The translations under genes were made by a program, and so were the position numbers. Positions 1 through 64,000 of a stretch of DNA of 64,000 bases are shown here, piece after piece. A model generated the notes under the pieces. The model did no database searches. It worked only from the letters and a program-made list of their open reading frames with translations, and was not told where the DNA came from. Source of the stretch: Nitrospirota bacterium (lineage in GTDB: Bacteria; Nitrospirota; Nitrospiria; Nitrospirales; Nitrospiraceae). How positions within the stretch are numbered: the stretch's first letter is position 1; each line of letters starts with the position of its first letter. The DNA lies in contig JACZQN010000001.1 in assembly GCA_022545705.1 (NCBI GenBank), positions 940 through 64,939 on the forward strand, read 5' to 3'.

Positions 1-1
1 G

Positions 2-1171
2 GTCGGCGACCTGCGGCGGTGCCTGGAGGTGGTCAACGCAATCTCCGTGCTGGCTGCCGCGGACCGGCCGGAGGCAGTGCTGATCGGCCTGCAGCAGATC
101 GAGGACCTGACAGAACTGACTGTGTCGGGTCGGGAGGTCACCGCTAAATCCTCCCTGGGCGTGCCCTTGCGTGTCGTCGTGTCAGGAGATCTCACCCCAC
201 ACGCGTTGCTCGCGCAGACGGGCAGCGACGAACACCTCAAGGCGCTCGCATCCCGTGCCGCTCGGATGAACGTACCTTGGAACCTTGAGGACAACGGACA
301 CGGGGCGACAAGGCCTCAGGCTGACTCGGAAGAGGCGCTCTATAAGGCCCTGGGCCTCCCGTTCATTGCGCCCGAACTCCGGGAAGGGCTCGGAGAAATC
401 GAGGCGGCGGAGGCAGGCCATCTGAACCCTTTGGTGGAGGCGGGACAGATTCGTGGAATCTTCCACAATCACACCACGTACAGTGATGGCTCCGCCAGCC
501 TGGATGATATGGTGGCGGCGGCAAAGGCTCTGGGGTATGAGTACATCGGGATTTCCGATCACAGCCAGTCGGCCTTCTACGCCAATGGATTGAAGGAAGA
601 CCGGATCCGGGAGCAGCATGCTCAAATTGATGCCCTCCGTAAAAGGGTCACCGGCATTGCTGTTTTCAAAGGGATCGAAGCCGACATTCTCGCTGACGGT
701 TCGATGGACTATCCCGACGAGGTCCTGGCCCGGTTCGATTTCGTGATTGCCTCGGTGCATAGCCGGTTTACTTTGTCGGAAGAAGAGCAGACCGCACGCG
801 TCGTCCGGGCCCTGGCCAATCCACACGTCACCATGCTGGGCCATCCCACTGGTCGCCTCCTTTTGTCACGCGAGGGGTATCGGATTGACCTCAAGCGAGT
901 CATTGACGCGGCCAAAGGGTATGGGAAAGTGGTCGAACTCAATGCCAATCCGCACCGGCTCGACCTCGACTGGCGATTCTGTCGCTCTGCCAAAGCTCAG
1001 GGCGTGAAGGTGAGCATCAACCCGGATGCCCATTCGACTGAGGGACTGGAAGATGTCCCGTTCGGCGTACACATGGCCCGCAAAGGGGGGTTGGAGGCAT
1101 CCGACGTGATCAATACCCTGGGGCCAGACGAGATCCTCCCGGCCCTAACCGCGCGACCGCGTCTGCAATGA
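2..1171 (+). CDS. polX: DNA polymerase/3'-5' exonuclease PolX, C-terminal portion (5' end lies upstream of the window)
   Basis: Frame is open from base 2. PHP-domain motifs FHNHTTYSDGS, ISDHSQSA, ASVHS, GHPTGRLL, LNANPHRLD and INPDAHS follow a helix-hairpin-helix-like LGLPFIAPELRE, as in bacterial family X polymerases. Confidence 0.85.
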   Translation, partial: VGDLRRCLEVVNAISVLAAADRPEAVLIGLQQIEDLTELTVSGREVTAKSSLGVPLRVVVSGDLTPHALLAQTGSDEHLKALASRAARMNVPWNLEDNGHGATRPQADSEEALYKALGLPFIAPELREGLGEIEAAEAGHLNPLVEAGQIRGIFHNHTTYSDGSASLDDMVAAAKALGYEYIGISDHSQSAFYANGLKEDRIREQHAQIDALRKRVTGIAVFKGIEADILADGSMDYPDEVLARFDFVIASVHSRFTLSEEEQTARVVRALANPHVTMLGHPTGRLLLSREGYRIDLKRVIDAAKGYGKVVELNANPHRLDLDWRFCRSAKAQGVKVSINPDAHSTEGLEDVPFGVHMARKGGLEASDVINTLGPDEILPALTARPRLQ

Positions 1172-1191
1172 ACGTGAGATAGGGAGACGCC

Positions 1192-2304
1192 ATGCTTGCG
1201 ACACGCATTCGACAGAAGGACAGCCTCTTCTACATTGTTGCGTATAAAGCGGCCGACCTGCTCGAACGGGTCCGGTTTACCAGTCGGTATTATTTCGAAG
1301 GCGAGCAGATCGAAAAGGAGGCGGTGCGGGAAGATGACGAGGTGGCCCGGTTCATCAGCGGCATCGAGCGCAGCGAGAAAGGCTTCCAGCGCGCGCTCAA
1401 TCGCCAGAAGCTGAAACAGATCGTCAACTTTTACGAAACGGCCGTGACCCAGCCGATGCTGCCTGGCACAGTCCTCCTATTCACCGATGAAACGCTGCGT
1501 TTCCAGAAGATGGGGGACTCGGAGTCCTTGGGCTATCTGAGCGAGCCGAAGGGTGAGTACCTGATCATTGACGGCCAGCACCGGATTGCCGCGCTGCATT
1601 TTTTCAGGCAGCGCCATCCCGAGGAGACCAAACGGATCGAGGTGCCCTGCGTCCTGTTCGACGGCCGGAGCGCGGATTTTGCCACCGAGATGTTTGTGAT
1701 CATCAACTCGACCCATACCCGCATCAACCGGTCTCATCTGGTCGATCTGTACGAGAAAGTCTCGTGGGAGAGCCCGCAGAAGAAATTTGCGGCTCGCGTG
1801 GTGAATCTTTTGTACGGGGAGGATGATTCACCGCTCCAGTACAAAATCAACCGGCTCGGAGGGCGCAGCCGGCAGGAAAAATGGATCCTCCAGTCCGAGA
1901 TGTTTAACGAATTGTACAAGCTGGTCACGCAGCACTCGCGCTGGGTGGAGAACCATCTCGGGAACAGGGCTGACAAATGCTACGCCCTGGTTCGAGACTA
2001 CCTGAAAGCTGCAAAGGAGGTCATGAGCGAGGTGTGGGGGAAGAACGAGCGGTACATGTTCACGCGGGATGTCACACTCAAGGCCCTGATCCGGGTGCTG
2101 GGTGATCTGCTCCCTGATCGAAAGCTGATGGGAGAGTGGGAACGGGAGCGTTCGCCCAAGCCCTTTGTCGCGACGCTCGCGCCTTGGTCGCAGTTGGTGA
2201 AGGAGTTTCGGGCCGACGGGTTCTATGAACGCTTTCCGGCGAAGGGGCAACTGGAGCGCGTCCGACGCATCCACCTGCGCCTGACCGAGGCCATCTTTGG
2301 CTAA
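1192..2304 (+). CDS. DGQHR domain-containing protein (DndB-like, ParB/Srx-fold superfamily)
   Basis: Eponymous motif YLIIDGQHRIAAL followed by FVIINSTHTRINRSHLVDL. Starts 20 bp after the polX stop, behind a GGGAGA RBS. No dnd/dpd partner genes nearby. Confidence 0.8.
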   Translation: MLATRIRQKDSLFYIVAYKAADLLERVRFTSRYYFEGEQIEKEAVREDDEVARFISGIERSEKGFQRALNRQKLKQIVNFYETAVTQPMLPGTVLLFTDETLRFQKMGDSESLGYLSEPKGEYLIIDGQHRIAALHFFRQRHPEETKRIEVPCVLFDGRSADFATEMFVIINSTHTRINRSHLVDLYEKVSWESPQKKFAARVVNLLYGEDDSPLQYKINRLGGRSRQEKWILQSEMFNELYKLVTQHSRWVENHLGNRADKCYALVRDYLKAAKEVMSEVWGKNERYMFTRDVTLKALIRVLGDLLPDRKLMGEWERERSPKPFVATLAPWSQLVKEFRADGFYERFPAKGQLERVRRIHLRLTEAIFG

Positions 2305-2313
2305 CCCCTTTCC

Positions 2314-2973
2314 GTGCTGCGTCTAAGACAGCTCACGACTTGCGTCAGGAGGGGCACAACCCCGATGCTGTGGGCTGCCGCGTTTCTGTTCGTGAGCTAC
2401 ACGTCCAGTGGGATCGCATCGCCTACACGGGCCGCGAATGACTCTGTTCCCAGATTGGAGATCCGCACGGAGCCTTCCGGCGGTGTCCTGGCCACCGCCA
2501 TTCTTCACCTTCCTGTGCCGCCGCGAATCGTCCTTGCGGTGCTGACTGACTACGAACATTGGCCGGGGCTGTTCGGACACCGCTTTCGCATTGCCCGGCT
2601 GGAGCGGACTGAAGGACGGGTGGTGACGGATCTGCAGATCAAGCGGTCTCCGTTCCCTGGCGAGCTCCGGCTCCTCTGCGAAACCAAAAGGCTGCCTGAT
2701 GGAGAGCTGGTGACAAGCCTGATCGAGGGGGATTTCAAACGGTATGTCCGGCGATGGAAAATCGGGTCCGATGGGGCAGGGGACAGGAACCGGACGCGCG
2801 CTGAGATGGAACTGAGACTGGAACTGGCCTCCTGGGCTCCGACGTGGCTCGTGACCTGGAGCCTTCGGCGTGAACTCGAAGAGCACTTCCGAATTTTACA
2901 CGAGTGGGTGGTGAAGCGATTCAGGGCGGAAACCGGAACTCCGCCAGCTCCGCCAGCTCGAGGCCCTGCTTGA
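2314..2973 (+). CDS. SRPBCC-family (cyclase/dehydrase, START-like) protein with N-terminal signal/anchor
   Basis: Hydrophobic N-terminus MLWAAAFLFVSYTSSG and an SRPBCC-like core (VLTDYEHWPGLF...). The 3' end overlaps convergent thiI by 53 nt. Confidence 0.6.
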   Translation: MLRLRQLTTCVRRGTTPMLWAAAFLFVSYTSSGIASPTRAANDSVPRLEIRTEPSGGVLATAILHLPVPPRIVLAVLTDYEHWPGLFGHRFRIARLERTEGRVVTDLQIKRSPFPGELRLLCETKRLPDGELVTSLIEGDFKRYVRRWKIGSDGAGDRNRTRAEMELRLELASWAPTWLVTWSLRRELEEHFRILHEWVVKRFRAETGTPPAPPARGPA

Positions 2974-4096
2974 CCAGGGCGTCCCCATCAAACCCTCGCT
3001 CGATCTTCCGAATGTGATCCAGGTTGGTCTTCGTGCTGGGGTGAGGAGGGACGAAGAGTCGGCAGCAGTCCTGGTCCGGCTCAATAGAGGTTTCAAAGGT
3101 GCCAATCCGTTGAGCCTGCTCGGTGATCTCGGCCTTATCCATGCCGATCAGGGGACGGAGAATCGGGAGATGAGCCGCCTCCTCGATGACTGCGAGATTC
3201 TCAGGCGTCTGAGAGGCGACCTGCCCTAAGCTGTCACCCGTCACCGTCGCCCAACACTGCTCCCGTTGTGCCAGTTCTTCGGCAATCCGCATCATCAGCC
3301 GGCGGTACAGCACCACGCGGAATGCCGCCGGCGCGCCGAGCACGATCTGCCGCTGAATCTCGCCGAACGGAACCAGATATAACCGGGAATGGAGTTGGTA
3401 GGAGGTTAGTAGCTGTATGATCTCGCGCACTTTTTCCTCCGAGGCGCGGCTGACGTACGGGCGCCCGTGGAAATGCACAAAGACTGCCTTGCACCCCCGT
3501 TTCATCATGCGATGGGCCGCAACGGGAGAATCAATGCCTCCTGAAATGAGGCAGGCAACTTTCCCGCTCACGCCAACCGGCAGTCCACCAGGGCCCGGCT
3601 CTCGGCTCAACGAAAAGAACGCTTCTCTGCTCAGGAGCTCAATGCGGATGGTGAGGTCTGGGTTCTGCAGACGGACCCGCTTGCCCGTGACAGCGCAGAC
3701 GTGAGCGCCGATTTCCCGGTCCACATCCATGGATGTCAACGGGAAACGCTTATCCGCGCGCTTGGTAGAGATGCGAAACGTGACGAACGGGAGGTCTTGG
3801 GCCGCTGCGCCAATAGCGGATTTGAGCCCGTCCAGCGGCTGCGGCTTGGAGAGGGAGACTGAGTGCGCCTGTGAGAAGTTGGCAATGCCGAAGACCCGGG
3901 AGAGTCTAGCGCTCACCTTCTCCCAGGGCGTCTCATCCAGTAGAGCAATGCGAATGCGGCCGGGCAGCGCCTCGACTTGCCTCACACCGATGTCACGAAG
4001 CGCGAGGCGCAGGTGACGGACCAATCGGCCCTCGAAGAACGGGCGGTTCCGTCCCTTGAGCGCCAGCTCGTGGTAGTGGACGATGGCGCAGCGCAT
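2921..4096 (-). CDS. thiI: tRNA 4-thiouridine(8) synthase ThiI (short form, no rhodanese domain)
   Basis: N-terminus MRCAIVHYHELALKGRNRPFFE (ThiI N-terminal/THUMP region) and PP-loop SGGIDSPVAA. Its start codon overlaps the trxB stop (TAATG). Confidence 0.9.
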   Translation of the reverse strand: MRCAIVHYHELALKGRNRPFFEGRLVRHLRLALRDIGVRQVEALPGRIRIALLDETPWEKVSARLSRVFGIANFSQAHSVSLSKPQPLDGLKSAIGAAAQDLPFVTFRISTKRADKRFPLTSMDVDREIGAHVCAVTGKRVRLQNPDLTIRIELLSREAFFSLSREPGPGGLPVGVSGKVACLISGGIDSPVAAHRMMKRGCKAVFVHFHGRPYVSRASEEKVREIIQLLTSYQLHSRLYLVPFGEIQRQIVLGAPAAFRVVLYRRLMMRIAEELAQREQCWATVTGDSLGQVASQTPENLAVIEEAAHLPILRPLIGMDKAEITEQAQRIGTFETSIEPDQDCCRLFVPPHPSTKTNLDHIRKIERGFDGDALVKQGLELAELAEFRFPP

Positions 4097-5013
4097 TAAC
4101 CATGGCCCTCCAGGAAGCGTTCGGCATCAATGGCGGCCATGCACCCAGAGCCTGCGGCCGTCACCGCCTGCCGGTATTTGGGGTCCTGGACGTCGCCGGC
4201 TGCAAAGACGCCGGGGACATTGGTGTGGGTCCCATTCTTCGTGAGAATGTAGCCCTTCGCATCCATCTCGACCTGGCCCATGAACAAACCGGTATTGGGC
4301 GTATGGCCGATGGCCACAAACAGGCCTGCCGTTTTCAACTCGGAAGTCTCGCCGCTGGCCACGTTCCGTAAACGGACGCCAGTGACCACACTGCCTCCGA
4401 GCACTTCTTCCACAACCGAGTTCCAGATAAACGTGATTTTCTCATTCTTGGACGCCCGATCCTGCATGATTTTGGAGGCCCGCAGCGTATCCCGGCGATG
4501 GGCCACGGAGACCCGCGTGGCAAATTTGGTGAGAAAGGTGGATTCCTCCATGGCGCTGTCCCCGCCACCGACGACGACGAGTTCCTTGCCTCGGAAAAAG
4601 TAGCCATCGCAGGTGGCGCAGGTGGAGACCCCATGGCCCATCAGTCGGGCTTCGCCGGGGACGCCGAGCATGATGGCCGATGCGCCGGTGGCGATGATCA
4701 GGGTTTTGGTTTCGATGGTCTGCTCTCCTTCGATGGTGACAGTGAACGGTGACCGCTTGAGATCCGCAGCCGAGACATCCCCGCTCAGGTACTCCGTGCC
4801 GAAGCGCGCGGCCTGGGCCCGCATGTCCTGGATAAGCTGCGGTCCCATGATGCCCTTGGGGAATCCCGGATAGTTCTCCACCTCGGTGGTCAGCGATAAC
4901 TGCCCGCCGGCCTGTGCGCCTTCCACGAGCAGCGGCGAGAGGTTGGCCCGTGCCGTATAAATCGCGGCGGTCAATCCCGCCAGCCCTGATCCGAGAATGA
5001 CGACGTTTCGCAT
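4096..5013 (-). CDS. trxB: thioredoxin-disulfide reductase
   Basis: FAD GxGxxG (ILGSGLAGLTAA), redox-active CATCDG and a second Rossmann motif VVGGGDSAMEE. Start placed at MRNVVILGSG rather than the ORF-track upstream Met. Confidence 0.92.
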   Translation of the reverse strand: MRNVVILGSGLAGLTAAIYTARANLSPLLVEGAQAGGQLSLTTEVENYPGFPKGIMGPQLIQDMRAQAARFGTEYLSGDVSAADLKRSPFTVTIEGEQTIETKTLIIATGASAIMLGVPGEARLMGHGVSTCATCDGYFFRGKELVVVGGGDSAMEESTFLTKFATRVSVAHRRDTLRASKIMQDRASKNEKITFIWNSVVEEVLGGSVVTGVRLRNVASGETSELKTAGLFVAIGHTPNTGLFMGQVEMDAKGYILTKNGTHTNVPGVFAAGDVQDPKYRQAVTAAGSGCMAAIDAERFLEGHG

Positions 5014-5058
5014 GCGGGGGACTTTAACACAGGGATTGCGCAAGCGGAAGAGGTCGAG

Positions 5059-5661
5059 TCAGGCTAGACGTTGCAGTTCCGAGAAAATACGGGTGACCTC
5101 TCCGCGGAGCTGCGCTACGGGTAAGGTCCCGTCAATGACATAGTCAGCGAGCTTGACCTTCTGGGCCAACGGCATTTGGGACCGGATGCGTCGCAGCGCT
5201 TCGGGACGGGTGAGCTGGTTGCGTTCCCGAAGGCGCGTGATCTGGGTCTCACGGTCGGCATGGATCACGATAATGCGATCCATGCGCCGGTGCGCCCCGG
5301 CTTCAATCAGCAGCGGGGCATCGTAGATGACCACAGCGCGGGGGTCCTTTCGTGCGGCCTGCTTGGTGAGGCGGGCCTGTTGCCGGGCCACCCAGGGATG
5401 CACGATCGCATTGAGGGCACGCAGTTTGGCCCGACTCTGGAAGACGATTCGAGCCAAGGCCGTCCGATCGAGGCTCCGGTCTGCTCGAAGCACCCCCTTT
5501 CCGTACGTGCGGACGATGTCCCGCCAGGCGGGCTTCCCGGGCCGAACGACGGCACGAGCCAAGATGTCGGCGTCCAGCACGACGGCCCCGCAGTGCTTAA
5601 ACAGCTGTGCGATCGTGCTTTTTCCGGTGGCGAGACCACCCGTGAGACCGGCCACGATCAT
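5059..5661 (-). CDS. coaE: dephospho-CoA kinase
   Basis: P-loop GLTGGLATGKST directly follows the MIVAGL start. The 52-codon upstream extension in the ORF track overlaps the divergent neighbour and was dropped. Confidence 0.88.
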   Translation of the reverse strand: MIVAGLTGGLATGKSTIAQLFKHCGAVVLDADILARAVVRPGKPAWRDIVRTYGKGVLRADRSLDRTALARIVFQSRAKLRALNAIVHPWVARQQARLTKQAARKDPRAVVIYDAPLLIEAGAHRRMDRIIVIHADRETQITRLRERNQLTRPEALRRIRSQMPLAQKVKLADYVIDGTLPVAQLRGEVTRIFSELQRLA

Positions 5662-5767
5662 GAGGCAGGATAGCATGGGGTCTTGACAGGCAACAACATA
5701 CCTTTTGCCTTGCGCGCCGTAGCGCACACCTTGACTTTCCGCGCTGCTTCCCTGTATCAGCACGCCT

Positions 5768-6811
5768 ATGAAATGTGAGTCTTTCAGGAGGGTGTGGACC
5801 TGCGCAGTGGCGGTCATCCTTTCGCTCTTCTCTTGTGGGCCAGCATCCGTCCTTGCAAGTGAGCCCCTGTTAGAAGGACCACCGCGTACGTTGGTGGTGG
5901 CGCTCGACGGAAGCGGGCAGTTCCAATCTATTCAGGAGGCGATTGACCAGTCGAGTGATGGCGATACCATCCGGATTAAGGCCGGAGCCTATGCCGAAGA
6001 TGTGACCATCCACAGCAAGGAAGGGCTGAGGCTCATTGGCGACGGGGTGGATCAGGTGACGATTCTCGGTCTCAGACGGGTGGGTTCGTTCCATATCGGG
6101 AAATGGCCATACGGCGCGACGGATATCGAGATCAGCGGCCTGACGATTCACGAACATGGCGGGCTGGCATTGGGCATTTTCAATGGCCGCGCGATCACGC
6201 TCCGCAATGTCCGTATTAAAGGGCAACTGTTCGGCCAAGAGGTTCAGGGTGTCCAGATCGAGAACAGTGTGATCGGCGGCAGCGAGACGACCGGCGTGTC
6301 CTTCGTGGATTCGCAAGCCGTGCTGGTCCGGAACCTCATTCACGATAACGACCATGGAGTCAAAGTCGCAGGCAAATCCCATGTTCGTCTGGATCATAAC
6401 GTGATCACCCGAAGCCTGTTCGAGGGCGTCGTGGTCACCGATGAGGCGCAGGCCGTGCTCGTGAGTAACACCATCGTGAAGAACGGCGGGGGAGTTGCCT
6501 TCCTGGGCCATTCCCGGAGCGAGGTGTCCGGCAATATCGTAGGGTTGAACAAAGTGGGGTTTGTCATCGGGCCTTCCAGTCGGGCCTTGACCTCCTATAA
6601 CGCGCTCTACAATAGCGAAGGAAACTTTTTGAAGACCGGTTCTCCCCCTCTTCCGGCTCCGGACCTGAAAGCCGACTCGGATCTGATCCTGGACCCACGG
6701 TTCGTCGATCCCGGCCTCTATGATTTTCGACTTCGCACTGACACCCCACTGACCCGAATCGGCGGCTTCGCCTTTTTAGGAGCTTTGCCCCCAATTGACG
6801 GATCTCCTTAA
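5768..6811 (+). CDS. secreted right-handed parallel beta-helix repeat protein (pectin-lyase-fold/NosD-like)
   Basis: Signal peptide MKCESFRRVWTCAVAVILSLFSCGPASVLA. Reiterated beta-helix turns (IHEHGG.., IKGQLFG.., IGGSETTG.., IHDNDHG.., ITRSLFEG.., IVKNGGG..). Confidence 0.7.
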   Translation: MKCESFRRVWTCAVAVILSLFSCGPASVLASEPLLEGPPRTLVVALDGSGQFQSIQEAIDQSSDGDTIRIKAGAYAEDVTIHSKEGLRLIGDGVDQVTILGLRRVGSFHIGKWPYGATDIEISGLTIHEHGGLALGIFNGRAITLRNVRIKGQLFGQEVQGVQIENSVIGGSETTGVSFVDSQAVLVRNLIHDNDHGVKVAGKSHVRLDHNVITRSLFEGVVVTDEAQAVLVSNTIVKNGGGVAFLGHSRSEVSGNIVGLNKVGFVIGPSSRALTSYNALYNSEGNFLKTGSPPLPAPDLKADSDLILDPRFVDPGLYDFRLRTDTPLTRIGGFAFLGALPPIDGSP

Positions 6812-6974
6812 AGCCCAGAGATCCCTACCTAATCGTCAAGAACTTTCACGAATAGCTGGCCGGTTCGACGCCGGCGAAAACCTGTGGTAAGGTAAAGGTG
6901 GAAGCACAGGACTTGACTGGCCTTGGAAGCGACTTATCTTGTAGTATTGGAAGTTGTTGACAAGGAAGGGTCGG

Positions 6975-7160
6975 ATGGCCAGCTATCGTTCAGAACTCGA
7001 AAAGCGCGGCCCCGCAGGCATTCCCTCTCTGGAGGAACTGGAACCCGGGAGGCCGATCGGGGTCATCATGCCCATGTCTGAGCAGGCACAGGGCGCCTTA
7101 CTTGACCGCATTGAACTCCTTGACTTCCTTGTGAATCAAGACGAAGTGACTTGGAGCTAG
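6975..7160 (+). CDS. hypothetical small protein (61 aa)
   Basis: ATG preceded by GGAAGGG, with codon usage similar to neighbours. No recognisable motif, so it may be spurious. Confidence 0.25.
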   Translation: MASYRSELEKRGPAGIPSLEELEPGRPIGVIMPMSEQAQGALLDRIELLDFLVNQDEVTWS

Positions 7161-7387
7161 CGAAGGCTCTTCCCCTCTCCACTGCTGATCCCTCCCATTC
7201 GAGCTTCCGTCAGTGTTTGCCCCCTTGCCGTGAGTGACGCCTCCTGCGCGTAATGCCTCATGCCACTGTGCTGGGGCAGGGCTTGGCCCGCTGTGGATTG
7301 CTGCAAGGTGACCCATCAGAGTATGATCTGTCCGCTCAGGATGGCTTGATCACGTGCATCACGCCATACTGTGAGCGGAGGACGAAA

Positions 7388-8113
7388 ATGGAGATCACCC
7401 GCCTCAAGACAAAAACGCCGAGTCCGTACCGTATCACGACGATCCAGGAGGAAACCCACGACACGAAAACGTTCCGATTCGCCCTGCCGGACAACGCGAC
7501 CCTCGACATGTTGCCCGGTGATCATCTGTATGTGCATGCGACCGTGAATGGCAAGGCGGTAAAACGGCCTTATACGCCGTCATCCCTACCGGACACAGTG
7601 GGCTACTTTGACTTAACGATCAAGCGCTACGAATCCGGGGTCATCTCCAAGTATGTCCACGATCGGCAGGTTGGGGAAGAGGTGCAGATGAGCGGTCCCA
7701 ACCAAGGTGGCCACTGGATTGACGGGATGGCGACGCGGGTCGGTTTCGTGGCGGGAGGGACCGGCATAACTCCCATGATCTCTATTATCCGATGGATCCT
7801 GTCCAGGAAGCTGGCCGTGGAGCTCTTTTTGGTGTTCGCCAATAAGACGGAAGCGGATATCATCCTTGGACGGGAATTCGGTCACTATCTCCGTGAGCAC
7901 TCGAACTTTCATTGTTATCACGTGCTTGAGCAGCCGCCCCCGGGTTGGTCCATGGGTGTCGGCCGGATAACCCCCGAGATGCTCCGCGAGCGCCTTCCCG
8001 CGCCGGCCTCTGGCACGATAGTCTTCCTTTGCGGCCCCCCACCGATGGTGGATGCGCTTGAGCGCTCGCTCAAGGATCTCGGCTATGCCGAGGAGGCCAT
8101 CATCCTGCCTTAA
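7388..8113 (+). CDS. FAD/NAD(P)-binding oxidoreductase (ferredoxin-NADP reductase / cytochrome b5 reductase-like)
   Basis: RPYTPSS flavin-binding motif, GGTGITP nucleotide-binding motif and C-terminal FLCGPPPMV. GGAGGA RBS lies upstream of ATG 7388. Confidence 0.8.
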   Translation: MEITRLKTKTPSPYRITTIQEETHDTKTFRFALPDNATLDMLPGDHLYVHATVNGKAVKRPYTPSSLPDTVGYFDLTIKRYESGVISKYVHDRQVGEEVQMSGPNQGGHWIDGMATRVGFVAGGTGITPMISIIRWILSRKLAVELFLVFANKTEADIILGREFGHYLREHSNFHCYHVLEQPPPGWSMGVGRITPEMLRERLPAPASGTIVFLCGPPPMVDALERSLKDLGYAEEAIILP

Positions 8114-8305
8114 TGACGTTTCTCCAGTGCCACCTTGAGCGTTTCCCAACCGTCACGTGGAATGTGAGTGTAACGATGTCGGGGCTCCTGCGACTAATGG
8201 GGGCTGGAGGTGTGTCCGCCTCGCTGGCAGCAGTCTTATGGTCCTAGGTCTTGATCCGAACCTCAGCGGGACACACGGTTTCTGAAGATCTCGCACGAGC
8301 GGTGG

Positions 8306-8896
8306 ATGGAACCCAGGCAATTATCGGATCCTGAGACGTGGACAGACCAGCATGGGGATTATCTGTATCGCTGTGCCCTCCTGCGCGTGCGGGATTCGGC
8401 GTTGGCCGAGGAAGTCGTGCAGGAAACGTTCTTGGCGGCCCTGCAAGCTCGCGACCGATTTGCCGGGCAATCTTCAGAGAGGAGCTGGCTGGTCGGGATT
8501 CTGAAGCACAAGGTTATTGATCATTTCCGGAAAGCGCATCGAGAAGCGCCGCGGGATAATCCTCAAGAGCTGGGGCGCGAGCTGGACACGGAGGGCCTCT
8601 TCGATGAGGCCGGGCATTGGAAGCTTGGCCGGACAGAACCCCTGGAGTGGCCCCATAATCCCAGCACTGAACTGGAACGCAAGGAGTTCTGGGAAGTCCT
8701 CAAACGCTGCCTGGCGAGCCTGCCTCCTCGTATGGCGACGGCGTTCTCGTTGCGAGAAGTGGATGACCGCAGCAGCGAGGAAGTGTGTGACGCGCTGAAT
8801 ATCACCGCCTCAAACCTCTGGGTCATACTCCATCGTACCCGCAAGCACCTGAGGCAATGCTTGGAAGGGCATCATTTCGGCCGCACGGCGGCCTGA
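8306..8896 (+). CDS. ECF-type RNA polymerase sigma-70 family factor
   Basis: Region 2 (YLYRCALLRVRDSALAEEVVQETFLAA) and region 4 HTH (SSEEVCDALNITASNLWVILHRTRKHLRQCL). Confidence 0.85.
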   Translation: MEPRQLSDPETWTDQHGDYLYRCALLRVRDSALAEEVVQETFLAALQARDRFAGQSSERSWLVGILKHKVIDHFRKAHREAPRDNPQELGRELDTEGLFDEAGHWKLGRTEPLEWPHNPSTELERKEFWEVLKRCLASLPPRMATAFSLREVDDRSSEEVCDALNITASNLWVILHRTRKHLRQCLEGHHFGRTAA

Positions 8897-8905
8897 GGTT
8901 CCGCG

Positions 8906-9205
8906 ATGTGGCTTGGACCGTTGGCGAATGTTCTGGCCCGGAACACACCTCCCTGTTCCGCCGTGATCCAGTTGTTCTCGGAATCCCTGGACCACGCGCT
9001 CCCCCTCCGGAAACGCATGCTGCTAAGGCTACATTTCCTGATGTGCAAGTACTGCGAGCGGTATCGGCAGCAGCTCCTCTTCATCAGGGAAGCTGTCCGC
9101 CAGCACCCCGAGCGACTGGAAGGCCAGGACTCTTCCCCCACACCCTCGCTCTCTCCCGAAGCCCGCGAACGCATCAAGCGCACCTTGGCTGGCAAGGAGC
9201 AGTGA
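8906..9205 (+). CDS. putative zinc-finger (zf-HC2-like) anti-sigma factor
   Basis: Lies 10 bp downstream of the ECF sigma gene. H-x3-C-x2-C signature in HFLMCKYC. Confidence 0.6.
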   Translation: MWLGPLANVLARNTPPCSAVIQLFSESLDHALPLRKRMLLRLHFLMCKYCERYRQQLLFIREAVRQHPERLEGQDSSPTPSLSPEARERIKRTLAGKEQ

Positions 9206-9394
9206 GTTCTTTTCAGCAGGAACCGCTGTTGCTCTCCCTCCCTTACAGCTTGATGTAGATATAGCCCTCCCGCTGGGGATCCGCGATCCGCTTCACCGCA
9301 ACGGGGTGCGCGGTCGACCACGCGACGGTTCCTCGGCCCTTGAGAGGGGCCGAGAAGAGGAATGTGTGATTGCAAGACCTGACCCCAGATACAG

Positions 9395-9443
9395 ATATGA
9401 CCCCAAATATGACCCAAAATACAAATATGGACAACAAATATGA
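9395..9443. repeat. degenerate AT-rich short tandem repeat (four ATATG(A/G) cores spaced 12-18 bp)
   Basis: cagATATGAccccaaATATGAcccaaaatacaaATATGGacaacaaATATGAag sits at the truncation point of the hydrolase remnant. Confidence 0.5.
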
Positions 9444-9721
9444 AGTACGTGGAATCCCGCGTCGACGTAGGCGCGGACGACCTCTGGCGCATGTCCATCC
9501 CACGCGTGGGAATTAATGCCGTGCACCAGCACGATCGCTCGGCTCCCGGTTGATGGAACTAGCCAGCCACGCAAGAGGACTCCGTCTTCCGCACTTTTGG
9601 AAGCAAGCTCTTTCGCCGTCGAAAACCCCAGCTGCCCTGGCGCCACGGTGGGCAACTTCCGCATCGGAGTGATTGTCACATTCAAGATGTTCCAACAAGT
9701 CCCCGCGTAAAGCGCCAGCAA
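9443..9721 (-). pseudogene. alpha/beta-hydrolase N-terminal remnant (truncated after about 93 codons)
   Basis: ...GVLLRGWLVPSTGSRAIVLVHGINSHAWDGHAPEVVRAYVDAGFHVL resembles the first strands of an alpha/beta hydrolase. The frame then runs into an AT-rich low-complexity repeat (HICCPYLYFGSYLGSYLYLGS). No nucleophile-elbow or catalytic His region follows. Confidence 0.5.
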
Positions 9722-10073
9722 GACAACGAGGCTCCACGCTGGGATCTTTATCTAGCTACCCCCCCCCGGATTTCCTTAGCTTAATCATCAGCTCATTTCA
9801 AGAAACCTTGACGAAAATGACTCACTTAATTTTTCGATTTTTCAAGGAGTTTGAAATAATCTTTGAGGGATTCAAAATGAACTCCTTCTAGATGGGCGAC
9901 CCCTTGAATCTTCATTGACCAGTTTTCGCTTGACGCCCTGCCACCCGGCTGCGGCATACTCCTGTGGCTTTCGGCAATCCCCTGGTCTGCGTCCTCTGGT
10001 AAGGGCGGGCCGGCCGAACGCACATTACCGCTCGTCAAGGAGGTCCCCGCGAGGCCCTGAGGAGGGGTTGACC

Positions 10074-11306
10074 ATGGGAACGATGTCGACACGCTGCTGC
10101 ATTGTTGGCGGGGGCCCGGCCGGGATGATGCTGGGGCTGTTGTTGGCGCGCTCCGGTGTCGACGTCGTCGTGCTGGAGAAGCACGCGGACTTTCTCCGGG
10201 ATTTCCGGGGCGACACGATCCACCCCTCCACGCTCGAGCTGATGTACGAGCTCGGCATGCTGCAGGACTTCCTGAAGCTGCCGCACCAGCAAGTGCGCGA
10301 GCTCAACGTGCAGATCGGCGACCTGTCGCTGCCCGTCGCGGACTTCAGCCATTTGCCGACCCACTGCAAGTTCATCGCGTTCATGCCGCAGTGGGACTTC
10401 CTGAGCTTCCTTGCCGAGCAGGCGGCCCGCTACCCCACCTTCGACCTGCAGATGCGGGCCGAGGCGACCGAGTTGATCGAGGCGGCGGGGAGCGTGGTCG
10501 GTGTCCGTGCGGCATCCCCAAACGGCCCGCTGGAGATCCGAGCTGACCTCGTCGTCGGCGCCGATGGCCGGCACTCAGTGCTCCGCGATAAGGCTGGCTT
10601 TCATGTCCAGGAGCTAGGCGCCCCCATGGACGTCCTGTGGTTCCGCCTCTCCCGGCGGCCCGCTGATCCCGAGCAAACCATGGGTCGCTTCGGCGTTGGC
10701 CGGATCCTCGTCATGATCAACCGGGGTGAGTACTGGCAGTGCGGGTACGTCATCTCGAAGGGCTCCGTCGAGGAGAGCCGGCAGCGCGGGATCGAGACCT
10801 TCCGCGACGGAGTGGCGACACTGGCGCCGTTCGCCGCCGACCGCACAGGGGAGATCCGCGATTGGGATGACGTGAACCTGCTCACCGTCCGCGTCGATCG
10901 GCTGCTCCGGTGGTACCGGCCAGGCCTTCTGTGTATCGGGGACGCCGCCCATGCGATGTCTCCGGTCGGTGGCGTTGGCATCAACCTCGCAATCCAGGAC
11001 GCGGTCGCCGCCGCCAACCTGCTTGCGGGACCGCTGCGAGAGGGGCGGCTCACCACGGGCCACCTGCGCCGGGTGCAGCAGCGCCGCCAGCTGCCCGTGC
11101 GCGTCACCCAGTGGATCCAGGTGCTGTTCCAGCGACGGGTCATCACCCCGGTCCTGAGCGCGGCGGGCCGACTGGAGCCCCCGCTGCCGCTCCGCCTCCT
11201 CGCCCGTTTCCCCGTCCTGCGCCGCCTGCCCGCCCGGCTGATCGGCGTCGGCATCCGACCCGAGCACGTGAAGACGCCGGCCATACCCGTGGACGCCCGC
11301 GTCTGA
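10074..11306 (+). CDS. FAD-dependent monooxygenase/oxidoreductase (UbiH/PheA-type)
   Basis: Dinucleotide-binding CIVGGGPAGMMLGLLLARSG and GDAAHAMSPVGGVGINLAIQDA. GAGGAGG RBS before ATG 10074. The gene is visibly much more GC-rich than its surroundings, with long shadow ORFs in several frames. Confidence 0.85.
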   Translation: MGTMSTRCCIVGGGPAGMMLGLLLARSGVDVVVLEKHADFLRDFRGDTIHPSTLELMYELGMLQDFLKLPHQQVRELNVQIGDLSLPVADFSHLPTHCKFIAFMPQWDFLSFLAEQAARYPTFDLQMRAEATELIEAAGSVVGVRAASPNGPLEIRADLVVGADGRHSVLRDKAGFHVQELGAPMDVLWFRLSRRPADPEQTMGRFGVGRILVMINRGEYWQCGYVISKGSVEESRQRGIETFRDGVATLAPFAADRTGEIRDWDDVNLLTVRVDRLLRWYRPGLLCIGDAAHAMSPVGGVGINLAIQDAVAAANLLAGPLREGRLTTGHLRRVQQRRQLPVRVTQWIQVLFQRRVITPVLSAAGRLEPPLPLRLLARFPVLRRLPARLIGVGIRPEHVKTPAIPVDARV

Positions 11307-11599
11307 CCACGCCGGTGGGGGAGATCGGTGAGTGTGGCGTCGATGTTCGGCTGGGGGATCGGGCCGAGCGGGGCGCGGCGGCCCACCTCAAAAGGAAACT
11401 CCTATCACCGCATTAGGCATCAAAAGTACGGTCCCCTTGGTTGGGAATCAGCCGGTCGCCCACGTGGTCCGGGGAATAGTGGAGTCCCTCGAAGTTTTGT
11501 GGTTGGTGGTCCCTGCCGCTAGACCTGGAGTGAGTGAAAGGGTAAAATGCCTATCTGTAATGTAACTCATGGCCCTTACCCTCCAGGAGGTAACTCCTC

Positions 11600-12076
11600 A
11601 TGTCACTAGGAAGATCTCATTCAGCTTGGCTGTCCTTTATCCTGCCAATGGTCATTATAGTATTCCTCGCATTCCCCGGCCTTAGCCAAGCTGAGACAGA
11701 AAAATCGCTCTATGAGCGCCTTGGTGGTTATGATGCCATTTCTGCCGTTGTCGACCGGTTCCTTGAGAAGGTATGGAATGACCCGGAAATCAGCCGCTTT
11801 TTTATCGGAATGGGGACGGACACCAGGAACCAATTACGTCAAAAAAACAAAAACCTCATGTGCCACGATACGGGTGGTCCGTGCAAAATAATCAGTCGCC
11901 CATTAGAGGTCGCACATGCGGGGTTAGGGATTACGGAAAAGGAGTTCAATATTGTCGTCAATCATTTGGCCAGTACCCTGAAGGAGTTTAAGGTTCCGAA
12001 GCCGGAACACGAAGAACTCATGGCCAAGGTTCGCAAACTCAAACCATATATTGTCGAAACGAAAGCCAAGGATTGA
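11600..12076 (+). CDS. glbN: group 1 truncated haemoglobin (TrHbN-like) with N-terminal signal peptide
   Basis: SLYERLGGYDAISAVVDRF...ISRFF...GGP...EVAHAGLGIT aligns by eye with TrHbN, including the proximal His. N-terminus MSLGRSHSAWLSFILPMVIIVFLAFPGLSQA looks Sec-type. AGGAGG RBS. Confidence 0.8.
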   Translation: MSLGRSHSAWLSFILPMVIIVFLAFPGLSQAETEKSLYERLGGYDAISAVVDRFLEKVWNDPEISRFFIGMGTDTRNQLRQKNKNLMCHDTGGPCKIISRPLEVAHAGLGITEKEFNIVVNHLASTLKEFKVPKPEHEELMAKVRKLKPYIVETKAKD

Positions 12077-12357
12077 CATCAGTTCCAAACGGTCCAAGAA
12101 AGGTTCCCTCCCGTCCTCACAACGTTTATAAAGTGTGGCGGGACCATTTTTAGAATTCCCCTAGTCGCTTACCCCTAGGGTCCATCCTCTCTGCCCCGGC
12201 TAGCAGATTCCCACAAAGTCCAAACGCGCTTCCTATTAAGCAGCTGCCCCGATAGCACAAACAACTCAACAGCTTGAAAGACATTCCTATGCCGTCAACG
12301 AGTAGATCCCCTCGTTTTTTCAGGATTCACATCTGCCCGAATCGATCGAGTTTGCTG

Positions 12358-12574
12358 CTAGCCCACATTATTCATGAACACTTCTGCTGCAATCGCGGAT
12401 TCGCGGCTGCGACCAGCCTGCATGCGGCTACTGCTGCATGCAGGCGGGCGGGCTCGCCACTCAGTCCCTCAACGTACTGTTCAAGTACGTCTCGGTCCTT
12501 CGCGGCTGCACGCGTCCGTCTCGCTGCGCGACTCCGCGATTTCGCGACGAACCGTCATGAATAATGTGGGCTAG
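12358..12574. mobile_element. MITE-like 217-bp palindromic element with perfect 20-bp terminal inverted repeats
   Basis: CTAGCCCACATTATTCATGA (12358-12377) is the exact reverse complement of 12555-12574. Internal sub-hairpin CCTGCATGC (12417-12425)/GCATGCAGG (12436-12444) plus further imperfect arm pairing. No transposase. Confidence 0.45.
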
Positions 12575-12794
12575 GTTCTTTCAGGGTGGTTGGGTTGAGG
12601 GGTGGAAAAAAGACGTGGCTACATTTCTTGTAAGATTTCCCACGTCCAGACGACAAGTAAACGGGGAGGTACTGTACGCCAACTGACAGAATTCTGCCGA
12701 TTTTTTGACGACCCCCTGGAAAAGTATTGACGGAGCGGAGTCGGAATTGTTACATGGAGGTATCTCGATAACTTTATCTCACTGAGGAGAGCCC

Positions 12795-13982
12795 ATGCTG
12801 GACGAGACGATCACGCAAAACGTAAGCGAGCGATATGCCAGAGCGGCCGCGACCGGCGAGCAGATGTGCTGCCCTGCCGGCTACAACTTCGAAGACCTCA
12901 TGAGCTTCGTTCCTGAGGAGGTGCTCAGAATTTCATATGGCTGTGGCACTCCTGTCGGCCTGGAGAGCATCAGAGCGGGCGAGACCGTGCTGGATATCGG
13001 GTCCGGGGGCGGGATCGACTGTTTCGAGGCCTCGCGTCGAGTCGGTCCCAGCGGCCGGGTGATCGGGATTGACATGACGGATACCATGCTGACGATTGCG
13101 CGCAGAAATGCTCCCGTGGTCGCGGCCAATCTCGGCTATCATGAGTCCAATGTGGAGTTTCGCAAGGGCATGGCTCATGCGATGCCGGTGGAAGACCACA
13201 GTGTGGATCTGATCGTCTCCAACTGTGTCATCAACCTGGCACCGGATAAGCGGAAAGTCTTTCGGGAGATGTACCGGGTTCTCAAGCCTGGTGGGCGCTT
13301 CTCGATCTCAGATATCGTGTCGGACCGACCTGTCCCCAATTACCTCATCCATGACACCGAAAAATGGGGAGATTGCTTGTCCGGCGCGCTGCAGGTGGGT
13401 GAGTATGCGCATGGGTTGGTGGCAGCCGGATTCCTTGGCATCCGACAGGTCCACTACATCCCGTGGCGGGTGATTGACGACATCCATTTCCTTTCGGTCA
13501 CCTTGGCCGGTTACAAGCTGCCGCGACCGACCGCGTCAAACGGGGTCCGATTTGCCACGCTGCGGGGACCGTTCAGTTGGGTCACGGATGAACTGGGCCA
13601 GTCCTACAGGCGCGGGGTCCCGGAGCCGGTCACTCCCCGCACAGCACAGTTGCTGAAGACGCCGTCGCTTGAATCGCTCTTTCTCCTGTCCGAGAATCCC
13701 CTCCCCCTCGAACCGTCTGACCCAAGGTGGCTCGCGATCCTGCCGGCGCAGGCGCCTTGTGTGTGGAAGGGAGATTACGCCATTTTCACCGGGCCGTGTG
13801 CCGAAGTGGCAGACGACGATACCCACGTCTTTCAGCGCGGAAAGCCGCTGGAAATCTGTTCCAAGACCCTCGCGGTGCTGTCAGCCGACGCCTATAGCCC
13901 CCACTTCGCCATGATCAACCGAGCCACCCAGTCAGGCACAGGCGCGTCCGTGTCGTGCGACCCCGGGGGATCCTGCTGCTAA
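12795..13982 (+). CDS. arsM: arsenite S-adenosylmethionine methyltransferase ArsM (with about 100-aa C-terminal extension)
   Basis: ArsM-type N-terminus ERYARAAATGEQMCCPAGY...ISYGCGTP, SAM motif VLDIGSGGGIDCF, and further conserved Cys in SNCVINL and GDCLSGA. Cys-rich tail SCDPGGSCC. GAGGAGA RBS. Confidence 0.85.
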   Translation: MLDETITQNVSERYARAAATGEQMCCPAGYNFEDLMSFVPEEVLRISYGCGTPVGLESIRAGETVLDIGSGGGIDCFEASRRVGPSGRVIGIDMTDTMLTIARRNAPVVAANLGYHESNVEFRKGMAHAMPVEDHSVDLIVSNCVINLAPDKRKVFREMYRVLKPGGRFSISDIVSDRPVPNYLIHDTEKWGDCLSGALQVGEYAHGLVAAGFLGIRQVHYIPWRVIDDIHFLSVTLAGYKLPRPTASNGVRFATLRGPFSWVTDELGQSYRRGVPEPVTPRTAQLLKTPSLESLFLLSENPLPLEPSDPRWLAILPAQAPCVWKGDYAIFTGPCAEVADDDTHVFQRGKPLEICSKTLAVLSADAYSPHFAMINRATQSGTGASVSCDPGGSCC

Positions 13983-14006
13983 GCTAAGCAAGGCCACGCC
14001 ACGCCC

Positions 14007-14348
14007 ATGCCCAAGCGGAATCTCACATCCCGACAGTGCGCGGACGTGCTGCGCGCCATCGCGGACGAAACACGCCTTCTGATCATCGAATCGCTGCTGG
14101 CGCGCGAGAAATGCGTGAGTGCCCTGGTTCAGGAGACTCGGCGCCGGCAACCGCACGTGTCCCACCACCTGCGCATCCTGAGAGACGCGGGGCTGGTTGA
14201 GGGACTGAGGGATGGGAAGCGAATTTGTTATCGAGTCTCACCGAGGCTCCAGCGTGCTCTCAAACAGAGCCGTCGTCGGGCTCTTGACCTGGGGTGCTGT
14301 CTGATCAGTTTTCCGCAATCCATATTGAATCCTGCCTCACGGGAATAA
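14007..14348 (+). CDS. arsR: ArsR/SmtB-family metalloregulatory transcriptional repressor
   Basis: Winged-helix core LRAIADETRLLIIESLL...CVSALV...QPHVSHHLRILRDAGLV, embedded in the ars cluster. Confidence 0.85.
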   Translation: MPKRNLTSRQCADVLRAIADETRLLIIESLLAREKCVSALVQETRRRQPHVSHHLRILRDAGLVEGLRDGKRICYRVSPRLQRALKQSRRRALDLGCCLISFPQSILNPASRE

Positions 14349-14357
14349 GGCAAAGAG

Positions 14358-15410
14358 ATGCCCAGGGCGATAAGTTTACTGGCTCGGAACAGCCCGCTGG
14401 TCTCCACACAGGAGCAGCGTCACATTCTCGCTCAGACATCGTCTACCCCGCCGTTCGAGTCGCGTCTGCTTGAGGCTGGGCTGTCTCCGCTCAACGCCAC
14501 CGGCATTACCGTCTTTCAAGTCAATGTCGGGAAGTTGTGCAACCAGACGTGCCGGCATTGCCATGTGGACGCGGGCCCGGACCGGAAGGAGAGTATGACG
14601 CGCGACACCGCTGAAGCCTGTATCCGAGTCCTGAGCCAGACCGATATTCCGACCGTGGACATCACCGGCGGCGCGCCTGAGCTGAACCCCCAGTTCCGCT
14701 GGATCGTTGAACAAGCGCGAGGGCTCGGCCGCCATGTCATAGACCGCTGCAATTTGAGCGTGTTGCTCCTGCCCGCGCAAGCTGATCTCGCTGAGTTTCT
14801 GGCCCACCATCAAGTTGAGGTCATCGCCTCGCTTCCGTCTTACCGATCATCCCAAACGGACGCGCAGCGTGGGGATGGCGTGTTTGACAAATCGATCCGC
14901 GCGCTTCAGCTCCTGAACGAGCTGGGCTATGGGATTGAGGGGACGGGCTTGCTCCTCAACCTGGTGTATAACCCGGTCGGCGCATTCCTCCCGCCCAAGC
15001 AAGAGGCGATCGAAGCCCAGTTCCGGCGCGAGCTCGCTCGCCATCATGGCGTGGTCTTTAACCATCTGTATACGATTACGAATATGCCGATCAGCCGCTT
15101 TCTGGAGTTCCTCATCGAAAGCGGGAACTACGAAGGCTATATGGAGCGGCTTGTCAACGCCTTCAACCCCACGGCGGCTGCCGGCGTGATGTGCCGTTAC
15201 ACCCTCTCGGTGGGCTGGGACGGTACGTTATATGACTGCGATTTCAACCAGATGTTAGACCTGCCGGTCGAGCACGGGGCGCCGCGCCACATCAGCAAGG
15301 TGGACGTGGCTCAGTTGGCTGCCCTGCATCACCGCCGCATTGTCATGGGTAACCATTGCTACGGCTGTACCGCCGGCGCCGGTTCCTCCTGCGGTGGCAC
15401 GGTCACCTGA
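14358..15410 (+). CDS. arsS: arsenosugar-biosynthesis-type radical SAM protein ArsS (Cys form)
   Basis: Radical SAM CNQTCRHCHV cluster motif. Diagnostic C-terminal Cys-rich tail GNHCYGCTAGAGSSCGG; in some homologues the last Cys is selenocysteine, but here the codon is TGC. Confidence 0.85.
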   Translation: MPRAISLLARNSPLVSTQEQRHILAQTSSTPPFESRLLEAGLSPLNATGITVFQVNVGKLCNQTCRHCHVDAGPDRKESMTRDTAEACIRVLSQTDIPTVDITGGAPELNPQFRWIVEQARGLGRHVIDRCNLSVLLLPAQADLAEFLAHHQVEVIASLPSYRSSQTDAQRGDGVFDKSIRALQLLNELGYGIEGTGLLLNLVYNPVGAFLPPKQEAIEAQFRRELARHHGVVFNHLYTITNMPISRFLEFLIESGNYEGYMERLVNAFNPTAAAGVMCRYTLSVGWDGTLYDCDFNQMLDLPVEHGAPRHISKVDVAQLAALHHRRIVMGNHCYGCTAGAGSSCGGTVT

Positions 15411-15412
15411 CG

Positions 15413-16546
15413 ATGGATATGACGCTGATCACCCTGTTCCTCGTCGCGGCCTTGGCATTCGCCAATGGCACGAACGACGTGTCCAAGACGATTGCGACCT
15501 TGGTCGGGAGTGGAGTGACCAATTATCGGACAGCGTTCATGTGGGGTACCGCCTGGACGGTGGTGGGCGCATGCGCCTCCGCGTCCCTCGCCACAGCGAT
15601 GGTGAAGACCTTCAGCACAGGACTGATCCAACCGGGTCTGGCGATCCACCCGGAAGTGGGCCTGAGCGTCTTGGCTGGTTCGACGCTCTGGGTACTCCTG
15701 GCATCGCGAACCGGCCTCCCTGTCTCCACCACGCACGCGCTCACCGGCGCCATTGTGGGCGCGGGGCTGATGGCGTTCGGCAGCTCCGGTCTCCTGTGGT
15801 CAGCCATTGCGAGCAAGATCGCGCTCCCGTTGCTCGTGAGCCCAATTCTGGCTCTGATCGTGGCGGCTCTCATTCACCCGGTGATCCAAACAATGTCGGG
15901 CCGCTGGGAGGGAACCTGCGTGTGCCTGATGCCGACTTACCGCGCGGTGGTCACAGTGGATCCGCATGGCCTGACACGCACGCTGTTTCAGGCGAGCGGG
16001 TTTCGTCAGCCTGTCGCTGACGTCCCAGCCCAATGCGACCGCGCGGGCCTCCGCGGGCTGTCCATCGGCCCCGACACGCTGCATTGGATCTCAAGCGGGC
16101 TGGCCTCCTTTGCTCGGGGGATGAATGATGCGCCCAAGATCGTGGCGCTTCTCCTCCTGGGCGGGATGGCGGCGTCAACGACCGGCTGGAATCTCCAAGA
16201 CACAGCATTTACAGCGGTGGCACTGGCCATGGGCCTCGGGAGTCTCATTGGTGGCTTCCGAGTCACCAAGGTCCTGGCCGAGAAGGTCACACAGATGGAC
16301 CACTCCGAGGGCCTCTCCGCGAACCTCACCACTTCGTCCCTGGTGATGGTCTCCGCCACAATGGGACTCCCCGTCTCGACGACCCACGTGAGTAGCTCCT
16401 CCATCATCGGCATCGGCTTGCTCAAAGGCTTTGGCAACGTCCGTTGGTCAACGGTCCAAGACATGGTGCTCGCCTGGATTGTGACATTGCCCGCCACGGG
16501 CATTCTGGCCTCTCTGGTGTACCTCGCGCTGACTGGCTCCATCTGA
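15413..16546 (+). CDS. PiT-family inorganic phosphate (possibly arsenate) transporter
   Basis: Duplicated PiT signature ANGTNDVSKTIATLVGSG / RGMNDAPKIVALLL, multiple TM segments. ATG lies 2 nt after the arsS stop. Confidence 0.85.
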   Translation: MDMTLITLFLVAALAFANGTNDVSKTIATLVGSGVTNYRTAFMWGTAWTVVGACASASLATAMVKTFSTGLIQPGLAIHPEVGLSVLAGSTLWVLLASRTGLPVSTTHALTGAIVGAGLMAFGSSGLLWSAIASKIALPLLVSPILALIVAALIHPVIQTMSGRWEGTCVCLMPTYRAVVTVDPHGLTRTLFQASGFRQPVADVPAQCDRAGLRGLSIGPDTLHWISSGLASFARGMNDAPKIVALLLLGGMAASTTGWNLQDTAFTAVALAMGLGSLIGGFRVTKVLAEKVTQMDHSEGLSANLTTSSLVMVSATMGLPVSTTHVSSSSIIGIGLLKGFGNVRWSTVQDMVLAWIVTLPATGILASLVYLALTGSI

Positions 16547-16579
16547 GCACGGGACCCCCCCAGCCTCTCGCGGTGCCCA

Positions 16580-18652
16580 TCACTGGACCAGGCTGATCCC
16601 GCCGGTCACCAGCAAGGGTGCTCCCAGGGTCTTGATCGCCCCGGTCTGCGTGACGATGTACGCTCGATCAGTCAAGTTTTCGGCATCCAGAAACAGCTCC
16701 AAGGATGGGGCGATTCGCTTCCGGAGCGAGGCATCAAGAAGCACAAAGTCCGCGATAGGCTGCGTATTCGAAACATCAGCATACTGCCGTGAGAGATACC
16801 TGCCGAATACTGATACTTGTCCCGAATCCAGATCCCCGAGAGTCACGCCCAGAACAAGTTGGTGCCGCGAGACGTTCGGAATCCGTTTCCCCTCGCGCGC
16901 TTTGTCGCCCCTGAAGCTCTTGATCGCCGAGTCGGCGTACCCGTAGCCCGCGGTCAGCGCCAGAATTTCCACAGGCCTGAACTTCAAGTCCACCTCTGCC
17001 CCGAGCGTGCGGCTCCGCCCGACATTCTGACGCCGCGAAAGTACCGAGCTTTCGGAGATGAACAGGATTTGATCTTTGACCTCGGTGTAATGCCCGGTCA
17101 CGCGCAGGTTCAGGCGACGATCCGGCAGGAGCTCGACCTCGATCTTGGCCTCCCCGCCGGTGAGCCGCTCAGGGGACAGATTTTCGTTCGCGGAAAAGGT
17201 GAACCCGCCAAAGCTGAAATCCCTGTACAGTTCGTTCAACGTGGGGGCTCGAAACGCCTGATAGATAGAGGCACCGATCTGGAGATGCTCCGTGATCCGG
17301 TATTGCATCGCCAGCTTGGGATTCAGCACACTGACGACGTTATCGCGGAGCCTCCTGGTTCCCCCCGCACTGGTCGTCACCACCCCATCGAAGTTTTTCC
17401 ACCAGTCCCACCGTACACTTGGGATCACCGTCAACCGATCGGTCGGGGCCGCAATCCATTCTCCAAACACACCCCACCCCACCTGCTTCCCTTTTGCTAG
17501 GCTCGACCCCGACCGAACGCCAGAGGTATCAAAGAGTTCTTCATCCGATTGCCCTATGATCGCGCGCGCATCCGTGCCGAGAATCAAACGGTGTCGAGGA
17601 GTGAGCGTCACGGTCCATTGGCCAAGGCCTCCGAAATCGTCATGCGTGATGGTTTGGATCCGATCCCGGTTCTCCCCGATCCTCACTGTGGGTTCCGAAG
17701 TCACTTGTGAGGTCAGATTCCTGAACGTTTGCAACTGCGCAAAGAGCTTCGTTTCCCAGCGATGACCTTGGGTGGTCTCCCCTTCAAGCCCGACCGCGGC
17801 GCTCCCCAGCGTTCGGGACGCGAGGCTGAGCGCTGTTCCAAAGGTACGGTCCTCCCGGAAAAGACCCCCGGAGATTGTCAGCCTCGTGTTGCCGTTCAAG
17901 GCGAAGGCCAATCTGCCAGTGAAATTCTGGTGTCGAGAGTCGTTCGTGCGGTCCACGGGCCCACGCTGCTCGACCGGGACAGTCACAAACCCGTTCGTGT
18001 GGTACCAGCGGTATCCAAGTTTGAGATCGATCCGGTCAGTGCCATACCCGGCCATCACTGATTGGGTGTACGTATTCAGGTTGCCGGCACTGTGCCGTGA
18101 CCGAAACCGGGGCTCAAATGCTGGCGGGTCGGTGAAGATCTGAATCACGCCACCCATGGCCCAGGTTCCGTAGAGATTCGACCCTCCACCTGGCACAACT
18201 TCGATTCGAGCGACATCATCAGGAATTCTGCCCCAGTTGATCCACCCACCAAACCCATCATTGAGCGGGACCCCATCCAGCAGGACGAGCGCCCGACGAC
18301 TGCCCAACCCCCGGACACTGATGGCCTGCGCGGTCGGATGGTTAAACCGACTCCCGAGGTTGCTGGGCTGCAACCCCGGGACATATCTGAGCAAATCATC
18401 AACCTGATGCCCGCCTCGAAACGGGGTCCGAGCAATCTGCTCGGCATCGAGGACGGTCGGCGAGCCAGGCACTCGGCCGAACGGCTGGTGCGTCCGCGTG
18501 GCTGTGACCACGATTTCTTCGCTCGTCAGCGGAGCGTGCGTGGCGGGGGCCGGCGACACCGCAGGCTCGGCCTCCGTGGCCCAGGCGTCCGCCGTTCCTA
18601 ACGCCACCCCAACGCCCAAGCTCCAGCAGCCCAAAAGTAACAGGAACCGCAT
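16580..18652 (-). CDS. TonB-dependent outer-membrane receptor
   Basis: Signal peptide MRFLLLLGCWSLGVGVALGTADAWA, plug region EEIVVTATR...LLRYVPGL, and a long beta-barrel. The ORF-track 105-codon N-terminal extension is rejected because it runs through the repeat element. Confidence 0.88.
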   Translation of the reverse strand: MRFLLLLGCWSLGVGVALGTADAWATEAEPAVSPAPATHAPLTSEEIVVTATRTHQPFGRVPGSPTVLDAEQIARTPFRGGHQVDDLLRYVPGLQPSNLGSRFNHPTAQAISVRGLGSRRALVLLDGVPLNDGFGGWINWGRIPDDVARIEVVPGGGSNLYGTWAMGGVIQIFTDPPAFEPRFRSRHSAGNLNTYTQSVMAGYGTDRIDLKLGYRWYHTNGFVTVPVEQRGPVDRTNDSRHQNFTGRLAFALNGNTRLTISGGLFREDRTFGTALSLASRTLGSAAVGLEGETTQGHRWETKLFAQLQTFRNLTSQVTSEPTVRIGENRDRIQTITHDDFGGLGQWTVTLTPRHRLILGTDARAIIGQSDEELFDTSGVRSGSSLAKGKQVGWGVFGEWIAAPTDRLTVIPSVRWDWWKNFDGVVTTSAGGTRRLRDNVVSVLNPKLAMQYRITEHLQIGASIYQAFRAPTLNELYRDFSFGGFTFSANENLSPERLTGGEAKIEVELLPDRRLNLRVTGHYTEVKDQILFISESSVLSRRQNVGRSRTLGAEVDLKFRPVEILALTAGYGYADSAIKSFRGDKAREGKRIPNVSRHQLVLGVTLGDLDSGQVSVFGRYLSRQYADVSNTQPIADFVLLDASLRKRIAPSLELFLDAENLTDRAYIVTQTGAIKTLGAPLLVTGGISLVQ

Positions 18653-18736
18653 GGACCCCGGGTGTCTCCTTCTCTCCGCTCTCGCCTGTGGCCGGAGGCG
18701 AGCTGCTCGCAACGACCTACTTGCCATAATCATCCA

Positions 18737-18902
18737 GGCTCTCTCGGCTTTCGTGTGGGTCAAGCCAGGCCTGGGGAGGGGCGCACGAAGCGAGGAATAA
18801 CGAGCTTCACGTTTGTGCGCGCCGCCGAGTCGGTGAGGCGGCCGGGTCTTGCCAGCTCCTCCGGCGAAGTCAGCGCTCACTCCACCGGACGCGGCGATTA
18901 TA
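18737..18902. repeat. rearranged partial copy of the 52252-52529 hairpin element, in the TonB-receptor/hflK divergent intergenic region
   Basis: 18737-18781 matches about 41/45 of 52252-52296. 18852-18880 is the exact reverse complement of the 29-mer at 52296-52324, fused to the reverse complement of CAAGACCCGG (18842-18851 vs 52425-52434). Confidence 0.6.
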
Positions 18903-19004
18903 GCCCGGATCTGGTTCTCCAGCGCGCCGACAGGCGGCTGCACGAATTCCGATGTTGCCCTTACCAACCAACTCTGTTATGGTGCGTCAACGAAGGAGTG
19001 CTGT

Positions 19005-20033
19005 ATGGCCGACCCGAGAGACCCCTGGGGAAAAAAGAGCGATCCCATCGAGGACATCTTACGACAGGGTAAGGCGCTATTCCGCCAGTTCATGCCGTTC
19101 CGTGGCGCCCGCATCATTGTCCCGATCGTGGTGGCGTTGTTCCTCCTGTGGCAGGGCGTTTACATTGTCGCCCCGGACGAGGAAGGCGTCGTCAAGCGAT
19201 TCGGCGCTGTCGTGCGCACGGTGGGACCCGGCCCTCATGTCAAAATTCCATTCGTTGAGAGCGTGCTCACACCCAAGGTCACGAAGGTCCACCGCATTGA
19301 GGTCGGCTTTCGTACCGACCTCCGCGGGCGTCAGCGCATGGTCCCGAGAGAAGCGCTGATGCTCACCGGCGATGAGAACATCCTGGCGGTCGAGTTCAAC
19401 GTCCAGTACAAGATCAAGAACGCCAAGGACTGGCTGTTTAACGTCGCCGCAGTGATTGAGACCATCCAAAAAGGCGCCGAAGCCTCGATGCGCGAGGTCA
19501 TAGGGAAAAGCAAGATCACCGACGTCCTGACCGTCGGAAAGGCTCAGATCCAGGATGATACCCATACACTGCTCCAGGGGCTCCTCGACCAGTACGGGGC
19601 CGGCGTCACGATCATCGCGGTTCAGATCCAGGACGTGCATCCACCAGAAGCCGTGGTTGCCTCGTTTAAGGATGTGGCGAGCGCGAAGGAAGATCGTGAA
19701 AAGCTGATCAATCAGGCCGAGGGCTACCGCAACGAGATCATTCCCCAAGCGAAGGGAGAGGCAGCCCAGATAGTGAACCAGGCCAAAGGCTATGCGCAGG
19801 CAAGGATGACGCGGGCCGAGGGCGAGGCCAATCGGTTTCTGAAGATGCTCAAGGAATACAGCCGGTCGAAGGACATCATCAGCAAGCGCATTTACATCGA
19901 AACGATGGAAGAGGTGCTGCCCGGGATCAACAAGGTGATCATTGATCGGAAGGCCGCTAGCGGCATACTCCCTTACCTTCCTCTCGATCGCCTGGGCAGG
20001 TCCGGCACGGCCACCGACGAAAAGAGACCCTGA
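19005..20033 (+). CDS. hflK: FtsH protease activity modulator HflK
   Basis: TM segment plus SPFH/band-7 domain and a C-terminal coiled region. GAAGGAG RBS before ATG 19005. Followed by hflC. Confidence 0.9.
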   Translation: MADPRDPWGKKSDPIEDILRQGKALFRQFMPFRGARIIVPIVVALFLLWQGVYIVAPDEEGVVKRFGAVVRTVGPGPHVKIPFVESVLTPKVTKVHRIEVGFRTDLRGRQRMVPREALMLTGDENILAVEFNVQYKIKNAKDWLFNVAAVIETIQKGAEASMREVIGKSKITDVLTVGKAQIQDDTHTLLQGLLDQYGAGVTIIAVQIQDVHPPEAVVASFKDVASAKEDREKLINQAEGYRNEIIPQAKGEAAQIVNQAKGYAQARMTRAEGEANRFLKMLKEYSRSKDIISKRIYIETMEEVLPGINKVIIDRKAASGILPYLPLDRLGRSGTATDEKRP

Positions 20034-20035
20034 CC

Positions 20036-20899
20036 ATGAGTAAACAGAACATTCTCATCGCCGTCGGCGTGATCGTGCTGATCCTTCTCATCCTCGGGGC
20101 GTCCCCGTTCTTCGTGTTGGACCTCACGCAGACGGCAATCGTGGTCCAGCTTGGGAAGCCGGTACGAAATGTCACCGAGCCTGGGCTCCACCTCAAGGTA
20201 CCGTTCATTCAGGACGTGACCTATTTCGACAAGCGCCTCTTGGACTACGACGCCGCGGCGCAAGACGTGATTACTGCGGACAAGAAGACGATCGTGATCG
20301 ACAACTTCGCCAAATGGCGGATCCTCGATCCCTTAAAGGTCTTCCAGGCCTTTCAGAGTCAGCGCGGGGCCCTGCCGCGGCTGCACGAAATTATCTATTC
20401 GGAGCTACGGGTCGAACTCGGACGGCACGATCTGACCGAGATGGTGTCGCAGACGCGCTCTGAGATCATGAAAAACGTCACCGAGCGATGTAACGAGAAG
20501 GCCATGGTGTTCGGCATTCAAGTCCAGGATGTCCGGATCAAGCGGGCCGACCTCCCCGAGCAGAATGAGAAGGCGGTCTTCGCCCGGATGCAGGCGGAAC
20601 GGCAGCGCGAAGCCAAGCAGTACCGGGCGCAAGGTGCTGAAGAAGCCCAGAAGATCCGCTCGGAGGCTGAGAAGGAGCGTGAGATCATTCTCGCGGAGGC
20701 GTACAAGATCTCGGAGGAGCTGCGGGGAGGGGGGGACGCGAAGGCTTTCAAGCTGTACGCGAAGGCTTATGGAAAAGACCCTAAGTTCTTCGAGTTCACA
20801 CGCACGATGGAAGCTTACAAGAAGACCTTGAGTGGATCCTCGACGTTGATCCTGGGCCCGGAGGCGGAATTCTTCAAATACCTCAAGAAGCGCCGATAG
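20036..20899 (+). CDS. hflC: protease modulator HflC
   Basis: N-terminal TM and SPFH domain. Starts 3 nt after the hflK stop. Confidence 0.9.
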   Translation: MSKQNILIAVGVIVLILLILGASPFFVLDLTQTAIVVQLGKPVRNVTEPGLHLKVPFIQDVTYFDKRLLDYDAAAQDVITADKKTIVIDNFAKWRILDPLKVFQAFQSQRGALPRLHEIIYSELRVELGRHDLTEMVSQTRSEIMKNVTERCNEKAMVFGIQVQDVRIKRADLPEQNEKAVFARMQAERQREAKQYRAQGAEEAQKIRSEAEKEREIILAEAYKISEELRGGGDAKAFKLYAKAYGKDPKFFEFTRTMEAYKKTLSGSSTLILGPEAEFFKYLKKRR

Positions 20900-20952
20900 T
20901 GAAGGCTAGGATTCTTACCCCTGGCCTCTAGCCCCGTGCCTCTCGCCTGTTC

Positions 20953-21376
20953 TTAGGAAAGCCCCACCACTCTACCCGTCTTGGAATCCAGGTCCAGCTG
21001 TTCTCCTATCGACCGCTGCGGGAGTCCCGGCATGAGCTGAATCCCGGAGCAGATCGCGGTGAGAAAGCCGGCGCCGGCCAGGATCCTCAGCTCTTTCACC
21101 GGCAACATGAACCCAGCGGTGGCCTTGCTGGTGCAACGCCGTCGCGAGCCCTATTGCTGTGGTGGTCTTCCCCTCACCCAGTGGTGTCGGATTCATCTCT
21201 GTGACCAGCACATAACGACCGGTCGGACAGTTGGTCAGCCGATCAAGCGCGAGCAATGAAATCTTGGCCTTGTCACGACCGTATGGGACAAGTTCATCGT
21301 GATGCAAGCCAAGCAGCTCAGCGATTTCAAGGATCGGACAGGGTGTCACGGAGTGCGCAAACTCGAGATTGTTCAC
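20953..21376 (-). pseudogene. fhs: formate--tetrahydrofolate ligase remnant (internal deletion plus frameshift)
   Basis: The N-terminal ~85 codons are Fhs-like, including the P-loop region NPTPLGEGKTTTAIGLATAL. A second frame near 21100 reads the extreme Fhs C-terminus VKELRILAGAGFLTAICSGIQLMPGLPQRSIGEQLDLDSKTGRVVGLS* (stop 20953-20955). The ~400 central codons are missing. Confidence 0.7.
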
Positions 21377-21604
21377 CGTTGCTCATCCTTGGAGATTTCG
21401 CGGATCAGCCAGAGCTGGCGCAGCATACCAGGCGGTTCTGGATGACAGAAACGGCAAGGCACGCGGGACGTGCGTTCCACGCACGACAGAAAGGATCAGC
21501 ACGGTAGAAGGGCGGGACGGTCCTCGGCGCAAACGATAAGGTATCGGTAGGCAACGCGGGCTAGGAGATTGGAGCGCAACGCCGATCCCGAGCGAAGAGA
21601 AGAA

Positions 21605-22579
21605 CTAGTCGAGGATGTAGGTGAGCGGATTGACGGCTCGCCCGTTCACCTTGACCATGTAATGCAGGTGCGGCCCGGTGGAGTAGCCGGTGTTGCCAAG
21701 CAGGCCGATCACATCTCCCCGTGTCACTTTCTGGCCACGCTTCACCAGAATCTTGGAGAGATGAGAATATCCGGTTTGCTTCCCATAGCCGTGATCAAGG
21801 AGCACGAGGTTACCCATCTTGGGATCGAACCCTGTCGCTCTCACTCTCCCAGCGGCGGCCGCCTTAACCGGCGTGTTGGGTCGCGCACCGATATCCAGCC
21901 CGTTATGAAATGCACGCAGGTTGGTGAACGGTGAGGTTCTTGGGCCAAACCGGGAAGTGAGCCACCCCTTGACCGGCCAGATGGACGGCAGGGCAGCCCA
22001 CCGGGCTGACTTCTTCTTCGCTGCCTCGCTCAGCTCCTGAAGCGTGCGCTCCTGGTCGCTGGCTGCAGTCTCCAACCAGGCCAAGTCCTGCTGCACCTTG
22101 CGCGTCAGTGGATCCTCGGCAGCATCACCCTCCGTGAGGGACACTTGGTCGGGGGCTTGCAGCTCACTCTCTTCGGCTTTCCCAGGAACTCCTTGCTGGC
22201 TCTCAACAATGGGGGTCTCCTCTCCACCCTGCCCGCTTATCAAATCCTGGGGCTGTTGTTCCTCGATGCCCAGCATCACACGCAACTGTAGGTTGACCTC
22301 CTTCATCGCCAGCATGCGGTGCTTCAGATCGTCTAGCGCGTTTGAAAACGCGGTGGTCTGCGCTCTGACGCTGAGCATCTCCCCACGGATATTGTGCAAC
22401 TCCCACACTTCGCCGCTCTGTTTCACGTACTGAGTGAGCAGCAACATTTCGGCCAGGATCAAACAGGCCCCAAGGAAGAGGGCCCTTCGCACATAGGACC
22501 GCGGAATACGAAACCGCAACGGGTTCGACTTCGCGCCCCTAAAAATGACGATCGAATACGCGTCGTTGGGATGACTCAT
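21605..22579 (-). CDS. M23-family peptidoglycan DD-metalloendopeptidase
   Basis: LytM motifs HNGLDIGA, GYSHL and GNTGYSTGPHLHY. N-terminal membrane anchor and coiled coil. Confidence 0.85.
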   Translation of the reverse strand: MSHPNDAYSIVIFRGAKSNPLRFRIPRSYVRRALFLGACLILAEMLLLTQYVKQSGEVWELHNIRGEMLSVRAQTTAFSNALDDLKHRMLAMKEVNLQLRVMLGIEEQQPQDLISGQGGEETPIVESQQGVPGKAEESELQAPDQVSLTEGDAAEDPLTRKVQQDLAWLETAASDQERTLQELSEAAKKKSARWAALPSIWPVKGWLTSRFGPRTSPFTNLRAFHNGLDIGARPNTPVKAAAAGRVRATGFDPKMGNLVLLDHGYGKQTGYSHLSKILVKRGQKVTRGDVIGLLGNTGYSTGPHLHYMVKVNGRAVNPLTYILD

Positions 22580-22625
22580 CGCTGTCTCTCCTGGACAAGG
22601 CCGGATAAACCCTTAGCTAGAAACA

Positions 22626-22654
22626 AATGTACTCAATTATTGGAAACCGGTCAA
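22626..22654 (-). promoter_or_regulatory. sigma-70-like promoter for the M23 peptidase gene
   Basis: Minus strand reads TTGACC (22654-22649), 17 nt, TACATT (22631-22626), in an AT-rich gap about 47 nt upstream of the start codon. Confidence 0.4.
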
Positions 22655-22681
22655 TATTTTTCCATTTTTGGCCAAATTTTA

Positions 22682-23020
22682 TCACTTGTTGGGCTGATAC
22701 GTCACCTCTCGGATCCAGGCCAAATACTCCACCGACCCTTTGACAATGGGCAACGCTATGATTTCTGGCACACTATAGGAATGCCGCTGCTTGACCATCG
22801 CCGCCAGGTCCTCAAAAAGCTCAGCCCGTGATTTCAAGACCAGCAGGCATTCCTGCTCATCCGTCACCTGACCCTCCCACCGGAAAATTGAGCGGATTTT
22901 CGGCAACACATTCGCGCAGGCCACAAGGCCTGCCTCAACTAACGCACGGCCAATTCCGCAGGCCTCCTCTTCAGAAGCGGCAGTCACCAGCACGACTATT
23001 TCCCCGCCTGACTCAGCCAT
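22682..23020 (-). CDS. cutA: divalent-cation tolerance protein CutA
   Basis: CutA1 fold signature VVLVTAASEEEA...LVACANV...SIFRWEGQV...E..L..K. Start placed at MAESGG. Confidence 0.85.
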   Translation of the reverse strand: MAESGGEIVVLVTAASEEEACGIGRALVEAGLVACANVLPKIRSIFRWEGQVTDEQECLLVLKSRAELFEDLAAMVKQRHSYSVPEIIALPIVKGSVEYLAWIREVTYQPNK

Positions 23021-23155
23021 GTCGGCCCCTGGCCGCCGGCGCAAATGCTACCCGACATCCAGCCCTTCGCCACTCGTTCGCCATCAGGTCTGTACGGTTC
23101 CTCTTTCTACCTATCGGCTCAACATCCCAATGAATCAAGCACGATTTCATCCTTG

Positions 23156-23185
23156 TTGACAGGCCGTAAAATGTGAGCTTATGAT
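23156..23185 (+). promoter_or_regulatory. sigma-70-like promoter for the rhodanese gene
   Basis: TTGACA (23156-23161), 18 nt, TATGAT (23180-23185). A GGAGG RBS precedes ATG 23218. Confidence 0.45.
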
Positions 23186-23217
23186 AGTGCCCACGATGTC
23201 CCTCAGGAGGTAGTACC

Positions 23218-23541
23218 ATGAGCTTTACCATTACACCACAGGATCTCAAGGCCCGCCTGGACAAAGGGGACAAGCTGGTTCTCCTGGATGTCCGCGAGCC
23301 TCATGAATACTCCTTAGCGAAAATCGATGGCTCGGTCTTGATTCCGCTGGGCACCCTCCCCCAATCGCTGGACAGCCTGGATCGTGGAGCGGAGATTGTC
23401 GCCTATTGCCACCTCGGAATGCGAAGCGCCGATGCGGTCGGCTTTCTCGCCCAGCAAGGGTTCCAGAACGTTAAAAACCTGGTCGGCGGGATTGACGCGT
23501 GGTCACTCCGGGTTGATCCGTCTGTGCCCCGCTATCGCTGA
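23218..23541 (+). CDS. single-domain rhodanese-like sulfurtransferase
   Basis: Active-site loop CHLGMRS within a rhodanese fold (LLDVREPHEY...GGIDAW). Confidence 0.85.
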   Translation: MSFTITPQDLKARLDKGDKLVLLDVREPHEYSLAKIDGSVLIPLGTLPQSLDSLDRGAEIVAYCHLGMRSADAVGFLAQQGFQNVKNLVGGIDAWSLRVDPSVPRYR

Positions 23542-23571
23542 GCACGACCCGGGCTGCGCGAGCCAGCAGCC

Positions 23572-24504
23572 TTAGCCAGCGAGCATTGATTGCCTGCGGA
23601 AGAATTCGACTGTCCGACTGAGTCCTTCCGAAAGCGGCGTCCTCGGCTCCCATCCTAGTTCTTGCCGCAGTTTGGTGGAGTCCACCACGCTTCTCGCCTG
23701 CTCCCCTTTCTTGGCCGGCCCGTGAACCTGCTTGCTCCCAGATTTGGTCAGGTCCGCCAACATGCCGAACAATTCATTAATCGAGGTTTCCTCGCCGACT
23801 CCGACGTTGTAGCATCCTTGAACGTCCTTGCCCATCACTGCCAGGTGGGCGTCCACGACGTCCTCCACGAACACAAAGTCACGGGTCTGGCGTCCAGTCC
23901 CATTGACAATCGGTTGCTCGCCGCTGAGCATCTTCTGGGTAAAGATGGCGACCACGCCGGCTTCGCCGTGTGGATCCTGGCGCGGGCCATACACATTGCT
24001 GTACCGAAGGCTCACGTATTGGATGCCGCTATGCTGTTGGTAATAGGCCAGATAAAACTCGCCGGCTAACTTGCTGATGCCGTAAGGTGAAAGGGGTCGG
24101 GTCGGGTGTGATTCCGGAGCCGGAAAGACCTCTTGTTCACCGTAAATCGCTCCGCCCGAGGAGGCGAACACCACCTTTCTGGATCCATGGTGGACGGCCT
24201 GCTCCAACACATTGATCGTCCCGAGAATATTCGACTGGGCATCAAAGATGGGATCCTCGACCGAACGGCGAATATCCATCTGGGCTGCCAGATGCATCAA
24301 TACAGAAGGCCGTTCTTTTCGAAAGACCCGCTCCAGGCGTGGGCTCTGCACATCCAGTTTGTAAAATCGCGCGGCCCGATTGACATGCTTGCGCTTCCCG
24401 GTCGAGAGATTGTCCACCACGACCGCCTCATGGCCGTCCTGGATCAGGCGATCCACGAGATGCGACCCGATGAATCCAGCTCCACCGGTGACCATCACCT
24501 TCAT
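23572..24504 (-). CDS. NAD-dependent epimerase/dehydratase (UDP-glucose 4-epimerase-like SDR)
   Basis: TGGAGFIGSH Rossmann motif and catalytic YGISK (YxxxK). Start MKVMVTGG overlaps the upstream gene stop (ATGA). Confidence 0.85.
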   Translation of the reverse strand: MKVMVTGGAGFIGSHLVDRLIQDGHEAVVVDNLSTGKRKHVNRAARFYKLDVQSPRLERVFRKERPSVLMHLAAQMDIRRSVEDPIFDAQSNILGTINVLEQAVHHGSRKVVFASSGGAIYGEQEVFPAPESHPTRPLSPYGISKLAGEFYLAYYQQHSGIQYVSLRYSNVYGPRQDPHGEAGVVAIFTQKMLSGEQPIVNGTGRQTRDFVFVEDVVDAHLAVMGKDVQGCYNVGVGEETSINELFGMLADLTKSGSKQVHGPAKKGEQARSVVDSTKLRQELGWEPRTPLSEGLSRTVEFFRRQSMLAG

Positions 24505-25475
24505 GGTCTGCCTCGCTTGGCTGTCAGGAACCATTCCACAAATCGTTGGAGTCCGTCCTTGACGGTCGTGCTCGGCCGATACCCCAACAGCCGTCTTGCT
24601 TTCGTGACATTGGCAAAGGTGACCGGCATGTCCCCTGGCTGCTCTGGCAGCCGTTCAACGTGGGCCTTCTTGCCCAACACATCTTCGATCAGCCGAATCA
24701 GATCCCGCAATTCAATGGTCTCGGATTCCCCCAGGTTAAACACCTCGAACGGGAACGGCTTGTCCAGAGCAGCCATCACGCCCTGTACGATGTCGTCGAT
24801 GTACGTGAAATCCCGCCTGGCACCCCCATCGCCGAAGACCGGGAGCGGTTTGTCCTCTTCGACAAGCCGCACGAACTGATGAATTGCCATTTCAGGCCTC
24901 TGTCGAGGTCCGTAGACCGTGAAGAATCGGAGGCAGGTGACGGGCAGCCCATAGAGATGGTGGTAGGTGTAGCAGAGGAGTTCGCCGGCCAGCTTCGTGG
25001 CGGCGTAAGGGGACATCGGACGGCTCAGCGGCTCGGTCTCCGAAAACGGCACCGTCTGGACGCCGCCATACACCGAAGATGATGAAGCAAACACGAAGTT
25101 TTTGATGGCCCGCCGGCAGGCGACTTCCAGCAGGACCATCGTCCCCCGCACATTCACATCCTCGTAGAGGATGGGATCCTTCACGGATGGCCGAACGCCA
25201 GCACGAGCGGCGGCATGAAAGACGCGATCCACCCCGTGCGATTCACAGGCAGCTTCGACGGTCTGGCGATCCCTGATATCCCCCTCGATCAGGTGGAACT
25301 TCGGGTGGGGGATCGCCGCCTGGAGGTTCGCCCGTTTGATGGCAGGATCATAGAATGAGTCAAAGTTATCGAGGCAGACGACTCGCTCACCGCGCGCGAG
25401 GAGTGCCTCGATGACGTGCGATCCGATAAATCCCGCTCCGCCGGTCACCAAGGTGCATCGCTCACCGCTCATCAC
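24501..25475 (-). CDS. NAD-dependent epimerase/dehydratase (UDP-glucuronate 4-epimerase-like SDR)
   Basis: TGGAGFIGSH, DNFDSFYDP and catalytic YAATK. Confidence 0.85.
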   Translation of the reverse strand: MMSGERCTLVTGGAGFIGSHVIEALLARGERVVCLDNFDSFYDPAIKRANLQAAIPHPKFHLIEGDIRDRQTVEAACESHGVDRVFHAAARAGVRPSVKDPILYEDVNVRGTMVLLEVACRRAIKNFVFASSSSVYGGVQTVPFSETEPLSRPMSPYAATKLAGELLCYTYHHLYGLPVTCLRFFTVYGPRQRPEMAIHQFVRLVEEDKPLPVFGDGGARRDFTYIDDIVQGVMAALDKPFPFEVFNLGESETIELRDLIRLIEDVLGKKAHVERLPEQPGDMPVTFANVTKARRLLGYRPSTTVKDGLQRFVEWFLTAKRGRP

Positions 25476-26274
25476 TCGAACCCTTCACAACCTCTCGCGC
25501 CCCGTCGTCGCGTGCAGGATCGGCAACCCATCTCCAGCCGACCAGGACTTCACGGTTCCCCTTCTGCCCCAGCACTGGGGAGTCCAGGACGCCCAGCGGC
25601 CGCAGGCCTAACGCCTGGGCACAGGCAAGGATCCCTCCGGTCACGGCAGATCGCTGGCGATCGCTCCGCACAATCCCCCCGCGCCCGACCTGCCCTTTCC
25701 CGACTTCGAACTGGGGCTTCACGAGTGCGATCACCCACGCCCGAGGGGCGAGAAACGGCAAGACACACGGGAGGATGATTCTGAGCGAAATAAAGGAGAC
25801 ATCGATGGCTGCCAGCTCGACTGGCTCGGGGATGAGCGATGGGCGGAGATAGCGAAAATTGCACCGCTCCAATACCACCACGCGGGGATCCTGGCGGAGC
25901 TTCCAGGCAAGTTGGCCGTACCCGACGTCCACCGCGTATACGCGACGGGCGCCACGCTGCAGGAGGCAGTCTGTGAACCCGCCTGTGGACGCGCCAACAT
26001 CTAAGGCGACCGCTCCATGAGGATCCACCGCGAAGGCCTCCAGCGCAGCCTGGAGTTTCTCACCACCGCGGCTGACGAACGGCAACGCCCGCTGGACAAC
26101 ATCGATGTCCGCTTCTATCGAGACGCGCCCGGCTTGTTTATCGGCGAGCCGGCCGTTGACTCTGACAGCTCCGGCCATGATCAGCCGGCTGGCTTGTTCG
26201 CGGCTGTTCGCCAACCCTCGGGTGACCAGTGCTTGATCCAACCGTTCCCTGGCGGGAAACCCTTTCCGGACCAT
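25462..26274 (-). CDS. tlyA: TlyA-family rRNA (cytidine-2'-O)-methyltransferase
   Basis: S4-like N-terminus RLDQALVTRGLANSREQASRLIMAGAVRVNG and FtsJ-type SAM site LDVGASTGGFTDCLLQRGA. Confidence 0.85.
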   Translation of the reverse strand: MVRKGFPARERLDQALVTRGLANSREQASRLIMAGAVRVNGRLADKQAGRVSIEADIDVVQRALPFVSRGGEKLQAALEAFAVDPHGAVALDVGASTGGFTDCLLQRGARRVYAVDVGYGQLAWKLRQDPRVVVLERCNFRYLRPSLIPEPVELAAIDVSFISLRIILPCVLPFLAPRAWVIALVKPQFEVGKGQVGRGGIVRSDRQRSAVTGGILACAQALGLRPLGVLDSPVLGQKGNREVLVGWRWVADPARDDGAREVVKGSSDER

Positions 26275-26328
26275 GAAATAACGGGAAGAGTGGCCGACGA
26301 GAGAAGGGGCGGCCAAACCGGCGAGGAC

Positions 26329-26607
26329 CTACTTGGAGGAAGACGGCACGTCGGCCCCCTCGTCGTCGGGCGTGTAGGCGCGAAGCCGCTTCCTGCCATC
26401 CTTTTCCTGGATCAGAATTTCAACTTTCCGCTCAGCCTCATTGAGCATCTTCAGGCAGGTTTTGGACAGCTTGATGCCTTCTTCGAAGATTTTGAGTGAT
26501 TGGTCGAGCGGCAGCTCGCTTTTTTCCAGCTCGGACACGATGGTCTCGAGCCTCGCCATTGCGTCCTCGAATTTCAGCGCGCCCACTGCAAACCCCTCAC
26601 TCTTCAT
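26329..26607 (-). CDS. xseB: exodeoxyribonuclease VII small subunit
   Basis: FEDAMARLETIVSELE...LPLDQSLKIFEEGIKL is typical of XseB. Lies downstream of xseA. Confidence 0.88.
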   Translation of the reverse strand: MKSEGFAVGALKFEDAMARLETIVSELEKSELPLDQSLKIFEEGIKLSKTCLKMLNEAERKVEILIQEKDGRKRLRAYTPDDEGADVPSSSK

Positions 26608-26656
26608 GCGACAGACGGGTGTATTATACGCCCGCGGTCAAGGAGGTCAAGCAATC

Positions 26657-28006
26657 TTACCGCTCGGGAAGGACTTTGCGGACATCACACACCAGTTGAC
26701 CTTCCGCCAGTCTGGCGCGGACCTGATCACCCTCTGACACCTCCTCAGCCCGCCTCACCACTCTTCCGTCTGGAATCGTCTGAACGATGCTGTACCCTCG
26801 CCCGAGGATCGCCAGTGGACTCAGGTTGTCGAGTGCAGCCACCAGTGAGCGTATCATCTGGCGATGGACGGCCAAGACGCCCAGCATCCGTTGCTCAACG
26901 CGTTTCACGAGCTGAGGAACGAGAACCCATGCCCCCCTGATCCGGTTCACAGGGCTCGACGCATCCAGAGCATGCCGGTAGGCGACTATCCGTTCTCGGA
27001 TGGCTGAGAGGGAGTACTTCAGCGACCACCCCAGCCGGCCGTTGACGTCATCCAAACGCTGCGCGTGACGCTGGACCTCCAGACGCAATGCCAGAAGAGC
27101 CCCCGCATGGGGCTGCAACTGCCGCCGCCAGAGGGCAATCTGCATCCGCAACGCCCTGGCCTGGCGCTCCCATAGATCCCGAAGCGCGCGAACCAGGTCC
27201 TCCAGGACCGGCGCGACGGCCGCGGCGGCTGCGGAGGGCGTCGAGGCACGGTAGTCAGCCGCAAAATCGGCTAGCGTAAAATCAATCTCGTGGCCCACGG
27301 CCGAGACCACCGGAACCGACGAGGTTGCGATCGCCCGTACGACGACTTCTTCGTTGAAGCACCACAAGTCCTCCAACGAGCCGCCGCCACGCCCGACGAT
27401 CATGACATCGACCTCTCCCGACTCGCTGAGCGCCTGGATGGCCTCAGCGATCTGGGGCGCCGCCCCTTCGCCTTGGACCGGGACGGGAGAAATCAACACG
27501 CTGAGGATCGGACACCGACGCCGGAGTACGGTGAGCATATCGCGAATAGCCGCCCCCGACGACGAAGTGACGAGGCCGACTCGACGGGGCAGAAACGGAA
27601 GCGGACGCTTTCTTGACTCGTCAAACAGTCCTTCTCGAGCAAGCTTCTCTTTCAACTGCTCAAACGCGAGCTGGAAGGCGCCGATGCCTTTGGGCTCCAG
27701 ATAGTCGAGAACGATCTGATACTCGCCCCGCGGTTCGTACACGGTGAGCCTTCCCCGTAGGATCACGTGAAGCCCCTCGCGCAGGGCGAACCGCAGCCGT
27801 TCCGCGCCGCTTCGGAAGAGCACCGCTCTAATCTGGCTCTGACGATCCTTCAGCGTGAAGTAAAGATGCCCGGAGGACGGGGAACGCAGGTTGGAGACTT
27901 CGCCTTCTACCCAGAGGTTGGGGAACTGCTGCTCGAGTCGGTCACGGACCAGGGCCGTCAGTTCACTAACGGTGAGAATCCCTTGCGGGTGTTCATCCAC
28001 ACGCAT
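26657..28006 (-). CDS. xseA: exodeoxyribonuclease VII large subunit
   Basis: OB-fold N-terminus (VWVEGEVSNL...SGHLYFTLKD), catalytic core (RGGGSLEDLW.FN) and a long helical C-terminus. Confidence 0.9.
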   Translation of the reverse strand: MRVDEHPQGILTVSELTALVRDRLEQQFPNLWVEGEVSNLRSPSSGHLYFTLKDRQSQIRAVLFRSGAERLRFALREGLHVILRGRLTVYEPRGEYQIVLDYLEPKGIGAFQLAFEQLKEKLAREGLFDESRKRPLPFLPRRVGLVTSSSGAAIRDMLTVLRRRCPILSVLISPVPVQGEGAAPQIAEAIQALSESGEVDVMIVGRGGGSLEDLWCFNEEVVVRAIATSSVPVVSAVGHEIDFTLADFAADYRASTPSAAAAAVAPVLEDLVRALRDLWERQARALRMQIALWRRQLQPHAGALLALRLEVQRHAQRLDDVNGRLGWSLKYSLSAIRERIVAYRHALDASSPVNRIRGAWVLVPQLVKRVEQRMLGVLAVHRQMIRSLVAALDNLSPLAILGRGYSIVQTIPDGRVVRRAEEVSEGDQVRARLAEGQLVCDVRKVLPER

Positions 28007-28033
28007 GCAGCCAGGCGCGATCGTTCCGCGCGG

Positions 28034-28816
28034 TCAATCCGGCATACGTATTCGCTGAATGCTCACGGCTTTTCCCAGCCTCCCATCGAGCTCGATCAGC
28101 ACCGCGCACAACAGTGCTGGCCCGGAAGCGACCTCGAAGCGGCGTGGCATCTGGGTCAGGAACTTCTCAATGGCCAGTTCCTTCTTGACCCCGATCACGG
28201 AATCCACTGGGCCGGTCATCCCGATGTCGGTGATATAAGCGGTACCCTTGGGAAGAATCTGCTCATCAGCGGTCTGCACGTGCGTATGAGTCCCCACGAC
28301 TGCCGTCACCTCTCCGTCGAGAAAATGACCCATGGCCATCTTCTCGGAGGTCACCTCCGCATGCATGTCCACGATGATCGCCGACGTTTCTTGCTTGAGC
28401 CGCGCGAGCTCCCGACGAGCGACCTGGAACGGGCAGTCCAGCGTCGGCATATAGACCCGTCCCATCAGATGCAGAACGGCCAGCCGTTCCCCCACCGGAG
28501 TCTCCACCACGATGCTGCCTCGGCCGGGAACCCCATCCGGGTAGTTGGCCGGACGCAAGAGCCGTGGTTCCTGTCGAATAAAGCCGATGATCTCTTTCTT
28601 GTCCCAGGCGTGGTTGCCGGTCGTAATCACCGAGATGCCCAGATCATACAACTCGCCGGCCAACTCGGGCGTGATGCCGAACCCACCCGCGGCGTTTTCT
28701 CCGTTGCCAATGACCAGATCTACGCTCTGTTGCACGACGAGCTTGGGGAGATGTTTCGCCACCGCTCGTCGTCCTGGCTCACCGACAATGTCACCAATGA
28801 CGAGAACCTTCATCAC
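28034..28816 (-). CDS. ymdB: TIGR00282-family metallophosphoesterase (YmdB-like)
   Basis: MKVLVIGDIVG, GNGENAAGG, GNHAWD and GTHTHV metallophosphoesterase motifs. Conserved position downstream of rny. Confidence 0.88.
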   Translation of the reverse strand: MMKVLVIGDIVGEPGRRAVAKHLPKLVVQQSVDLVIGNGENAAGGFGITPELAGELYDLGISVITTGNHAWDKKEIIGFIRQEPRLLRPANYPDGVPGRGSIVVETPVGERLAVLHLMGRVYMPTLDCPFQVARRELARLKQETSAIIVDMHAEVTSEKMAMGHFLDGEVTAVVGTHTHVQTADEQILPKGTAYITDIGMTGPVDSVIGVKKELAIEKFLTQMPRRFEVASGPALLCAVLIELDGRLGKAVSIQRIRMPD

Positions 28817-28964
28817 TCACCAGTTCTGGCCGGGGGCTCGAGGCAAGAGACTAGGGGCAAACAGCAGGCACGAGGCTATGGGTGAGAGGCAAGGGAAAAG
28901 AAGTACCTTTAAATGCCTATAGCCTCTTGCCCCATGCCGCGAGCCTTCCCCAGAGCCTTTTGCC

Positions 28965-30542
28965 TCATTTCGCAACATCTATATATCGGCTTTCCCGGAT
29001 GACTGTCACCTTGATCTGCCCGGGATAGGTCAGTTCCTGTTCGATTTTCCTGGCCACCTCCCGAGATAACTGGAACGATTCGGTATCGTCAACTTCGTCA
29101 TGCCGCACGATCACGCGAATCTCTCTCCCCGCTTGGATCGCATAGGCCTTCTGCACTCCCTTGAACGTGGACGCCAAGGACTCCAGTTTCTCCAGCCTCT
29201 TCACGTAGGATTCAAGCGCCTCCCGGCGAGCCCCTGGTCTCGCGGCGGACAAGGCCTCTGACGAGGCCACGAGCACGGTCTCCACACAGATCGGTTCCAC
29301 CTGCTCGTGGTGGCCGGCGATGGCGTTGACCACTTTTGCGGACTCCCCATAGCGCTTGGCGATGTCGGCGCCCAGCATGGCGTGCGGCCCCTCTTCCTCG
29401 TGGCTGACAGCCTTCCCGATGTCGTGGAGGAGCGCCCCTCGTTTGGCGAGTGCCACGTTCAGCCCCAACTCTGCCGCCATCGTCCCGCAGATATAGGCGG
29501 CCTCTCGGGCATGGTACAGATTGTTTTGTCCGTAACTGGTCCGGTACTTCAACCGCCCCAGGACCTTCACGAGCTCGGGGTGGAAATCCGACAGACCGAG
29601 TTCAAAGATGATCTTCTCCGCTTCTTCGACCATGAGTTTATCAATGTCGGTTTTCACCTTCTCGACGATTTCTTCGATGCGCGTCGGGTGAATCCGCCCA
29701 TCGTGCATCAACCGTTCCAGCGAGACCTTGGCTATTTCTCGACGGAGGGGATCGAAGCCAGAGAGAACCACCGCCTCCGGCGTCTCGTCAATAATCACAT
29801 CTATGCCCGTCGCAGCCTCGAGTGCCCGGATATTGCGCCCCTCGCGCCCGATGATTCGGCCCTTCATGGCGTCGTTGGGAATTGGAAGCACGGAGATCGT
29901 GGCCTCCGACACATAGTCTCTGGTGACACGTTGAATGGACCTGGCAATAATCTCACGTGCTTCCCGCTCTGCGCCCTCCTTCGCTTCGTCAATGATACGC
30001 TTCGTGCTCCCAGCGGATTCCAGCCGAGCCTCGCTCTCGATCTCCGAGACGAGCTGTCGTTTCGCGTCTTCGACCGTCAGACCTGCTACGCGTTCCAGCG
30101 CCTGCCGGTGCTCCTTGACCGCCCGGTTGCAGGCAGTCTCTGACGCAGCCAGCGCTTCATCCCGTTTCGTCAGCAGCCCTTCCCGCTTCTGCGATTCGAG
30201 CTCGCGGCGCTCCAACACGCTCGCCTTGGCTCCCAAGCTCTCTTCTTGCTTGGTCAGGCGCTTCTCCTCGACAGCCAACCCAGCAGCTTTCGCCTTTTCG
30301 TCACGCTCCGCCTCACTCTTTGCCTGAATGAGCAGAGCCTTGGCTTCGAGTTTCGCCTCTTTGGCCAGGCTCTCGGCTTCGCGTCTCGCCCCTTGCGCAA
30401 TCTGCTGTGCCTGCTCCTCAGCTTGATTGCGCTGAGCTTTCAGCCAGGCACGCCGGAGCAAGAGGTAGACACCTACCCCGATCAGTCCCCCCAATATTCC
30501 CACGAGCACATAGGCGGATATAGCGGTAAAAATGGGATTCAC
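28965..30542 (-). CDS. rny: ribonuclease Y
   Basis: N-terminal TM, coiled coil, KH domain GRIIGREGRNIRALE and HD domain LLHDIGKAV. GTG start. Confidence 0.92.
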   Translation of the reverse strand: MNPIFTAISAYVLVGILGGLIGVGVYLLLRRAWLKAQRNQAEEQAQQIAQGARREAESLAKEAKLEAKALLIQAKSEAERDEKAKAAGLAVEEKRLTKQEESLGAKASVLERRELESQKREGLLTKRDEALAASETACNRAVKEHRQALERVAGLTVEDAKRQLVSEIESEARLESAGSTKRIIDEAKEGAEREAREIIARSIQRVTRDYVSEATISVLPIPNDAMKGRIIGREGRNIRALEAATGIDVIIDETPEAVVLSGFDPLRREIAKVSLERLMHDGRIHPTRIEEIVEKVKTDIDKLMVEEAEKIIFELGLSDFHPELVKVLGRLKYRTSYGQNNLYHAREAAYICGTMAAELGLNVALAKRGALLHDIGKAVSHEEEGPHAMLGADIAKRYGESAKVVNAIAGHHEQVEPICVETVLVASSEALSAARPGARREALESYVKRLEKLESLASTFKGVQKAYAIQAGREIRVIVRHDEVDDTESFQLSREVARKIEQELTYPGQIKVTVIRESRYIDVAK

Positions 30543-31095
30543 CCCCTTTTACTAGTCATGCTGCAGGAGTTTCCGGCGACGATATTCCTAAGATTCGTCT
30601 GACCGTTCACTGAGGACAGAAGACAGCGGGGAGGAACTGCGCGCGGTGAGAGCCGAAACCCTTGAGATTCAGACCACGAGGCGAGAAGCGAGACGCAGAA
30701 CGGTTACGCAGAAGGACGACACACCACCGGTAAAGCGAGCCGAAATCTACATTCCGTGGGAGAACACCCCAGAGCGGACCCTCGCCGCACTCGGCCGGCG
30801 ACCGTGCCCGGAACAGGGTACTCTCTCTCCCCGTGACTCATTGCCCGCCGTCTCCCGTCATGGACCGGGGCTGGACCGATACGCCACAGGATTCGTTGAC
30901 TCACAATATCCTCTCTTGGTTCGCCCTACCGTTATCCAACAACCAAACTATGGATCTGTGTCACTTTCTGCACTGTCAGTCAGTGCCGCTTTGCGTTTTC
31001 AGCCTCGTAGAGTCGTTTCTCTCCGCGTTCTCCCGTCACCCCTCACGGGGCCATCAGTAGCCTACCAAATACGAGCCGGCAATTCAACAGGAAAC

Positions 31096-31392
31096 TCATC
31101 GCTTCCGCACGGGCTCGAGCTGTTCCTCGATTGATTCCATCAAGCAGAGAGCCCGTCGCTCAACTTCCGCTTCATTTTGCTCCCGACGCTGCTCCGCCTG
31201 AAACAGCTCATGGGCAATGTTGATCGCAGCCAGCACCGCCAGCCTCGAGAGGGTGGCGGTTTTCATGCCTTCCGATACCCGTCGGATCTCTTCATCCACA
31301 TAGCGAGCTACCCGCTTGACATAGTCTTCCTCCGCATCGCCGGTGAGGACGTACCGTTGACTATAGATCTCAACCTCGATGGTCTTTGTCAA
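31096..31392 (-). CDS. zapA: cell division protein ZapA
   Basis: IEVEIYSQRYVLTGDAEEDYVKRVARYVDEEI...LAVLAAINIAHEL is ZapA-like. I prefer TTG 31392 because of the AAGGAGG RBS 6 nt upstream; the ORF track's start at 31425 is also a TTG, without an RBS. Confidence 0.8.
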   Translation of the reverse strand: MTKTIEVEIYSQRYVLTGDAEEDYVKRVARYVDEEIRRVSEGMKTATLSRLAVLAAINIAHELFQAEQRREQNEAEVERRALCLMESIEEQLEPVRKR

Positions 31393-31639
31393 ACGCCACC
31401 TCCTTGGATCTCCCCGTGTACTCAAGGGAATCCAGTTCGCCCATGACCTTTTCGATCCGCCTCCTGATTTGGACTCGCTCCTCGACCCATCGGTGGCTGG
31501 CCTGCTCCTGGGTCGACAACCGTTCGCGGGCCGCTTGCACAGTTCCTTTCAATTCAGCGTTCTCGCGTTTCAGGCTCTGAAGCAATTCCACCAGCCCGCG
31601 GATGCGCGCTTCCAGGGATTCCATCTTGTCCAGCGCCAT
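31370..31639 (-). CDS. zapB: ZapB-like coiled-coil cell division protein
   Basis: MALDKMESLEARIRGLVELLQSLKRENAELK heptad pattern like ZapB. Immediately upstream of, and overlapping, zapA. GGAGAGGGAGA RBS. Confidence 0.6.
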   Translation of the reverse strand: MALDKMESLEARIRGLVELLQSLKRENAELKGTVQAARERLSTQEQASHRWVEERVQIRRRIEKVMGELDSLEYTGRSKEVAFDKDHRG

Positions 31640-31666
31640 TCTCCCTCTCCATCCTGCTCACCGACG

Positions 31667-31778
31667 ATTGAATCATCGAAGAATTGAGTCATTGTTTCAT
31701 TGACGATCGGCTCATTGAAGAATGTGATCATTGAGTCATTGGAGAATGATTCAATCGGCAGTGTTGCCATGAATCAAT
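31667..31778. repeat. cluster of seven ATGAYTCAAT / TCATTGA motif copies upstream of zapB
   Basis: ATTGAATCAT at 31667; ATTGAGTCAT at 31683 and 31730; TCATTGA at 31697, 31712 and 31728; ATGATTCAAT at 31747; ATGAATCAAT at 31769. All lie in the gap between the slt stop and the zapB start. Confidence 0.65.
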
Positions 31779-31809
31779 CAGACCAACGATCTCACGAACT
31801 ATAAAAGTC

Positions 31810-34044
31810 TCAACACACCTTGTCAAGGGAACGCGAGTCACACCCGCCACGTTCCAGGCGATGATACTCCCGGTAGCTCCGGAGCACTCGTTTCACATAC
31901 CGACGCGTCTCACGATACGGGATCAGTTCAACGAACTCGTCGAGCTCTGTGTCACCCCGCTCTTGAATCCAGCGAGACACCGCTCGAGGTCCCGCATTGT
32001 AAGCCGCCACCGCGTACAGCACCTTCCCGTCGAACTCCTCCAACAATTGCTCCAAGTACCGGACACCGAGCAAAATGTTGATCTCTTGACTCAACAACTC
32101 ATGTCGGTCCACGCCAGAAATCCCCAGTTGCTGAGCTACCCGATGAGCCGTGGCCGGCATCAGTTGCATGAGGCCCAGCGCTCCCACCGGCGAGATCGCC
32201 TGCGCATCATAATGGCTTTCCTCTCGAATGATGGCCGCCACGAGATAGGGGTCCACACGAGGGCCGGCGTGGGCGCGGATCACGGGAAGGTACGCGGTCG
32301 GATAAGCCACGCTCCACAGCGCGGGGGGAGCTGGCTTCCCGCCAAACTCCAAGCTGACACGAAAGTGACGCCTCGCCAGCCGGATCGCCTGATGATAGGC
32401 CCCAACCTCGTTCAACAGCGTTGAGAGCTCCACCAGGCCTTCGCGATCGCGCGCATAACGATTCACTAAGGAAGCCAGTTCCCGACTGGCGTCTGCATCC
32501 ATCCCCAGGAGCTTCAGCTCAAGCGCTCGCCGGTAATGGATGTCCCGTGCCATCTTGGATCGTGTGTCAATCGGAACGGCACCAGTTTGATCGTCCGGCA
32601 CGGGCAGCTCGAGGGTGAGGGGCACACGCTCGCGAGCTATCTGGCAGTAGTAGGTCAGGGGGTACTCCCGGCACAAACGCCGATAGGTTTTTGAGGCCTT
32701 GGGGTCGCGTTCACGATCGAAAGCCCGCGCCATCCAGTACAGCGCCTGGGAGGTCAGGCTGTTATTCCCCGTCCCATCGGCCAGCTCCCGAAGGGTTTTC
32801 ACCGAGTCACGGTACCGACCTGTTCGGTACTGAATCCATCCAATCCGCCAGAGCGCCTCCGCATGCCGCCGGGACACCTTGCCCAGCTGCGCCACCTTCT
32901 GATAGGCGGAGATCGCCCGCTCAAACTGACCGTGATCCTCGAGCCAGATACCCGTGAAAAAGAGGATGTCGGCTTGCTGCGCAGAGGTCAGCCCGCGCTG
33001 TGAAAGCGAGCGGCGCAGGGCGAGTAACCGCTTGCCGGCATCCTGCCTGAGATAGATCCGCGCCAGCCATACGGCAGCCTTGCCCGCTTCGGCCCGCTGC
33101 CCAGCAGCGACCTGCTCGAATACCTCCCGCGCTTGATCGTATCGTTTCAGCCGAACGAACGCGGTGCCGAGCTTGAGCCTTGCCTCGTCACGCAGGGGAT
33201 GGTCCGGAGCGGCAGACAGAAACTCTTCCAGCTCATCAATGGCCCTATCGTGTAATGACCGTGACAGAAACGAGGTCGCCCGGTCGTAGCGGTCCTCGGG
33301 TGTCGGTTGCCAGGCTTCACCCGTTGCGCTTTCCGACAAGCGCGCGATCGCCTCATCTGCCTCTGGCGTCTGCGGATACTGCAGCCAGAGCTGCCTCAGT
33401 GTCGCGACGCCCGCCTCACGTTGGGCCTCGCGAAGTTGACAATCAGCCAGGCTCAGCAACGCTGGCGCAGCGTCGCGATCATTCGAGTCCAGGGTGAGAG
33501 CGAAGCTGAGCCACTCGCTTGCCCTGTCACACCTGCCGGCTCGGTACCAGGCCTCGCCGCCTCGAAACGCCGCACGGCTTCTGAGTAGCGTGTCCGGCAC
33601 GAACTCGTGGATAGACTCAAACAAGAGAGCGGCGCGCGACACATCACCCATTCTCAGCAAGGCCTCTCCCATCCAAAGCCGGATATAGTCTTCCAGAATC
33701 CGCAGATCTCGCCGAGCCGCTCGCAGGAAAAGGAGCGCCTCGGCCGGCTGACGCTCGGCCAGGCTCATGCCTAACAAGAGGCTGGCGCGCTTGGCCCAGA
33801 GCGATCCGGGAAACCGTTCCCTGAGCACCTGCAGTCGGCGGATTTTCACCGTCAGCCGGCTTTCGGGGGACAGCGAAGCAACGGGCTCACTGACCGCCTT
33901 CTCAAAACATTCCTCAGCTGACTCGCAGACAAATGCCGCGAGATCAAGGGAGACATCGTCCTCGACTGCGACCGTGGGGCTGACAAGCAGAGCGAAAAAA
34001 GGAAGAACAAGGAGGAAGGTGCTGATTCGCTTTGGAAGCGACAT
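31810..34044 (-). CDS. slt: soluble lytic murein transglycosylase (Slt70-like, TPR/superhelical N-domain)
   Basis: Signal peptide. C-terminal SLT catalytic motif ESHYDAQAISPVGALGLMQLMPATA...AAYNAGP. Confidence 0.88.
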   Translation of the reverse strand: MSLPKRISTFLLVLPFFALLVSPTVAVEDDVSLDLAAFVCESAEECFEKAVSEPVASLSPESRLTVKIRRLQVLRERFPGSLWAKRASLLLGMSLAERQPAEALLFLRAARRDLRILEDYIRLWMGEALLRMGDVSRAALLFESIHEFVPDTLLRSRAAFRGGEAWYRAGRCDRASEWLSFALTLDSNDRDAAPALLSLADCQLREAQREAGVATLRQLWLQYPQTPEADEAIARLSESATGEAWQPTPEDRYDRATSFLSRSLHDRAIDELEEFLSAAPDHPLRDEARLKLGTAFVRLKRYDQAREVFEQVAAGQRAEAGKAAVWLARIYLRQDAGKRLLALRRSLSQRGLTSAQQADILFFTGIWLEDHGQFERAISAYQKVAQLGKVSRRHAEALWRIGWIQYRTGRYRDSVKTLRELADGTGNNSLTSQALYWMARAFDRERDPKASKTYRRLCREYPLTYYCQIARERVPLTLELPVPDDQTGAVPIDTRSKMARDIHYRRALELKLLGMDADASRELASLVNRYARDREGLVELSTLLNEVGAYHQAIRLARRHFRVSLEFGGKPAPPALWSVAYPTAYLPVIRAHAGPRVDPYLVAAIIREESHYDAQAISPVGALGLMQLMPATAHRVAQQLGISGVDRHELLSQEINILLGVRYLEQLLEEFDGKVLYAVAAYNAGPRAVSRWIQERGDTELDEFVELIPYRETRRYVKRVLRSYREYHRLERGGCDSRSLDKVC

Positions 34045-34194
34045 GGCTAAGACAGAGCTGGTGTTGGTGGCGCCCTTGAAAGACCTATTATACCAGAGGC
34101 CACCGCCGTGGAGGTGATCGGCACAGGTCTGGCCGAGGAAGCCGCGCCAGCGCTCGCCTTGTCAGTCTGTTTGAGCCTGTGCTAGGCTCTCGCC

Positions 34195-35304
34195 ATGACA
34201 GGTTCCGACCAACCACGTCGACGGCAGCCAGCGGAGGGTATGGATCTGTTGACCCTCGACCTCGCGTCAGCCGAACAACTCGTGCGTGATCTCGGTTGGC
34301 CCCGGTACCACGCTCAGCAGATCCTCCGCTGGGTGTACCGGAAGCGGGTACGGGAGATCGGGGCCATGACGGACCTTTCCAAATCCCAGCGGAGCCGGCT
34401 CGCAGCTATCGCCTGGATTGGACGGACTGACACGTCCGACATCCTCCACTCCGAGGACGGCACGTCCAAATTCCTGCTGCGCCTCCAGGACGGGCTCATC
34501 GTTGAGACCGTGCTGATTCCCGACTCCGGAAGGCTCACCCTCTGCCTGTCCAGCCAAGTGGGCTGTACCTTCGACTGCGGATTTTGCTTAACCGGCAGGA
34601 TGGGCCTAAAACGAAACCTCAAGGCTCACGAGATCGTGGAGCAGGTTCTGACCGTCCAGGATCACCTTGAGCCCGGGCAACGGGTGACAAACCTCGTGCT
34701 CATGGGTATGGGCGAACCCCTGGCTAACCTGGATGCAGTCGGACAGGCGGTCACGTGCTTGACGAACGCGACCTGGGGGCTTGGGTTCCCTGCGCGGCGT
34801 ATGACCCTGTCCACGGCAGGCCTCGCGCCACGACTCCGGGAGGTGGCAGCGCTGGGGGTGAACCTCGCGGTGTCGCTGAACGCGACGACCAACGCGCAGC
34901 GGGACGCACTGATGCCGGCCGTCAATCGGCTTCATCCCTTGGAAGACCTGATGGCCGCATGCCGGGATTACCCTCTTCCGCCACGCCGACGGCTGACGTT
35001 TGAATATGTCCTCTTGGCTGGTGTGAATGACAGGGAGCAGGACGCAAGGCGGCTGGCCAAGTTGCTGAACGGAATTCGCTGCAAGGTCAATCTCATCCCC
35101 TTCAATGAGTTCCCCGGGAGCGCCTTCCGTCGTCCTGATGACACCGAAGTGCTTCGCTTTCAATCCGTGTTGAGGCAGGCCGGGTTCGACGCCTTTATCC
35201 GGAAAAGCATGGGGCGCGACGTCCTGGGTGCCTGCGGGCAACTCGGCTCACTCCCCGGCCGCCCTGCAGCGGTGGCCTTCACACCGGTGGGAGCGGCCAC
35301 CTGA
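34195..35304 (+). CDS. rlmN: 23S rRNA (adenine2503-C2)-methyltransferase RlmN
   Basis: Radical SAM CTFDCGFCLTG, MGMGEPLAN and C-terminal GACGQL. The start may instead be Met16 (34240). Confidence 0.92.
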   Translation: MTGSDQPRRRQPAEGMDLLTLDLASAEQLVRDLGWPRYHAQQILRWVYRKRVREIGAMTDLSKSQRSRLAAIAWIGRTDTSDILHSEDGTSKFLLRLQDGLIVETVLIPDSGRLTLCLSSQVGCTFDCGFCLTGRMGLKRNLKAHEIVEQVLTVQDHLEPGQRVTNLVLMGMGEPLANLDAVGQAVTCLTNATWGLGFPARRMTLSTAGLAPRLREVAALGVNLAVSLNATTNAQRDALMPAVNRLHPLEDLMAACRDYPLPPRRRLTFEYVLLAGVNDREQDARRLAKLLNGIRCKVNLIPFNEFPGSAFRRPDDTEVLRFQSVLRQAGFDAFIRKSMGRDVLGACGQLGSLPGRPAAVAFTPVGAAT

Positions 35305-35306
35305 GC

Positions 35307-36710
35307 ATGCACATCGCCTCCGCAGAGTGTCTCCACATGCATCGGCCTTGCCCGAGTCATCGTGCGCTCCTCCCGCTGATTTGTCTCTCAATTCTCGGTA
35401 GCCTCTGGCTGAGTCTCCCCACCCACGCGGCGGTGCACGAATCGGTCCTGGCCAACGGCATGAACGTGCTGTTGGTCGAGGTTCCGAAGGCCCCAGTCGT
35501 CACCGTGCAGATCTGGTACAAGGTCGGCTCGCGCAACGAAGTCATGGGTCGCGCGGGCTTGTCGCACATGCTCGAGCACATGATGTTTAAAGGGACGGCA
35601 CGATATCCCAAGGGGGCGTTTTCGCGGACTGTCCGCAAGAACGGGGGGCGCGACAACGCCTTCACGAGCCAGGACTACACGGCCTATTTCGAGATCATAG
35701 CCGCGGATCGTGTGGAGCTGGCTCTGGAACTGGAAGCGGACCGGATGCGGGGGCTCCTGCTGGATGAGAAAGAATTCCTGCTCGAACGGGAAGTGGTGAA
35801 AGAAGAGCGCCGTCTGCGGACGGAGGACGATCCGAAGGCTTTCCTGGTTGAATCGCTCTTTGCTCAAGCGTTTCAGATCCATCCCTACCATTGGCCGGTC
35901 ATTGGGTGGTTTCCGGATCTCAACGCCATGACGCTCGAGGACCTCAAGCGACATTACGACACCTATTATGTCCCCAACAACGCGACCCTGATCGTCGTCG
36001 GCGACATCGAGGCCGACTCGCTGCTGCCTGCGATCAAGCGTGTGTTCGAACCAATCCCCAAGGGGTCGGTCCCGCCGCTGCAACGGGTGGTCGAGCCCAG
36101 GCAGCAAGGGGAGCGGCGCATTATCGTCAAGCGGGAGGCCCACGTGCCGTTCATCATGGCCGGCTATCGCGTTCCGAACTATGCACACGAGGATTCCTAC
36201 GCCCTCAGCATCCTTGAGTCGATCCTCACCCAGGGCAAGAGCTCGCGTCTGTATCGGAGCCTGGTCTACGACCAGAAGCTCGCGCTGGCCGCGGGGGGCA
36301 ACTATAGTCTCCTCCAAGCCGACCCGGAACTGTTCTATGTGTATGCCGTGGTCGCGCCCGGTCAGAACATGGAGCAGGTCGAGCAGGCCCTCCACCAGGA
36401 GCTCCAGCGGCTCCGGTCCAACCTCCCGACTGAAGAGGAACTCCAGCGGGCCAAAAATGCGGTGGAGGCGACGCATATCTTCGGCCAGGATTCGAACTTC
36501 CGCCAAGCGATGCTGCTCGGCCAAGCCGAGACCGTCGGGGCGGGATGGCGCTACATCGGACAATTTGTTGAACGCATGAAACGGGTCACGGCGGAAGATA
36601 TACAACGGGTCGCCCGACGTTACTTTACCGAGGATGCGCGCACGGTCGGCATCCTGATTCCGACGCCGTCGAACAGGAAGTCGCCAACCACCTCGGGGGA
36701 AGCGGAATGA
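35307..36710 (+). CDS. M16-family zinc metallopeptidase (active subunit)
   Basis: Inverted zinc motif HMLEHMMFKGT and a signal peptide. An alternative start is at 35337. Confidence 0.88.
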   Translation: MHIASAECLHMHRPCPSHRALLPLICLSILGSLWLSLPTHAAVHESVLANGMNVLLVEVPKAPVVTVQIWYKVGSRNEVMGRAGLSHMLEHMMFKGTARYPKGAFSRTVRKNGGRDNAFTSQDYTAYFEIIAADRVELALELEADRMRGLLLDEKEFLLEREVVKEERRLRTEDDPKAFLVESLFAQAFQIHPYHWPVIGWFPDLNAMTLEDLKRHYDTYYVPNNATLIVVGDIEADSLLPAIKRVFEPIPKGSVPPLQRVVEPRQQGERRIIVKREAHVPFIMAGYRVPNYAHEDSYALSILESILTQGKSSRLYRSLVYDQKLALAAGGNYSLLQADPELFYVYAVVAPGQNMEQVEQALHQELQRLRSNLPTEEELQRAKNAVEATHIFGQDSNFRQAMLLGQAETVGAGWRYIGQFVERMKRVTAEDIQRVARRYFTEDARTVGILIPTPSNRKSPTTSGEAE

Positions 36711-38098
36711 GCTCCATCAGAGGGAAAACTGAGCGCAGGAGGTTTCCACGAATGCCCACGACCGTCGGGTGGCTGCTGGCGACGTGCGTCCATCTTGGCG
36801 CGCTCCTCGCCGCCCTGACAGGATCAGCACCAGCAGCGGAGCTTGCCCCGACTCGTTTTGTCATGCCGAACGGTCTCACCGTGCTGGTCATCGAGCAACA
36901 CGCGCTCCCGATCGTTCAGATTCAGGCTTTGATCAAGGCCGGTTCGGCTCAGGACCCCCCTGAGAAAGCCGGGCTGGCGAACCTCGTCGCCAGTTTGCTG
37001 GATGAAGGGACAGAATCACGGAGCGCGAAGCAAATCGCCGACGAGATCGAGTTCGTGGGCGGCCAGCTGACCGTGAATGCGACTGAAGATTATACACGTG
37101 CCTCCGCCCGCGTGCTGACCAAGGATGTCACACTGGGGTTCGAGCTCTTAGCCGATGTTCTTCTCCATCCGACATTCCCCGAGCCAGAGATCGAGCGCGT
37201 TCGGAGGCTGATCTTGGGTGAAATTCTGAGCGAAAAAGAAGACCCTGGTCTGGTTGCGGCCAAGGCTTTCTACCCATTGGTCTTCGCCGGTCATCCCTAT
37301 GGCTGGCCGGTGAACGGCACCGAGGAGAGCGTTCCCAAGATTACCCGATCCGACATCCAGCAGTTTTACGCGCGCGAGTTTCTGCCCAATCAGACGATCC
37401 TGGCGGTCGTCGGGGATTTGACGGTCAAGCAGGCGCGGGACTACATTTCCACGTATTTTGGCTCGTGGAAGCGCGGCCTCGATCGGGCCAGCAGCGCTGT
37501 CGCACCGTCGCCCGTTGAGAAGCCGATGACACGACTGATTGATAAGGATGTCACGCAGGCCTCTATTATCCTTGGCCACGTGGGGATTAGCCGTTCGAAC
37601 CCCGACTTCTACGCTGTGGCCGTCATGAACTACATCCTGGGATCTGGAGGGTTCTCTTCAAGACTCATGGATTCAATCCGTGGCAGACAGGGGCTTGCCT
37701 ACGGAGTTTACAGTTCGTTCGAGGCGAACCGAATGCCAGGTGCCTTCTTGGTCAGCCTTCAAACCCGAAACGAGATGGCAAACCAAGCGATCGCAGGTGT
37801 CATGGCGGAGCTCAATGGCATCCGAGATGCACCGGTCACCGACCAGGAACTGGCCGACGCGAAGGCGTACTTGATGGGGAGCTTCCCCTTGCGACTTGAC
37901 ACCACGGCCAAGCTCGCTCTGCTCTCATGCCTCGTCGAATTGCATGGCTTGGGCCTGGATTATTTCACGCAATATCCAGAATGGATTAAGAGGGTGACGA
38001 AAGCCGACGTGCTGCGCGTCGCCAAGCAGTATCTCCATCCCGACCGGTCTGTCCTCGTGCTCGTTGGGAACCTGGATGAAGCCAAAATCGGGCAATAG
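36707..38098 (+). CDS. M16-family peptidase (non-catalytic partner subunit)
   Basis: Insulinase fold without HxxEH. The ATGA overlap with the upstream M16 gene indicates a heterodimer pair. Confidence 0.85.
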   Translation: MSSIRGKTERRRFPRMPTTVGWLLATCVHLGALLAALTGSAPAAELAPTRFVMPNGLTVLVIEQHALPIVQIQALIKAGSAQDPPEKAGLANLVASLLDEGTESRSAKQIADEIEFVGGQLTVNATEDYTRASARVLTKDVTLGFELLADVLLHPTFPEPEIERVRRLILGEILSEKEDPGLVAAKAFYPLVFAGHPYGWPVNGTEESVPKITRSDIQQFYAREFLPNQTILAVVGDLTVKQARDYISTYFGSWKRGLDRASSAVAPSPVEKPMTRLIDKDVTQASIILGHVGISRSNPDFYAVAVMNYILGSGGFSSRLMDSIRGRQGLAYGVYSSFEANRMPGAFLVSLQTRNEMANQAIAGVMAELNGIRDAPVTDQELADAKAYLMGSFPLRLDTTAKLALLSCLVELHGLGLDYFTQYPEWIKRVTKADVLRVAKQYLHPDRSVLVLVGNLDEAKIGQ

Positions 38099-38162
38099 GC
38101 AAGGGGCGAGAGGCTAGGGGGGCTGTTTGCCCCTCGCCTCTGGCCGAAAGCGGGAGAGTTCT

Positions 38163-38960
38163 ATGTTGCGTACCAAGCATCTTAAGATGGAGCAACTCAT
38201 CAGGGAGATGGACTCCGTCCTGGTCGCCTTCTCAGGTGGGGTCGACAGCTCACTCGTGCTGAAGGTCGCCCACGAGGCGCTCGGCGCTCGAGCGCTGGCT
38301 GTGACGGCGGTCTCTCCGACCTTCCCCGCCGTGGAGCTTGAGTGGACGCGCCGCCTCGTCGCTGAAATCGGCGCGCGTCACCATATCATCGAGGGGGACC
38401 AGCTCGTGATCCCCGACTTTGTCCGCAACGATGCGAGTCGTTGCTACCATTGCAAGACGGACCTTTACCAAGCGGTCGGGAAACTTCAATGCGACCTGCG
38501 GATCGGGGCGGTCGTGGATGGCACCAACTTGGACGACCTGGATGATGATCGGCCCGGAATGATGGCAGCCCGCGAGTGGGGCGTCCGGAGCCCCCTGGTC
38601 GAAGCGGAGCTGACGAAGGCAGAGGTTCGAGAACTGGCCAGAGCTCTCGGCCTCTCCAACTGGGATAAGCCCGCAGCCGCATGCCTGTCCTCGCGGATCC
38701 CTCGCGGGACCGCAATCACACGGGAGAACTTGTCCCGTATCGAGCACGCCGAGCTCGTGCTGTTCCAGGAAGGGTTCCACCAGTTCCGTGTTCGAGACCA
38801 CGGGGAGACGGCCAGGATCGAGTTGGAGGGGTCAGAGATCGCAAGGATGCTGGAAGTGGAACGGCGAGCTCGTATCAGTGCCGCACTGAAACAGTTGGGG
38901 TTTCGGTTCGTGTCCCTCGATCTGGAAGGATACCGCCGCGGCAGTACGACCACCCGATAA
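38163..38960 (+). CDS. larE: LarE-like PP-loop ATP-dependent sulfur transferase (TIGR00268 family)
   Basis: PP-loop VAFSGGVDSSLV and the CYHCK motif. No larB/larC in the window. Confidence 0.75.
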   Translation: MLRTKHLKMEQLIREMDSVLVAFSGGVDSSLVLKVAHEALGARALAVTAVSPTFPAVELEWTRRLVAEIGARHHIIEGDQLVIPDFVRNDASRCYHCKTDLYQAVGKLQCDLRIGAVVDGTNLDDLDDDRPGMMAAREWGVRSPLVEAELTKAEVRELARALGLSNWDKPAAACLSSRIPRGTAITRENLSRIEHAELVLFQEGFHQFRVRDHGETARIELEGSEIARMLEVERRARISAALKQLGFRFVSLDLEGYRRGSTTTR

Positions 38961-39037
38961 GCGTTAACCGTTACTCGTTAACCGGGACAAACACAAAAGA
39001 AACGGGAAGACTCTAACGTTTCACGTCTTACAGTTCC

Positions 39038-39553
39038 TCAAGAGCGCCGCTCCTCGTAGGCATCCGCCACAGCCTGTAATGCCTCATCCGCCAAGCGGCG
39101 ATGATCAGCATCGGAAAGACTGCGCCCCACCACTTGCTCAGCCACCAGCAGGGCCAAGTCGGTCGTCTGAGACCGGATCTCTTGAATCGCCTTGCGGCGC
39201 TCATGCTCGATGTCGCGGGCAGCGTCCGCCTTGATGCGCTCGGATTCCGCGAGCAGGCGTTGCTCGTTTTCCTCCAACAGGCGCTGGGCCCGATCCTTCG
39301 CCCGGGCCAGTACCGCCTCGGCGTCGCGCGAAGCCGCGCTCAATTTGGCCTCGTATTCCTGCATCTTGCGCTCCGCCTCAGCACGATGCCGCTCGGCCTG
39401 TTCCAAGCTGTCCCGGATCTTGCGCTCGCGCGTCTCCAACGCCTCGAGGATCGGCGGGAACGCAAACTTGTACAAGATCCAAAAGAGGGCGGCAAACGAG
39501 ACAATTTCCCAGAAAATCAGCGACGAAAAAAATGTCGTGTCAAACTGTGGCAT
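39038..39553 (-). CDS. atpF: F0F1 ATP synthase subunit b
   Basis: Single N-terminal TM (FWEIVSFAALFWILYKFAF) and a long charged helix. Confidence 0.88.
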   Translation of the reverse strand: MPQFDTTFFSSLIFWEIVSFAALFWILYKFAFPPILEALETRERKIRDSLEQAERHRAEAERKMQEYEAKLSAASRDAEAVLARAKDRAQRLLEENEQRLLAESERIKADAARDIEHERRKAIQEIRSQTTDLALLVAEQVVGRSLSDADHRRLADEALQAVADAYEERRS

Positions 39554-39675
39554 GGCCTTTTAGGAGAACCGGTAACCTGCTCGGTCCGTTAGTTCCGTCC
39601 GGTCCGTTAACGGAAGCACCTGTCCAAACGGACCCAACTGACTAAACAAAGCCCTCCCTTTTTAACTTTTTCCGT

Positions 39676-39906
39676 TTACTTGCGCAACCCCATAATGATG
39701 AACGCGATCACCAAGCCATAGAGCGCGATCGCCTCGACCAGCGCGAATCCGATCCACATGTACTTTCCGACCCGGGCCTCGGCTTCCGGTTGACGCGCAA
39801 CCGCCTCGATCATCTTCCCGAAGATGTAACCGATTCCGACGCCGGCTCCGGCGAAGCCTGCCGCTGCTAAGCCCATTCCCAACAATGCTGCTGCCGCAGA
39901 GTCCAT
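39676..39906 (-). CDS. atpE: F0F1 ATP synthase subunit c
   Basis: Hairpin proteolipid with the ARQPE loop and the conserved carboxylate in FALVEAIALYGLV. Confidence 0.92.
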   Translation of the reverse strand: MDSAAAALLGMGLAAAGFAGAGVGIGYIFGKMIEAVARQPEAEARVGKYMWIGFALVEAIALYGLVIAFIIMGLRK

Positions 39907-39940
39907 GTAGTCCGTTCCTCCCTTACTCGGTGATCATGCT

Positions 39941-40831
39941 TCAATGGGCGCGTTCCTCGTGCCCATGCAGGTGTATGGCGTCTCCGAGATAGACGCACGT
40001 CAATATACTGAAAATGTACGCCTGAATAAATGCAATAAACACCTCCAGGCCGTTGATGGCAATCGAAACGACGAACGGCAACCAACGGATCCAAATGATG
40101 GAAAGTAAGACCGGTATCAGGCACCACCATAGGATGAGACCTACTATGCCTGCCGAAGCGACAATTCGACGCCGCATCACAATGAGGACTACCAATACGA
40201 AGAAAAGCCCAACCTTGACAGCCAGCGGCGCTGGTATGAAAGGCATGCTCACAAGCATTCCGAAAAGAACAGCCAAGACCGTATGTCCAGCCGTCATGTT
40301 CGCGAATAACCGGACCGCGAGCGACAAGGGTCTCGCCAGTTGACTAACCAGTTCAATCGGTATCATGAGGGGTAGCATCCATGCTGGCGTTCCGGACGGT
40401 ACCAGAATTCCAAGGAATTTCACGCCGTGAAGGGAGAATCCGACGACGATGCTCATGCTGTACACAAACAAAGCAAAGACCGCGGTCACGACAATCTGGC
40501 TCGTCACGGTAAAGGACCCGGGAACCAATCCCAGCAGGTTACAAAACAGAATAAAGACGAACAGGGTGCTCACGAACGGGAAAAACCGCATGCCCTCCCT
40601 GCCCATCGTGTCGAGGATCATACCGCGGATGAATTCCACGAGAAGCTCGGCCAGGCTCTGCAGCTTTCTGGGCACGAGGCGTCGCGAGGTCCCGGCAGCA
40701 ATCAAAAGGCCTGCCACGAGTGCGACGACCACCCACATCATCAGCACGGCTTTGTTGAGGGAGATGTCAACACCGAGCAACGAGAGGTGCACGAACGGAT
40801 GGAGTTCAAACGGGTGGAGCGGATTTTCCAA
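39941..40831 (-). CDS. atpB: F0F1 ATP synthase subunit a
   Basis: Essential Arg in LSLAVRLFANMTAGH and C-terminal FIQAYIFSILT. TTG start at 40831 behind a GAAGGAGAGG RBS; the longer ORF-track version would overlap atpZ. Confidence 0.88.
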   Translation of the reverse strand: MENPLHPFELHPFVHLSLLGVDISLNKAVLMMWVVVALVAGLLIAAGTSRRLVPRKLQSLAELLVEFIRGMILDTMGREGMRFFPFVSTLFVFILFCNLLGLVPGSFTVTSQIVVTAVFALFVYSMSIVVGFSLHGVKFLGILVPSGTPAWMLPLMIPIELVSQLARPLSLAVRLFANMTAGHTVLAVLFGMLVSMPFIPAPLAVKVGLFFVLVVLIVMRRRIVASAGIVGLILWWCLIPVLLSIIWIRWLPFVVSIAINGLEVFIAFIQAYIFSILTCVYLGDAIHLHGHEERAH

Positions 40832-40848
40832 GGCCTCTCCTTCGTTCG

Positions 40849-41109
40849 TTATTTGGGCCAGCGCTGCGCCATCCGGTACGCATTCCGGACTCCCGCGAAG
40901 GCGCCCAGGATCAACCCTGCCACCATCCCCCAAGGCCCAGAGGAAAACAGGTAGGTATCAACCAGCCAACCCAGGCCGCCCCCCACGATCAGCGCAGCCA
41001 GCATTTCGGTCCCGATCCGGACCGCTTGCCCCAAGCCCGCATAGAAGGGATCTGTTGAGGGCGGCATCGTCATCCACCGCCGCGCAGCCGAGCAACGGCG
41101 CGCATTCAA
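40849..41109 (-). CDS. atpI: AtpZ/AtpI-family ATP synthase protein I
   Basis: Two-TM small protein (IGTEMLAALIVGGGLGWLVD...GMVAGLILGAFAGV) in the first position of the F0 operon. Confidence 0.7.
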   Translation of the reverse strand: MNARRCSAARRWMTMPPSTDPFYAGLGQAVRIGTEMLAALIVGGGLGWLVDTYLFSSGPWGMVAGLILGAFAGVRNAYRMAQRWPK

Positions 41110-41225
41110 TCAAAATATCGGGCGAATTGTCAAGCTGATCGCCACTGGTCGAGGCACGCGTGATCGCCATTCAACAGCGCTTCCTCGACTGGCTTCTGTT
41201 TTCCCCGTTGTGTTACAAGGATCCC

Positions 41226-42707
41226 ATGATCCGACCATCACGCGCACGCTTCCTGATGGAAGCACGTCCCCAGCCGCTGTTGCTCTCTGTGCCCCAGCCG
41301 GCGGAGGACGCCTATGAATTGTACCGTCGGATTGCCCACCCGAACCGGCCATCATTTCTCCTCGAGAGCGGAAAGGGCGCCGGCGCAGTCGCGCGGTACT
41401 CCTTCTTGGGAAGCGACCCCTATCTGGAGTTCATCGGTACACACGATCGCTACGAGCTGCGCACACGCGACGGGACAGTGGCGAAGCAAGGGGACCCTTT
41501 CGCCGCCCTTGCGGCGCTGCTGCGCGCGTCCAGAATACCCCGACCCGAGGGCGCGCCGCCGTTCTTCGGCGGGGCGGTAGGGTATTTCGGCTACGATTTT
41601 GCGCGGCGGTTGGAGCCCCTGCCGACTCTTGCGGTGGACGACCTGCACCTCCCAGAGCTGCAGTTCGCGTTTGTGGAGCTGTTGGCCGCTCTCGACCACA
41701 GCACCCGGACGCTCCATTTGATCTTTGCGCCCCCGTCAGAGCGGTTGCAAGGCGAATCACGGGAGAAGCTCTACCGAGAGGGTTGTGACCGGCTGGCTGA
41801 ACTCGAAGCGAGGCTGGCGTGTCCGCGCGTCACGCGTGAAGAAGATCGGCCGACTGTCCAACTCACCATTCATCCGGACCAGTCCCGGACTACCTATCTG
41901 GACCGCGTGCTTCAGTGTCAGGAGTTTATCCGCGCTGGGGACATCTATCAGGCGAATCTGTCCCACCGCTTCACCATTGAACAGCCGGGCGGCCGAAGCC
42001 TGCACGATACGATGACTGGCTTCGCCCTTTATCAGCGCCTTCGGCTGGTGAACCCGTCACCCTTTGCGGCATTGCTCAACTTTAAGGAGCTGTGTCTCGT
42101 CAGTTCCTCACCGGAGCGCCTCGTACGATTGGACAACCGGCGAGTGGATACCCGTCCGATTGCCGGGACCCGGCCTCGAGGCCAGACCCTCACCGAGGAT
42201 CGCCACCTGGCCGAGGAACTCCTGACTGACCGGAAGGAGCGCGCCGAGCATCTGATGCTGGTTGACCTCGAACGCAATGACCTCGGCCGTGTCTGCTGCT
42301 ACGGATCTGTCCGCGCGGATGAGTTCATGGTGGTGGAGCGCTACTCACACGTCAGCCATATCGTGTCCAACATCACGGGGCAGTTGCGCAGCGAGCTTGA
42401 CGGGTTTGACCTGATCAAAGCCATGTTTCCGGGCGGCACGATTACCGGAGTTCCCAAGATCCGCTGCATGGAGATCATTGAGAGCCTTGAGCCGGTCTGC
42501 CGTGGACCCTACGCCGGCTCGCTGGGATACCTGAGCTGGAGCGGAGATCTGGACCTCAACATCATCATTCGCACGCTGGTCTTGACCGACAGTCGTGGGT
42601 TCCTGCAAGTTGGAGCAGGGATTGTGGCCGATTCAAATCCAGCTCGGGAGTACGACGAAACCCTGTTTAAGGCCGAAGCGCTCATGCAAGCGCTGCGGAA
42701 GAATTGA
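41226..42707 (+). CDS. pabB: aminodeoxychorismate synthase component I (chorismate-binding enzyme)
   Basis: Chorismate-utilising motifs SPERLV, MFPGGTITGVPK and GPYAGSLGY. Assigned PabB rather than TrpE because the class IV lyase gene is adjacent. Confidence 0.75.
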   Translation: MIRPSRARFLMEARPQPLLLSVPQPAEDAYELYRRIAHPNRPSFLLESGKGAGAVARYSFLGSDPYLEFIGTHDRYELRTRDGTVAKQGDPFAALAALLRASRIPRPEGAPPFFGGAVGYFGYDFARRLEPLPTLAVDDLHLPELQFAFVELLAALDHSTRTLHLIFAPPSERLQGESREKLYREGCDRLAELEARLACPRVTREEDRPTVQLTIHPDQSRTTYLDRVLQCQEFIRAGDIYQANLSHRFTIEQPGGRSLHDTMTGFALYQRLRLVNPSPFAALLNFKELCLVSSSPERLVRLDNRRVDTRPIAGTRPRGQTLTEDRHLAEELLTDRKERAEHLMLVDLERNDLGRVCCYGSVRADEFMVVERYSHVSHIVSNITGQLRSELDGFDLIKAMFPGGTITGVPKIRCMEIIESLEPVCRGPYAGSLGYLSWSGDLDLNIIIRTLVLTDSRGFLQVGAGIVADSNPAREYDETLFKAEALMQALRKN

Positions 42708-42724
42708 AGGATTTCTTCATCCGA

Positions 42725-42787
42725 TCATTGAATCAATGACTACATGATTCAATGACTACATGATTCAATGACCACATGACTCAATAT
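42725..42787. repeat. palindrome plus three 16-bp tandem repeats carrying the ATGAYTCAAT motif, abutting the pabC start
   Basis: TCATTGA-A-TCAATGA palindrome (42725-42739). Then CTACATGATTCAATGA twice (42740-42771) and a degenerate third unit CCACATGACTCAATAT (42772-42787). ATG at 42793. Confidence 0.7.
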
Positions 42788-42792
42788 CATTT

Positions 42793-43653
42793 ATGTGGGT
42801 CTTCCTGAACGATACATTTGTGGAGAGCGACAAAGCCGTCGTGTCCGTTTTCGATCATGGATTTCTGTACGGCGATGGCATCTATGAAACGCTCCGCGCC
42901 TACGGCGGCCGCGTGTTCATGCTCCAACAGCACCTGGCTCGGCTGCACCGCTCAGGCCACCTGATCGGTCTCAAGTTCCCTCTTCCGGACAAGGACTGGC
43001 CTTCCCTCGTGAAGGAGTCGATGAGCCGGAATCGCCTCCACGACGCCTACATCCGCATCACGGTTTCCCGGGGAGAGGGCGATATCGGCCTTGATCCTGG
43101 TCTCTGCCGACGGCCGACTGTGGTGATCCTTGCCCAGCCTTTGACGCCCTACCCACCGCACCTGTTTCACGAGGGGGTGAGCCTGGCGGTTGTCCAGGTA
43201 CGTAGGAACCTCCCTGCGGCTCTTCCGCCGCAGATCAAGTCCCTGAACTTCCTGAACAATATCCTCGCGAAGCAGGAAGCGCTGCAGGCAGGAGCCTTTG
43301 ACGGCATCATGCTCAATGCCACTGGTGATCTCACTGAATGCACCGCCAGCAACCTCTTTTTCGTGCAGCATGGGTGTCTGTGCACACCCTCAATAGAATG
43401 CGGCATCCTGGACGGCATTACCCGCTCGGTGGTTCTCATGTTGGCTCAGCAAAACGGGATAGCCGTGGAGGAAGGTTCGTACCCAGCCGCAGCACTCCGA
43501 CAGGCTGACGAGTGTTTCCTCACCAATACCACGATGGAAATCATGCCGGTTCGTGAAGTGGACAGAACTTCGATTGGCGACGGACGCCCTGGCCCTCTGA
43601 CTCTGAAGCTTCGGGACCTCTTCCACTCCCATCTCGCTCGATTTCTCGAATAA
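42793..43653 (+). CDS. pabC: aminodeoxychorismate lyase / class IV aminotransferase
   Basis: Fold-type IV PLP enzyme pattern (GFLYGDGIYETLRAY, ...KSLNFLNNILAK..., GILDGITR). Confidence 0.78.
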   Translation: MWVFLNDTFVESDKAVVSVFDHGFLYGDGIYETLRAYGGRVFMLQQHLARLHRSGHLIGLKFPLPDKDWPSLVKESMSRNRLHDAYIRITVSRGEGDIGLDPGLCRRPTVVILAQPLTPYPPHLFHEGVSLAVVQVRRNLPAALPPQIKSLNFLNNILAKQEALQAGAFDGIMLNATGDLTECTASNLFFVQHGCLCTPSIECGILDGITRSVVLMLAQQNGIAVEEGSYPAAALRQADECFLTNTTMEIMPVREVDRTSIGDGRPGPLTLKLRDLFHSHLARFLE

Positions 43654-43728
43654 ATTGCACGGCTCCGTGCCGTGGCGGAGGGTGTGGAGGCGCCATGTTG
43701 AGTTGCCAGGCAGGATTTTCTGCGCGTT

Positions 43729-43757
43729 TTGACAGGGTTGGGGGCCGATGCTAAGTT
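43729..43757 (+). promoter_or_regulatory. sigma-70-like promoter placing the transcription start at or next to ATG 43765 (possible leaderless mRNA)
   Basis: TTGACA (43729-43734), 17 nt, TAAGTT (43752-43757). Only 7 nt separate the -10 from the start codon. Confidence 0.4.
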
Positions 43758-43764
43758 TGAAAGT

Positions 43765-44451
43765 ATGGATCGGCAGAGGCTTCTGCGTGTTCAGCGGTTC
43801 GTACTCTGGGTTGCCTTCCTCCTACTAGCGTCTCACTCCCTCTCGCTCGCAGACCCGCGGACGGTCTCCGCTGAGATGTACTACTACATCGACGTCCGCG
43901 GCACCATCCACTTTACAAACGCGCCGACCGATCCGCGCTTCAGAAAGCTCACCCCGCACGTCATCGCGCCCCGCCCGCCTGTGTCCGTCGAGGATCTGGA
44001 GCTGACCATTAATCGTCATTCGTTCCGGCAGCGGATCGATCCGGCCCTGGTGCGTGCCATCATCAAGGCAGAATCAGATTTCGTCCCCAGCGCCGTCTCA
44101 CGGGCGGGAGCCTCAGGACTGATGCAACTCATGCCGCAAACCGCAGCGTGGCTAGGCGTCCGTAACCTCTTTGATCCGGATGAGAACGTTGGCGCAGGGA
44201 CGCGATATTTTCGCTACCTGCTCGACCGCTACGACGGAGACATCACGCTGGCGCTTGCCGCCTATAATGCGGGCGAGCATCAGGTTGACCGCTACCAGGC
44301 CCTGCCACCCATTCACGAGACCCGCCAGTATGTGAAAAAGGTGCTCCGCTTCTACCGGGCTTATTCTGGAGATTTCTCACCGAACGTGTCCTTCCGCGCA
44401 CGGACCCGCGTCGCAGGCACGTTCAGCGGCTTCGTCCCCGATACTCGCTAG
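43765..44451 (+). CDS. lytic transglycosylase domain-containing protein
   Basis: Signal/anchor VLWVAFLLLASHSLS. SLT motif AESDFVPSAVSRAGASGLMQLMPQTA...AAYNAGE. Confidence 0.85.
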   Translation: MDRQRLLRVQRFVLWVAFLLLASHSLSLADPRTVSAEMYYYIDVRGTIHFTNAPTDPRFRKLTPHVIAPRPPVSVEDLELTINRHSFRQRIDPALVRAIIKAESDFVPSAVSRAGASGLMQLMPQTAAWLGVRNLFDPDENVGAGTRYFRYLLDRYDGDITLALAAYNAGEHQVDRYQALPPIHETRQYVKKVLRFYRAYSGDFSPNVSFRARTRVAGTFSGFVPDTR

Positions 44452-46081
44452 CAGGCTGCCATACGCGTGCCTGATCTGCTCCCGTCAGCATACCCGCTCG
44501 TTTCGCCCTGCTGTGTTGGCTCCGCTCAGGTCGCTTCCTATCCAAATAATCAGCTCGGTAATGCGCGCCCACGCTGTGTGTTCGCCACAAGGCCGCCTCC
44601 GCGATACAGCGGGCAACCTGCACCATATTCTTCACTTCTAAATCCACCCTCGCCCCAAAGGGTCGTGCCGCCGTCCGTTCCCACCGAGACAGTTGCGCCA
44701 AGGCGCTGGTCAGCGAATCGCCGGTTCGCACCAGTCCGACCTTTCCCCACATCAGCCGACGCAGCGAGCTGCGCAGCTTATCGGCGTCGTCCAACGCACA
44801 GAGCGGACCACCATCCAGCTCCCCGGCCGTCGGCAGGGGGCCCGCTGGTCCGGTATTCCGCCCTGCAAAGGCCACGGCAGCTCGAGCCGATCGTGCCCCG
44901 AACACAAGTCCTTCGAGCAGGGAATTGCTCGCGAGGCGGTTGGCCCCATGCACGCCGCTACAGGCGACTTCCCCGGCGGCCAACAGGCCCGGCAGGCTCG
45001 TCGAGCCGGTCGTATCAGTCCACACACCGCCCATCATATAGTGCGCACTCGGGCAAACCGGAATCCACTCTTCTGTAATATCAATGTCGTACCGCAGGCA
45101 GGTGGAATAGATGGTGGGAAACCTCCGTTTGATAAAGGCCTCGCCAAGGTGCGTGACGTCCAAGAATACATGCCGAGACCGCGTGGCGGCCATTTCCGAC
45201 CAGATCGCCCGTGCGGCAATGTCGCGCGGCGCTAACGCAGCGTCGGGGTGGTAGCGATGCATAAACAGTTCCCCCTTGATGTTGCGGAGCTGTCCCCCTT
45301 CCCCTCGCATCGCCTCGGAGAGGAGAAACGGAGGGCTCGTCGGCAGATACAGAGAGGTCGGATGAAACTGCACCAACTCCATATCCTCCAGGACAGCCCC
45401 AGCCCGAAGCGCCATGGCCATCCCGTCGCCGGTGGCATTGGGTGGGTTCGTCGTGCGGGCATAGGCCTGCCCGGCCCCGCCGGTCGCCAAGAGCACCGCC
45501 AACGCCTGGAGCACAGTTCGAGTCCCTTCCACCTCGTCGAGTACGACCGCGCCGCGGCACACGCCCCCGACGACAACCAAGTCTACCGTAAAGTGGTGGC
45601 CGAGCCATTGGATCCGCTTTTGCCGGCGTGCGTGCGCCATGAGGACCCTGACCATTTCGTTGCCCGTTGCATCGCCCCGCGCCCGCAAGATCCGGCTTCG
45701 ACTATGGGCTGCCTCGCGTGCAAACGCGAACTTCCCTCCGACCTTATCGAACCGCGCTCCCCAGGCAATCAACTCCTGAATCCGCTCGGGCCCTTCGCTC
45801 ACCAAGGCACGCACAGACTCCCGACGGCATAACCCATGCCCGGCCTTCAGCGTGTCGGCGAAATGGATCGCGACATCGTCCTCTTCGCTCAGGGCTACAG
45901 CAACCCCGCCCTGCGCGTAGATGGAGCTGCTCTCGAGGGGATGACCCTTCGTGAGCACCAGCACCGAGCCGTGACGGCTGAGCTCGATCGCAGCCTGGAG
46001 GCCAGCCACGCCGCCCCCGATGACTAGAAAGTCGACCTCGGGTGCGCGAGCCGCCCGCGTTCCTTTGTTCCGTCGAGCCAT
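44423..46081 (-). CDS. nadB: L-aspartate oxidase
   Basis: FAD motif VIGGGVAGLQAAIEL, HYMMGGV and RLASNSLLEGLVFG. Confidence 0.92.
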   Translation of the reverse strand: MARRNKGTRAARAPEVDFLVIGGGVAGLQAAIELSRHGSVLVLTKGHPLESSSIYAQGGVAVALSEEDDVAIHFADTLKAGHGLCRRESVRALVSEGPERIQELIAWGARFDKVGGKFAFAREAAHSRSRILRARGDATGNEMVRVLMAHARRQKRIQWLGHHFTVDLVVVGGVCRGAVVLDEVEGTRTVLQALAVLLATGGAGQAYARTTNPPNATGDGMAMALRAGAVLEDMELVQFHPTSLYLPTSPPFLLSEAMRGEGGQLRNIKGELFMHRYHPDAALAPRDIAARAIWSEMAATRSRHVFLDVTHLGEAFIKRRFPTIYSTCLRYDIDITEEWIPVCPSAHYMMGGVWTDTTGSTSLPGLLAAGEVACSGVHGANRLASNSLLEGLVFGARSARAAVAFAGRNTGPAGPLPTAGELDGGPLCALDDADKLRSSLRRLMWGKVGLVRTGDSLTSALAQLSRWERTAARPFGARVDLEVKNMVQVARCIAEAALWRTHSVGAHYRADYLDRKRPERSQHSRAKRAGMLTGADQARVWQPASEYRGRSR

Positions 46082-46587
46082 CAGTGCACCCGGGGGGTCG
46101 GCAAGTCGGCAGCAGCCAGCCGGGATGCCATCCCGAAGGGGAGATCTCCCTCCACGCTGGTGAGAAGAATAGACTGAACGCCGATCAAGCGGAGCAGTCC
46201 GTGTCCGCGTTCACGAATGGCCAGCTCCTCCGGCTTCCGCTTCCACTGGCCCTGCCAGTGCACGAACACGTCTATCGCGTCCCCCTCGATCAGGATCCGT
46301 TCAATAGTGAAATCGAGCGAGATCTCTTGGAAGGTCTGAAAATCATTCTGAATCTCCCGCATCAAGCGGTCCAGCGCCTCGAGCGGCAGCATGAGCGACT
46401 GGATGTCCGACGCCTCTTCTCGGACATACGCCACCCGAAGTTCCTCGACAGCCTGGTCAATCCTCTGAAACCGAGCGTGGTCGGCAGGATACCGCCATTC
46501 CTTCGACGAGCACCCAAGCACGGAACTGGCTGCGCAGGCCAGACCCACGAGCAGAGCACATGAGAGAACGCGGAAGCGCCAGGCCAT
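46081..46587 (-). CDS. hypothetical lipoprotein (NTF2-like size), translationally coupled to nadB
   Basis: Signal peptide with lipobox SSVLGC. Its stop overlaps the nadB start (ATGA). Confidence 0.6.
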   Translation of the reverse strand: MAWRFRVLSCALLVGLACAASSVLGCSSKEWRYPADHARFQRIDQAVEELRVAYVREEASDIQSLMLPLEALDRLMREIQNDFQTFQEISLDFTIERILIEGDAIDVFVHWQGQWKRKPEELAIRERGHGLLRLIGVQSILLTSVEGDLPFGMASRLAAADLPTPRVH

Positions 46588-46820
46588 AGTGGAGTATAGG
46601 AAGCTGCCGAGAGACCCGTCAAGCCGCCTGCGCCAGGCTGATCTCGAACGCACACCGCAGCCCTGAATGTGACACGAGTGGTTATTGCGTTGTGTCTTCC
46701 CGTAGTTTTCTTGACACGTCGCGGGCCTCGGTGTTACGCAGCAGAGCGTAAGCCTGGGGATGCGCGCGGCTTGCTTTTAAGCGGAAAACGCTCTACACTT
46801 CCCGGATCGGGAGAGGTTTT

Positions 46821-46916
46821 ATGTCTAGCGTCTTGAAGAAGCGTCGAAAAAAAATGCGCAAGCACAAGCACAAGAAGCTCCGTAGGCGCATGAAGTTCTT
46901 GCGTCGGAGAACATAA
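46821..46916 (+). CDS. bS22-like small ribosomal protein (AURKAIP1/COX24-domain family), 31 aa
   Basis: MSSVLKKRRKKMRKHKHKKLRRRMKFLRRRT. As I recall it, this pattern matches actinobacterial bS22 (GSVIKKRRKRM.KKKHRKLLRR). GGGAGAGG RBS 5 nt upstream. Below the ORF-track length cut-off. Confidence 0.7.
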   Translation: MSSVLKKRRKKMRKHKHKKLRRRMKFLRRRT

Positions 46917-46944
46917 GGTCTATCACGTAGAATGTGGGGGGGCC

Positions 46945-47163
46945 ATGTCAGAAGTCAAGCGGGTGAAGATCAAGGTGCGGACTCCAAGCTGCGTCTATGT
47001 TGGTGAGTTGGTCATTCCCCCGATGAGAAAGCGCGTCTCAGACGTGCTCAACGAAGATTCAAACCTCTTCATCAACCTGTCCAACGTCGTCATCAACGAC
47101 GATGAGCGAGCCGAGTTTATCGCGCTGAACAAGAATATGATTGTGTCCATCACCGAATTGTAA
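46945..47163 (+). CDS. hypothetical small protein (72 aa)
   Basis: Clean ORF 28 nt downstream of the bS22-like gene, with balanced composition and a beta-rich pattern. No family recognised. Confidence 0.5.
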   Translation: MSEVKRVKIKVRTPSCVYVGELVIPPMRKRVSDVLNEDSNLFINLSNVVINDDERAEFIALNKNMIVSITEL

Positions 47164-47278
47164 TCGCCCCCTGCCGCTCCTCTGCGCCTCACGCGATGCC
47201 GCTGGCCTTCCCCACATCTGGACCTCACACCACGCTGTCGCGGCCTGTTGCCGAACGCTTCCTCTCAGCCACATCAGC

Positions 47279-49009
47279 ATGGCCTATTTCTCTCGCTTTT
47301 ACCCCTTTCTAAGGCCATACCTCCCCCAGATGCTGGGTGCCGCCGGGCTGGTGATGGCTGTCGCGCTCCTCAATCTTACCCTCCTGCGCTTGGCCGGCTA
47401 TCTGTGGGACATCATTACCGTCCAACGCGACGTCCGCGCCATGACGACCACGATCGGGATTTTCCTGGGTCTCGTCACTCTCCAAGGTCTGCTGTCCATG
47501 GGACACAGCTACCTCACCGCGTGGGTGTCCCAGCAGATCATGGCGGATTTCCGGACGCATGTCTTCGCGCATCTCCAGCGACTGTCGCTCAGCTTTTTTG
47601 CGAAACGCCGGACAGCCGAGCTCCTGTCGCGCCTCATGAACGATGTCAACGTCATTCAATCGACCGCGACCGAAACACCGATCGACTCGGCCAAGCAAGC
47701 GGTCACCTTCGTCGGTGGCGTCGCGTTTCTGCTGTTCATGAACTGGCGCCTGTGCCTCCTGATCCTCCTGCTGCTCCCGACTTTGGTGTTCGTGGCCAGG
47801 CTCTTCGGCAAGCGGCTGAAAGCACTCTCGACGACGATCCAAGACCACACCGCTGCGACCGCAACTGTGGTGGAGGAGGTCTTTTCCGGAATCCGGATCG
47901 TGAAGTCGTTTGTCCAGACCTCTCGCGAAGAGCGCCGGTTCGCGACGCAGGTTCGGAAGACCCTCGAGACCACTCTCAGCAGAGCGTCTGTCCTTGCTGT
48001 GTTTGTGCCGATCATTACGTTGCTGACCTTCGTGGCAGCCGGCGCCGTACTGTGGTATGGAGGGAACCAGGTGATCGAGGGCGACGTCTCTCCAGGTGAT
48101 CTGTTCGCCTTTGTGCTCTTCGCGGGCATCTTAATCGGTCCCTTTGGCTCGGCTGCGAGAGTCTTTGCCCAGATCAAGGAAGCACAAGGCGCCATGCAAC
48201 GGGTGTTTGAGATCCTCGATACACGACCTGAGATCATTGACTGGCCGGATGCCGAAGAGCTCCCACCCATCCACGGGCACGTGCGGGCCGACAAGGTGGG
48301 TTTCGCCTATGACCCTAGGCAGCCGGTGCTTTTTGACGTGTCTTTCGAAGTTCATCCAGGTCAGATGGTCGCGATCGTCGGGCCGACTGGCGCGGGTAAA
48401 ACCACGTTGGTGAACCTGCTGCACCGCTTCTATGATCCCACGGTCGGCTCGCTGGCCATCGACGGCCATAATCTTCGAACGGTTCGACTCGACAGCCTTT
48501 ACCGCCAGATCGCGTTGGTGCCCCAGGACATGATTCTGTTCGGAGGGCCTATTGTCGAGAATATTCGATACGGCCGCCAGGAAGCGACTGAGGAAGAGGT
48601 GATCGCCGCGAGCCGCGCAGCCAACGCGCACGACTTCATCAGCGCGATGCCCGACGGGTATCACACCATTGTGGGGGAGAAAGGAGTCAACTTGTCCGGC
48701 GGACAACGCCAACGGATCGCGATCGCCCGGGCGGTACTCAAGAATCCCAGGATCCTCATTCTGGACGAGGCGACCTCGGCTTTGGACTCTGAGTCCGAAA
48801 TGTTAGTTCAAGACGCGCTGGATCGATTGATGGCGGGCCGGACTACCTTCGTCATCGCCCATCGATTGACCACCGTGTTGCGGTCAGACCGCATCCTCGT
48901 GCTGAACCAAGGGCGGATTGTGGAGGAGGGCACCCACGCGGCACTCATGGAGCGCAAGGGACTCTATCACCATCTCTACACTCTTCGGCTGGTCGAAATG
49001 GCGACCTAA
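47279..49009 (+). CDS. ABC transporter permease/ATP-binding protein (MsbA-like exporter)
   Basis: Six-TM exporter domain, Walker A GPTGAGKTT, signature LSGGQRQR and Walker B ILILDEATSALD. Start at MAYFSRFYPFL. Confidence 0.9.
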   Translation: MAYFSRFYPFLRPYLPQMLGAAGLVMAVALLNLTLLRLAGYLWDIITVQRDVRAMTTTIGIFLGLVTLQGLLSMGHSYLTAWVSQQIMADFRTHVFAHLQRLSLSFFAKRRTAELLSRLMNDVNVIQSTATETPIDSAKQAVTFVGGVAFLLFMNWRLCLLILLLLPTLVFVARLFGKRLKALSTTIQDHTAATATVVEEVFSGIRIVKSFVQTSREERRFATQVRKTLETTLSRASVLAVFVPIITLLTFVAAGAVLWYGGNQVIEGDVSPGDLFAFVLFAGILIGPFGSAARVFAQIKEAQGAMQRVFEILDTRPEIIDWPDAEELPPIHGHVRADKVGFAYDPRQPVLFDVSFEVHPGQMVAIVGPTGAGKTTLVNLLHRFYDPTVGSLAIDGHNLRTVRLDSLYRQIALVPQDMILFGGPIVENIRYGRQEATEEEVIAASRAANAHDFISAMPDGYHTIVGEKGVNLSGGQRQRIAIARAVLKNPRILILDEATSALDSESEMLVQDALDRLMAGRTTFVIAHRLTTVLRSDRILVLNQGRIVEEGTHAALMERKGLYHHLYTLRLVEMAT

Positions 49010-49015
49010 GCATCG

Positions 49016-49693
49016 CTATTTGATCTTTGAAAAATCCGCCTCAAGAATATCCAGCCTGCCGTCGGTGAAAAAGACCTCCACCTTCGTCTTGGCATTCGGG
49101 TCGAAGCTGTCATAGGCGAACCGGGCGGTGAAACGGGACCGGTACCCTGGACCTTTCCCCGGATTCTTGCGTCCCCTCTCAGCGGGGCTGACGTCCACCG
49201 GCTGCACCCGCTTGGAGCCCTGCAGTAATGTGACCTGCGCACCCTCCGCAAAATACTCGTCGTCCCCGCATAGCTGAACCTCTATCTCCAGGTTCGGCAT
49301 CTCAAGGTATTTTCTGATCTTCTCGTCGGGCATCCGGATCTTTTTCTTTTGCCTCTTGGATTCCGTGGCCTCTTTGCGGCCAAATGACTCCAACCAGAAG
49401 CGCTTGGTGCGCAAGATGGCGCTGGTGCCGCAGGGATCGGTTTCCGGATCAGCCCCAACCCGCGTCACTTTGGAGGCTCGCTGCATGATCTCCCTGACCT
49501 CCTCAGCGCTGTTGGCCTTGAGCATCGGCTCACGGCCTGCAGCGAGCGCTTCCTTGCCCTCGTCCACCGTGAGTTTGACGTCGATGGGGTACGCCGGGCT
49601 TCCCAAGACCGCCATCACCCACCAGAAGCTCAGGACGCTGAGCACGAGGCTGGAGACCCTTACCCGTTGACCGTGTAGAAATCCTTGAACCAT
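49016..49693 (-). CDS. hypothetical secreted protein
   Basis: GAAGGAGGA RBS and signal peptide VSSLVLSVLSFWWVMAVLGSPA. The ORF-track upstream extension overlaps maf and was dropped. Confidence 0.6.
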   Translation of the reverse strand: MVQGFLHGQRVRVSSLVLSVLSFWWVMAVLGSPAYPIDVKLTVDEGKEALAAGREPMLKANSAEEVREIMQRASKVTRVGADPETDPCGTSAILRTKRFWLESFGRKEATESKRQKKKIRMPDEKIRKYLEMPNLEIEVQLCGDDEYFAEGAQVTLLQGSKRVQPVDVSPAERGRKNPGKGPGYRSRFTARFAYDSFDPNAKTKVEVFFTDGRLDILEADFSKIK

Positions 49694-49775
49694 GAGGTCC
49701 TCCTTCGGGCAGCGCCACAAACCACTGTCCATCATTCTAAGGAAAAAGCCGTACCAATGCAATCGGCGATGGCGG

Positions 49776-50432
49776 TCAACCAGCTCGCGGTGGCGCGTCA
49801 TCATCCGCGAACAGGCCCCAATTGGGGTAGGGCTTGTTGCAGTAAAGCGCCGCCACATCGATCGGAACACAGACCCCACGGGCCGCCAGCAGGGTAGCGG
49901 TGAGCCTGAGGGGCAAGCCGACTGCTGCCGTATAGTCGCCGTCAATTCTAGCGATGAGTCGTCCGCCGGTACCCTGGATGGAATATCCACCCGCTTTTCC
50001 GACCCACTCCCCGGTATGGAGATACGCCTCCACCTCCGGATCACGCAGGTCGTGCATCCACACCCGAACGCTTTCCACCGCGACATCCTGAATGCTGTCC
50101 CGCTGTCGGCAGAGCGCCACCGCGGAGTGGACTGTATGATCCCGCCCCCGAAGCCGCTTCAGCATGCTGCCAGCTTCAGCCAGATCTTGCGGTTTTCCGA
50201 GAGACTCCGCGCCAAGCGCGATCAGGGTATCACTCCCCAGCACCCACCGGTCGGGGAATCGGTCGATGCAGGAGCGTGCCTTGCCCACCGCAATGGTACG
50301 GACCAGTTCCTCAGCCGTCGGCCCGGCGCGGAATGATTCTTCAAATGTCGGCTTAGCAACCTCGAACGGAATCTGCAGCAACGCCAGCAACTCTTTACGC
50401 CTGGGAGAGGTCGAGGCGAGCAGAACCGTCAT
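49776..50432 (-). CDS. maf: Maf-family nucleoside triphosphate pyrophosphatase
   Basis: N-terminal LASTSPRRKELL and GKAGGYSIQG. Confidence 0.88.
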   Translation of the reverse strand: MTVLLASTSPRRKELLALLQIPFEVAKPTFEESFRAGPTAEELVRTIAVGKARSCIDRFPDRWVLGSDTLIALGAESLGKPQDLAEAGSMLKRLRGRDHTVHSAVALCRQRDSIQDVAVESVRVWMHDLRDPEVEAYLHTGEWVGKAGGYSIQGTGGRLIARIDGDYTAAVGLPLRLTATLLAARGVCVPIDVAALYCNKPYPNWGLFADDDAPPRAG

Positions 50433-50436
50433 CAGA

Positions 50437-51609
50437 TCAGGTGCAGGAAACGGCGCAGCGAGGCGCCACGTCCGAAAGGCTGCGGGTTGCCGGTGTGGAG
50501 GCGATCAGGTTGCCAGCATCAAACTCTGCGAGAATCCGCCTGACATCCTCGCTGTTTGAAGCACAAACCATGCGCGCCCGCATGGCCGCTGCGCTGGGGA
50601 ATCCCTTGCAATACCAGCCTAGGTGTTTCCGCATGCGCGGAAATCGGTCCACTCCCATGACCGCTTCGAACTGCCGGGCATGATCCACCATGACCCTGAA
50701 CCGCTCCCTAAGACTGACCTCTTCGTCCAGCAGGGTTGACATGCCTTCACGCACCGCCGTACGGGCTGCACCTTTCATCCGAAAGAACCATGGGCTCCCG
50801 AGAACACCGCGCCCCACGAGCACCCCGTCCACGCCGTGCGCCTGGACTCGGTGAACCACCTCCTGGAGCGAACGGACATCCCCGTTGCCCAACAACAGGG
50901 TCTTCGATCCACGGACCACGCAAGCTGCTCGTTCGATGGCGTTCCAGTCCGCCTCACCACGATACATCTGCTCAAGTGTCCGCCCGTGTACCGAAATCAC
51001 CGCGGGCTGTTCCTCCAACAAATGACTGACCCACCGCTCGATGATGACCGAATCATATCCCAGCCGCGTTTTGACCGAGAGCGGGATAATCCGGCGTGGA
51101 CACACTGGCAACCCGCAACGGCGCAGGTTCATGCTGTGAAGAAGGTCCGCGCGCGCCGATTTTAACCCGGCTCCAGCCGGGGGCTGGCCTGCCGCCCAAT
51201 CCAGGATGCCCTGGCGTGCTGCCCGCATGACGGCATGGGCCAGGTCCGGCGACCGGATGAGTCCACCGCCTGATCCAGAAGACGCCACATTGCGTGATGG
51301 GCACCCCATATTGATATCCAAGCCGTCAAATCCTAACTCGCAGACGGCGTGGGCCGCTTCATAAAACAGGTCAGGGTCCTTCCCGTACAACTGCGCGACC
51401 ACGGGTCGCTCAAGCTCGCTGTACACGAGGGAGGACAGTAGGAAATCCGGACCGCGGCAGATATCACCGACGCTCGTAAATTCCGTGAACGTCACGTCCG
51501 GCACGCCTTCCGTGGCCACCACCCGCCGAAACGCCGCGTCCGTGACCCCATCCATGGGCGAGAGCCCGATGATGGTCCGAGGGAGTATCCACCAGAAGGG
51601 GACATCCAT
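50437..51609 (-). CDS. dus: tRNA-dihydrouridine synthase
   Basis: LSPMDGVTDAAFRR, DGLDINMGCP and the FMN-binding TIM-barrel pattern. Confidence 0.88.
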   Translation of the reverse strand: MDVPFWWILPRTIIGLSPMDGVTDAAFRRVVATEGVPDVTFTEFTSVGDICRGPDFLLSSLVYSELERPVVAQLYGKDPDLFYEAAHAVCELGFDGLDINMGCPSRNVASSGSGGGLIRSPDLAHAVMRAARQGILDWAAGQPPAGAGLKSARADLLHSMNLRRCGLPVCPRRIIPLSVKTRLGYDSVIIERWVSHLLEEQPAVISVHGRTLEQMYRGEADWNAIERAACVVRGSKTLLLGNGDVRSLQEVVHRVQAHGVDGVLVGRGVLGSPWFFRMKGAARTAVREGMSTLLDEEVSLRERFRVMVDHARQFEAVMGVDRFPRMRKHLGWYCKGFPSAAAMRARMVCASNSEDVRRILAEFDAGNLIASTPATRSLSDVAPRCAVSCT

Positions 51610-51632
51610 GGCTAATCGTCCAGCGTCATTGG

Positions 51633-52133
51633 TCATTCGTGAGTCGGCTGACAAGCCAGGAAGCTTGCAGGCTGACAGGGTCCGGATGTCAGCTTCTGAG
51701 ACGGTCCGCTTGTGACCCTCGTCGAATCGCTCACCTTGCACGATCTACCTAAGCCCGATGGGGAAGCTGAGCGAGCGCGAAGGCATGGCCATTTGTTGTG
51801 ATTCCGTCCTCGGGCTTTTTTCGGACCGGGATTCACGTGGGAGGCTCCTGTGCTCAGCTCAGATTCGACGGGGGCGTCAGGCTCCAGGTCTGGTTGAGTC
51901 ACCCACACTCCCTTGGCGTGGTACGCCAGGAGAGCGGAAGGCCGACGACGGCGTATCGTGGCCAGAGCCGCAGACGAGCCCTTGCAAACCTCGAGATAGC
52001 CATACTTGAGGTCATGAGCTTCCAGTGCTGCAAGCCATTCCAGTAGGTCCGGACTATAGACCTCCTCAGACAGACCCACCCCGTGGCGGGGAATGGCGGA
52101 AACCCTACGCAGAGATTTTTGCTCTACCGACAT
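51633..52133 (-). pseudogene. possible DUF692-like (UPF0276) N-terminal remnant
   Basis: The first ~95 codons (HGVGLSEEVYSPDLLEWL...YLEV...LLAYHAKGV) weakly resemble the start of DUF692 TIM-barrel proteins. The remaining ~70 codons are R/S/P-rich low complexity. Confidence 0.25.
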
Positions 52134-52219
52134 GACGAAAACCTCGGACTGATGATATGGGAGCGAGTGTAGTCGTTAGCCCCTTAGTTTGACAAGCGCG
52201 AACGCTTCTCTTGGGACTT

Positions 52220-52248
52220 TTGACCAGGTTCCCATCATCAAGTACAAT
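52220..52248 (+). promoter_or_regulatory. near-consensus sigma-70 promoter
   Basis: TTGACC (52220-52225), 17 nt, TACAAT (52243-52248). Confidence 0.55.
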
Positions 52249-52251
52249 TTA

Positions 52252-52529
52252 GGCTCTACCGGCTTTCGTGTGGGTAAAGCCAGGCCTGGGGAAGGGTGAG
52301 CGCTGACTTCGCCGGAGGAGCTGGGGACCCACCGAGGTCTTGCCAAGCAGGAAAGCCGAAACTGACCAAGGGACCACGGTCGCCAGACCGTGGCCGCGCG
52401 AATTTCGGAAGGCCTTCCGCTTGGCAAGACCCGGTATGGGTCACTCCGAGAGGCGCGGAAGCGCGAACCCTTTCCCCGGCCTCACGTATTCCGAAGACTA
52501 CAGGTACCCACACAAGATCCTGAAGAGCC
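52252..52529 (+). ncRNA. candidate ~280-nt rod-like structured RNA (unclassified; alternatively a hairpin MITE or a 5' leader of the LOG gene)
   Basis: Eight strictly nested helices, including a perfect 13-bp stem (52336-52348/52419-52431) and the apical hairpin 52374-52393. Starts a few nt after the promoter. The ORFs called here overlap each other and are low complexity. Confidence 0.4.
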
Positions 52530-52578
52530 ACAATTTAGAACGCTTCGCTTTTCAACATTTTTCCCAAGAGGCACCAGG

Positions 52579-53667
52579 ATGCGCAAGCCTGCAACCGCAA
52601 GTCGCCCGGCACCGACCAACGAGGAGACTTTGGCTCAGGTCCAAGCCCTCCTCGACGACTCGACGAATGACTTCCAATCGGTCTTATTGAAAGAAATGAT
52701 TGCAGGCGTGCTGAAGCTCAAGGACGCTCGGCTGGATACGCTTGACATCAAGATCCTCAATCGGACGCTCAAAGAACTCCGCCATGCCTTCACGGTCTTC
52801 CACGACTATCGTGATCGGCTGAAAGTCAGCGTGTTCGGTTCGGCCAGGACTCAGCCCGAGGATCCCAACTATCAACTGGCCTTTCGGTTCGCGGGCTGCC
52901 TGGTCGAGCGCGGATACATGGTCATCACGGGCGGGGCGGATGGCATCATGCGCGCCGCTCAGGAAGGCGCGGGCCGGGACCACAGCTTCGGCGTCAACAT
53001 CATGCTGCCGTTTGAACAAGGGGCCAACACCGTGATTGCGGACGACCCCAAGCTGGTGACCTTCAAATATTTCTTCGCTCGGAAGCTGCTATTCGTGAAG
53101 GAGTCCCACGCGGCTGCCCTGTTTCCAGGGGGGTTCGGCACACATGACGAGGGGTTCGAAGTCCTCACGCTCGCTCAGACGGGGAAGAGTAACCCTCAAC
53201 CCATCGTCTGCATCCAGGCGCCGGGATGCGACTACTGGGATCACTGGCGCAGGTTCATCACTGACCAACTGCTGACACGTCACCTGATCAACGAGGAAGA
53301 TCTGGCCCTGTTTCGGGTCTTCGAGTCAGAAAAAGCCGCGGTGGAGGAGATAGAGACCTTTTACCGCATCTATCATTCGATCAGATTCGTGGACCGGCAA
53401 CTCGTCATGCGACTCAAATGCCGTCTCTCCGACGACCAGCTTGAGACACTGAATACGGACTTCAGTGATCTCCTGGAGCGAGGCTCGTTCGCGCAGGGGG
53501 CCCCACTGCCTGAGGAACATGAGGAGCTGAGCCTGCAAGACCTGCCCCGCCTCATCTTCTTGTATAACCACCGGAGCGCGGGCCGGTTGCGCCAGCTGAT
53601 CGACCGCATTAACAGCTTCCCGCTCTCGTCCACGACGGCGTCCCCCAATACATCCACAGCCGTCTAA
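52579..53667 (+). CDS. LOG-family protein (TIGR00730 Rossmann-fold; long PpnN/YgdH-like form)
   Basis: VSVFGSAR, ITGGADGIMRAAQEGA and PGGFGTHDE motifs with extra N- and C-terminal domains. AAGAGG RBS before ATG 52579. Confidence 0.85.
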   Translation: MRKPATASRPAPTNEETLAQVQALLDDSTNDFQSVLLKEMIAGVLKLKDARLDTLDIKILNRTLKELRHAFTVFHDYRDRLKVSVFGSARTQPEDPNYQLAFRFAGCLVERGYMVITGGADGIMRAAQEGAGRDHSFGVNIMLPFEQGANTVIADDPKLVTFKYFFARKLLFVKESHAAALFPGGFGTHDEGFEVLTLAQTGKSNPQPIVCIQAPGCDYWDHWRRFITDQLLTRHLINEEDLALFRVFESEKAAVEEIETFYRIYHSIRFVDRQLVMRLKCRLSDDQLETLNTDFSDLLERGSFAQGAPLPEEHEELSLQDLPRLIFLYNHRSAGRLRQLIDRINSFPLSSTTASPNTSTAV

Positions 53668-53746
53668 GCGGTAGAGTCGCTGGGCACATTCCGATGGAGA
53701 GGATTTTCTCCGGCCGCCTAAGCGTGGTATGCTGTGTGGAGAGGTT

Positions 53747-54625
53747 ATGACGGGGACCCAAGAGAAGCCAAGCTTTTCTCCGATTCCAGAGGTGATCTTG
53801 TACCACGCGGAGTGCCTGGACGGGTTCGCCGCCGCCTGGGCCATCTGGAAGCGAGTCCCTTCAGCACGGTTTGTTCCTGTGAAGCATGGTGACCTGCCAC
53901 CTCATGAACTCACTGGACGACATGTCGTCATTGTGGACTTCAGTTACTCGCGCGCAATCCTCCTGAAGCTGGCCGGTGACGCGGCCAGCCTCAAAGTACT
54001 GGATCATCATATCACCGCCGAGGAGGCCCTCAAGGGGCTTCCCTTCGCATACTTCGATCAGAAGAAATCCGGCGCCGTCCTAGCCTGGGAATGGACACAC
54101 GCGCAACCCGTTCCCTGGCTGCTTCAATACGTACAAGACAAAGACCTCTGGCAGTGGGCCTTGCCCGGCAGTCGCGAGATCAATGCGGCCCTCTCCTCCT
54201 ACCCGTTCGACTTTCACATCTGGGACGAGCTTCGACAGGAGGCGTTGGAGGAGGAAGGGCGAGCAATCCTGCGTTACGAAAGCGAACTCGTGAGGAAAAT
54301 CGCGGAGGAAGCGGTGATGGTTTCTTTCGACGGCGAAACCGTGCCCGCCGTGCAGAGCTCGGTCCTCACCAGTCAACTTGGTGAACGCCTCTCCCTCGGC
54401 TATTCCTTCTGTGTCATCTGGCACGATCGGGACGGCCGTCGCTACTATAGCCTCCGATCGCGCGAGGAGGGCGCGAATGTGGCGGCTATCGCTCAGGCGT
54501 ATGAGGGCGGCGGTCATACGCACGCCGCAGGATTTTCTATCCCGCTTGGCCCGGATTACCCCTCACCGATGAGTCCCATCTCCCAAGGTAAAAGGCAAAA
54601 GGTAAAAGGTAAAAGGAGGGACTGA
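53747..54625 (+). CDS. DHH/DHHA1-family phosphoesterase
   Basis: YHAECLDG, VIVDFSY, LDHH and C-terminal GGGHTHAAG. The lysine-rich tail is encoded by the heptamer repeat. Confidence 0.8.
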   Translation: MTGTQEKPSFSPIPEVILYHAECLDGFAAAWAIWKRVPSARFVPVKHGDLPPHELTGRHVVIVDFSYSRAILLKLAGDAASLKVLDHHITAEEALKGLPFAYFDQKKSGAVLAWEWTHAQPVPWLLQYVQDKDLWQWALPGSREINAALSSYPFDFHIWDELRQEALEEEGRAILRYESELVRKIAEEAVMVSFDGETVPAVQSSVLTSQLGERLSLGYSFCVIWHDRDGRRYYSLRSREEGANVAAIAQAYEGGGHTHAAGFSIPLGPDYPSPMSPISQGKRQKVKGKRRD

Positions 54626-54701
54626 AGTTTTACCTGAAAGGACAACCGAATGCGCGTAGCCGAGAGGCCTCATTTTTGCCTTTTGCCTTTTAACTTTTGC
54701 C
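54587..54701 (+). repeat. GGYAAAA heptamer array and its inverted complement, forming a ~23-bp stem
   Basis: GGTAAAAGGCAAAAGGTAAAAGGTAAAAGG (54587-54616) pairs with GCCTTTTGCCTTTTAACTTTTGCC (54678-54701), with one mismatch and one G-U. The loop is about 61 nt. Confidence 0.6.
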
Positions 54702-54714
54702 TTATGTTATTCCG

Positions 54715-55440
54715 ATGATTCCGCTCCACGACGACAACCCCACATCTCTTACTCCGATCGTGACCGTCGCATTCATCGTGGCCTGCTCCCTCGTCTTTTT
54801 TTACCAAGTCTCACTCCCTCCGGTGCCGGGGGAGGTATTCGTGTTCCGCTATGGGGCCATTCCGGCTTTGTTATTCGGAAACGCAGCCGATTTGGGCGCG
54901 GACTTCGTCGTAGTCCCCGCCTCCATCAGCCTGATGACAAGCATGTTTTTGCACGGGGGGTGGATGCACTTGATCGGGAACATGCTGTACCTGTGGATCT
55001 TCGGAAACAACATCGAAGATGTCATGGGACATACCAAGTTCATCCTGTTCTACCTGCTCTGCGGCGTCTTGGCCGCCTTGAGCCACGCACTGACGGATCC
55101 TTCTTCTCCCATACCGATGGTCGGGGCAAGTGGGGCCATCTCTGGTGTCCTCGGCGCGTACCTGTTGCTCTTTCCACGGGCTCAGGTCATGATCCTCATC
55201 CCGCTGGGCATCTTCACCCGACTCATGTACGTGCCGGCCGGTTTTGTTCTGGGATTCTGGTTCCTGATGCAAATATTGAGCGGGGGGGCGAGTCTCGGTC
55301 GTGGCGGAGGCGGGGTTGCGTGGTTTGCGCACGTCGGAGGATTCCTAGCGGGTATGGTGCTCATCGGCCTGTTCAAGCGACCTGACGTCCGCTTCTTTGC
55401 CCCAGGTCGGCATCGATCCTGGCGCCGAGCTGACTGGTAG
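54715..55440 (+). CDS. rhomboid-family intramembrane serine protease
   Basis: HLIGNMLYLWIFGNN, catalytic GASGAISGVLGAY and AHVGGFLAG. Start at MIPLHDDNP. Confidence 0.88.
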   Translation: MIPLHDDNPTSLTPIVTVAFIVACSLVFFYQVSLPPVPGEVFVFRYGAIPALLFGNAADLGADFVVVPASISLMTSMFLHGGWMHLIGNMLYLWIFGNNIEDVMGHTKFILFYLLCGVLAALSHALTDPSSPIPMVGASGAISGVLGAYLLLFPRAQVMILIPLGIFTRLMYVPAGFVLGFWFLMQILSGGASLGRGGGGVAWFAHVGGFLAGMVLIGLFKRPDVRFFAPGRHRSWRRADW

Positions 55441-55591
55441 CACGAGCACCCCATGGGTGAGATCTTTTGTGCCGACCCCGGTGCCATTCGGACTCCGGGC
55501 GACGGTTCCTCGAACCACCCGTCCGGCACCGGGCGACGCGCGGGCGTGACCGACCGGCAATGCCTCCGTCGTCGCGTCACCCTGAGTCTGA

Positions 55592-56080
55592 TCAGTAGGG
55601 ACGACCATACAGCCGGCTCTCGATCGTGCGCCGGAGTCGCTCTTCCTCCTCCTTCCCTATCTTGATAAATTCAAGACCCATCCGCTTGCCCTCAACGGAC
55701 TTCACCACAGCCCCTTCAACCTGCACCGGCGGTTCATGCTCGGCAACCTCGATCCTTAACCTGAGGCAGGCCCCCTCTTGTGCTGGCACATTGCCATCGA
55801 TCGTACAGCCTCGAATCGAGAGATTGACCAGAGTCCCCTGCGCCACTTCCGCCTCGTCGCCTGAAAAGGCAGAGCCAAAGACGACCGGGTATCGGACGAG
55901 TATTCGCTCATAATCGCGATGAGGGTTGTAGCTTGGACGGCCGGAAAAGGCCAGAAAGCGATGCGTGCAAAGCTGACAGCGAAACGGATACACGGTCACC
56001 ACGCGCAACAAGCGCTCAAGCACCCCTCGCCGGGGAGACTGACGCACAATCCACATGTTGCATCGTGGGCAATTCGGCAT
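55592..56080 (-). CDS. PilZ domain-containing protein with N-terminal zinc-ribbon-like Cys pairs
   Basis: CPRC...CQLC N-terminus, and a PilZ-like beta-barrel (RILVRYPVVF...GTLVNLSIRGC...MGLEF). Confidence 0.7.
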   Translation of the reverse strand: MPNCPRCNMWIVRQSPRRGVLERLLRVVTVYPFRCQLCTHRFLAFSGRPSYNPHRDYERILVRYPVVFGSAFSGDEAEVAQGTLVNLSIRGCTIDGNVPAQEGACLRLRIEVAEHEPPVQVEGAVVKSVEGKRMGLEFIKIGKEEEERLRRTIESRLYGRPY

Positions 56081-56362
56081 CTCTCGGATGACCCCTTATG
56101 TGATCCTCACGACCTGTGACCCGTGCACTGTGTGCGGATTGCACAGATTCTAGCCTATCCACGGCCCTCGGCTAACGCTGTGCCCTGTCCTACGTGAGTC
56201 ATAGCCTGTTGACGAATGGCTCCCATCGGGGCTCAGACTTTCTCTCGGGGATTGGTCACCCTAGTCGGTGATCCCCCGGATGCGACGACGGATTCACCGG
56301 CACGAAAGGGAGCGCTCAGCGTGAGTCCGCTGTCATCAGTGCTGCAGCGTCCCGGCGTGGTG

Positions 56363-57100
56363 TCATCCTGACCTCCGTGACCGACGGGCCTTCCTATTCT
56401 CGCGTTTGGCTTCCGGCGATGATGCCAGGGAGGCCTGCGTCAGCTCGGCGCGAAACTGCTTGATGCGGTCGCGAATCACTCGATAGCGACCGGCCAGAAT
56501 CAGTGCAGCCAGTAGCCCGGCGTTTTCTGCTCCGCCGATCGCGACGGTGGCCACAGGGACGCCTCTTGGCATCTGCACAATGGATAACAACGAATCGAGG
56601 CCCCGCAAGTGTTCCGTGGGAATCGGGACACCAATGACCGGGAGATGCGTCTTGGCCGCCAGAATGCCCGGGAGGTGCGCCGCGCCGCCTGCGCCGGCCA
56701 CGATCACTTCAATACCCCGCTCCGCTGCCTGCGAGGCGTATTCAAACAGGCGGTCGGGCGCCCGGTGAGCCGAGAGCACCAGCAGCTCGTTCGGCACACC
56801 TAACCGGCTCAACATGGCAACCGATTTTTCGAGCACCGGCAAATCGGTTTTGCTCCCAGCGAGCACGGCCACGAGCGCTGGGACGTCAGAGGAGTCGCGT
56901 GGAGCACGGGGCCAAGAAAGAGCAATCTGTAGTTCTCCGGAAACAAGGCTTTGCGCTATCTTCAGCTCCACGGTGACCGGGTGCCGGACTGGTAAACTGG
57001 AACCGTTGACCCGCACGACGCCCTTGCGCTCGATCTCCTGCAGGATCTGTCTCAGTTCTGTGATCCCCCGAATTGCTTTTCTCGTACTCCGACGGGCCAT
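56363..57100 (-). CDS. purE: 5-(carboxyamino)imidazole ribonucleotide mutase PurE with an amphi-Trp-like N-terminal domain
   Basis: PurE core VAVLAGSKTDLPV...LSAHRAPD...AGAGGAAHLPG...PVIGVP. About 75 extra N-terminal residues end in VTVELKIAQSLVSGELQIALSW. Confidence 0.85.
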   Translation of the reverse strand: MARRSTRKAIRGITELRQILQEIERKGVVRVNGSSLPVRHPVTVELKIAQSLVSGELQIALSWPRAPRDSSDVPALVAVLAGSKTDLPVLEKSVAMLSRLGVPNELLVLSAHRAPDRLFEYASQAAERGIEVIVAGAGGAAHLPGILAAKTHLPVIGVPIPTEHLRGLDSLLSIVQMPRGVPVATVAIGGAENAGLLAALILAGRYRVIRDRIKQFRAELTQASLASSPEAKRENRKARRSRRSG

Positions 57101-57214
57101 CCGTTCCTCCGCTCACCGCGGCGTTGCTCGTCGCGTTCCCGTAACGCCTCGCCTCGTGGGCACACCAACAAAGGCCGCGTCGTGGAGACAATGCGACCAA
57201 CAGAGACCGAAGGC

Positions 57215-58147
57215 TCAGTGTCGATCGAAGCCAGTGCGCACCCGGCCGAGGATGCGATAGATGAGCCGGGCAATGGCAAACTGGGGAGCGACGAACCCCT
57301 CGATGGGGGCGATCTCGCTGACGTCCATGCCAATCATTCCCGGTCCCTCGGCCAGCGCCGTCACCAATGTGAGGGTGTCATACCAGCCCAGACCTCCCGG
57401 TTCCGGGGTCCCCAAGGCCGGCACCAACGACGCATCCAGCCCGTCGCAATCAAACGTGAGATAGACGGGCCCTGAGCAGGCCTTTACAACTTCCGGCACC
57501 CACTTGGTGGCTCGACCTTCGTAGGGACCCGCTGGATCCAGGATCTGTGCGGCGAAGAACGTGGTGATCGTTTTGGTGCTGCGGATCAAGTTGATCTCTT
57601 CAGGAGAGATGGACCGGATCCCCACCTGAATCAGGGGCAGCCCCTCCTCCACGACTCGGGCCATCACGCTGGCGTGACTATAGGGGTTTCCTTGGTAGGC
57701 CTGGCGCAGATCCCCATGAGCGTCCACCTGCACTACACAGAGGTTCGGCCAGCGACGGGCGTGCGCCCGGATCGCGCCCAGAGCGCCGGTATGTTCACCG
57801 GTGAGCGTCACGACGAACCGGCCTGGCTTCATATGCGGACGGACGAAAGCCTCAATCGAATCTACCGCGGCTTTATCCACCTTTCCCGCAAGATCCAGAT
57901 AGGCCGCCGTCGCCACTCCGTTCCAACGCTGGTACGTTTCGGAGCCAAGCTGTTCGTCGTAGAGCTCGACTTGTCGTGAAGCTTCGAGAATGGCTGACGG
58001 CCCACGAGCGGATCCCGAGACATAGCTGGAAGTGTGCTCATACGGGACCGGAAGGACGTACACACCGGCCTGTTGCGGATGGCACCATGGCTCGTCGATC
58101 CCCAGAAAATTCTGCTCCGGACCGAGCCAGCCCTCTGGCAACGTCAT
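57215..58147 (-). CDS. speB: agmatinase (arginase fold)
   Basis: Mn-ligand motifs VQVDAHGDL, SHASV and TFDCDGLD. GGAGGT RBS before ATG 58147. Confidence 0.9.
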   Translation of the reverse strand: MTLPEGWLGPEQNFLGIDEPWCHPQQAGVYVLPVPYEHTSSYVSGSARGPSAILEASRQVELYDEQLGSETYQRWNGVATAAYLDLAGKVDKAAVDSIEAFVRPHMKPGRFVVTLTGEHTGALGAIRAHARRWPNLCVVQVDAHGDLRQAYQGNPYSHASVMARVVEEGLPLIQVGIRSISPEEINLIRSTKTITTFFAAQILDPAGPYEGRATKWVPEVVKACSGPVYLTFDCDGLDASLVPALGTPEPGGLGWYDTLTLVTALAEGPGMIGMDVSEIAPIEGFVAPQFAIARLIYRILGRVRTGFDRH

Positions 58148-58151
58148 GGAC

Positions 58152-58727
58152 CTACCTCCGGCCTCGTGTCCTCTTCGGAAGGTTCTCGAGGGGAATAAAA
58201 ATCGCCAACGCGACGACCGTCGCCCACCGGCCGGCCTTGCCGATCGCGGATTGCGTGATATTGACCGTCCGAACGATTTTCCCTCCCATCTTGAAGACCT
58301 GCTCGCGTTCTTTCCAGGCCAGGTTCGCATCGAACTCAATACCCAGCGTCGTTGCCAACATCTGCGCCGCCAGATCTTCCGTGTATTCTCCGGACTCTTC
58401 ATCGGTCTCACCGTAGGCGTGATGTTCGGAGAGATACCCGTAGGTCCGACGGTCGGTGGGGATAGCCAGACCGATGGATGCAGAGATCAACCGATTCCGC
58501 TCGTTGGTTTCTGAGCGGGCCATCACGCAATGGGTAATTTCACCTGGCCTGAGCAGGCCCTCCCCGCGTTTGCGCGGGATGATCTTGCATTTTGGCGGCA
58601 AAATCGAGGACACGCTGACCAGATTACAGTAGGCGACCCCGGCTCTGCGCAACGCTTGCTCGAAAGACGCCAGCTTCTCTCTGTGAATCCCAACGCCCCT
58701 CGTCAGAAACAGGTGAGTCGGAACCAT
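58152..58727 (-). CDS. pdaD: pyruvoyl-dependent arginine decarboxylase
   Basis: [13 protein letters not shown]... and the self-cleavage region [11 protein letters not shown]. Confidence 0.9.
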
Positions 58728-58907
58728 TGCTTCTCCATTGAGGCCACACGGACCACCTTAGCACACGGAATGCGTCATCGCAGAGCGGCGCCCAGTCGTT
58801 GGGCCGCGTACTGCAGTCGCACTTGTATCAATATGAAAGAGATTCCGCAATATGGTGGGAGGCGATTTTTTGTGTGGAGGCCCTTCCCCTCTGGGCGGCT
58901 GGACAAT

Positions 58908-60362
58908 TCACGAATCCCTGAGGTTGAGCACGAGAAGCTTCAGCTCGGTCATCTCTTCGATCGCGTAGCGCACTCCCTCTCGGCCCAATCCTGAGTCTTT
59001 CACTCCCCCATAGGGCATGTGATCAGCACGAAAGGTCGGAATTTCATTGGTCAGCACCGTACCAACTTCAAGTTCTCTGTAAGCACGGAACGCCCGATTG
59101 ACGTCAGACGTGAAGATTCCCGCTTGGAGACCAAACGGGCTTGCATTCATGGCATCGAGCGCCTCCTCAAACTTCTGATACCGCGTGACGGTCACAACCG
59201 GCCCGAAGACTTCCATGCACGACACTTTCATTCCCGGCGTCACGTCGGTCAAGACCGTGGCTTCCACCAGGGAGCCAGATCGCTTCCCGCCCATCAGCAC
59301 CTTCGCGCCCATCGCGACGGCTTCTGCAACCCACTCTTCCACCCTTCGAGCCGCCGCCTCGTCAATCAGAGGCCCGATCACCGTCGCGTCGTCGGCTGGG
59401 TCTCCGGATCGGAGCGCGCCGATGCGGGTCAGAAGCCGCTCCAGGAAGCGATCATACACAGCGTCCTGTACGAAGATACGCTGCACTGAGATGCAGGTCT
59501 GGCCTGAGTAGCTATAGCCTCCGGTCGCGCACCGTTGGGCTGCGAGATCAATGTCCGCGTCCGGCTCCACGATCACACCGGCGTTCCCGCCCAATTCGAG
59601 CACGACACGCTTCTTGCCGCACTTGTCCTTGAGTGTCCAGCCCACCGCTGCGCTTCCTGTGAAGCTCAATAACTTGAAGCGCGGGTCCCTCACCATCCGT
59701 TCGGCAACAGCATTCGCACACGGGATCACGCTCAGCGTTCCCGGCGGCAGACCGCTCTCCAGCACGAGTTCTGCGAGCAGCAAGGAGGTGAGGGGCGCCT
59801 GCGGTGCTGGCTTCAGGACAAGAGGGTTTCCGCATGCCAGGCAGGGCGCGAGCTTGTGGGCAACCAGATTCAGGGGGAAATTAAACGGAGTGATGCCGAG
59901 CACCGGCCCGATCGGAAATCGGCGGGAAATCCCGATGTGGGTCTCGGAGCCTTGTGCGAGATCAAGCGGGACCACCTCGCCTGGAATCCGCTTGGCCTCC
60001 TCAGCCGCAATCGTGAAAGTCTGAATGGCGCGGCTGACCTCACGTCGCGCGTCTGAAATCGGTTTCCCAGCCTCGGTGGTAATGGTCCGAGCAAACTTCT
60101 CCTGGCGGTCGGCCAGCAACTGGGCAATCTTGTTCAGGGCGTTGGCCCTCGCATAAGCCGGCAGCCGTCGGAGAACCGAGAACGCAGTGAGGGAAGCACT
60201 CGTGGCTTCATCGGCCTCGGCGTCTCCTGCCTGACAGACCTCCGCCACCGTGGCCCTGCTGAACGGATTCGCCACCGGCAAGGTCTCCGGAGTGTATCGC
60301 CACTGATCTGCGATCAGGAATGGGCGCGCGGTACCCACCGTGAGCGTTCCTTCTCCAACCAA
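58908..60362 (-). CDS. NAD(P)-dependent aldehyde dehydrogenase
   Basis: Catalytic Glu LELGGNA, catalytic Cys GQTCISVQR and PFGGVKDSG. Confidence 0.9.
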   Translation of the reverse strand: MVGEGTLTVGTARPFLIADQWRYTPETLPVANPFSRATVAEVCQAGDAEADEATSASLTAFSVLRRLPAYARANALNKIAQLLADRQEKFARTITTEAGKPISDARREVSRAIQTFTIAAEEAKRIPGEVVPLDLAQGSETHIGISRRFPIGPVLGITPFNFPLNLVAHKLAPCLACGNPLVLKPAPQAPLTSLLLAELVLESGLPPGTLSVIPCANAVAERMVRDPRFKLLSFTGSAAVGWTLKDKCGKKRVVLELGGNAGVIVEPDADIDLAAQRCATGGYSYSGQTCISVQRIFVQDAVYDRFLERLLTRIGALRSGDPADDATVIGPLIDEAAARRVEEWVAEAVAMGAKVLMGGKRSGSLVEATVLTDVTPGMKVSCMEVFGPVVTVTRYQKFEEALDAMNASPFGLQAGIFTSDVNRAFRAYRELEVGTVLTNEIPTFRADHMPYGGVKDSGLGREGVRYAIEEMTELKLLVLNLRDS

Positions 60363-60366
60363 TCAC

Positions 60367-60642
60367 TCATTCGTTCGGCTCAACACCCCAAGCCGGATCC
60401 GGCAGGGAAGGTTGAGCAACGGCAGCCTGAGCCTCCACGGCCTTGGCGATCAGTTGTTCGCTGCCCCAGTCACGAATGGAATCAAGCGTGAACGCTTCGT
60501 ACGTCGAGACGCCGTGACAAGCCGGACAGTCCGGAACCGGCACGTTGCGTCGAAACACCTCGTTCAGGCAGGACATGCAGACCAGGAGATCCGGTTCGCC
60601 GTCTTCGCACTCGACCGGCCAGAACACTTGTTCCTGTGACAT
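60367..60642 (-). CDS. hypothetical Cys-rich small protein (possible zinc ribbon)
   Basis: CMSC...CPAC pairs. Its stop lies 4 nt before the aldehyde dehydrogenase start. Confidence 0.5.
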   Translation of the reverse strand: MSQEQVFWPVECEDGEPDLLVCMSCLNEVFRRNVPVPDCPACHGVSTYEAFTLDSIRDWGSEQLIAKAVEAQAAVAQPSLPDPAWGVEPNE

Positions 60643-60724
60643 GGCTCCCTTCTCGATTTGTACTACCTGGGCAGAAGACCAGACGGAGGAAGGATAGGAT
60701 TTCTCCCTGAAGAATTCAACTCTT

Positions 60725-61399
60725 TCATTTCTCAGTCGGCGCGCCTAGGAGGCGCTCGATCTGCTCCTGAAACACCTCGTACGGAAACGCGCCAGGGAGC
60801 AAGACCGGAGGGTCTTCTCCAGCGCCCTGGGTCCTCAGCAGCAGAAACCCGGGAGTGCCACGAAAGCCAAGCTTCACTCCTTCAGCACGGTCCTCGAAGA
60901 TCGCCTCCGCATGGTGGCCTGCGCGGACGCACTTCGTGAAGGACGGAAGGTCCAGACCGATTCTTGTGGCGTGGTGCTTGAACATCGCAAACGTGAACAC
61001 CCCGCTCTCGAACAGCCGATCATGCATCACCCAATAACGGCTCTGGTCGCCCGCGCAGCGTGCTGCGACAGCAGCAGTCAGCCCCGGGCCTCGGAACGCG
61101 CGGGGATAGTCTCGGTACAAAAACCGCACCTTCCCCGTCTGAACATAATTCGCCTGGATTCGCGGCCATGTTTCCCTGAAAAACTTCGTGCAGTACCCAC
61201 AAGTGAAGTCGGAGTACTCGATGAGCGTCACCGGCGCATTCGGATCTCCTCGCATCCGTCCGTCATCCCGGACGAGTTGTTCGGTGGACTGCGCGCCGCT
61301 CCAATCCGGAGCCACGAGCAGGAGTGCGAGCCAGGCGCCCAGCCAAATCGGAGTTGGCCGTCGGAGCGCCGTCGGACAATGCGTGACCACCTCATCCAT
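60725..61399 (-). CDS. DsbA-family thiol:disulfide oxidoreductase
   Basis: Signal/anchor and the thioredoxin-fold active site FTCGYCTKF. Confidence 0.85.
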   Translation of the reverse strand: MDEVVTHCPTALRRPTPIWLGAWLALLLVAPDWSGAQSTEQLVRDDGRMRGDPNAPVTLIEYSDFTCGYCTKFFRETWPRIQANYVQTGKVRFLYRDYPRAFRGPGLTAAVAARCAGDQSRYWVMHDRLFESGVFTFAMFKHHATRIGLDLPSFTKCVRAGHHAEAIFEDRAEGVKLGFRGTPGFLLLRTQGAGEDPPVLLPGAFPYEVFQEQIERLLGAPTEK

Positions 61400-61426
61400 G
61401 ATCGATTCACTTACACTGAGAATAGA

Positions 61427-61840
61427 TTAGTCCTCTTCACTGCGGACGCGGGCACGCAGCTGCTTGGCTAAGTGCCGTCGCCTTTTCTCGGAGAGCCGCT
61501 GCTCGACAGCCCGCCTCGATACGCGCGTCCGGACCCGAGCCTTACGCACACGGTTGAGCTCCTCAAGCTTGGCAATGAGCCGCGCGAACGCGATTTCTCG
61601 GTTCCGGTGCTGCGACCGGGAGTCAGCCGCCAGCACCCGTACACCGGAGGGCAAGTGCCGTAACCGGACGGCAGACTCAGTCACGTTACGGTGCTGGCCG
61701 CCTGGTCCCCCGGAGCGGAAACGTTCCGTGACCACCTCCCGCTCCAAGGCCACACGGTCCGTATGATACGGGGGCTGGGAGGAGCGCAGCTTGGAACCTC
61801 TTTCATGATGCTGGGATCGGTCTGGCAAAGCGCGTGACAA
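61427..61840 (-). CDS. arfB: alternative ribosome-rescue factor ArfB (peptidyl-tRNA hydrolase, GGQ domain)
   Basis: SGGPGGQHRNVTESAVRLRHLPSG and a basic C-terminal tail. Confidence 0.85.
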   Translation of the reverse strand: MSRALPDRSQHHERGSKLRSSQPPYHTDRVALEREVVTERFRSGGPGGQHRNVTESAVRLRHLPSGVRVLAADSRSQHRNREIAFARLIAKLEELNRVRKARVRTRVSRRAVEQRLSEKRRRHLAKQLRARVRSEED

Positions 61841-61846
61841 GCAGCC

Positions 61847-62953
61847 TCAGGAGGCATTCTGTTTGGCTCGTTGCCGTTCGACGAGGCCCATCATCAGCAA
61901 CGGCCAGACCACCGTCGCATCACTCAGAACTTCCGCAAAGCGACCGCCTTCCTCCTCGGGAACAAACTTACCCCAGGAGACTCCCTCCTGATACGTGCAT
62001 CCACTGAGCCCACCCCAATAGTCTGGCTCCGGACAGATCCGCACACCATAACGGAAGCGGGGCGGCTTAAGATGGAGGCCCAACCGAAGGTTGCCAATTT
62101 CCACATACGGCCCCACTTGCTGAGCCCAATTCCTCGGGACGCCTCCACCGATCGTGAAGATCCCCAGCCGTTTCGCTGAGACTAACCGCTCCGTGAAGCT
62201 GTTCAGGTCGAGGTAGGGATTGAACGAGGGATACGATTGATGGATCGCGCGCAGGATGCCCAGGTCATCACTGGGCCCGCCCACCTGGTTTCTCGCTCGG
62301 CCCTGAGCCTCTTGCATCGCCCATGTCCCGACATCCAGCCCCATTTCCGAATCAGTAAAGGCTGGAATGTACACAGGGACGCCCTTGAGGTACGCGCTTA
62401 TCAGGATGCCGGTTCCGTGACGTTCCTCAACGAGTGTGCGCCCCAGCTCGCGCATGAGGATCTCTGAAGAAAGCGTTTGACCCGGCTCGAGCCGCTTGAG
62501 GGTGTGCGCCACGACGTGCTCCACGTAGTTAAGGTTGGCCTCCATCTCCACAGTGTCGTACACCCGGTTGTACCCTTTCCGGAACAATTCTTCATCGCTC
62601 ATGGAGGCCTGATGGCGGTAATGAACCCTGCCGACCGACTCGCTCAAGCCATGCGCGATGAGCGCGCCGGTCGAGACCACGGTTTGCACCATACCGTGGT
62701 CGATCATACTGCTGATGATTTTTCCCATCTTGGCAATGGTCATCGCGCCGGACAGCGTCAGCACCACGAAGCAATCGGGATCCTCGATCATCGTGGTGAG
62801 GATCTCGTAAGCCTCCCCCACCCGACGTCCGCCAAATGCGGTTTTCCGCATGGCGCTCAGCAGATCGGAGAAAGAATGGATTGCCTCAGGATCGAGCGGC
62901 TCGAGTGGTTCGAGCCCATCGTCGGCCCCGTCGTGATACGCGCGCGGTTGCAT
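61847..62953 (-). CDS. deoxyhypusine synthase-like protein (possible homospermidine synthase)
   Basis: Full-length DHS fold pattern (LTLSGAMT..., VSTGALIAHG, FTDSEMG, GGGVPRNW). Confidence 0.85.
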   Translation of the reverse strand: MQPRAYHDGADDGLEPLEPLDPEAIHSFSDLLSAMRKTAFGGRRVGEAYEILTTMIEDPDCFVVLTLSGAMTIAKMGKIISSMIDHGMVQTVVSTGALIAHGLSESVGRVHYRHQASMSDEELFRKGYNRVYDTVEMEANLNYVEHVVAHTLKRLEPGQTLSSEILMRELGRTLVEERHGTGILISAYLKGVPVYIPAFTDSEMGLDVGTWAMQEAQGRARNQVGGPSDDLGILRAIHQSYPSFNPYLDLNSFTERLVSAKRLGIFTIGGGVPRNWAQQVGPYVEIGNLRLGLHLKPPRFRYGVRICPEPDYWGGLSGCTYQEGVSWGKFVPEEEGGRFAEVLSDATVVWPLLMMGLVERQRAKQNAS

Positions 62954-63000
62954 CGCTTCCCCGATCTCTTGACAAGCTCAGAAGGAAGGAATCTCGTTTC

Positions 63001-63029
63001 CTTATACACAACCGTCCCCAGGGCGTCAA
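63001..63029 (-). promoter_or_regulatory. sigma-70-like promoter for the DHS-like/arfB/dsbA gene string
   Basis: Minus strand reads TTGACG (63029-63024), 17 nt, TATAAG (63006-63001), about 48 nt upstream of ATG 62953. Confidence 0.4.
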
Positions 63030-63244
63030 TGCTATCAGCAAGTCTAAACTCTTAGATGTGCCGGAGAATCAGAGCGGATCATCCCCTTGGCCACACTGTT
63101 GCCTGTCACCCGAGCCTGCTCAAACCCTTGGGCGTCAGACACTCTGTGATTCCTCGCCGCGGAAGATCACTCCCATCGCAGACCGTGATTCGCAACCAGT
63201 GGAAGACGGGCAGACCCCTGCGCAGCCTGGCAATGCTCGCTGGC

Positions 63245-64000
63245 TTAAAATTTGGCGATGTCGGATAGGTCCTTGGGATACAGCACGATCTCGATGCGGC
63301 GGTTCTCGGCTCGTCCTTCCAGTGTTTCGTTGCTGGCCACCGGTCTGTTCTCCGCATATCCGACCGCTGACAAGCTCGCTCTGTTCATCCCACCTTTCTC
63401 GATGAGATAGCGAACCACACTCGTTGCGCGAGCAGTGGAGAGTTCCCAATTGGTCGGGAACCGTTCGATGATCTTAGGCCCGATGGGCACGTTGTCGGTG
63501 TGGCCTTCGATTCGGATCTGCTTGTCGGTCACGTGCTTGAGGATATCGCTTACCCTTTTGAGCACCTTGAGGCCGTCCGGTTTTACCTGTGCCCGCCCCG
63601 AGTCAAACAGGACGCGGTCCACCATGTTGATCCTCAGCCGGTCCCGCACCTGCTGGATCTGGATGTCACCCTTCGCGATTTCTGATTCTAGGGACTTCGT
63701 CAGCTCCGCGTGCGTCTGAGTCAGCCGGGCAATCTCGGCCTCCTTGGCCGCCTGTTCCCGCTCGAGGCGCGCCTTCTCCGCCTCCTCGGCCTCGAACTGG
63801 GCAGCCTGCTGCTTTAGCTTAGCCTGGAGCTGGTCCTGCTCCTCTGTCAATATCGCAAGGGTCCGCTCAGTCGCACCCATTGTTTCTTGCTGGGAGCGGA
63901 CTCGAGCGGTCAGCTCGTCGCGCTCCTGGCGGATGCCTGCCGCTTCGTCGCTGAGCGTGGCCAGTTCCCCCGTAAGGCTGCTGATCCGCTGCTTCGAATG
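63245..64000 (-). CDS. OmpA/MotB-family peptidoglycan-binding protein with long N-terminal coiled coil (5' end beyond window)
   Basis: C-terminal OmpA-like domain (IRIEGHTDNVPIG, ELSTARATSVVRYL, NRRIEIVL). The frame stays open from 63880 to the window edge through heptad-rich sequence. Confidence 0.8.
   Translation of the reverse strand, partial: HSKQRISSLTGELATLSDEAAGIRQERDELTARVRSQQETMGATERTLAILTEEQDQLQAKLKQQAAQFEAEEAEKARLEREQAAKEAEIARLTQTHAELTKSLESEIAKGDIQIQQVRDRLRINMVDRVLFDSGRAQVKPDGLKVLKRVSDILKHVTDKQIRIEGHTDNVPIGPKIIERFPTNWELSTARATSVVRYLIEKGGMNRASLSAVGYAENRPVASNETLEGRAENRRIEIVLYPKDLSDIAKF

Follow-up and report, generated by a model that had tools for sequence, protein, structure and literature searches.

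The DNA analysed here is a stretch of 64,000 nucleotides from contig JACZQN010000001.1 of a Nitrospirota bacterium (assembly GCA_022545705.1), hereafter called the window, and all coordinates are those of the window unless a locus is named. An intact LOG-family gene on the plus strand is preceded by a gap of 445 bp, which extends from the end of a minus-strand ORF at 52133 to the LOG start codon at 52579. Thousands of LOG homologues carrying PF18306 and PF03641 were found, those named belonged to Nitrospiraceae, and the window was placed in this family on the basis of these homologues. The initial annotation of the gap, made from the letters alone, had described a consensus promoter followed by a long nested hairpin starting at 52252, (an approximate position), and had read them as a promoter-driven structured RNA reminiscent of 6S RNA or, alternatively, as a hairpin MITE. 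The features of the gap and of a related relic elsewhere in the window are given below in order of position.

18737–18880, plus strand: decayed relic of a related element, with one ISL3 repeat and neither a second repeat nor a target-site duplication.
18737–18781, plus strand: part of the relic, ISL3 repeat and outer stem (93% identity over 42 nt).
18782–18841, plus strand: part of the relic, 'module X', an unrelated hairpin that occurs in 6 other loci.
18842–18880, plus strand: part of the relic, core-arm fragments joined where the apex has been deleted.
52166–52195, minus strand: divergent promoter-like site TTGTCA-18-TACACT for the minus-strand gene remnant, from a scan.
52220–52248, plus strand: native sigma-70-type promoter of LOG (−35 TTGACC at 52220–52225, 17-nt spacer, −10 TACAAT at 52243–52248).
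52244–52251, no strand: target-site duplication ACAATTTA, left copy, overlapping the last 5 nt of the −10 hexamer TACAAT.
52252–52529, minus strand (left repeat to right repeat): probable ISL3-type MITE of 278 bp without transposase; both ends match GGCTCTNNNGGNTNTNGTGTGGGT, and the rod has z −8.7/−9.3.
52252–52282, plus strand: end derived from the ISL3 right inverted repeat, 25/25 identical to the right repeat of locus L039.
52283–52482, minus strand: rod core, member of a dispersed hairpin repeat (boundaries approximate; match to covariance model R1 at 52297–52463).
52483–52529, plus strand: end derived from the ISL3 left inverted repeat, with the repeat core at 52506–52529 read on the minus strand.
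52530–52537, no strand: target-site duplication, right copy, 8/8 identical to 52244–52251.
52538–52578, plus strand: remaining part of the native LOG 5′ leader, with the ribosome-binding site AAGAGG at 52566–52571.
52579–53667, plus strand: LOG-family gene, 362 aa, intact, 3′ of the insertion.

Both observations that had drawn attention to the gap could be reproduced. The promoter is present at 52220–52248 with 10/12 consensus matches in our scan, compared to 0.2 sites in shuffles of the region. The segment 52252–52529 folded into a single nested rod with a minimum free energy (MFE) of −155 kcal/mol, against −107.6 ± 5.5 kcal/mol for shuffled sequences (z −8.7, 0/200 as good), and thus the long nested hairpin was borne out. 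However, the reverse strand of the same segment was at least as stable as the plus strand (−161 kcal/mol, z −9.3), and since both strands fold comparably, the hairpin is to be regarded as a DNA palindrome rather than a strand-specific RNA fold. Seven of the eight helices listed in the initial annotation were present in the MFE fold, whereas the eighth, CCGAAA/UUUCGG, was drawn otherwise there, yet found support in the family alignment described below. The large internal bubble that had been likened to that of 6S RNA did not hold up: it was mostly paired in the MFE fold, and across relatives only a small 4 × 3 internal loop remained at this place.

A search of the 64-kb window against Rfam gave zero matches at the gathering score, and a search of the rod region on both strands at E values up to 10 gave only chance-level miRNA and lncRNA matches, in agreement with the earlier statement that no known RNA signature was recognisable. 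The 6S RNA model RF00013, which had been singled out for comparison, was not matched at either setting. A protein-coding reading of the rod was also rejected, as the frames were not kept between copies, owing to indels, and none of the ORFs within the element had a Pfam match.

The two ends of the rod are mutual inverted repeats, GGCTCTACCGGCTTTCGTGTGGGTA and, on the other strand, GGCTCTTCAGGATCTTGTGTGGGTA, and both are related to the termini of ISL3 insertion sequences. The L039 element, whose right repeat is identical to the left end of the rod, spans 1308 bp (positions 4537–5844 of that locus) and codes for a 420-aa protein with the domains DDE_Tnp_ISL3 (E 1e-72), Zn_ribbon_ISL3 and HTH_Tnp_ISL3. 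This transposase ends in LYPHESR-stop within the right repeat. LYPHESR-stop, with which ISL3 transposases terminate, is also encoded by the reverse complement of 52252–52280. The right end of the rod (52483–52529) resembles the left repeats of ISL3 copies from Nitrospira, GGCTCTTCAGGA...GTGTGGGT.ACTG; these copies, L051 and L037, are full-length and come from two Nitrospira genomes, and their transposases share 74% and 72% identity with the L039 protein.

A search pattern, GGCTCTNNNGGNTNTNGTGTGGGT, was built from the bases shared by both rod ends. In the window it had three matches, namely the two ends and 18737, whereas 0.01 would be expected by chance. In species-representative genomes it was found in at least 119 stretches, many of them at contig ends, and the matches listed came from Nitrospirota, Binatia, Rokubacteria, Methylomirabilis, Gemmatimonadota, Planctomycetota and others. 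Paired repeats fell into a long class of 1264–1553 bp and a short class of 195–611 bp, and among the matches listed 11 pairs of the long class and 7 of the short class, including that of the window, had perfect 8-bp duplications. The 8-bp duplications collected around such paired elements were mostly AT-rich, and a published element with an ISL3 transposase generates an AT-rich duplication of 8 bp (PMC9782665). No ISL3 transposase was found in the 64-kb window by tblastn with an ISL3 transposase. The segment 52252–52529 thus combines the features by which a MITE was judged here, i.e. ends that match ISL3, an 8-bp duplication and a short length without a transposase gene of its own.

The same intergenic region was found without the element in a distant relative, L002, from the Nitrospirota genome GCA_016207025.1, the LOG protein of which has 74% identity. 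Gene order in L002, with Maf, Dus, an MbnB/TglH/ChrH-family gene and LOG on the opposite strand, is that of the window, but its intergenic region is only 185 bp long and contains no element and no hairpin. When the element and one repeat copy (52252–52537) were deleted in silico from the window, the remaining 159 bp became collinear with the L002 region. The blocks TTTGACAAG.GCG (located in the divergent promoter region), CTTTTGACCA and TA..ATTT were common to the reconstructed site and L002, and therefore the element was inserted between the −10 hexamer and the LOG leader. L002 has TTGACC-17-TAAGAT 46 nt upstream of its LOG start codon, and the distance from the −10 hexamer to ATG was 44 nt in the window after removal of the element, compared to 46 nt in L002. 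The empty target site in L002 reads AAGATTTG and not ACAATTTA. A 9-nt repeat, GAACGCTTC, that flanks the insertion was considered and discarded, since about 0.4 repeats of this kind would arise by chance in a gap of 445 nt, and conservation in L002 is lacking. The TTGACC-17-TACAAT promoter is that of the LOG gene itself; the idea that it drives a stand-alone RNA is not supported, as L002 keeps it in front of LOG without the element.

We therefore consider it very improbable that the rod is a stand-alone structured small RNA, 6S-like or another regulator, transcribed from 52220–52248 and ending near 52529. Such an RNA would be in keeping with a near-consensus promoter 4 nt upstream of the rod, with the very stable fold, with the compensatory changes in the inner helices and the greater stability of the window plus strand in 73/85 family members described below, and, having no match among known families, it would be new. 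On the other hand, in L002 the promoter is kept immediately ahead of LOG and no element is present, the rod is bracketed by ISL3 repeats and an 8-bp duplication, a scan found no terminator 3′ of it, and it folds equally well on either strand. The members of its family lie in both orientations to their neighbours and occur several per contig, unlike 6S RNA. With the central bubble closed in predicted folds and RF00013 unmatched even at E values up to 10, the likeness to 6S RNA was abandoned.

The hairpin MITE, named at the outset as an alternative, has in its favour the ISL3 ends, the perfect 8-bp duplication, the empty site in a relative and homologous copies elsewhere. We conclude, with a probability of roughly 0.85, that 52252–52529 is a non-autonomous ISL3-family MITE mobilised in trans, whose interior is a dispersed hairpin repeat of Nitrospira-like genomes; between the two readings proposed at the outset, the MITE is right and the promoter-driven 6S-like RNA is wrong. 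Some observations stand against the MITE, since only one intact copy and one relic are present in the 64 kb covered, no transposase gene lies in the window, and the interior is not ISL3 and is better conserved than filler should be.

According to the MITE reading, the target of the insertion would have been AT-rich DNA at the −10 hexamer and the transcription start of the LOG promoter, of which the 8 bp ACAATTTA were duplicated. The element's ends, about 30 and 47 nt long, would correspond to the inverted repeats (right and left, respectively) of an ISL3 insertion sequence, and its interior of about 200 nt to a copy of a rod-shaped repeat that is dispersed intergenically, independent of ISL3 ends. 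The transposase would probably have come from a full-length ISL3 copy at another place in the genome; transposition as such we infer from these footprints. Since no terminator-like site was found after the rod in the scan, transcripts from the LOG promoter should now have their 5′ end within the element's first bases, with the rod as part of their leader. The rod remained intact in the predicted fold of such a leader, and transcripts of MITEs are typically stable stem-loops (PMC10969869). The insertion now lies within the LOG leader and may change LOG expression. For the locus, a false lead is cleared up: the apparent RNA gene is a transposon insertion, and the consensus promoter is LOG's own.

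Other copies of the element were then compared with that of the window. The rearranged copy noted earlier at 18737 exists (18737–18880), with its 42-nt stretch at 93% and its inverted 29-nt stretch at 100% identity, but it does not fold into a rod (z −1.2 and −1.4). Outside the window, a Logan contig from run ERR10503127 (L001) was 98.0% identical at the DNA level to 52501–63305 and begins at window base 52501, within the right end of the element. The high identity of a contig that starts inside the element leads us to regard the insertion as shared within the species, and a contig break at such a place is expected, because repeats break assemblies. The 91-aa ORF of the window matched only two proteins, which led to two further loci. 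One of them, the metagenome contig L122, carries a copy that is 96% identical over 204 nt, has flanks unlike those of the window and is joined to module X on its other side; in the other, L123, an 80% identical copy adjoins a second short ISL3-type element. A full MITE of 266 bp, 73% identical and flanked by the duplication ATTTTTCT, was present in a Nitrospiraceae genome (L065), whereas in locus L014, which belongs to the genome of L002, the interior is present at 77% identity without recognisable ISL3 ends. Other short elements of the ISL3 type (L004, L070, L083, L089 and L107) have unrelated interiors.

The interior of the element turned out to belong to a large family of its own. Its best-conserved inner stretch, 20 bases on the minus strand at 52350–52369, was used as the search pattern TGGTCAGTTYCRGCTTTCCT. 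The pattern was found in at least 120 contigs of JGI metagenomes and had no match in viral contigs. Another pattern of 20 bases, from the 5′ arm, had no match in species-representative genomes, among which the source genome is not included. Among the matches listed, 127/130 core copies had no ISL3 repeat within 260 nt. A covariance model of the core with 164 positions, R1, found a single copy in the window (52297–52463, minus strand, 151.8 bits, E 8e-34). When R1 was run on 756 kb of ISL3-pattern loci from many phyla together with the loci collected earlier, the core was present only in L014, L065, L122 and L123, showing that it is not a general interior of ISL3 MITEs. In 467 kb of core-bearing metagenome contigs, on the other hand, R1 gave 105 matches on the modelled strand, including second copies without the exact pattern and one tandem pair.

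Genes next to the core are housekeeping genes, such as those for ATP-citrate-lyase-like subunits, succinyl-CoA synthetase, isocitrate dehydrogenase, YchF and ribosomal protein S6, and this neighbourhood fits Nitrospira-like genomes. The taxonomically labelled copies are those of the window, L014 and L065 only; all are from Nitrospirota, to which the core family is apparently restricted. Rfam gave zero gathering-score matches on 19 loci (111 kb with at least 20 core copies), and no description of the family was found in a limited literature search. A profile of 24 core translations matched only 27 proteins, which indicates that gene callers rarely call core elements as genes. We also considered whether copies consisting of the core alone are old ISL3 MITEs with decayed ends. 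This was rejected, as conservation of the ends should then equal or exceed that of the interior, but 127/130 copies have no ISL3 ends. Target-site duplications around core-only rods gave no signal with boundaries that were taken from MFE folds of 380-nt segments and are unreliable.

In order to examine the structure of the family, 48 diverse core copies were aligned by MAFFT with no structural input (alignment A3), and a rod of 57 pairs, taken as the majority of single-sequence folds and hence derived from the same sequences as were tested, was evaluated on it. Standard pairs occupied 93.1% of the pair cells, compared to 84.0% in shuffled alignments (0/500 as high). Changes on both sides were seen in 32/57 pairs (20.4 ± 2.2 when shuffled) and in 270 cells (72 ± 11 when shuffled); related sequences, however, can exceed such shuffle controls even without structural constraint. 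When the partners were slid by 1–3 columns, pairing dropped to 34–47%. The compensatory changes by which the initial annotation had wished to judge the helices are thus seen in the inner ones. For instance, the apical 8-bp helix alternates between CCGCGGTC/GACCGCGG, CCACGGTC/GACCGTGG, CCGCGATC/GATCGCGG and others, and CTGGAA/TTCCAG interchanges with CCGGAA/TTCCGG and CCGAAA/TTTCGG among core copies.

Beyond the 20 bases fixed by the pattern, 16 columns were invariant in the 48 copies, among them unpaired ones located in the CCTT bulge and the TTCCCG loop. By BLAST, homology of the core could be followed for about 95 nt on the left side of the pattern and for about 50 nt on its right side; in the outer stems beyond this range the sequence varied by subfamily, with pairing kept. 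Conservation of the core is therefore maximal at the apex and minimal at the base, a gradient opposite to the one that terminal repeats or REP doublets would give. The duplication and the multiple copies, which had been named beforehand as marks of an ordinary MITE, were found and favour the MITE, whereas covariation, the absence of which would likewise have spoken against a structured RNA, was positive in the inner helices, and no Rfam family was hit. The positive covariation and the lack of an Rfam match indicate that the interior is more than random MITE filler. Since it is not ISL3, covaries and mostly occurs without ISL3 ends, 'MITE' explains the arrival of this copy at the LOG gene but not the existence of the core.

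Indicators of the strand on which the core might act were in conflict. The equivalent of the window plus strand was the more stable one in 73/85 core copies by folding energy, a preference behind which purine-rich loops may lie. On the other strand, i.e. the minus or pattern strand, 142 G-U pairs were counted against 62 A-C mismatches; 112 of these G-U pairs, however, fall at three fixed positions, and elsewhere A-C mismatches prevail (62 against 30 G-U). Accordingly, the three fixed G-U pairs point to the minus strand, whereas folding energy and A-C mismatches point to the other. In relation to neighbouring genes, from crude gene calls, the pattern strand followed the upstream gene in 40 versus 20 cases (p 0.013, deduplicated), and the orientation of the downstream gene had no bias (18 versus 16), both orientations being common. 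Divergent promoter regions rarely contained the core (2/21). After the rod there was no consistent U-tract, and a weakly AT-rich zone lay on either side of it. Taken together, these features are better explained by a dispersed palindromic repeat that is maintained as a hairpin than by a cis-regulatory RNA of strict orientation, although a transcribed function is possible. The core hairpin might stay folded because it is recognised as a folded single strand by a protein or process.

As an addition to the explanation of the element as a MITE, the core (~52283–52482) might be a functional structured module for which the ISL3 MITE is a mere vehicle, either as a cis-acting RNA (a stabiliser of transcript ends, a terminator or a processing site) or as a protein site in folded single-strand DNA; we regard this as possible, although we do not expect it to be so. 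It would be consistent with the presence of the core in at least 120 metagenome contigs, mostly without ISL3 ends (127/130 of the copies listed), with the 16 further invariant columns, some of them unpaired, and with pairing of 93.1% versus 84.0%, double changes in 32/57 pairs versus 20.4 ± 2.2 and the slid controls at 34–47%, as well as with outer stems that have diverged between subfamilies and still pair. The mild bias towards a pattern strand that follows the 3′ end of the upstream gene (40 versus 20) and the seldom occupied divergent promoter regions (2/21) also point in this direction. However, the orientation bias is weak and comes from crude gene calls, the strand tests disagree, no consistent U-tract follows the rod, related sequences may outscore the shuffles even where no structural constraint acts, and the core copies carry nested insertions, small palindromes and deletions, as junk repeats do.

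Slightly more doubtful still is a specific form of this idea, in which the core (~165–200 nt) is an undescribed structured element of Nitrospirota with a dedicated protein that recognises its apex, and is spread by several unrelated mobile vehicles. It would then act as a transcript or as single-strand DNA in folded form, its apex would comprise the CCUU bulge, the UUCCCG and GGUCAG loops and the 8-bp covarying tip, and the vehicles would be the ISL3 ends and a 420-nt 'group A' unit.

REPINs are dispersed, intergenic and palindromic repeats with compensatory changes, and the same can be said of the core repeats. Core-bearing genomes also hold a short REP-like palindrome, CCCGTTGC-N8-10-GCAACGGG, which is sometimes nested in the rods. 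One may therefore ask if the core is an element of the REPIN or REP type that is copied by a RAYT, a domesticated tyrosine HUH transposase recognising the folded single strand. We consider this unlikely: in a REPIN two REP units form the base, whereas the conserved block of the core is apical and its base varies by subfamily; the unit of 165–220 nt is far above REP length; and no recurrent transposase-like or RAYT gene was found near 123 core loci.

The ISL3 MITE with a family repeat as its interior has meaning beyond this locus. Long hairpin repeats of a large family that we did not find catalogued are present in Nitrospira-like nitrite oxidisers, bacteria of importance for wastewater treatment and the nitrogen cycle. 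This family is of interest for its size, its invariant apex, its covarying stems and its absence from Rfam, and its members may serve as elements at transcript ends or as binding sites for proteins. Short-read assemblies break at such repeats, as illustrated by the contig L001 that ends within this very element, and hairpin repeats can confound the discovery of RNA genes. With a pattern, an alignment and a covariance model, the core family now has a definition that allows direct tests.

Compared with known systems, the rod resembles 6S RNA (RF00013) in its fold with internal loops and in adjoining a strong promoter. It differs in length (278 nt, compared to ~180–200 nt for 6S RNA), in having no covariance-model match and no open central bubble (a 4 × 3 loop in predicted folds), in being multi-copy with transposon ends and a duplication, and in that the promoter belongs to the downstream gene. 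The core shares with repeats of the REP, BIME, REPIN and ERIC type its intergenic location, its occurrence several times per contig, the pairing kept via compensatory changes, the mosaic and nested arrangement with small palindromes and its rarity in divergent promoter regions, but it is much longer (165–220 nt), its conservation peaks at the apex, no RAYT was seen near the 123 loci, and its named copies are from Nitrospirota only. The element of the window as a whole is most comparable to MITEs derived from insertion sequences, such as Correia/NEMIS, ERIC, Nezha, Chunjie and QMITE. Like them, it is small (278 bp) and non-coding, terminates in the same inverted repeats as a DDE insertion sequence, has a duplication of family-typical length (8 bp) at an AT-rich intergenic or promoter target, and folds in its entirety into a long stable stem-loop. 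It differs from them in its interior, which is not a remnant of the parent insertion sequence but a separately conserved hairpin with more than 100 occurrences without ISL3 ends.

Besides the LOG promoter itself, the region upstream of the LOG-family gene holds two minus-strand features:

51633-52133, minus strand: truncated ORF, located 5' of the promoter region and reading into the Dus gene
52166-52195, minus strand: second promoter-like site, TTGTCA-18-TACACT, arranged divergently beside the LOG promoter and directed away from LOG

The truncated ORF covers only the N-terminal ~100 residues (55% identical) of a 500-aa MbnB/TglH/ChrH-family (DUF692) protein that is encoded at the equivalent position in L002, a Nitrospirota relative (GCA_016207025.1). 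It is apparently a pseudogene or what a deletion left behind. The block TTTGACAAG.GCG at the promoter-like site is also kept in L002. A 9-mer, GAACGCTTC, occurs at 52200-52208 and again at 52538-52546, flanking the promoter and the insertion; this pair is probably a coincidence. The chance expectation for a repeat of this kind in the intergenic gap is about 0.4, and L002 does not conserve it.

Elsewhere in the window, an AT-rich 28-nt motif (ATTGAATCATCGAAGAATTGAGTCATTG-like) was found in six overlapping copies forming two clusters 11 kb apart (31667-31741 and 42711-42754), their AT-richness being unusual against the 60% G+C of the window. These clusters could be arrays of protein-binding sites.

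Regarding the rod repeat and the ISL3-type elements, adjacent copies were observed in two loci: in L123, which carries an 80% identical copy of the element, two short ISL3-type elements adjoin each other (276-533 and 541-856), and in L139 two rod cores stand in tandem (1831-1994 and 2000-2152) with a spacing of 6 nt. These pairs suggest nested or tandem insertion of such elements or repeats. Two further palindromes lie, in part of their occurrences, within or beside rod copies:

Window 18782-18841; metagenome contig L122, 3575-3601; L138, L190, L214, L228 and L237: module X, a separate hairpin
L002, 3770-3794 and 11121-11146; L014 (same genome), 3072-3096; L131, L159, L164, L171 and others: REP-like palindrome

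Module X is a hairpin of ~60 nt, GCGCACGAAGCG...GTGCGCGCCGCCGAG.CGGTGAGGCGG, which in 7 sources (window included) lies within or adjoining rod copies, where it takes the place of a portion of one arm. Module X may be a further small mobile palindrome. The short REP-like palindrome, CCCGTTGC-N8-10-GCAACGGG, has 19 sites, spread over 16 sources. Almost all are Nitrospira-type loci, and in some the palindrome is nested in the rod; within the 64-kb window it does not occur.

One rod subfamily, group A, has a conserved stretch of ~420 nt:

L126, L128, L132 (two copies), L136, L137, L138, L145, L175, L177 and L197: group A members

A leader of 45 nt (GGCTGACGAAGGGCGAACTGCTCCGG) comes first and is followed by the rod, by a terminator-like hairpin (GGCGACGGGC...GCCCGTCGCC) showing compensatory changes, and by a tail that ends in AGTGATTGCCC and forms an imperfect inverted repeat with the leader. 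The group A unit may represent another type of vehicle carrying the same rod core.
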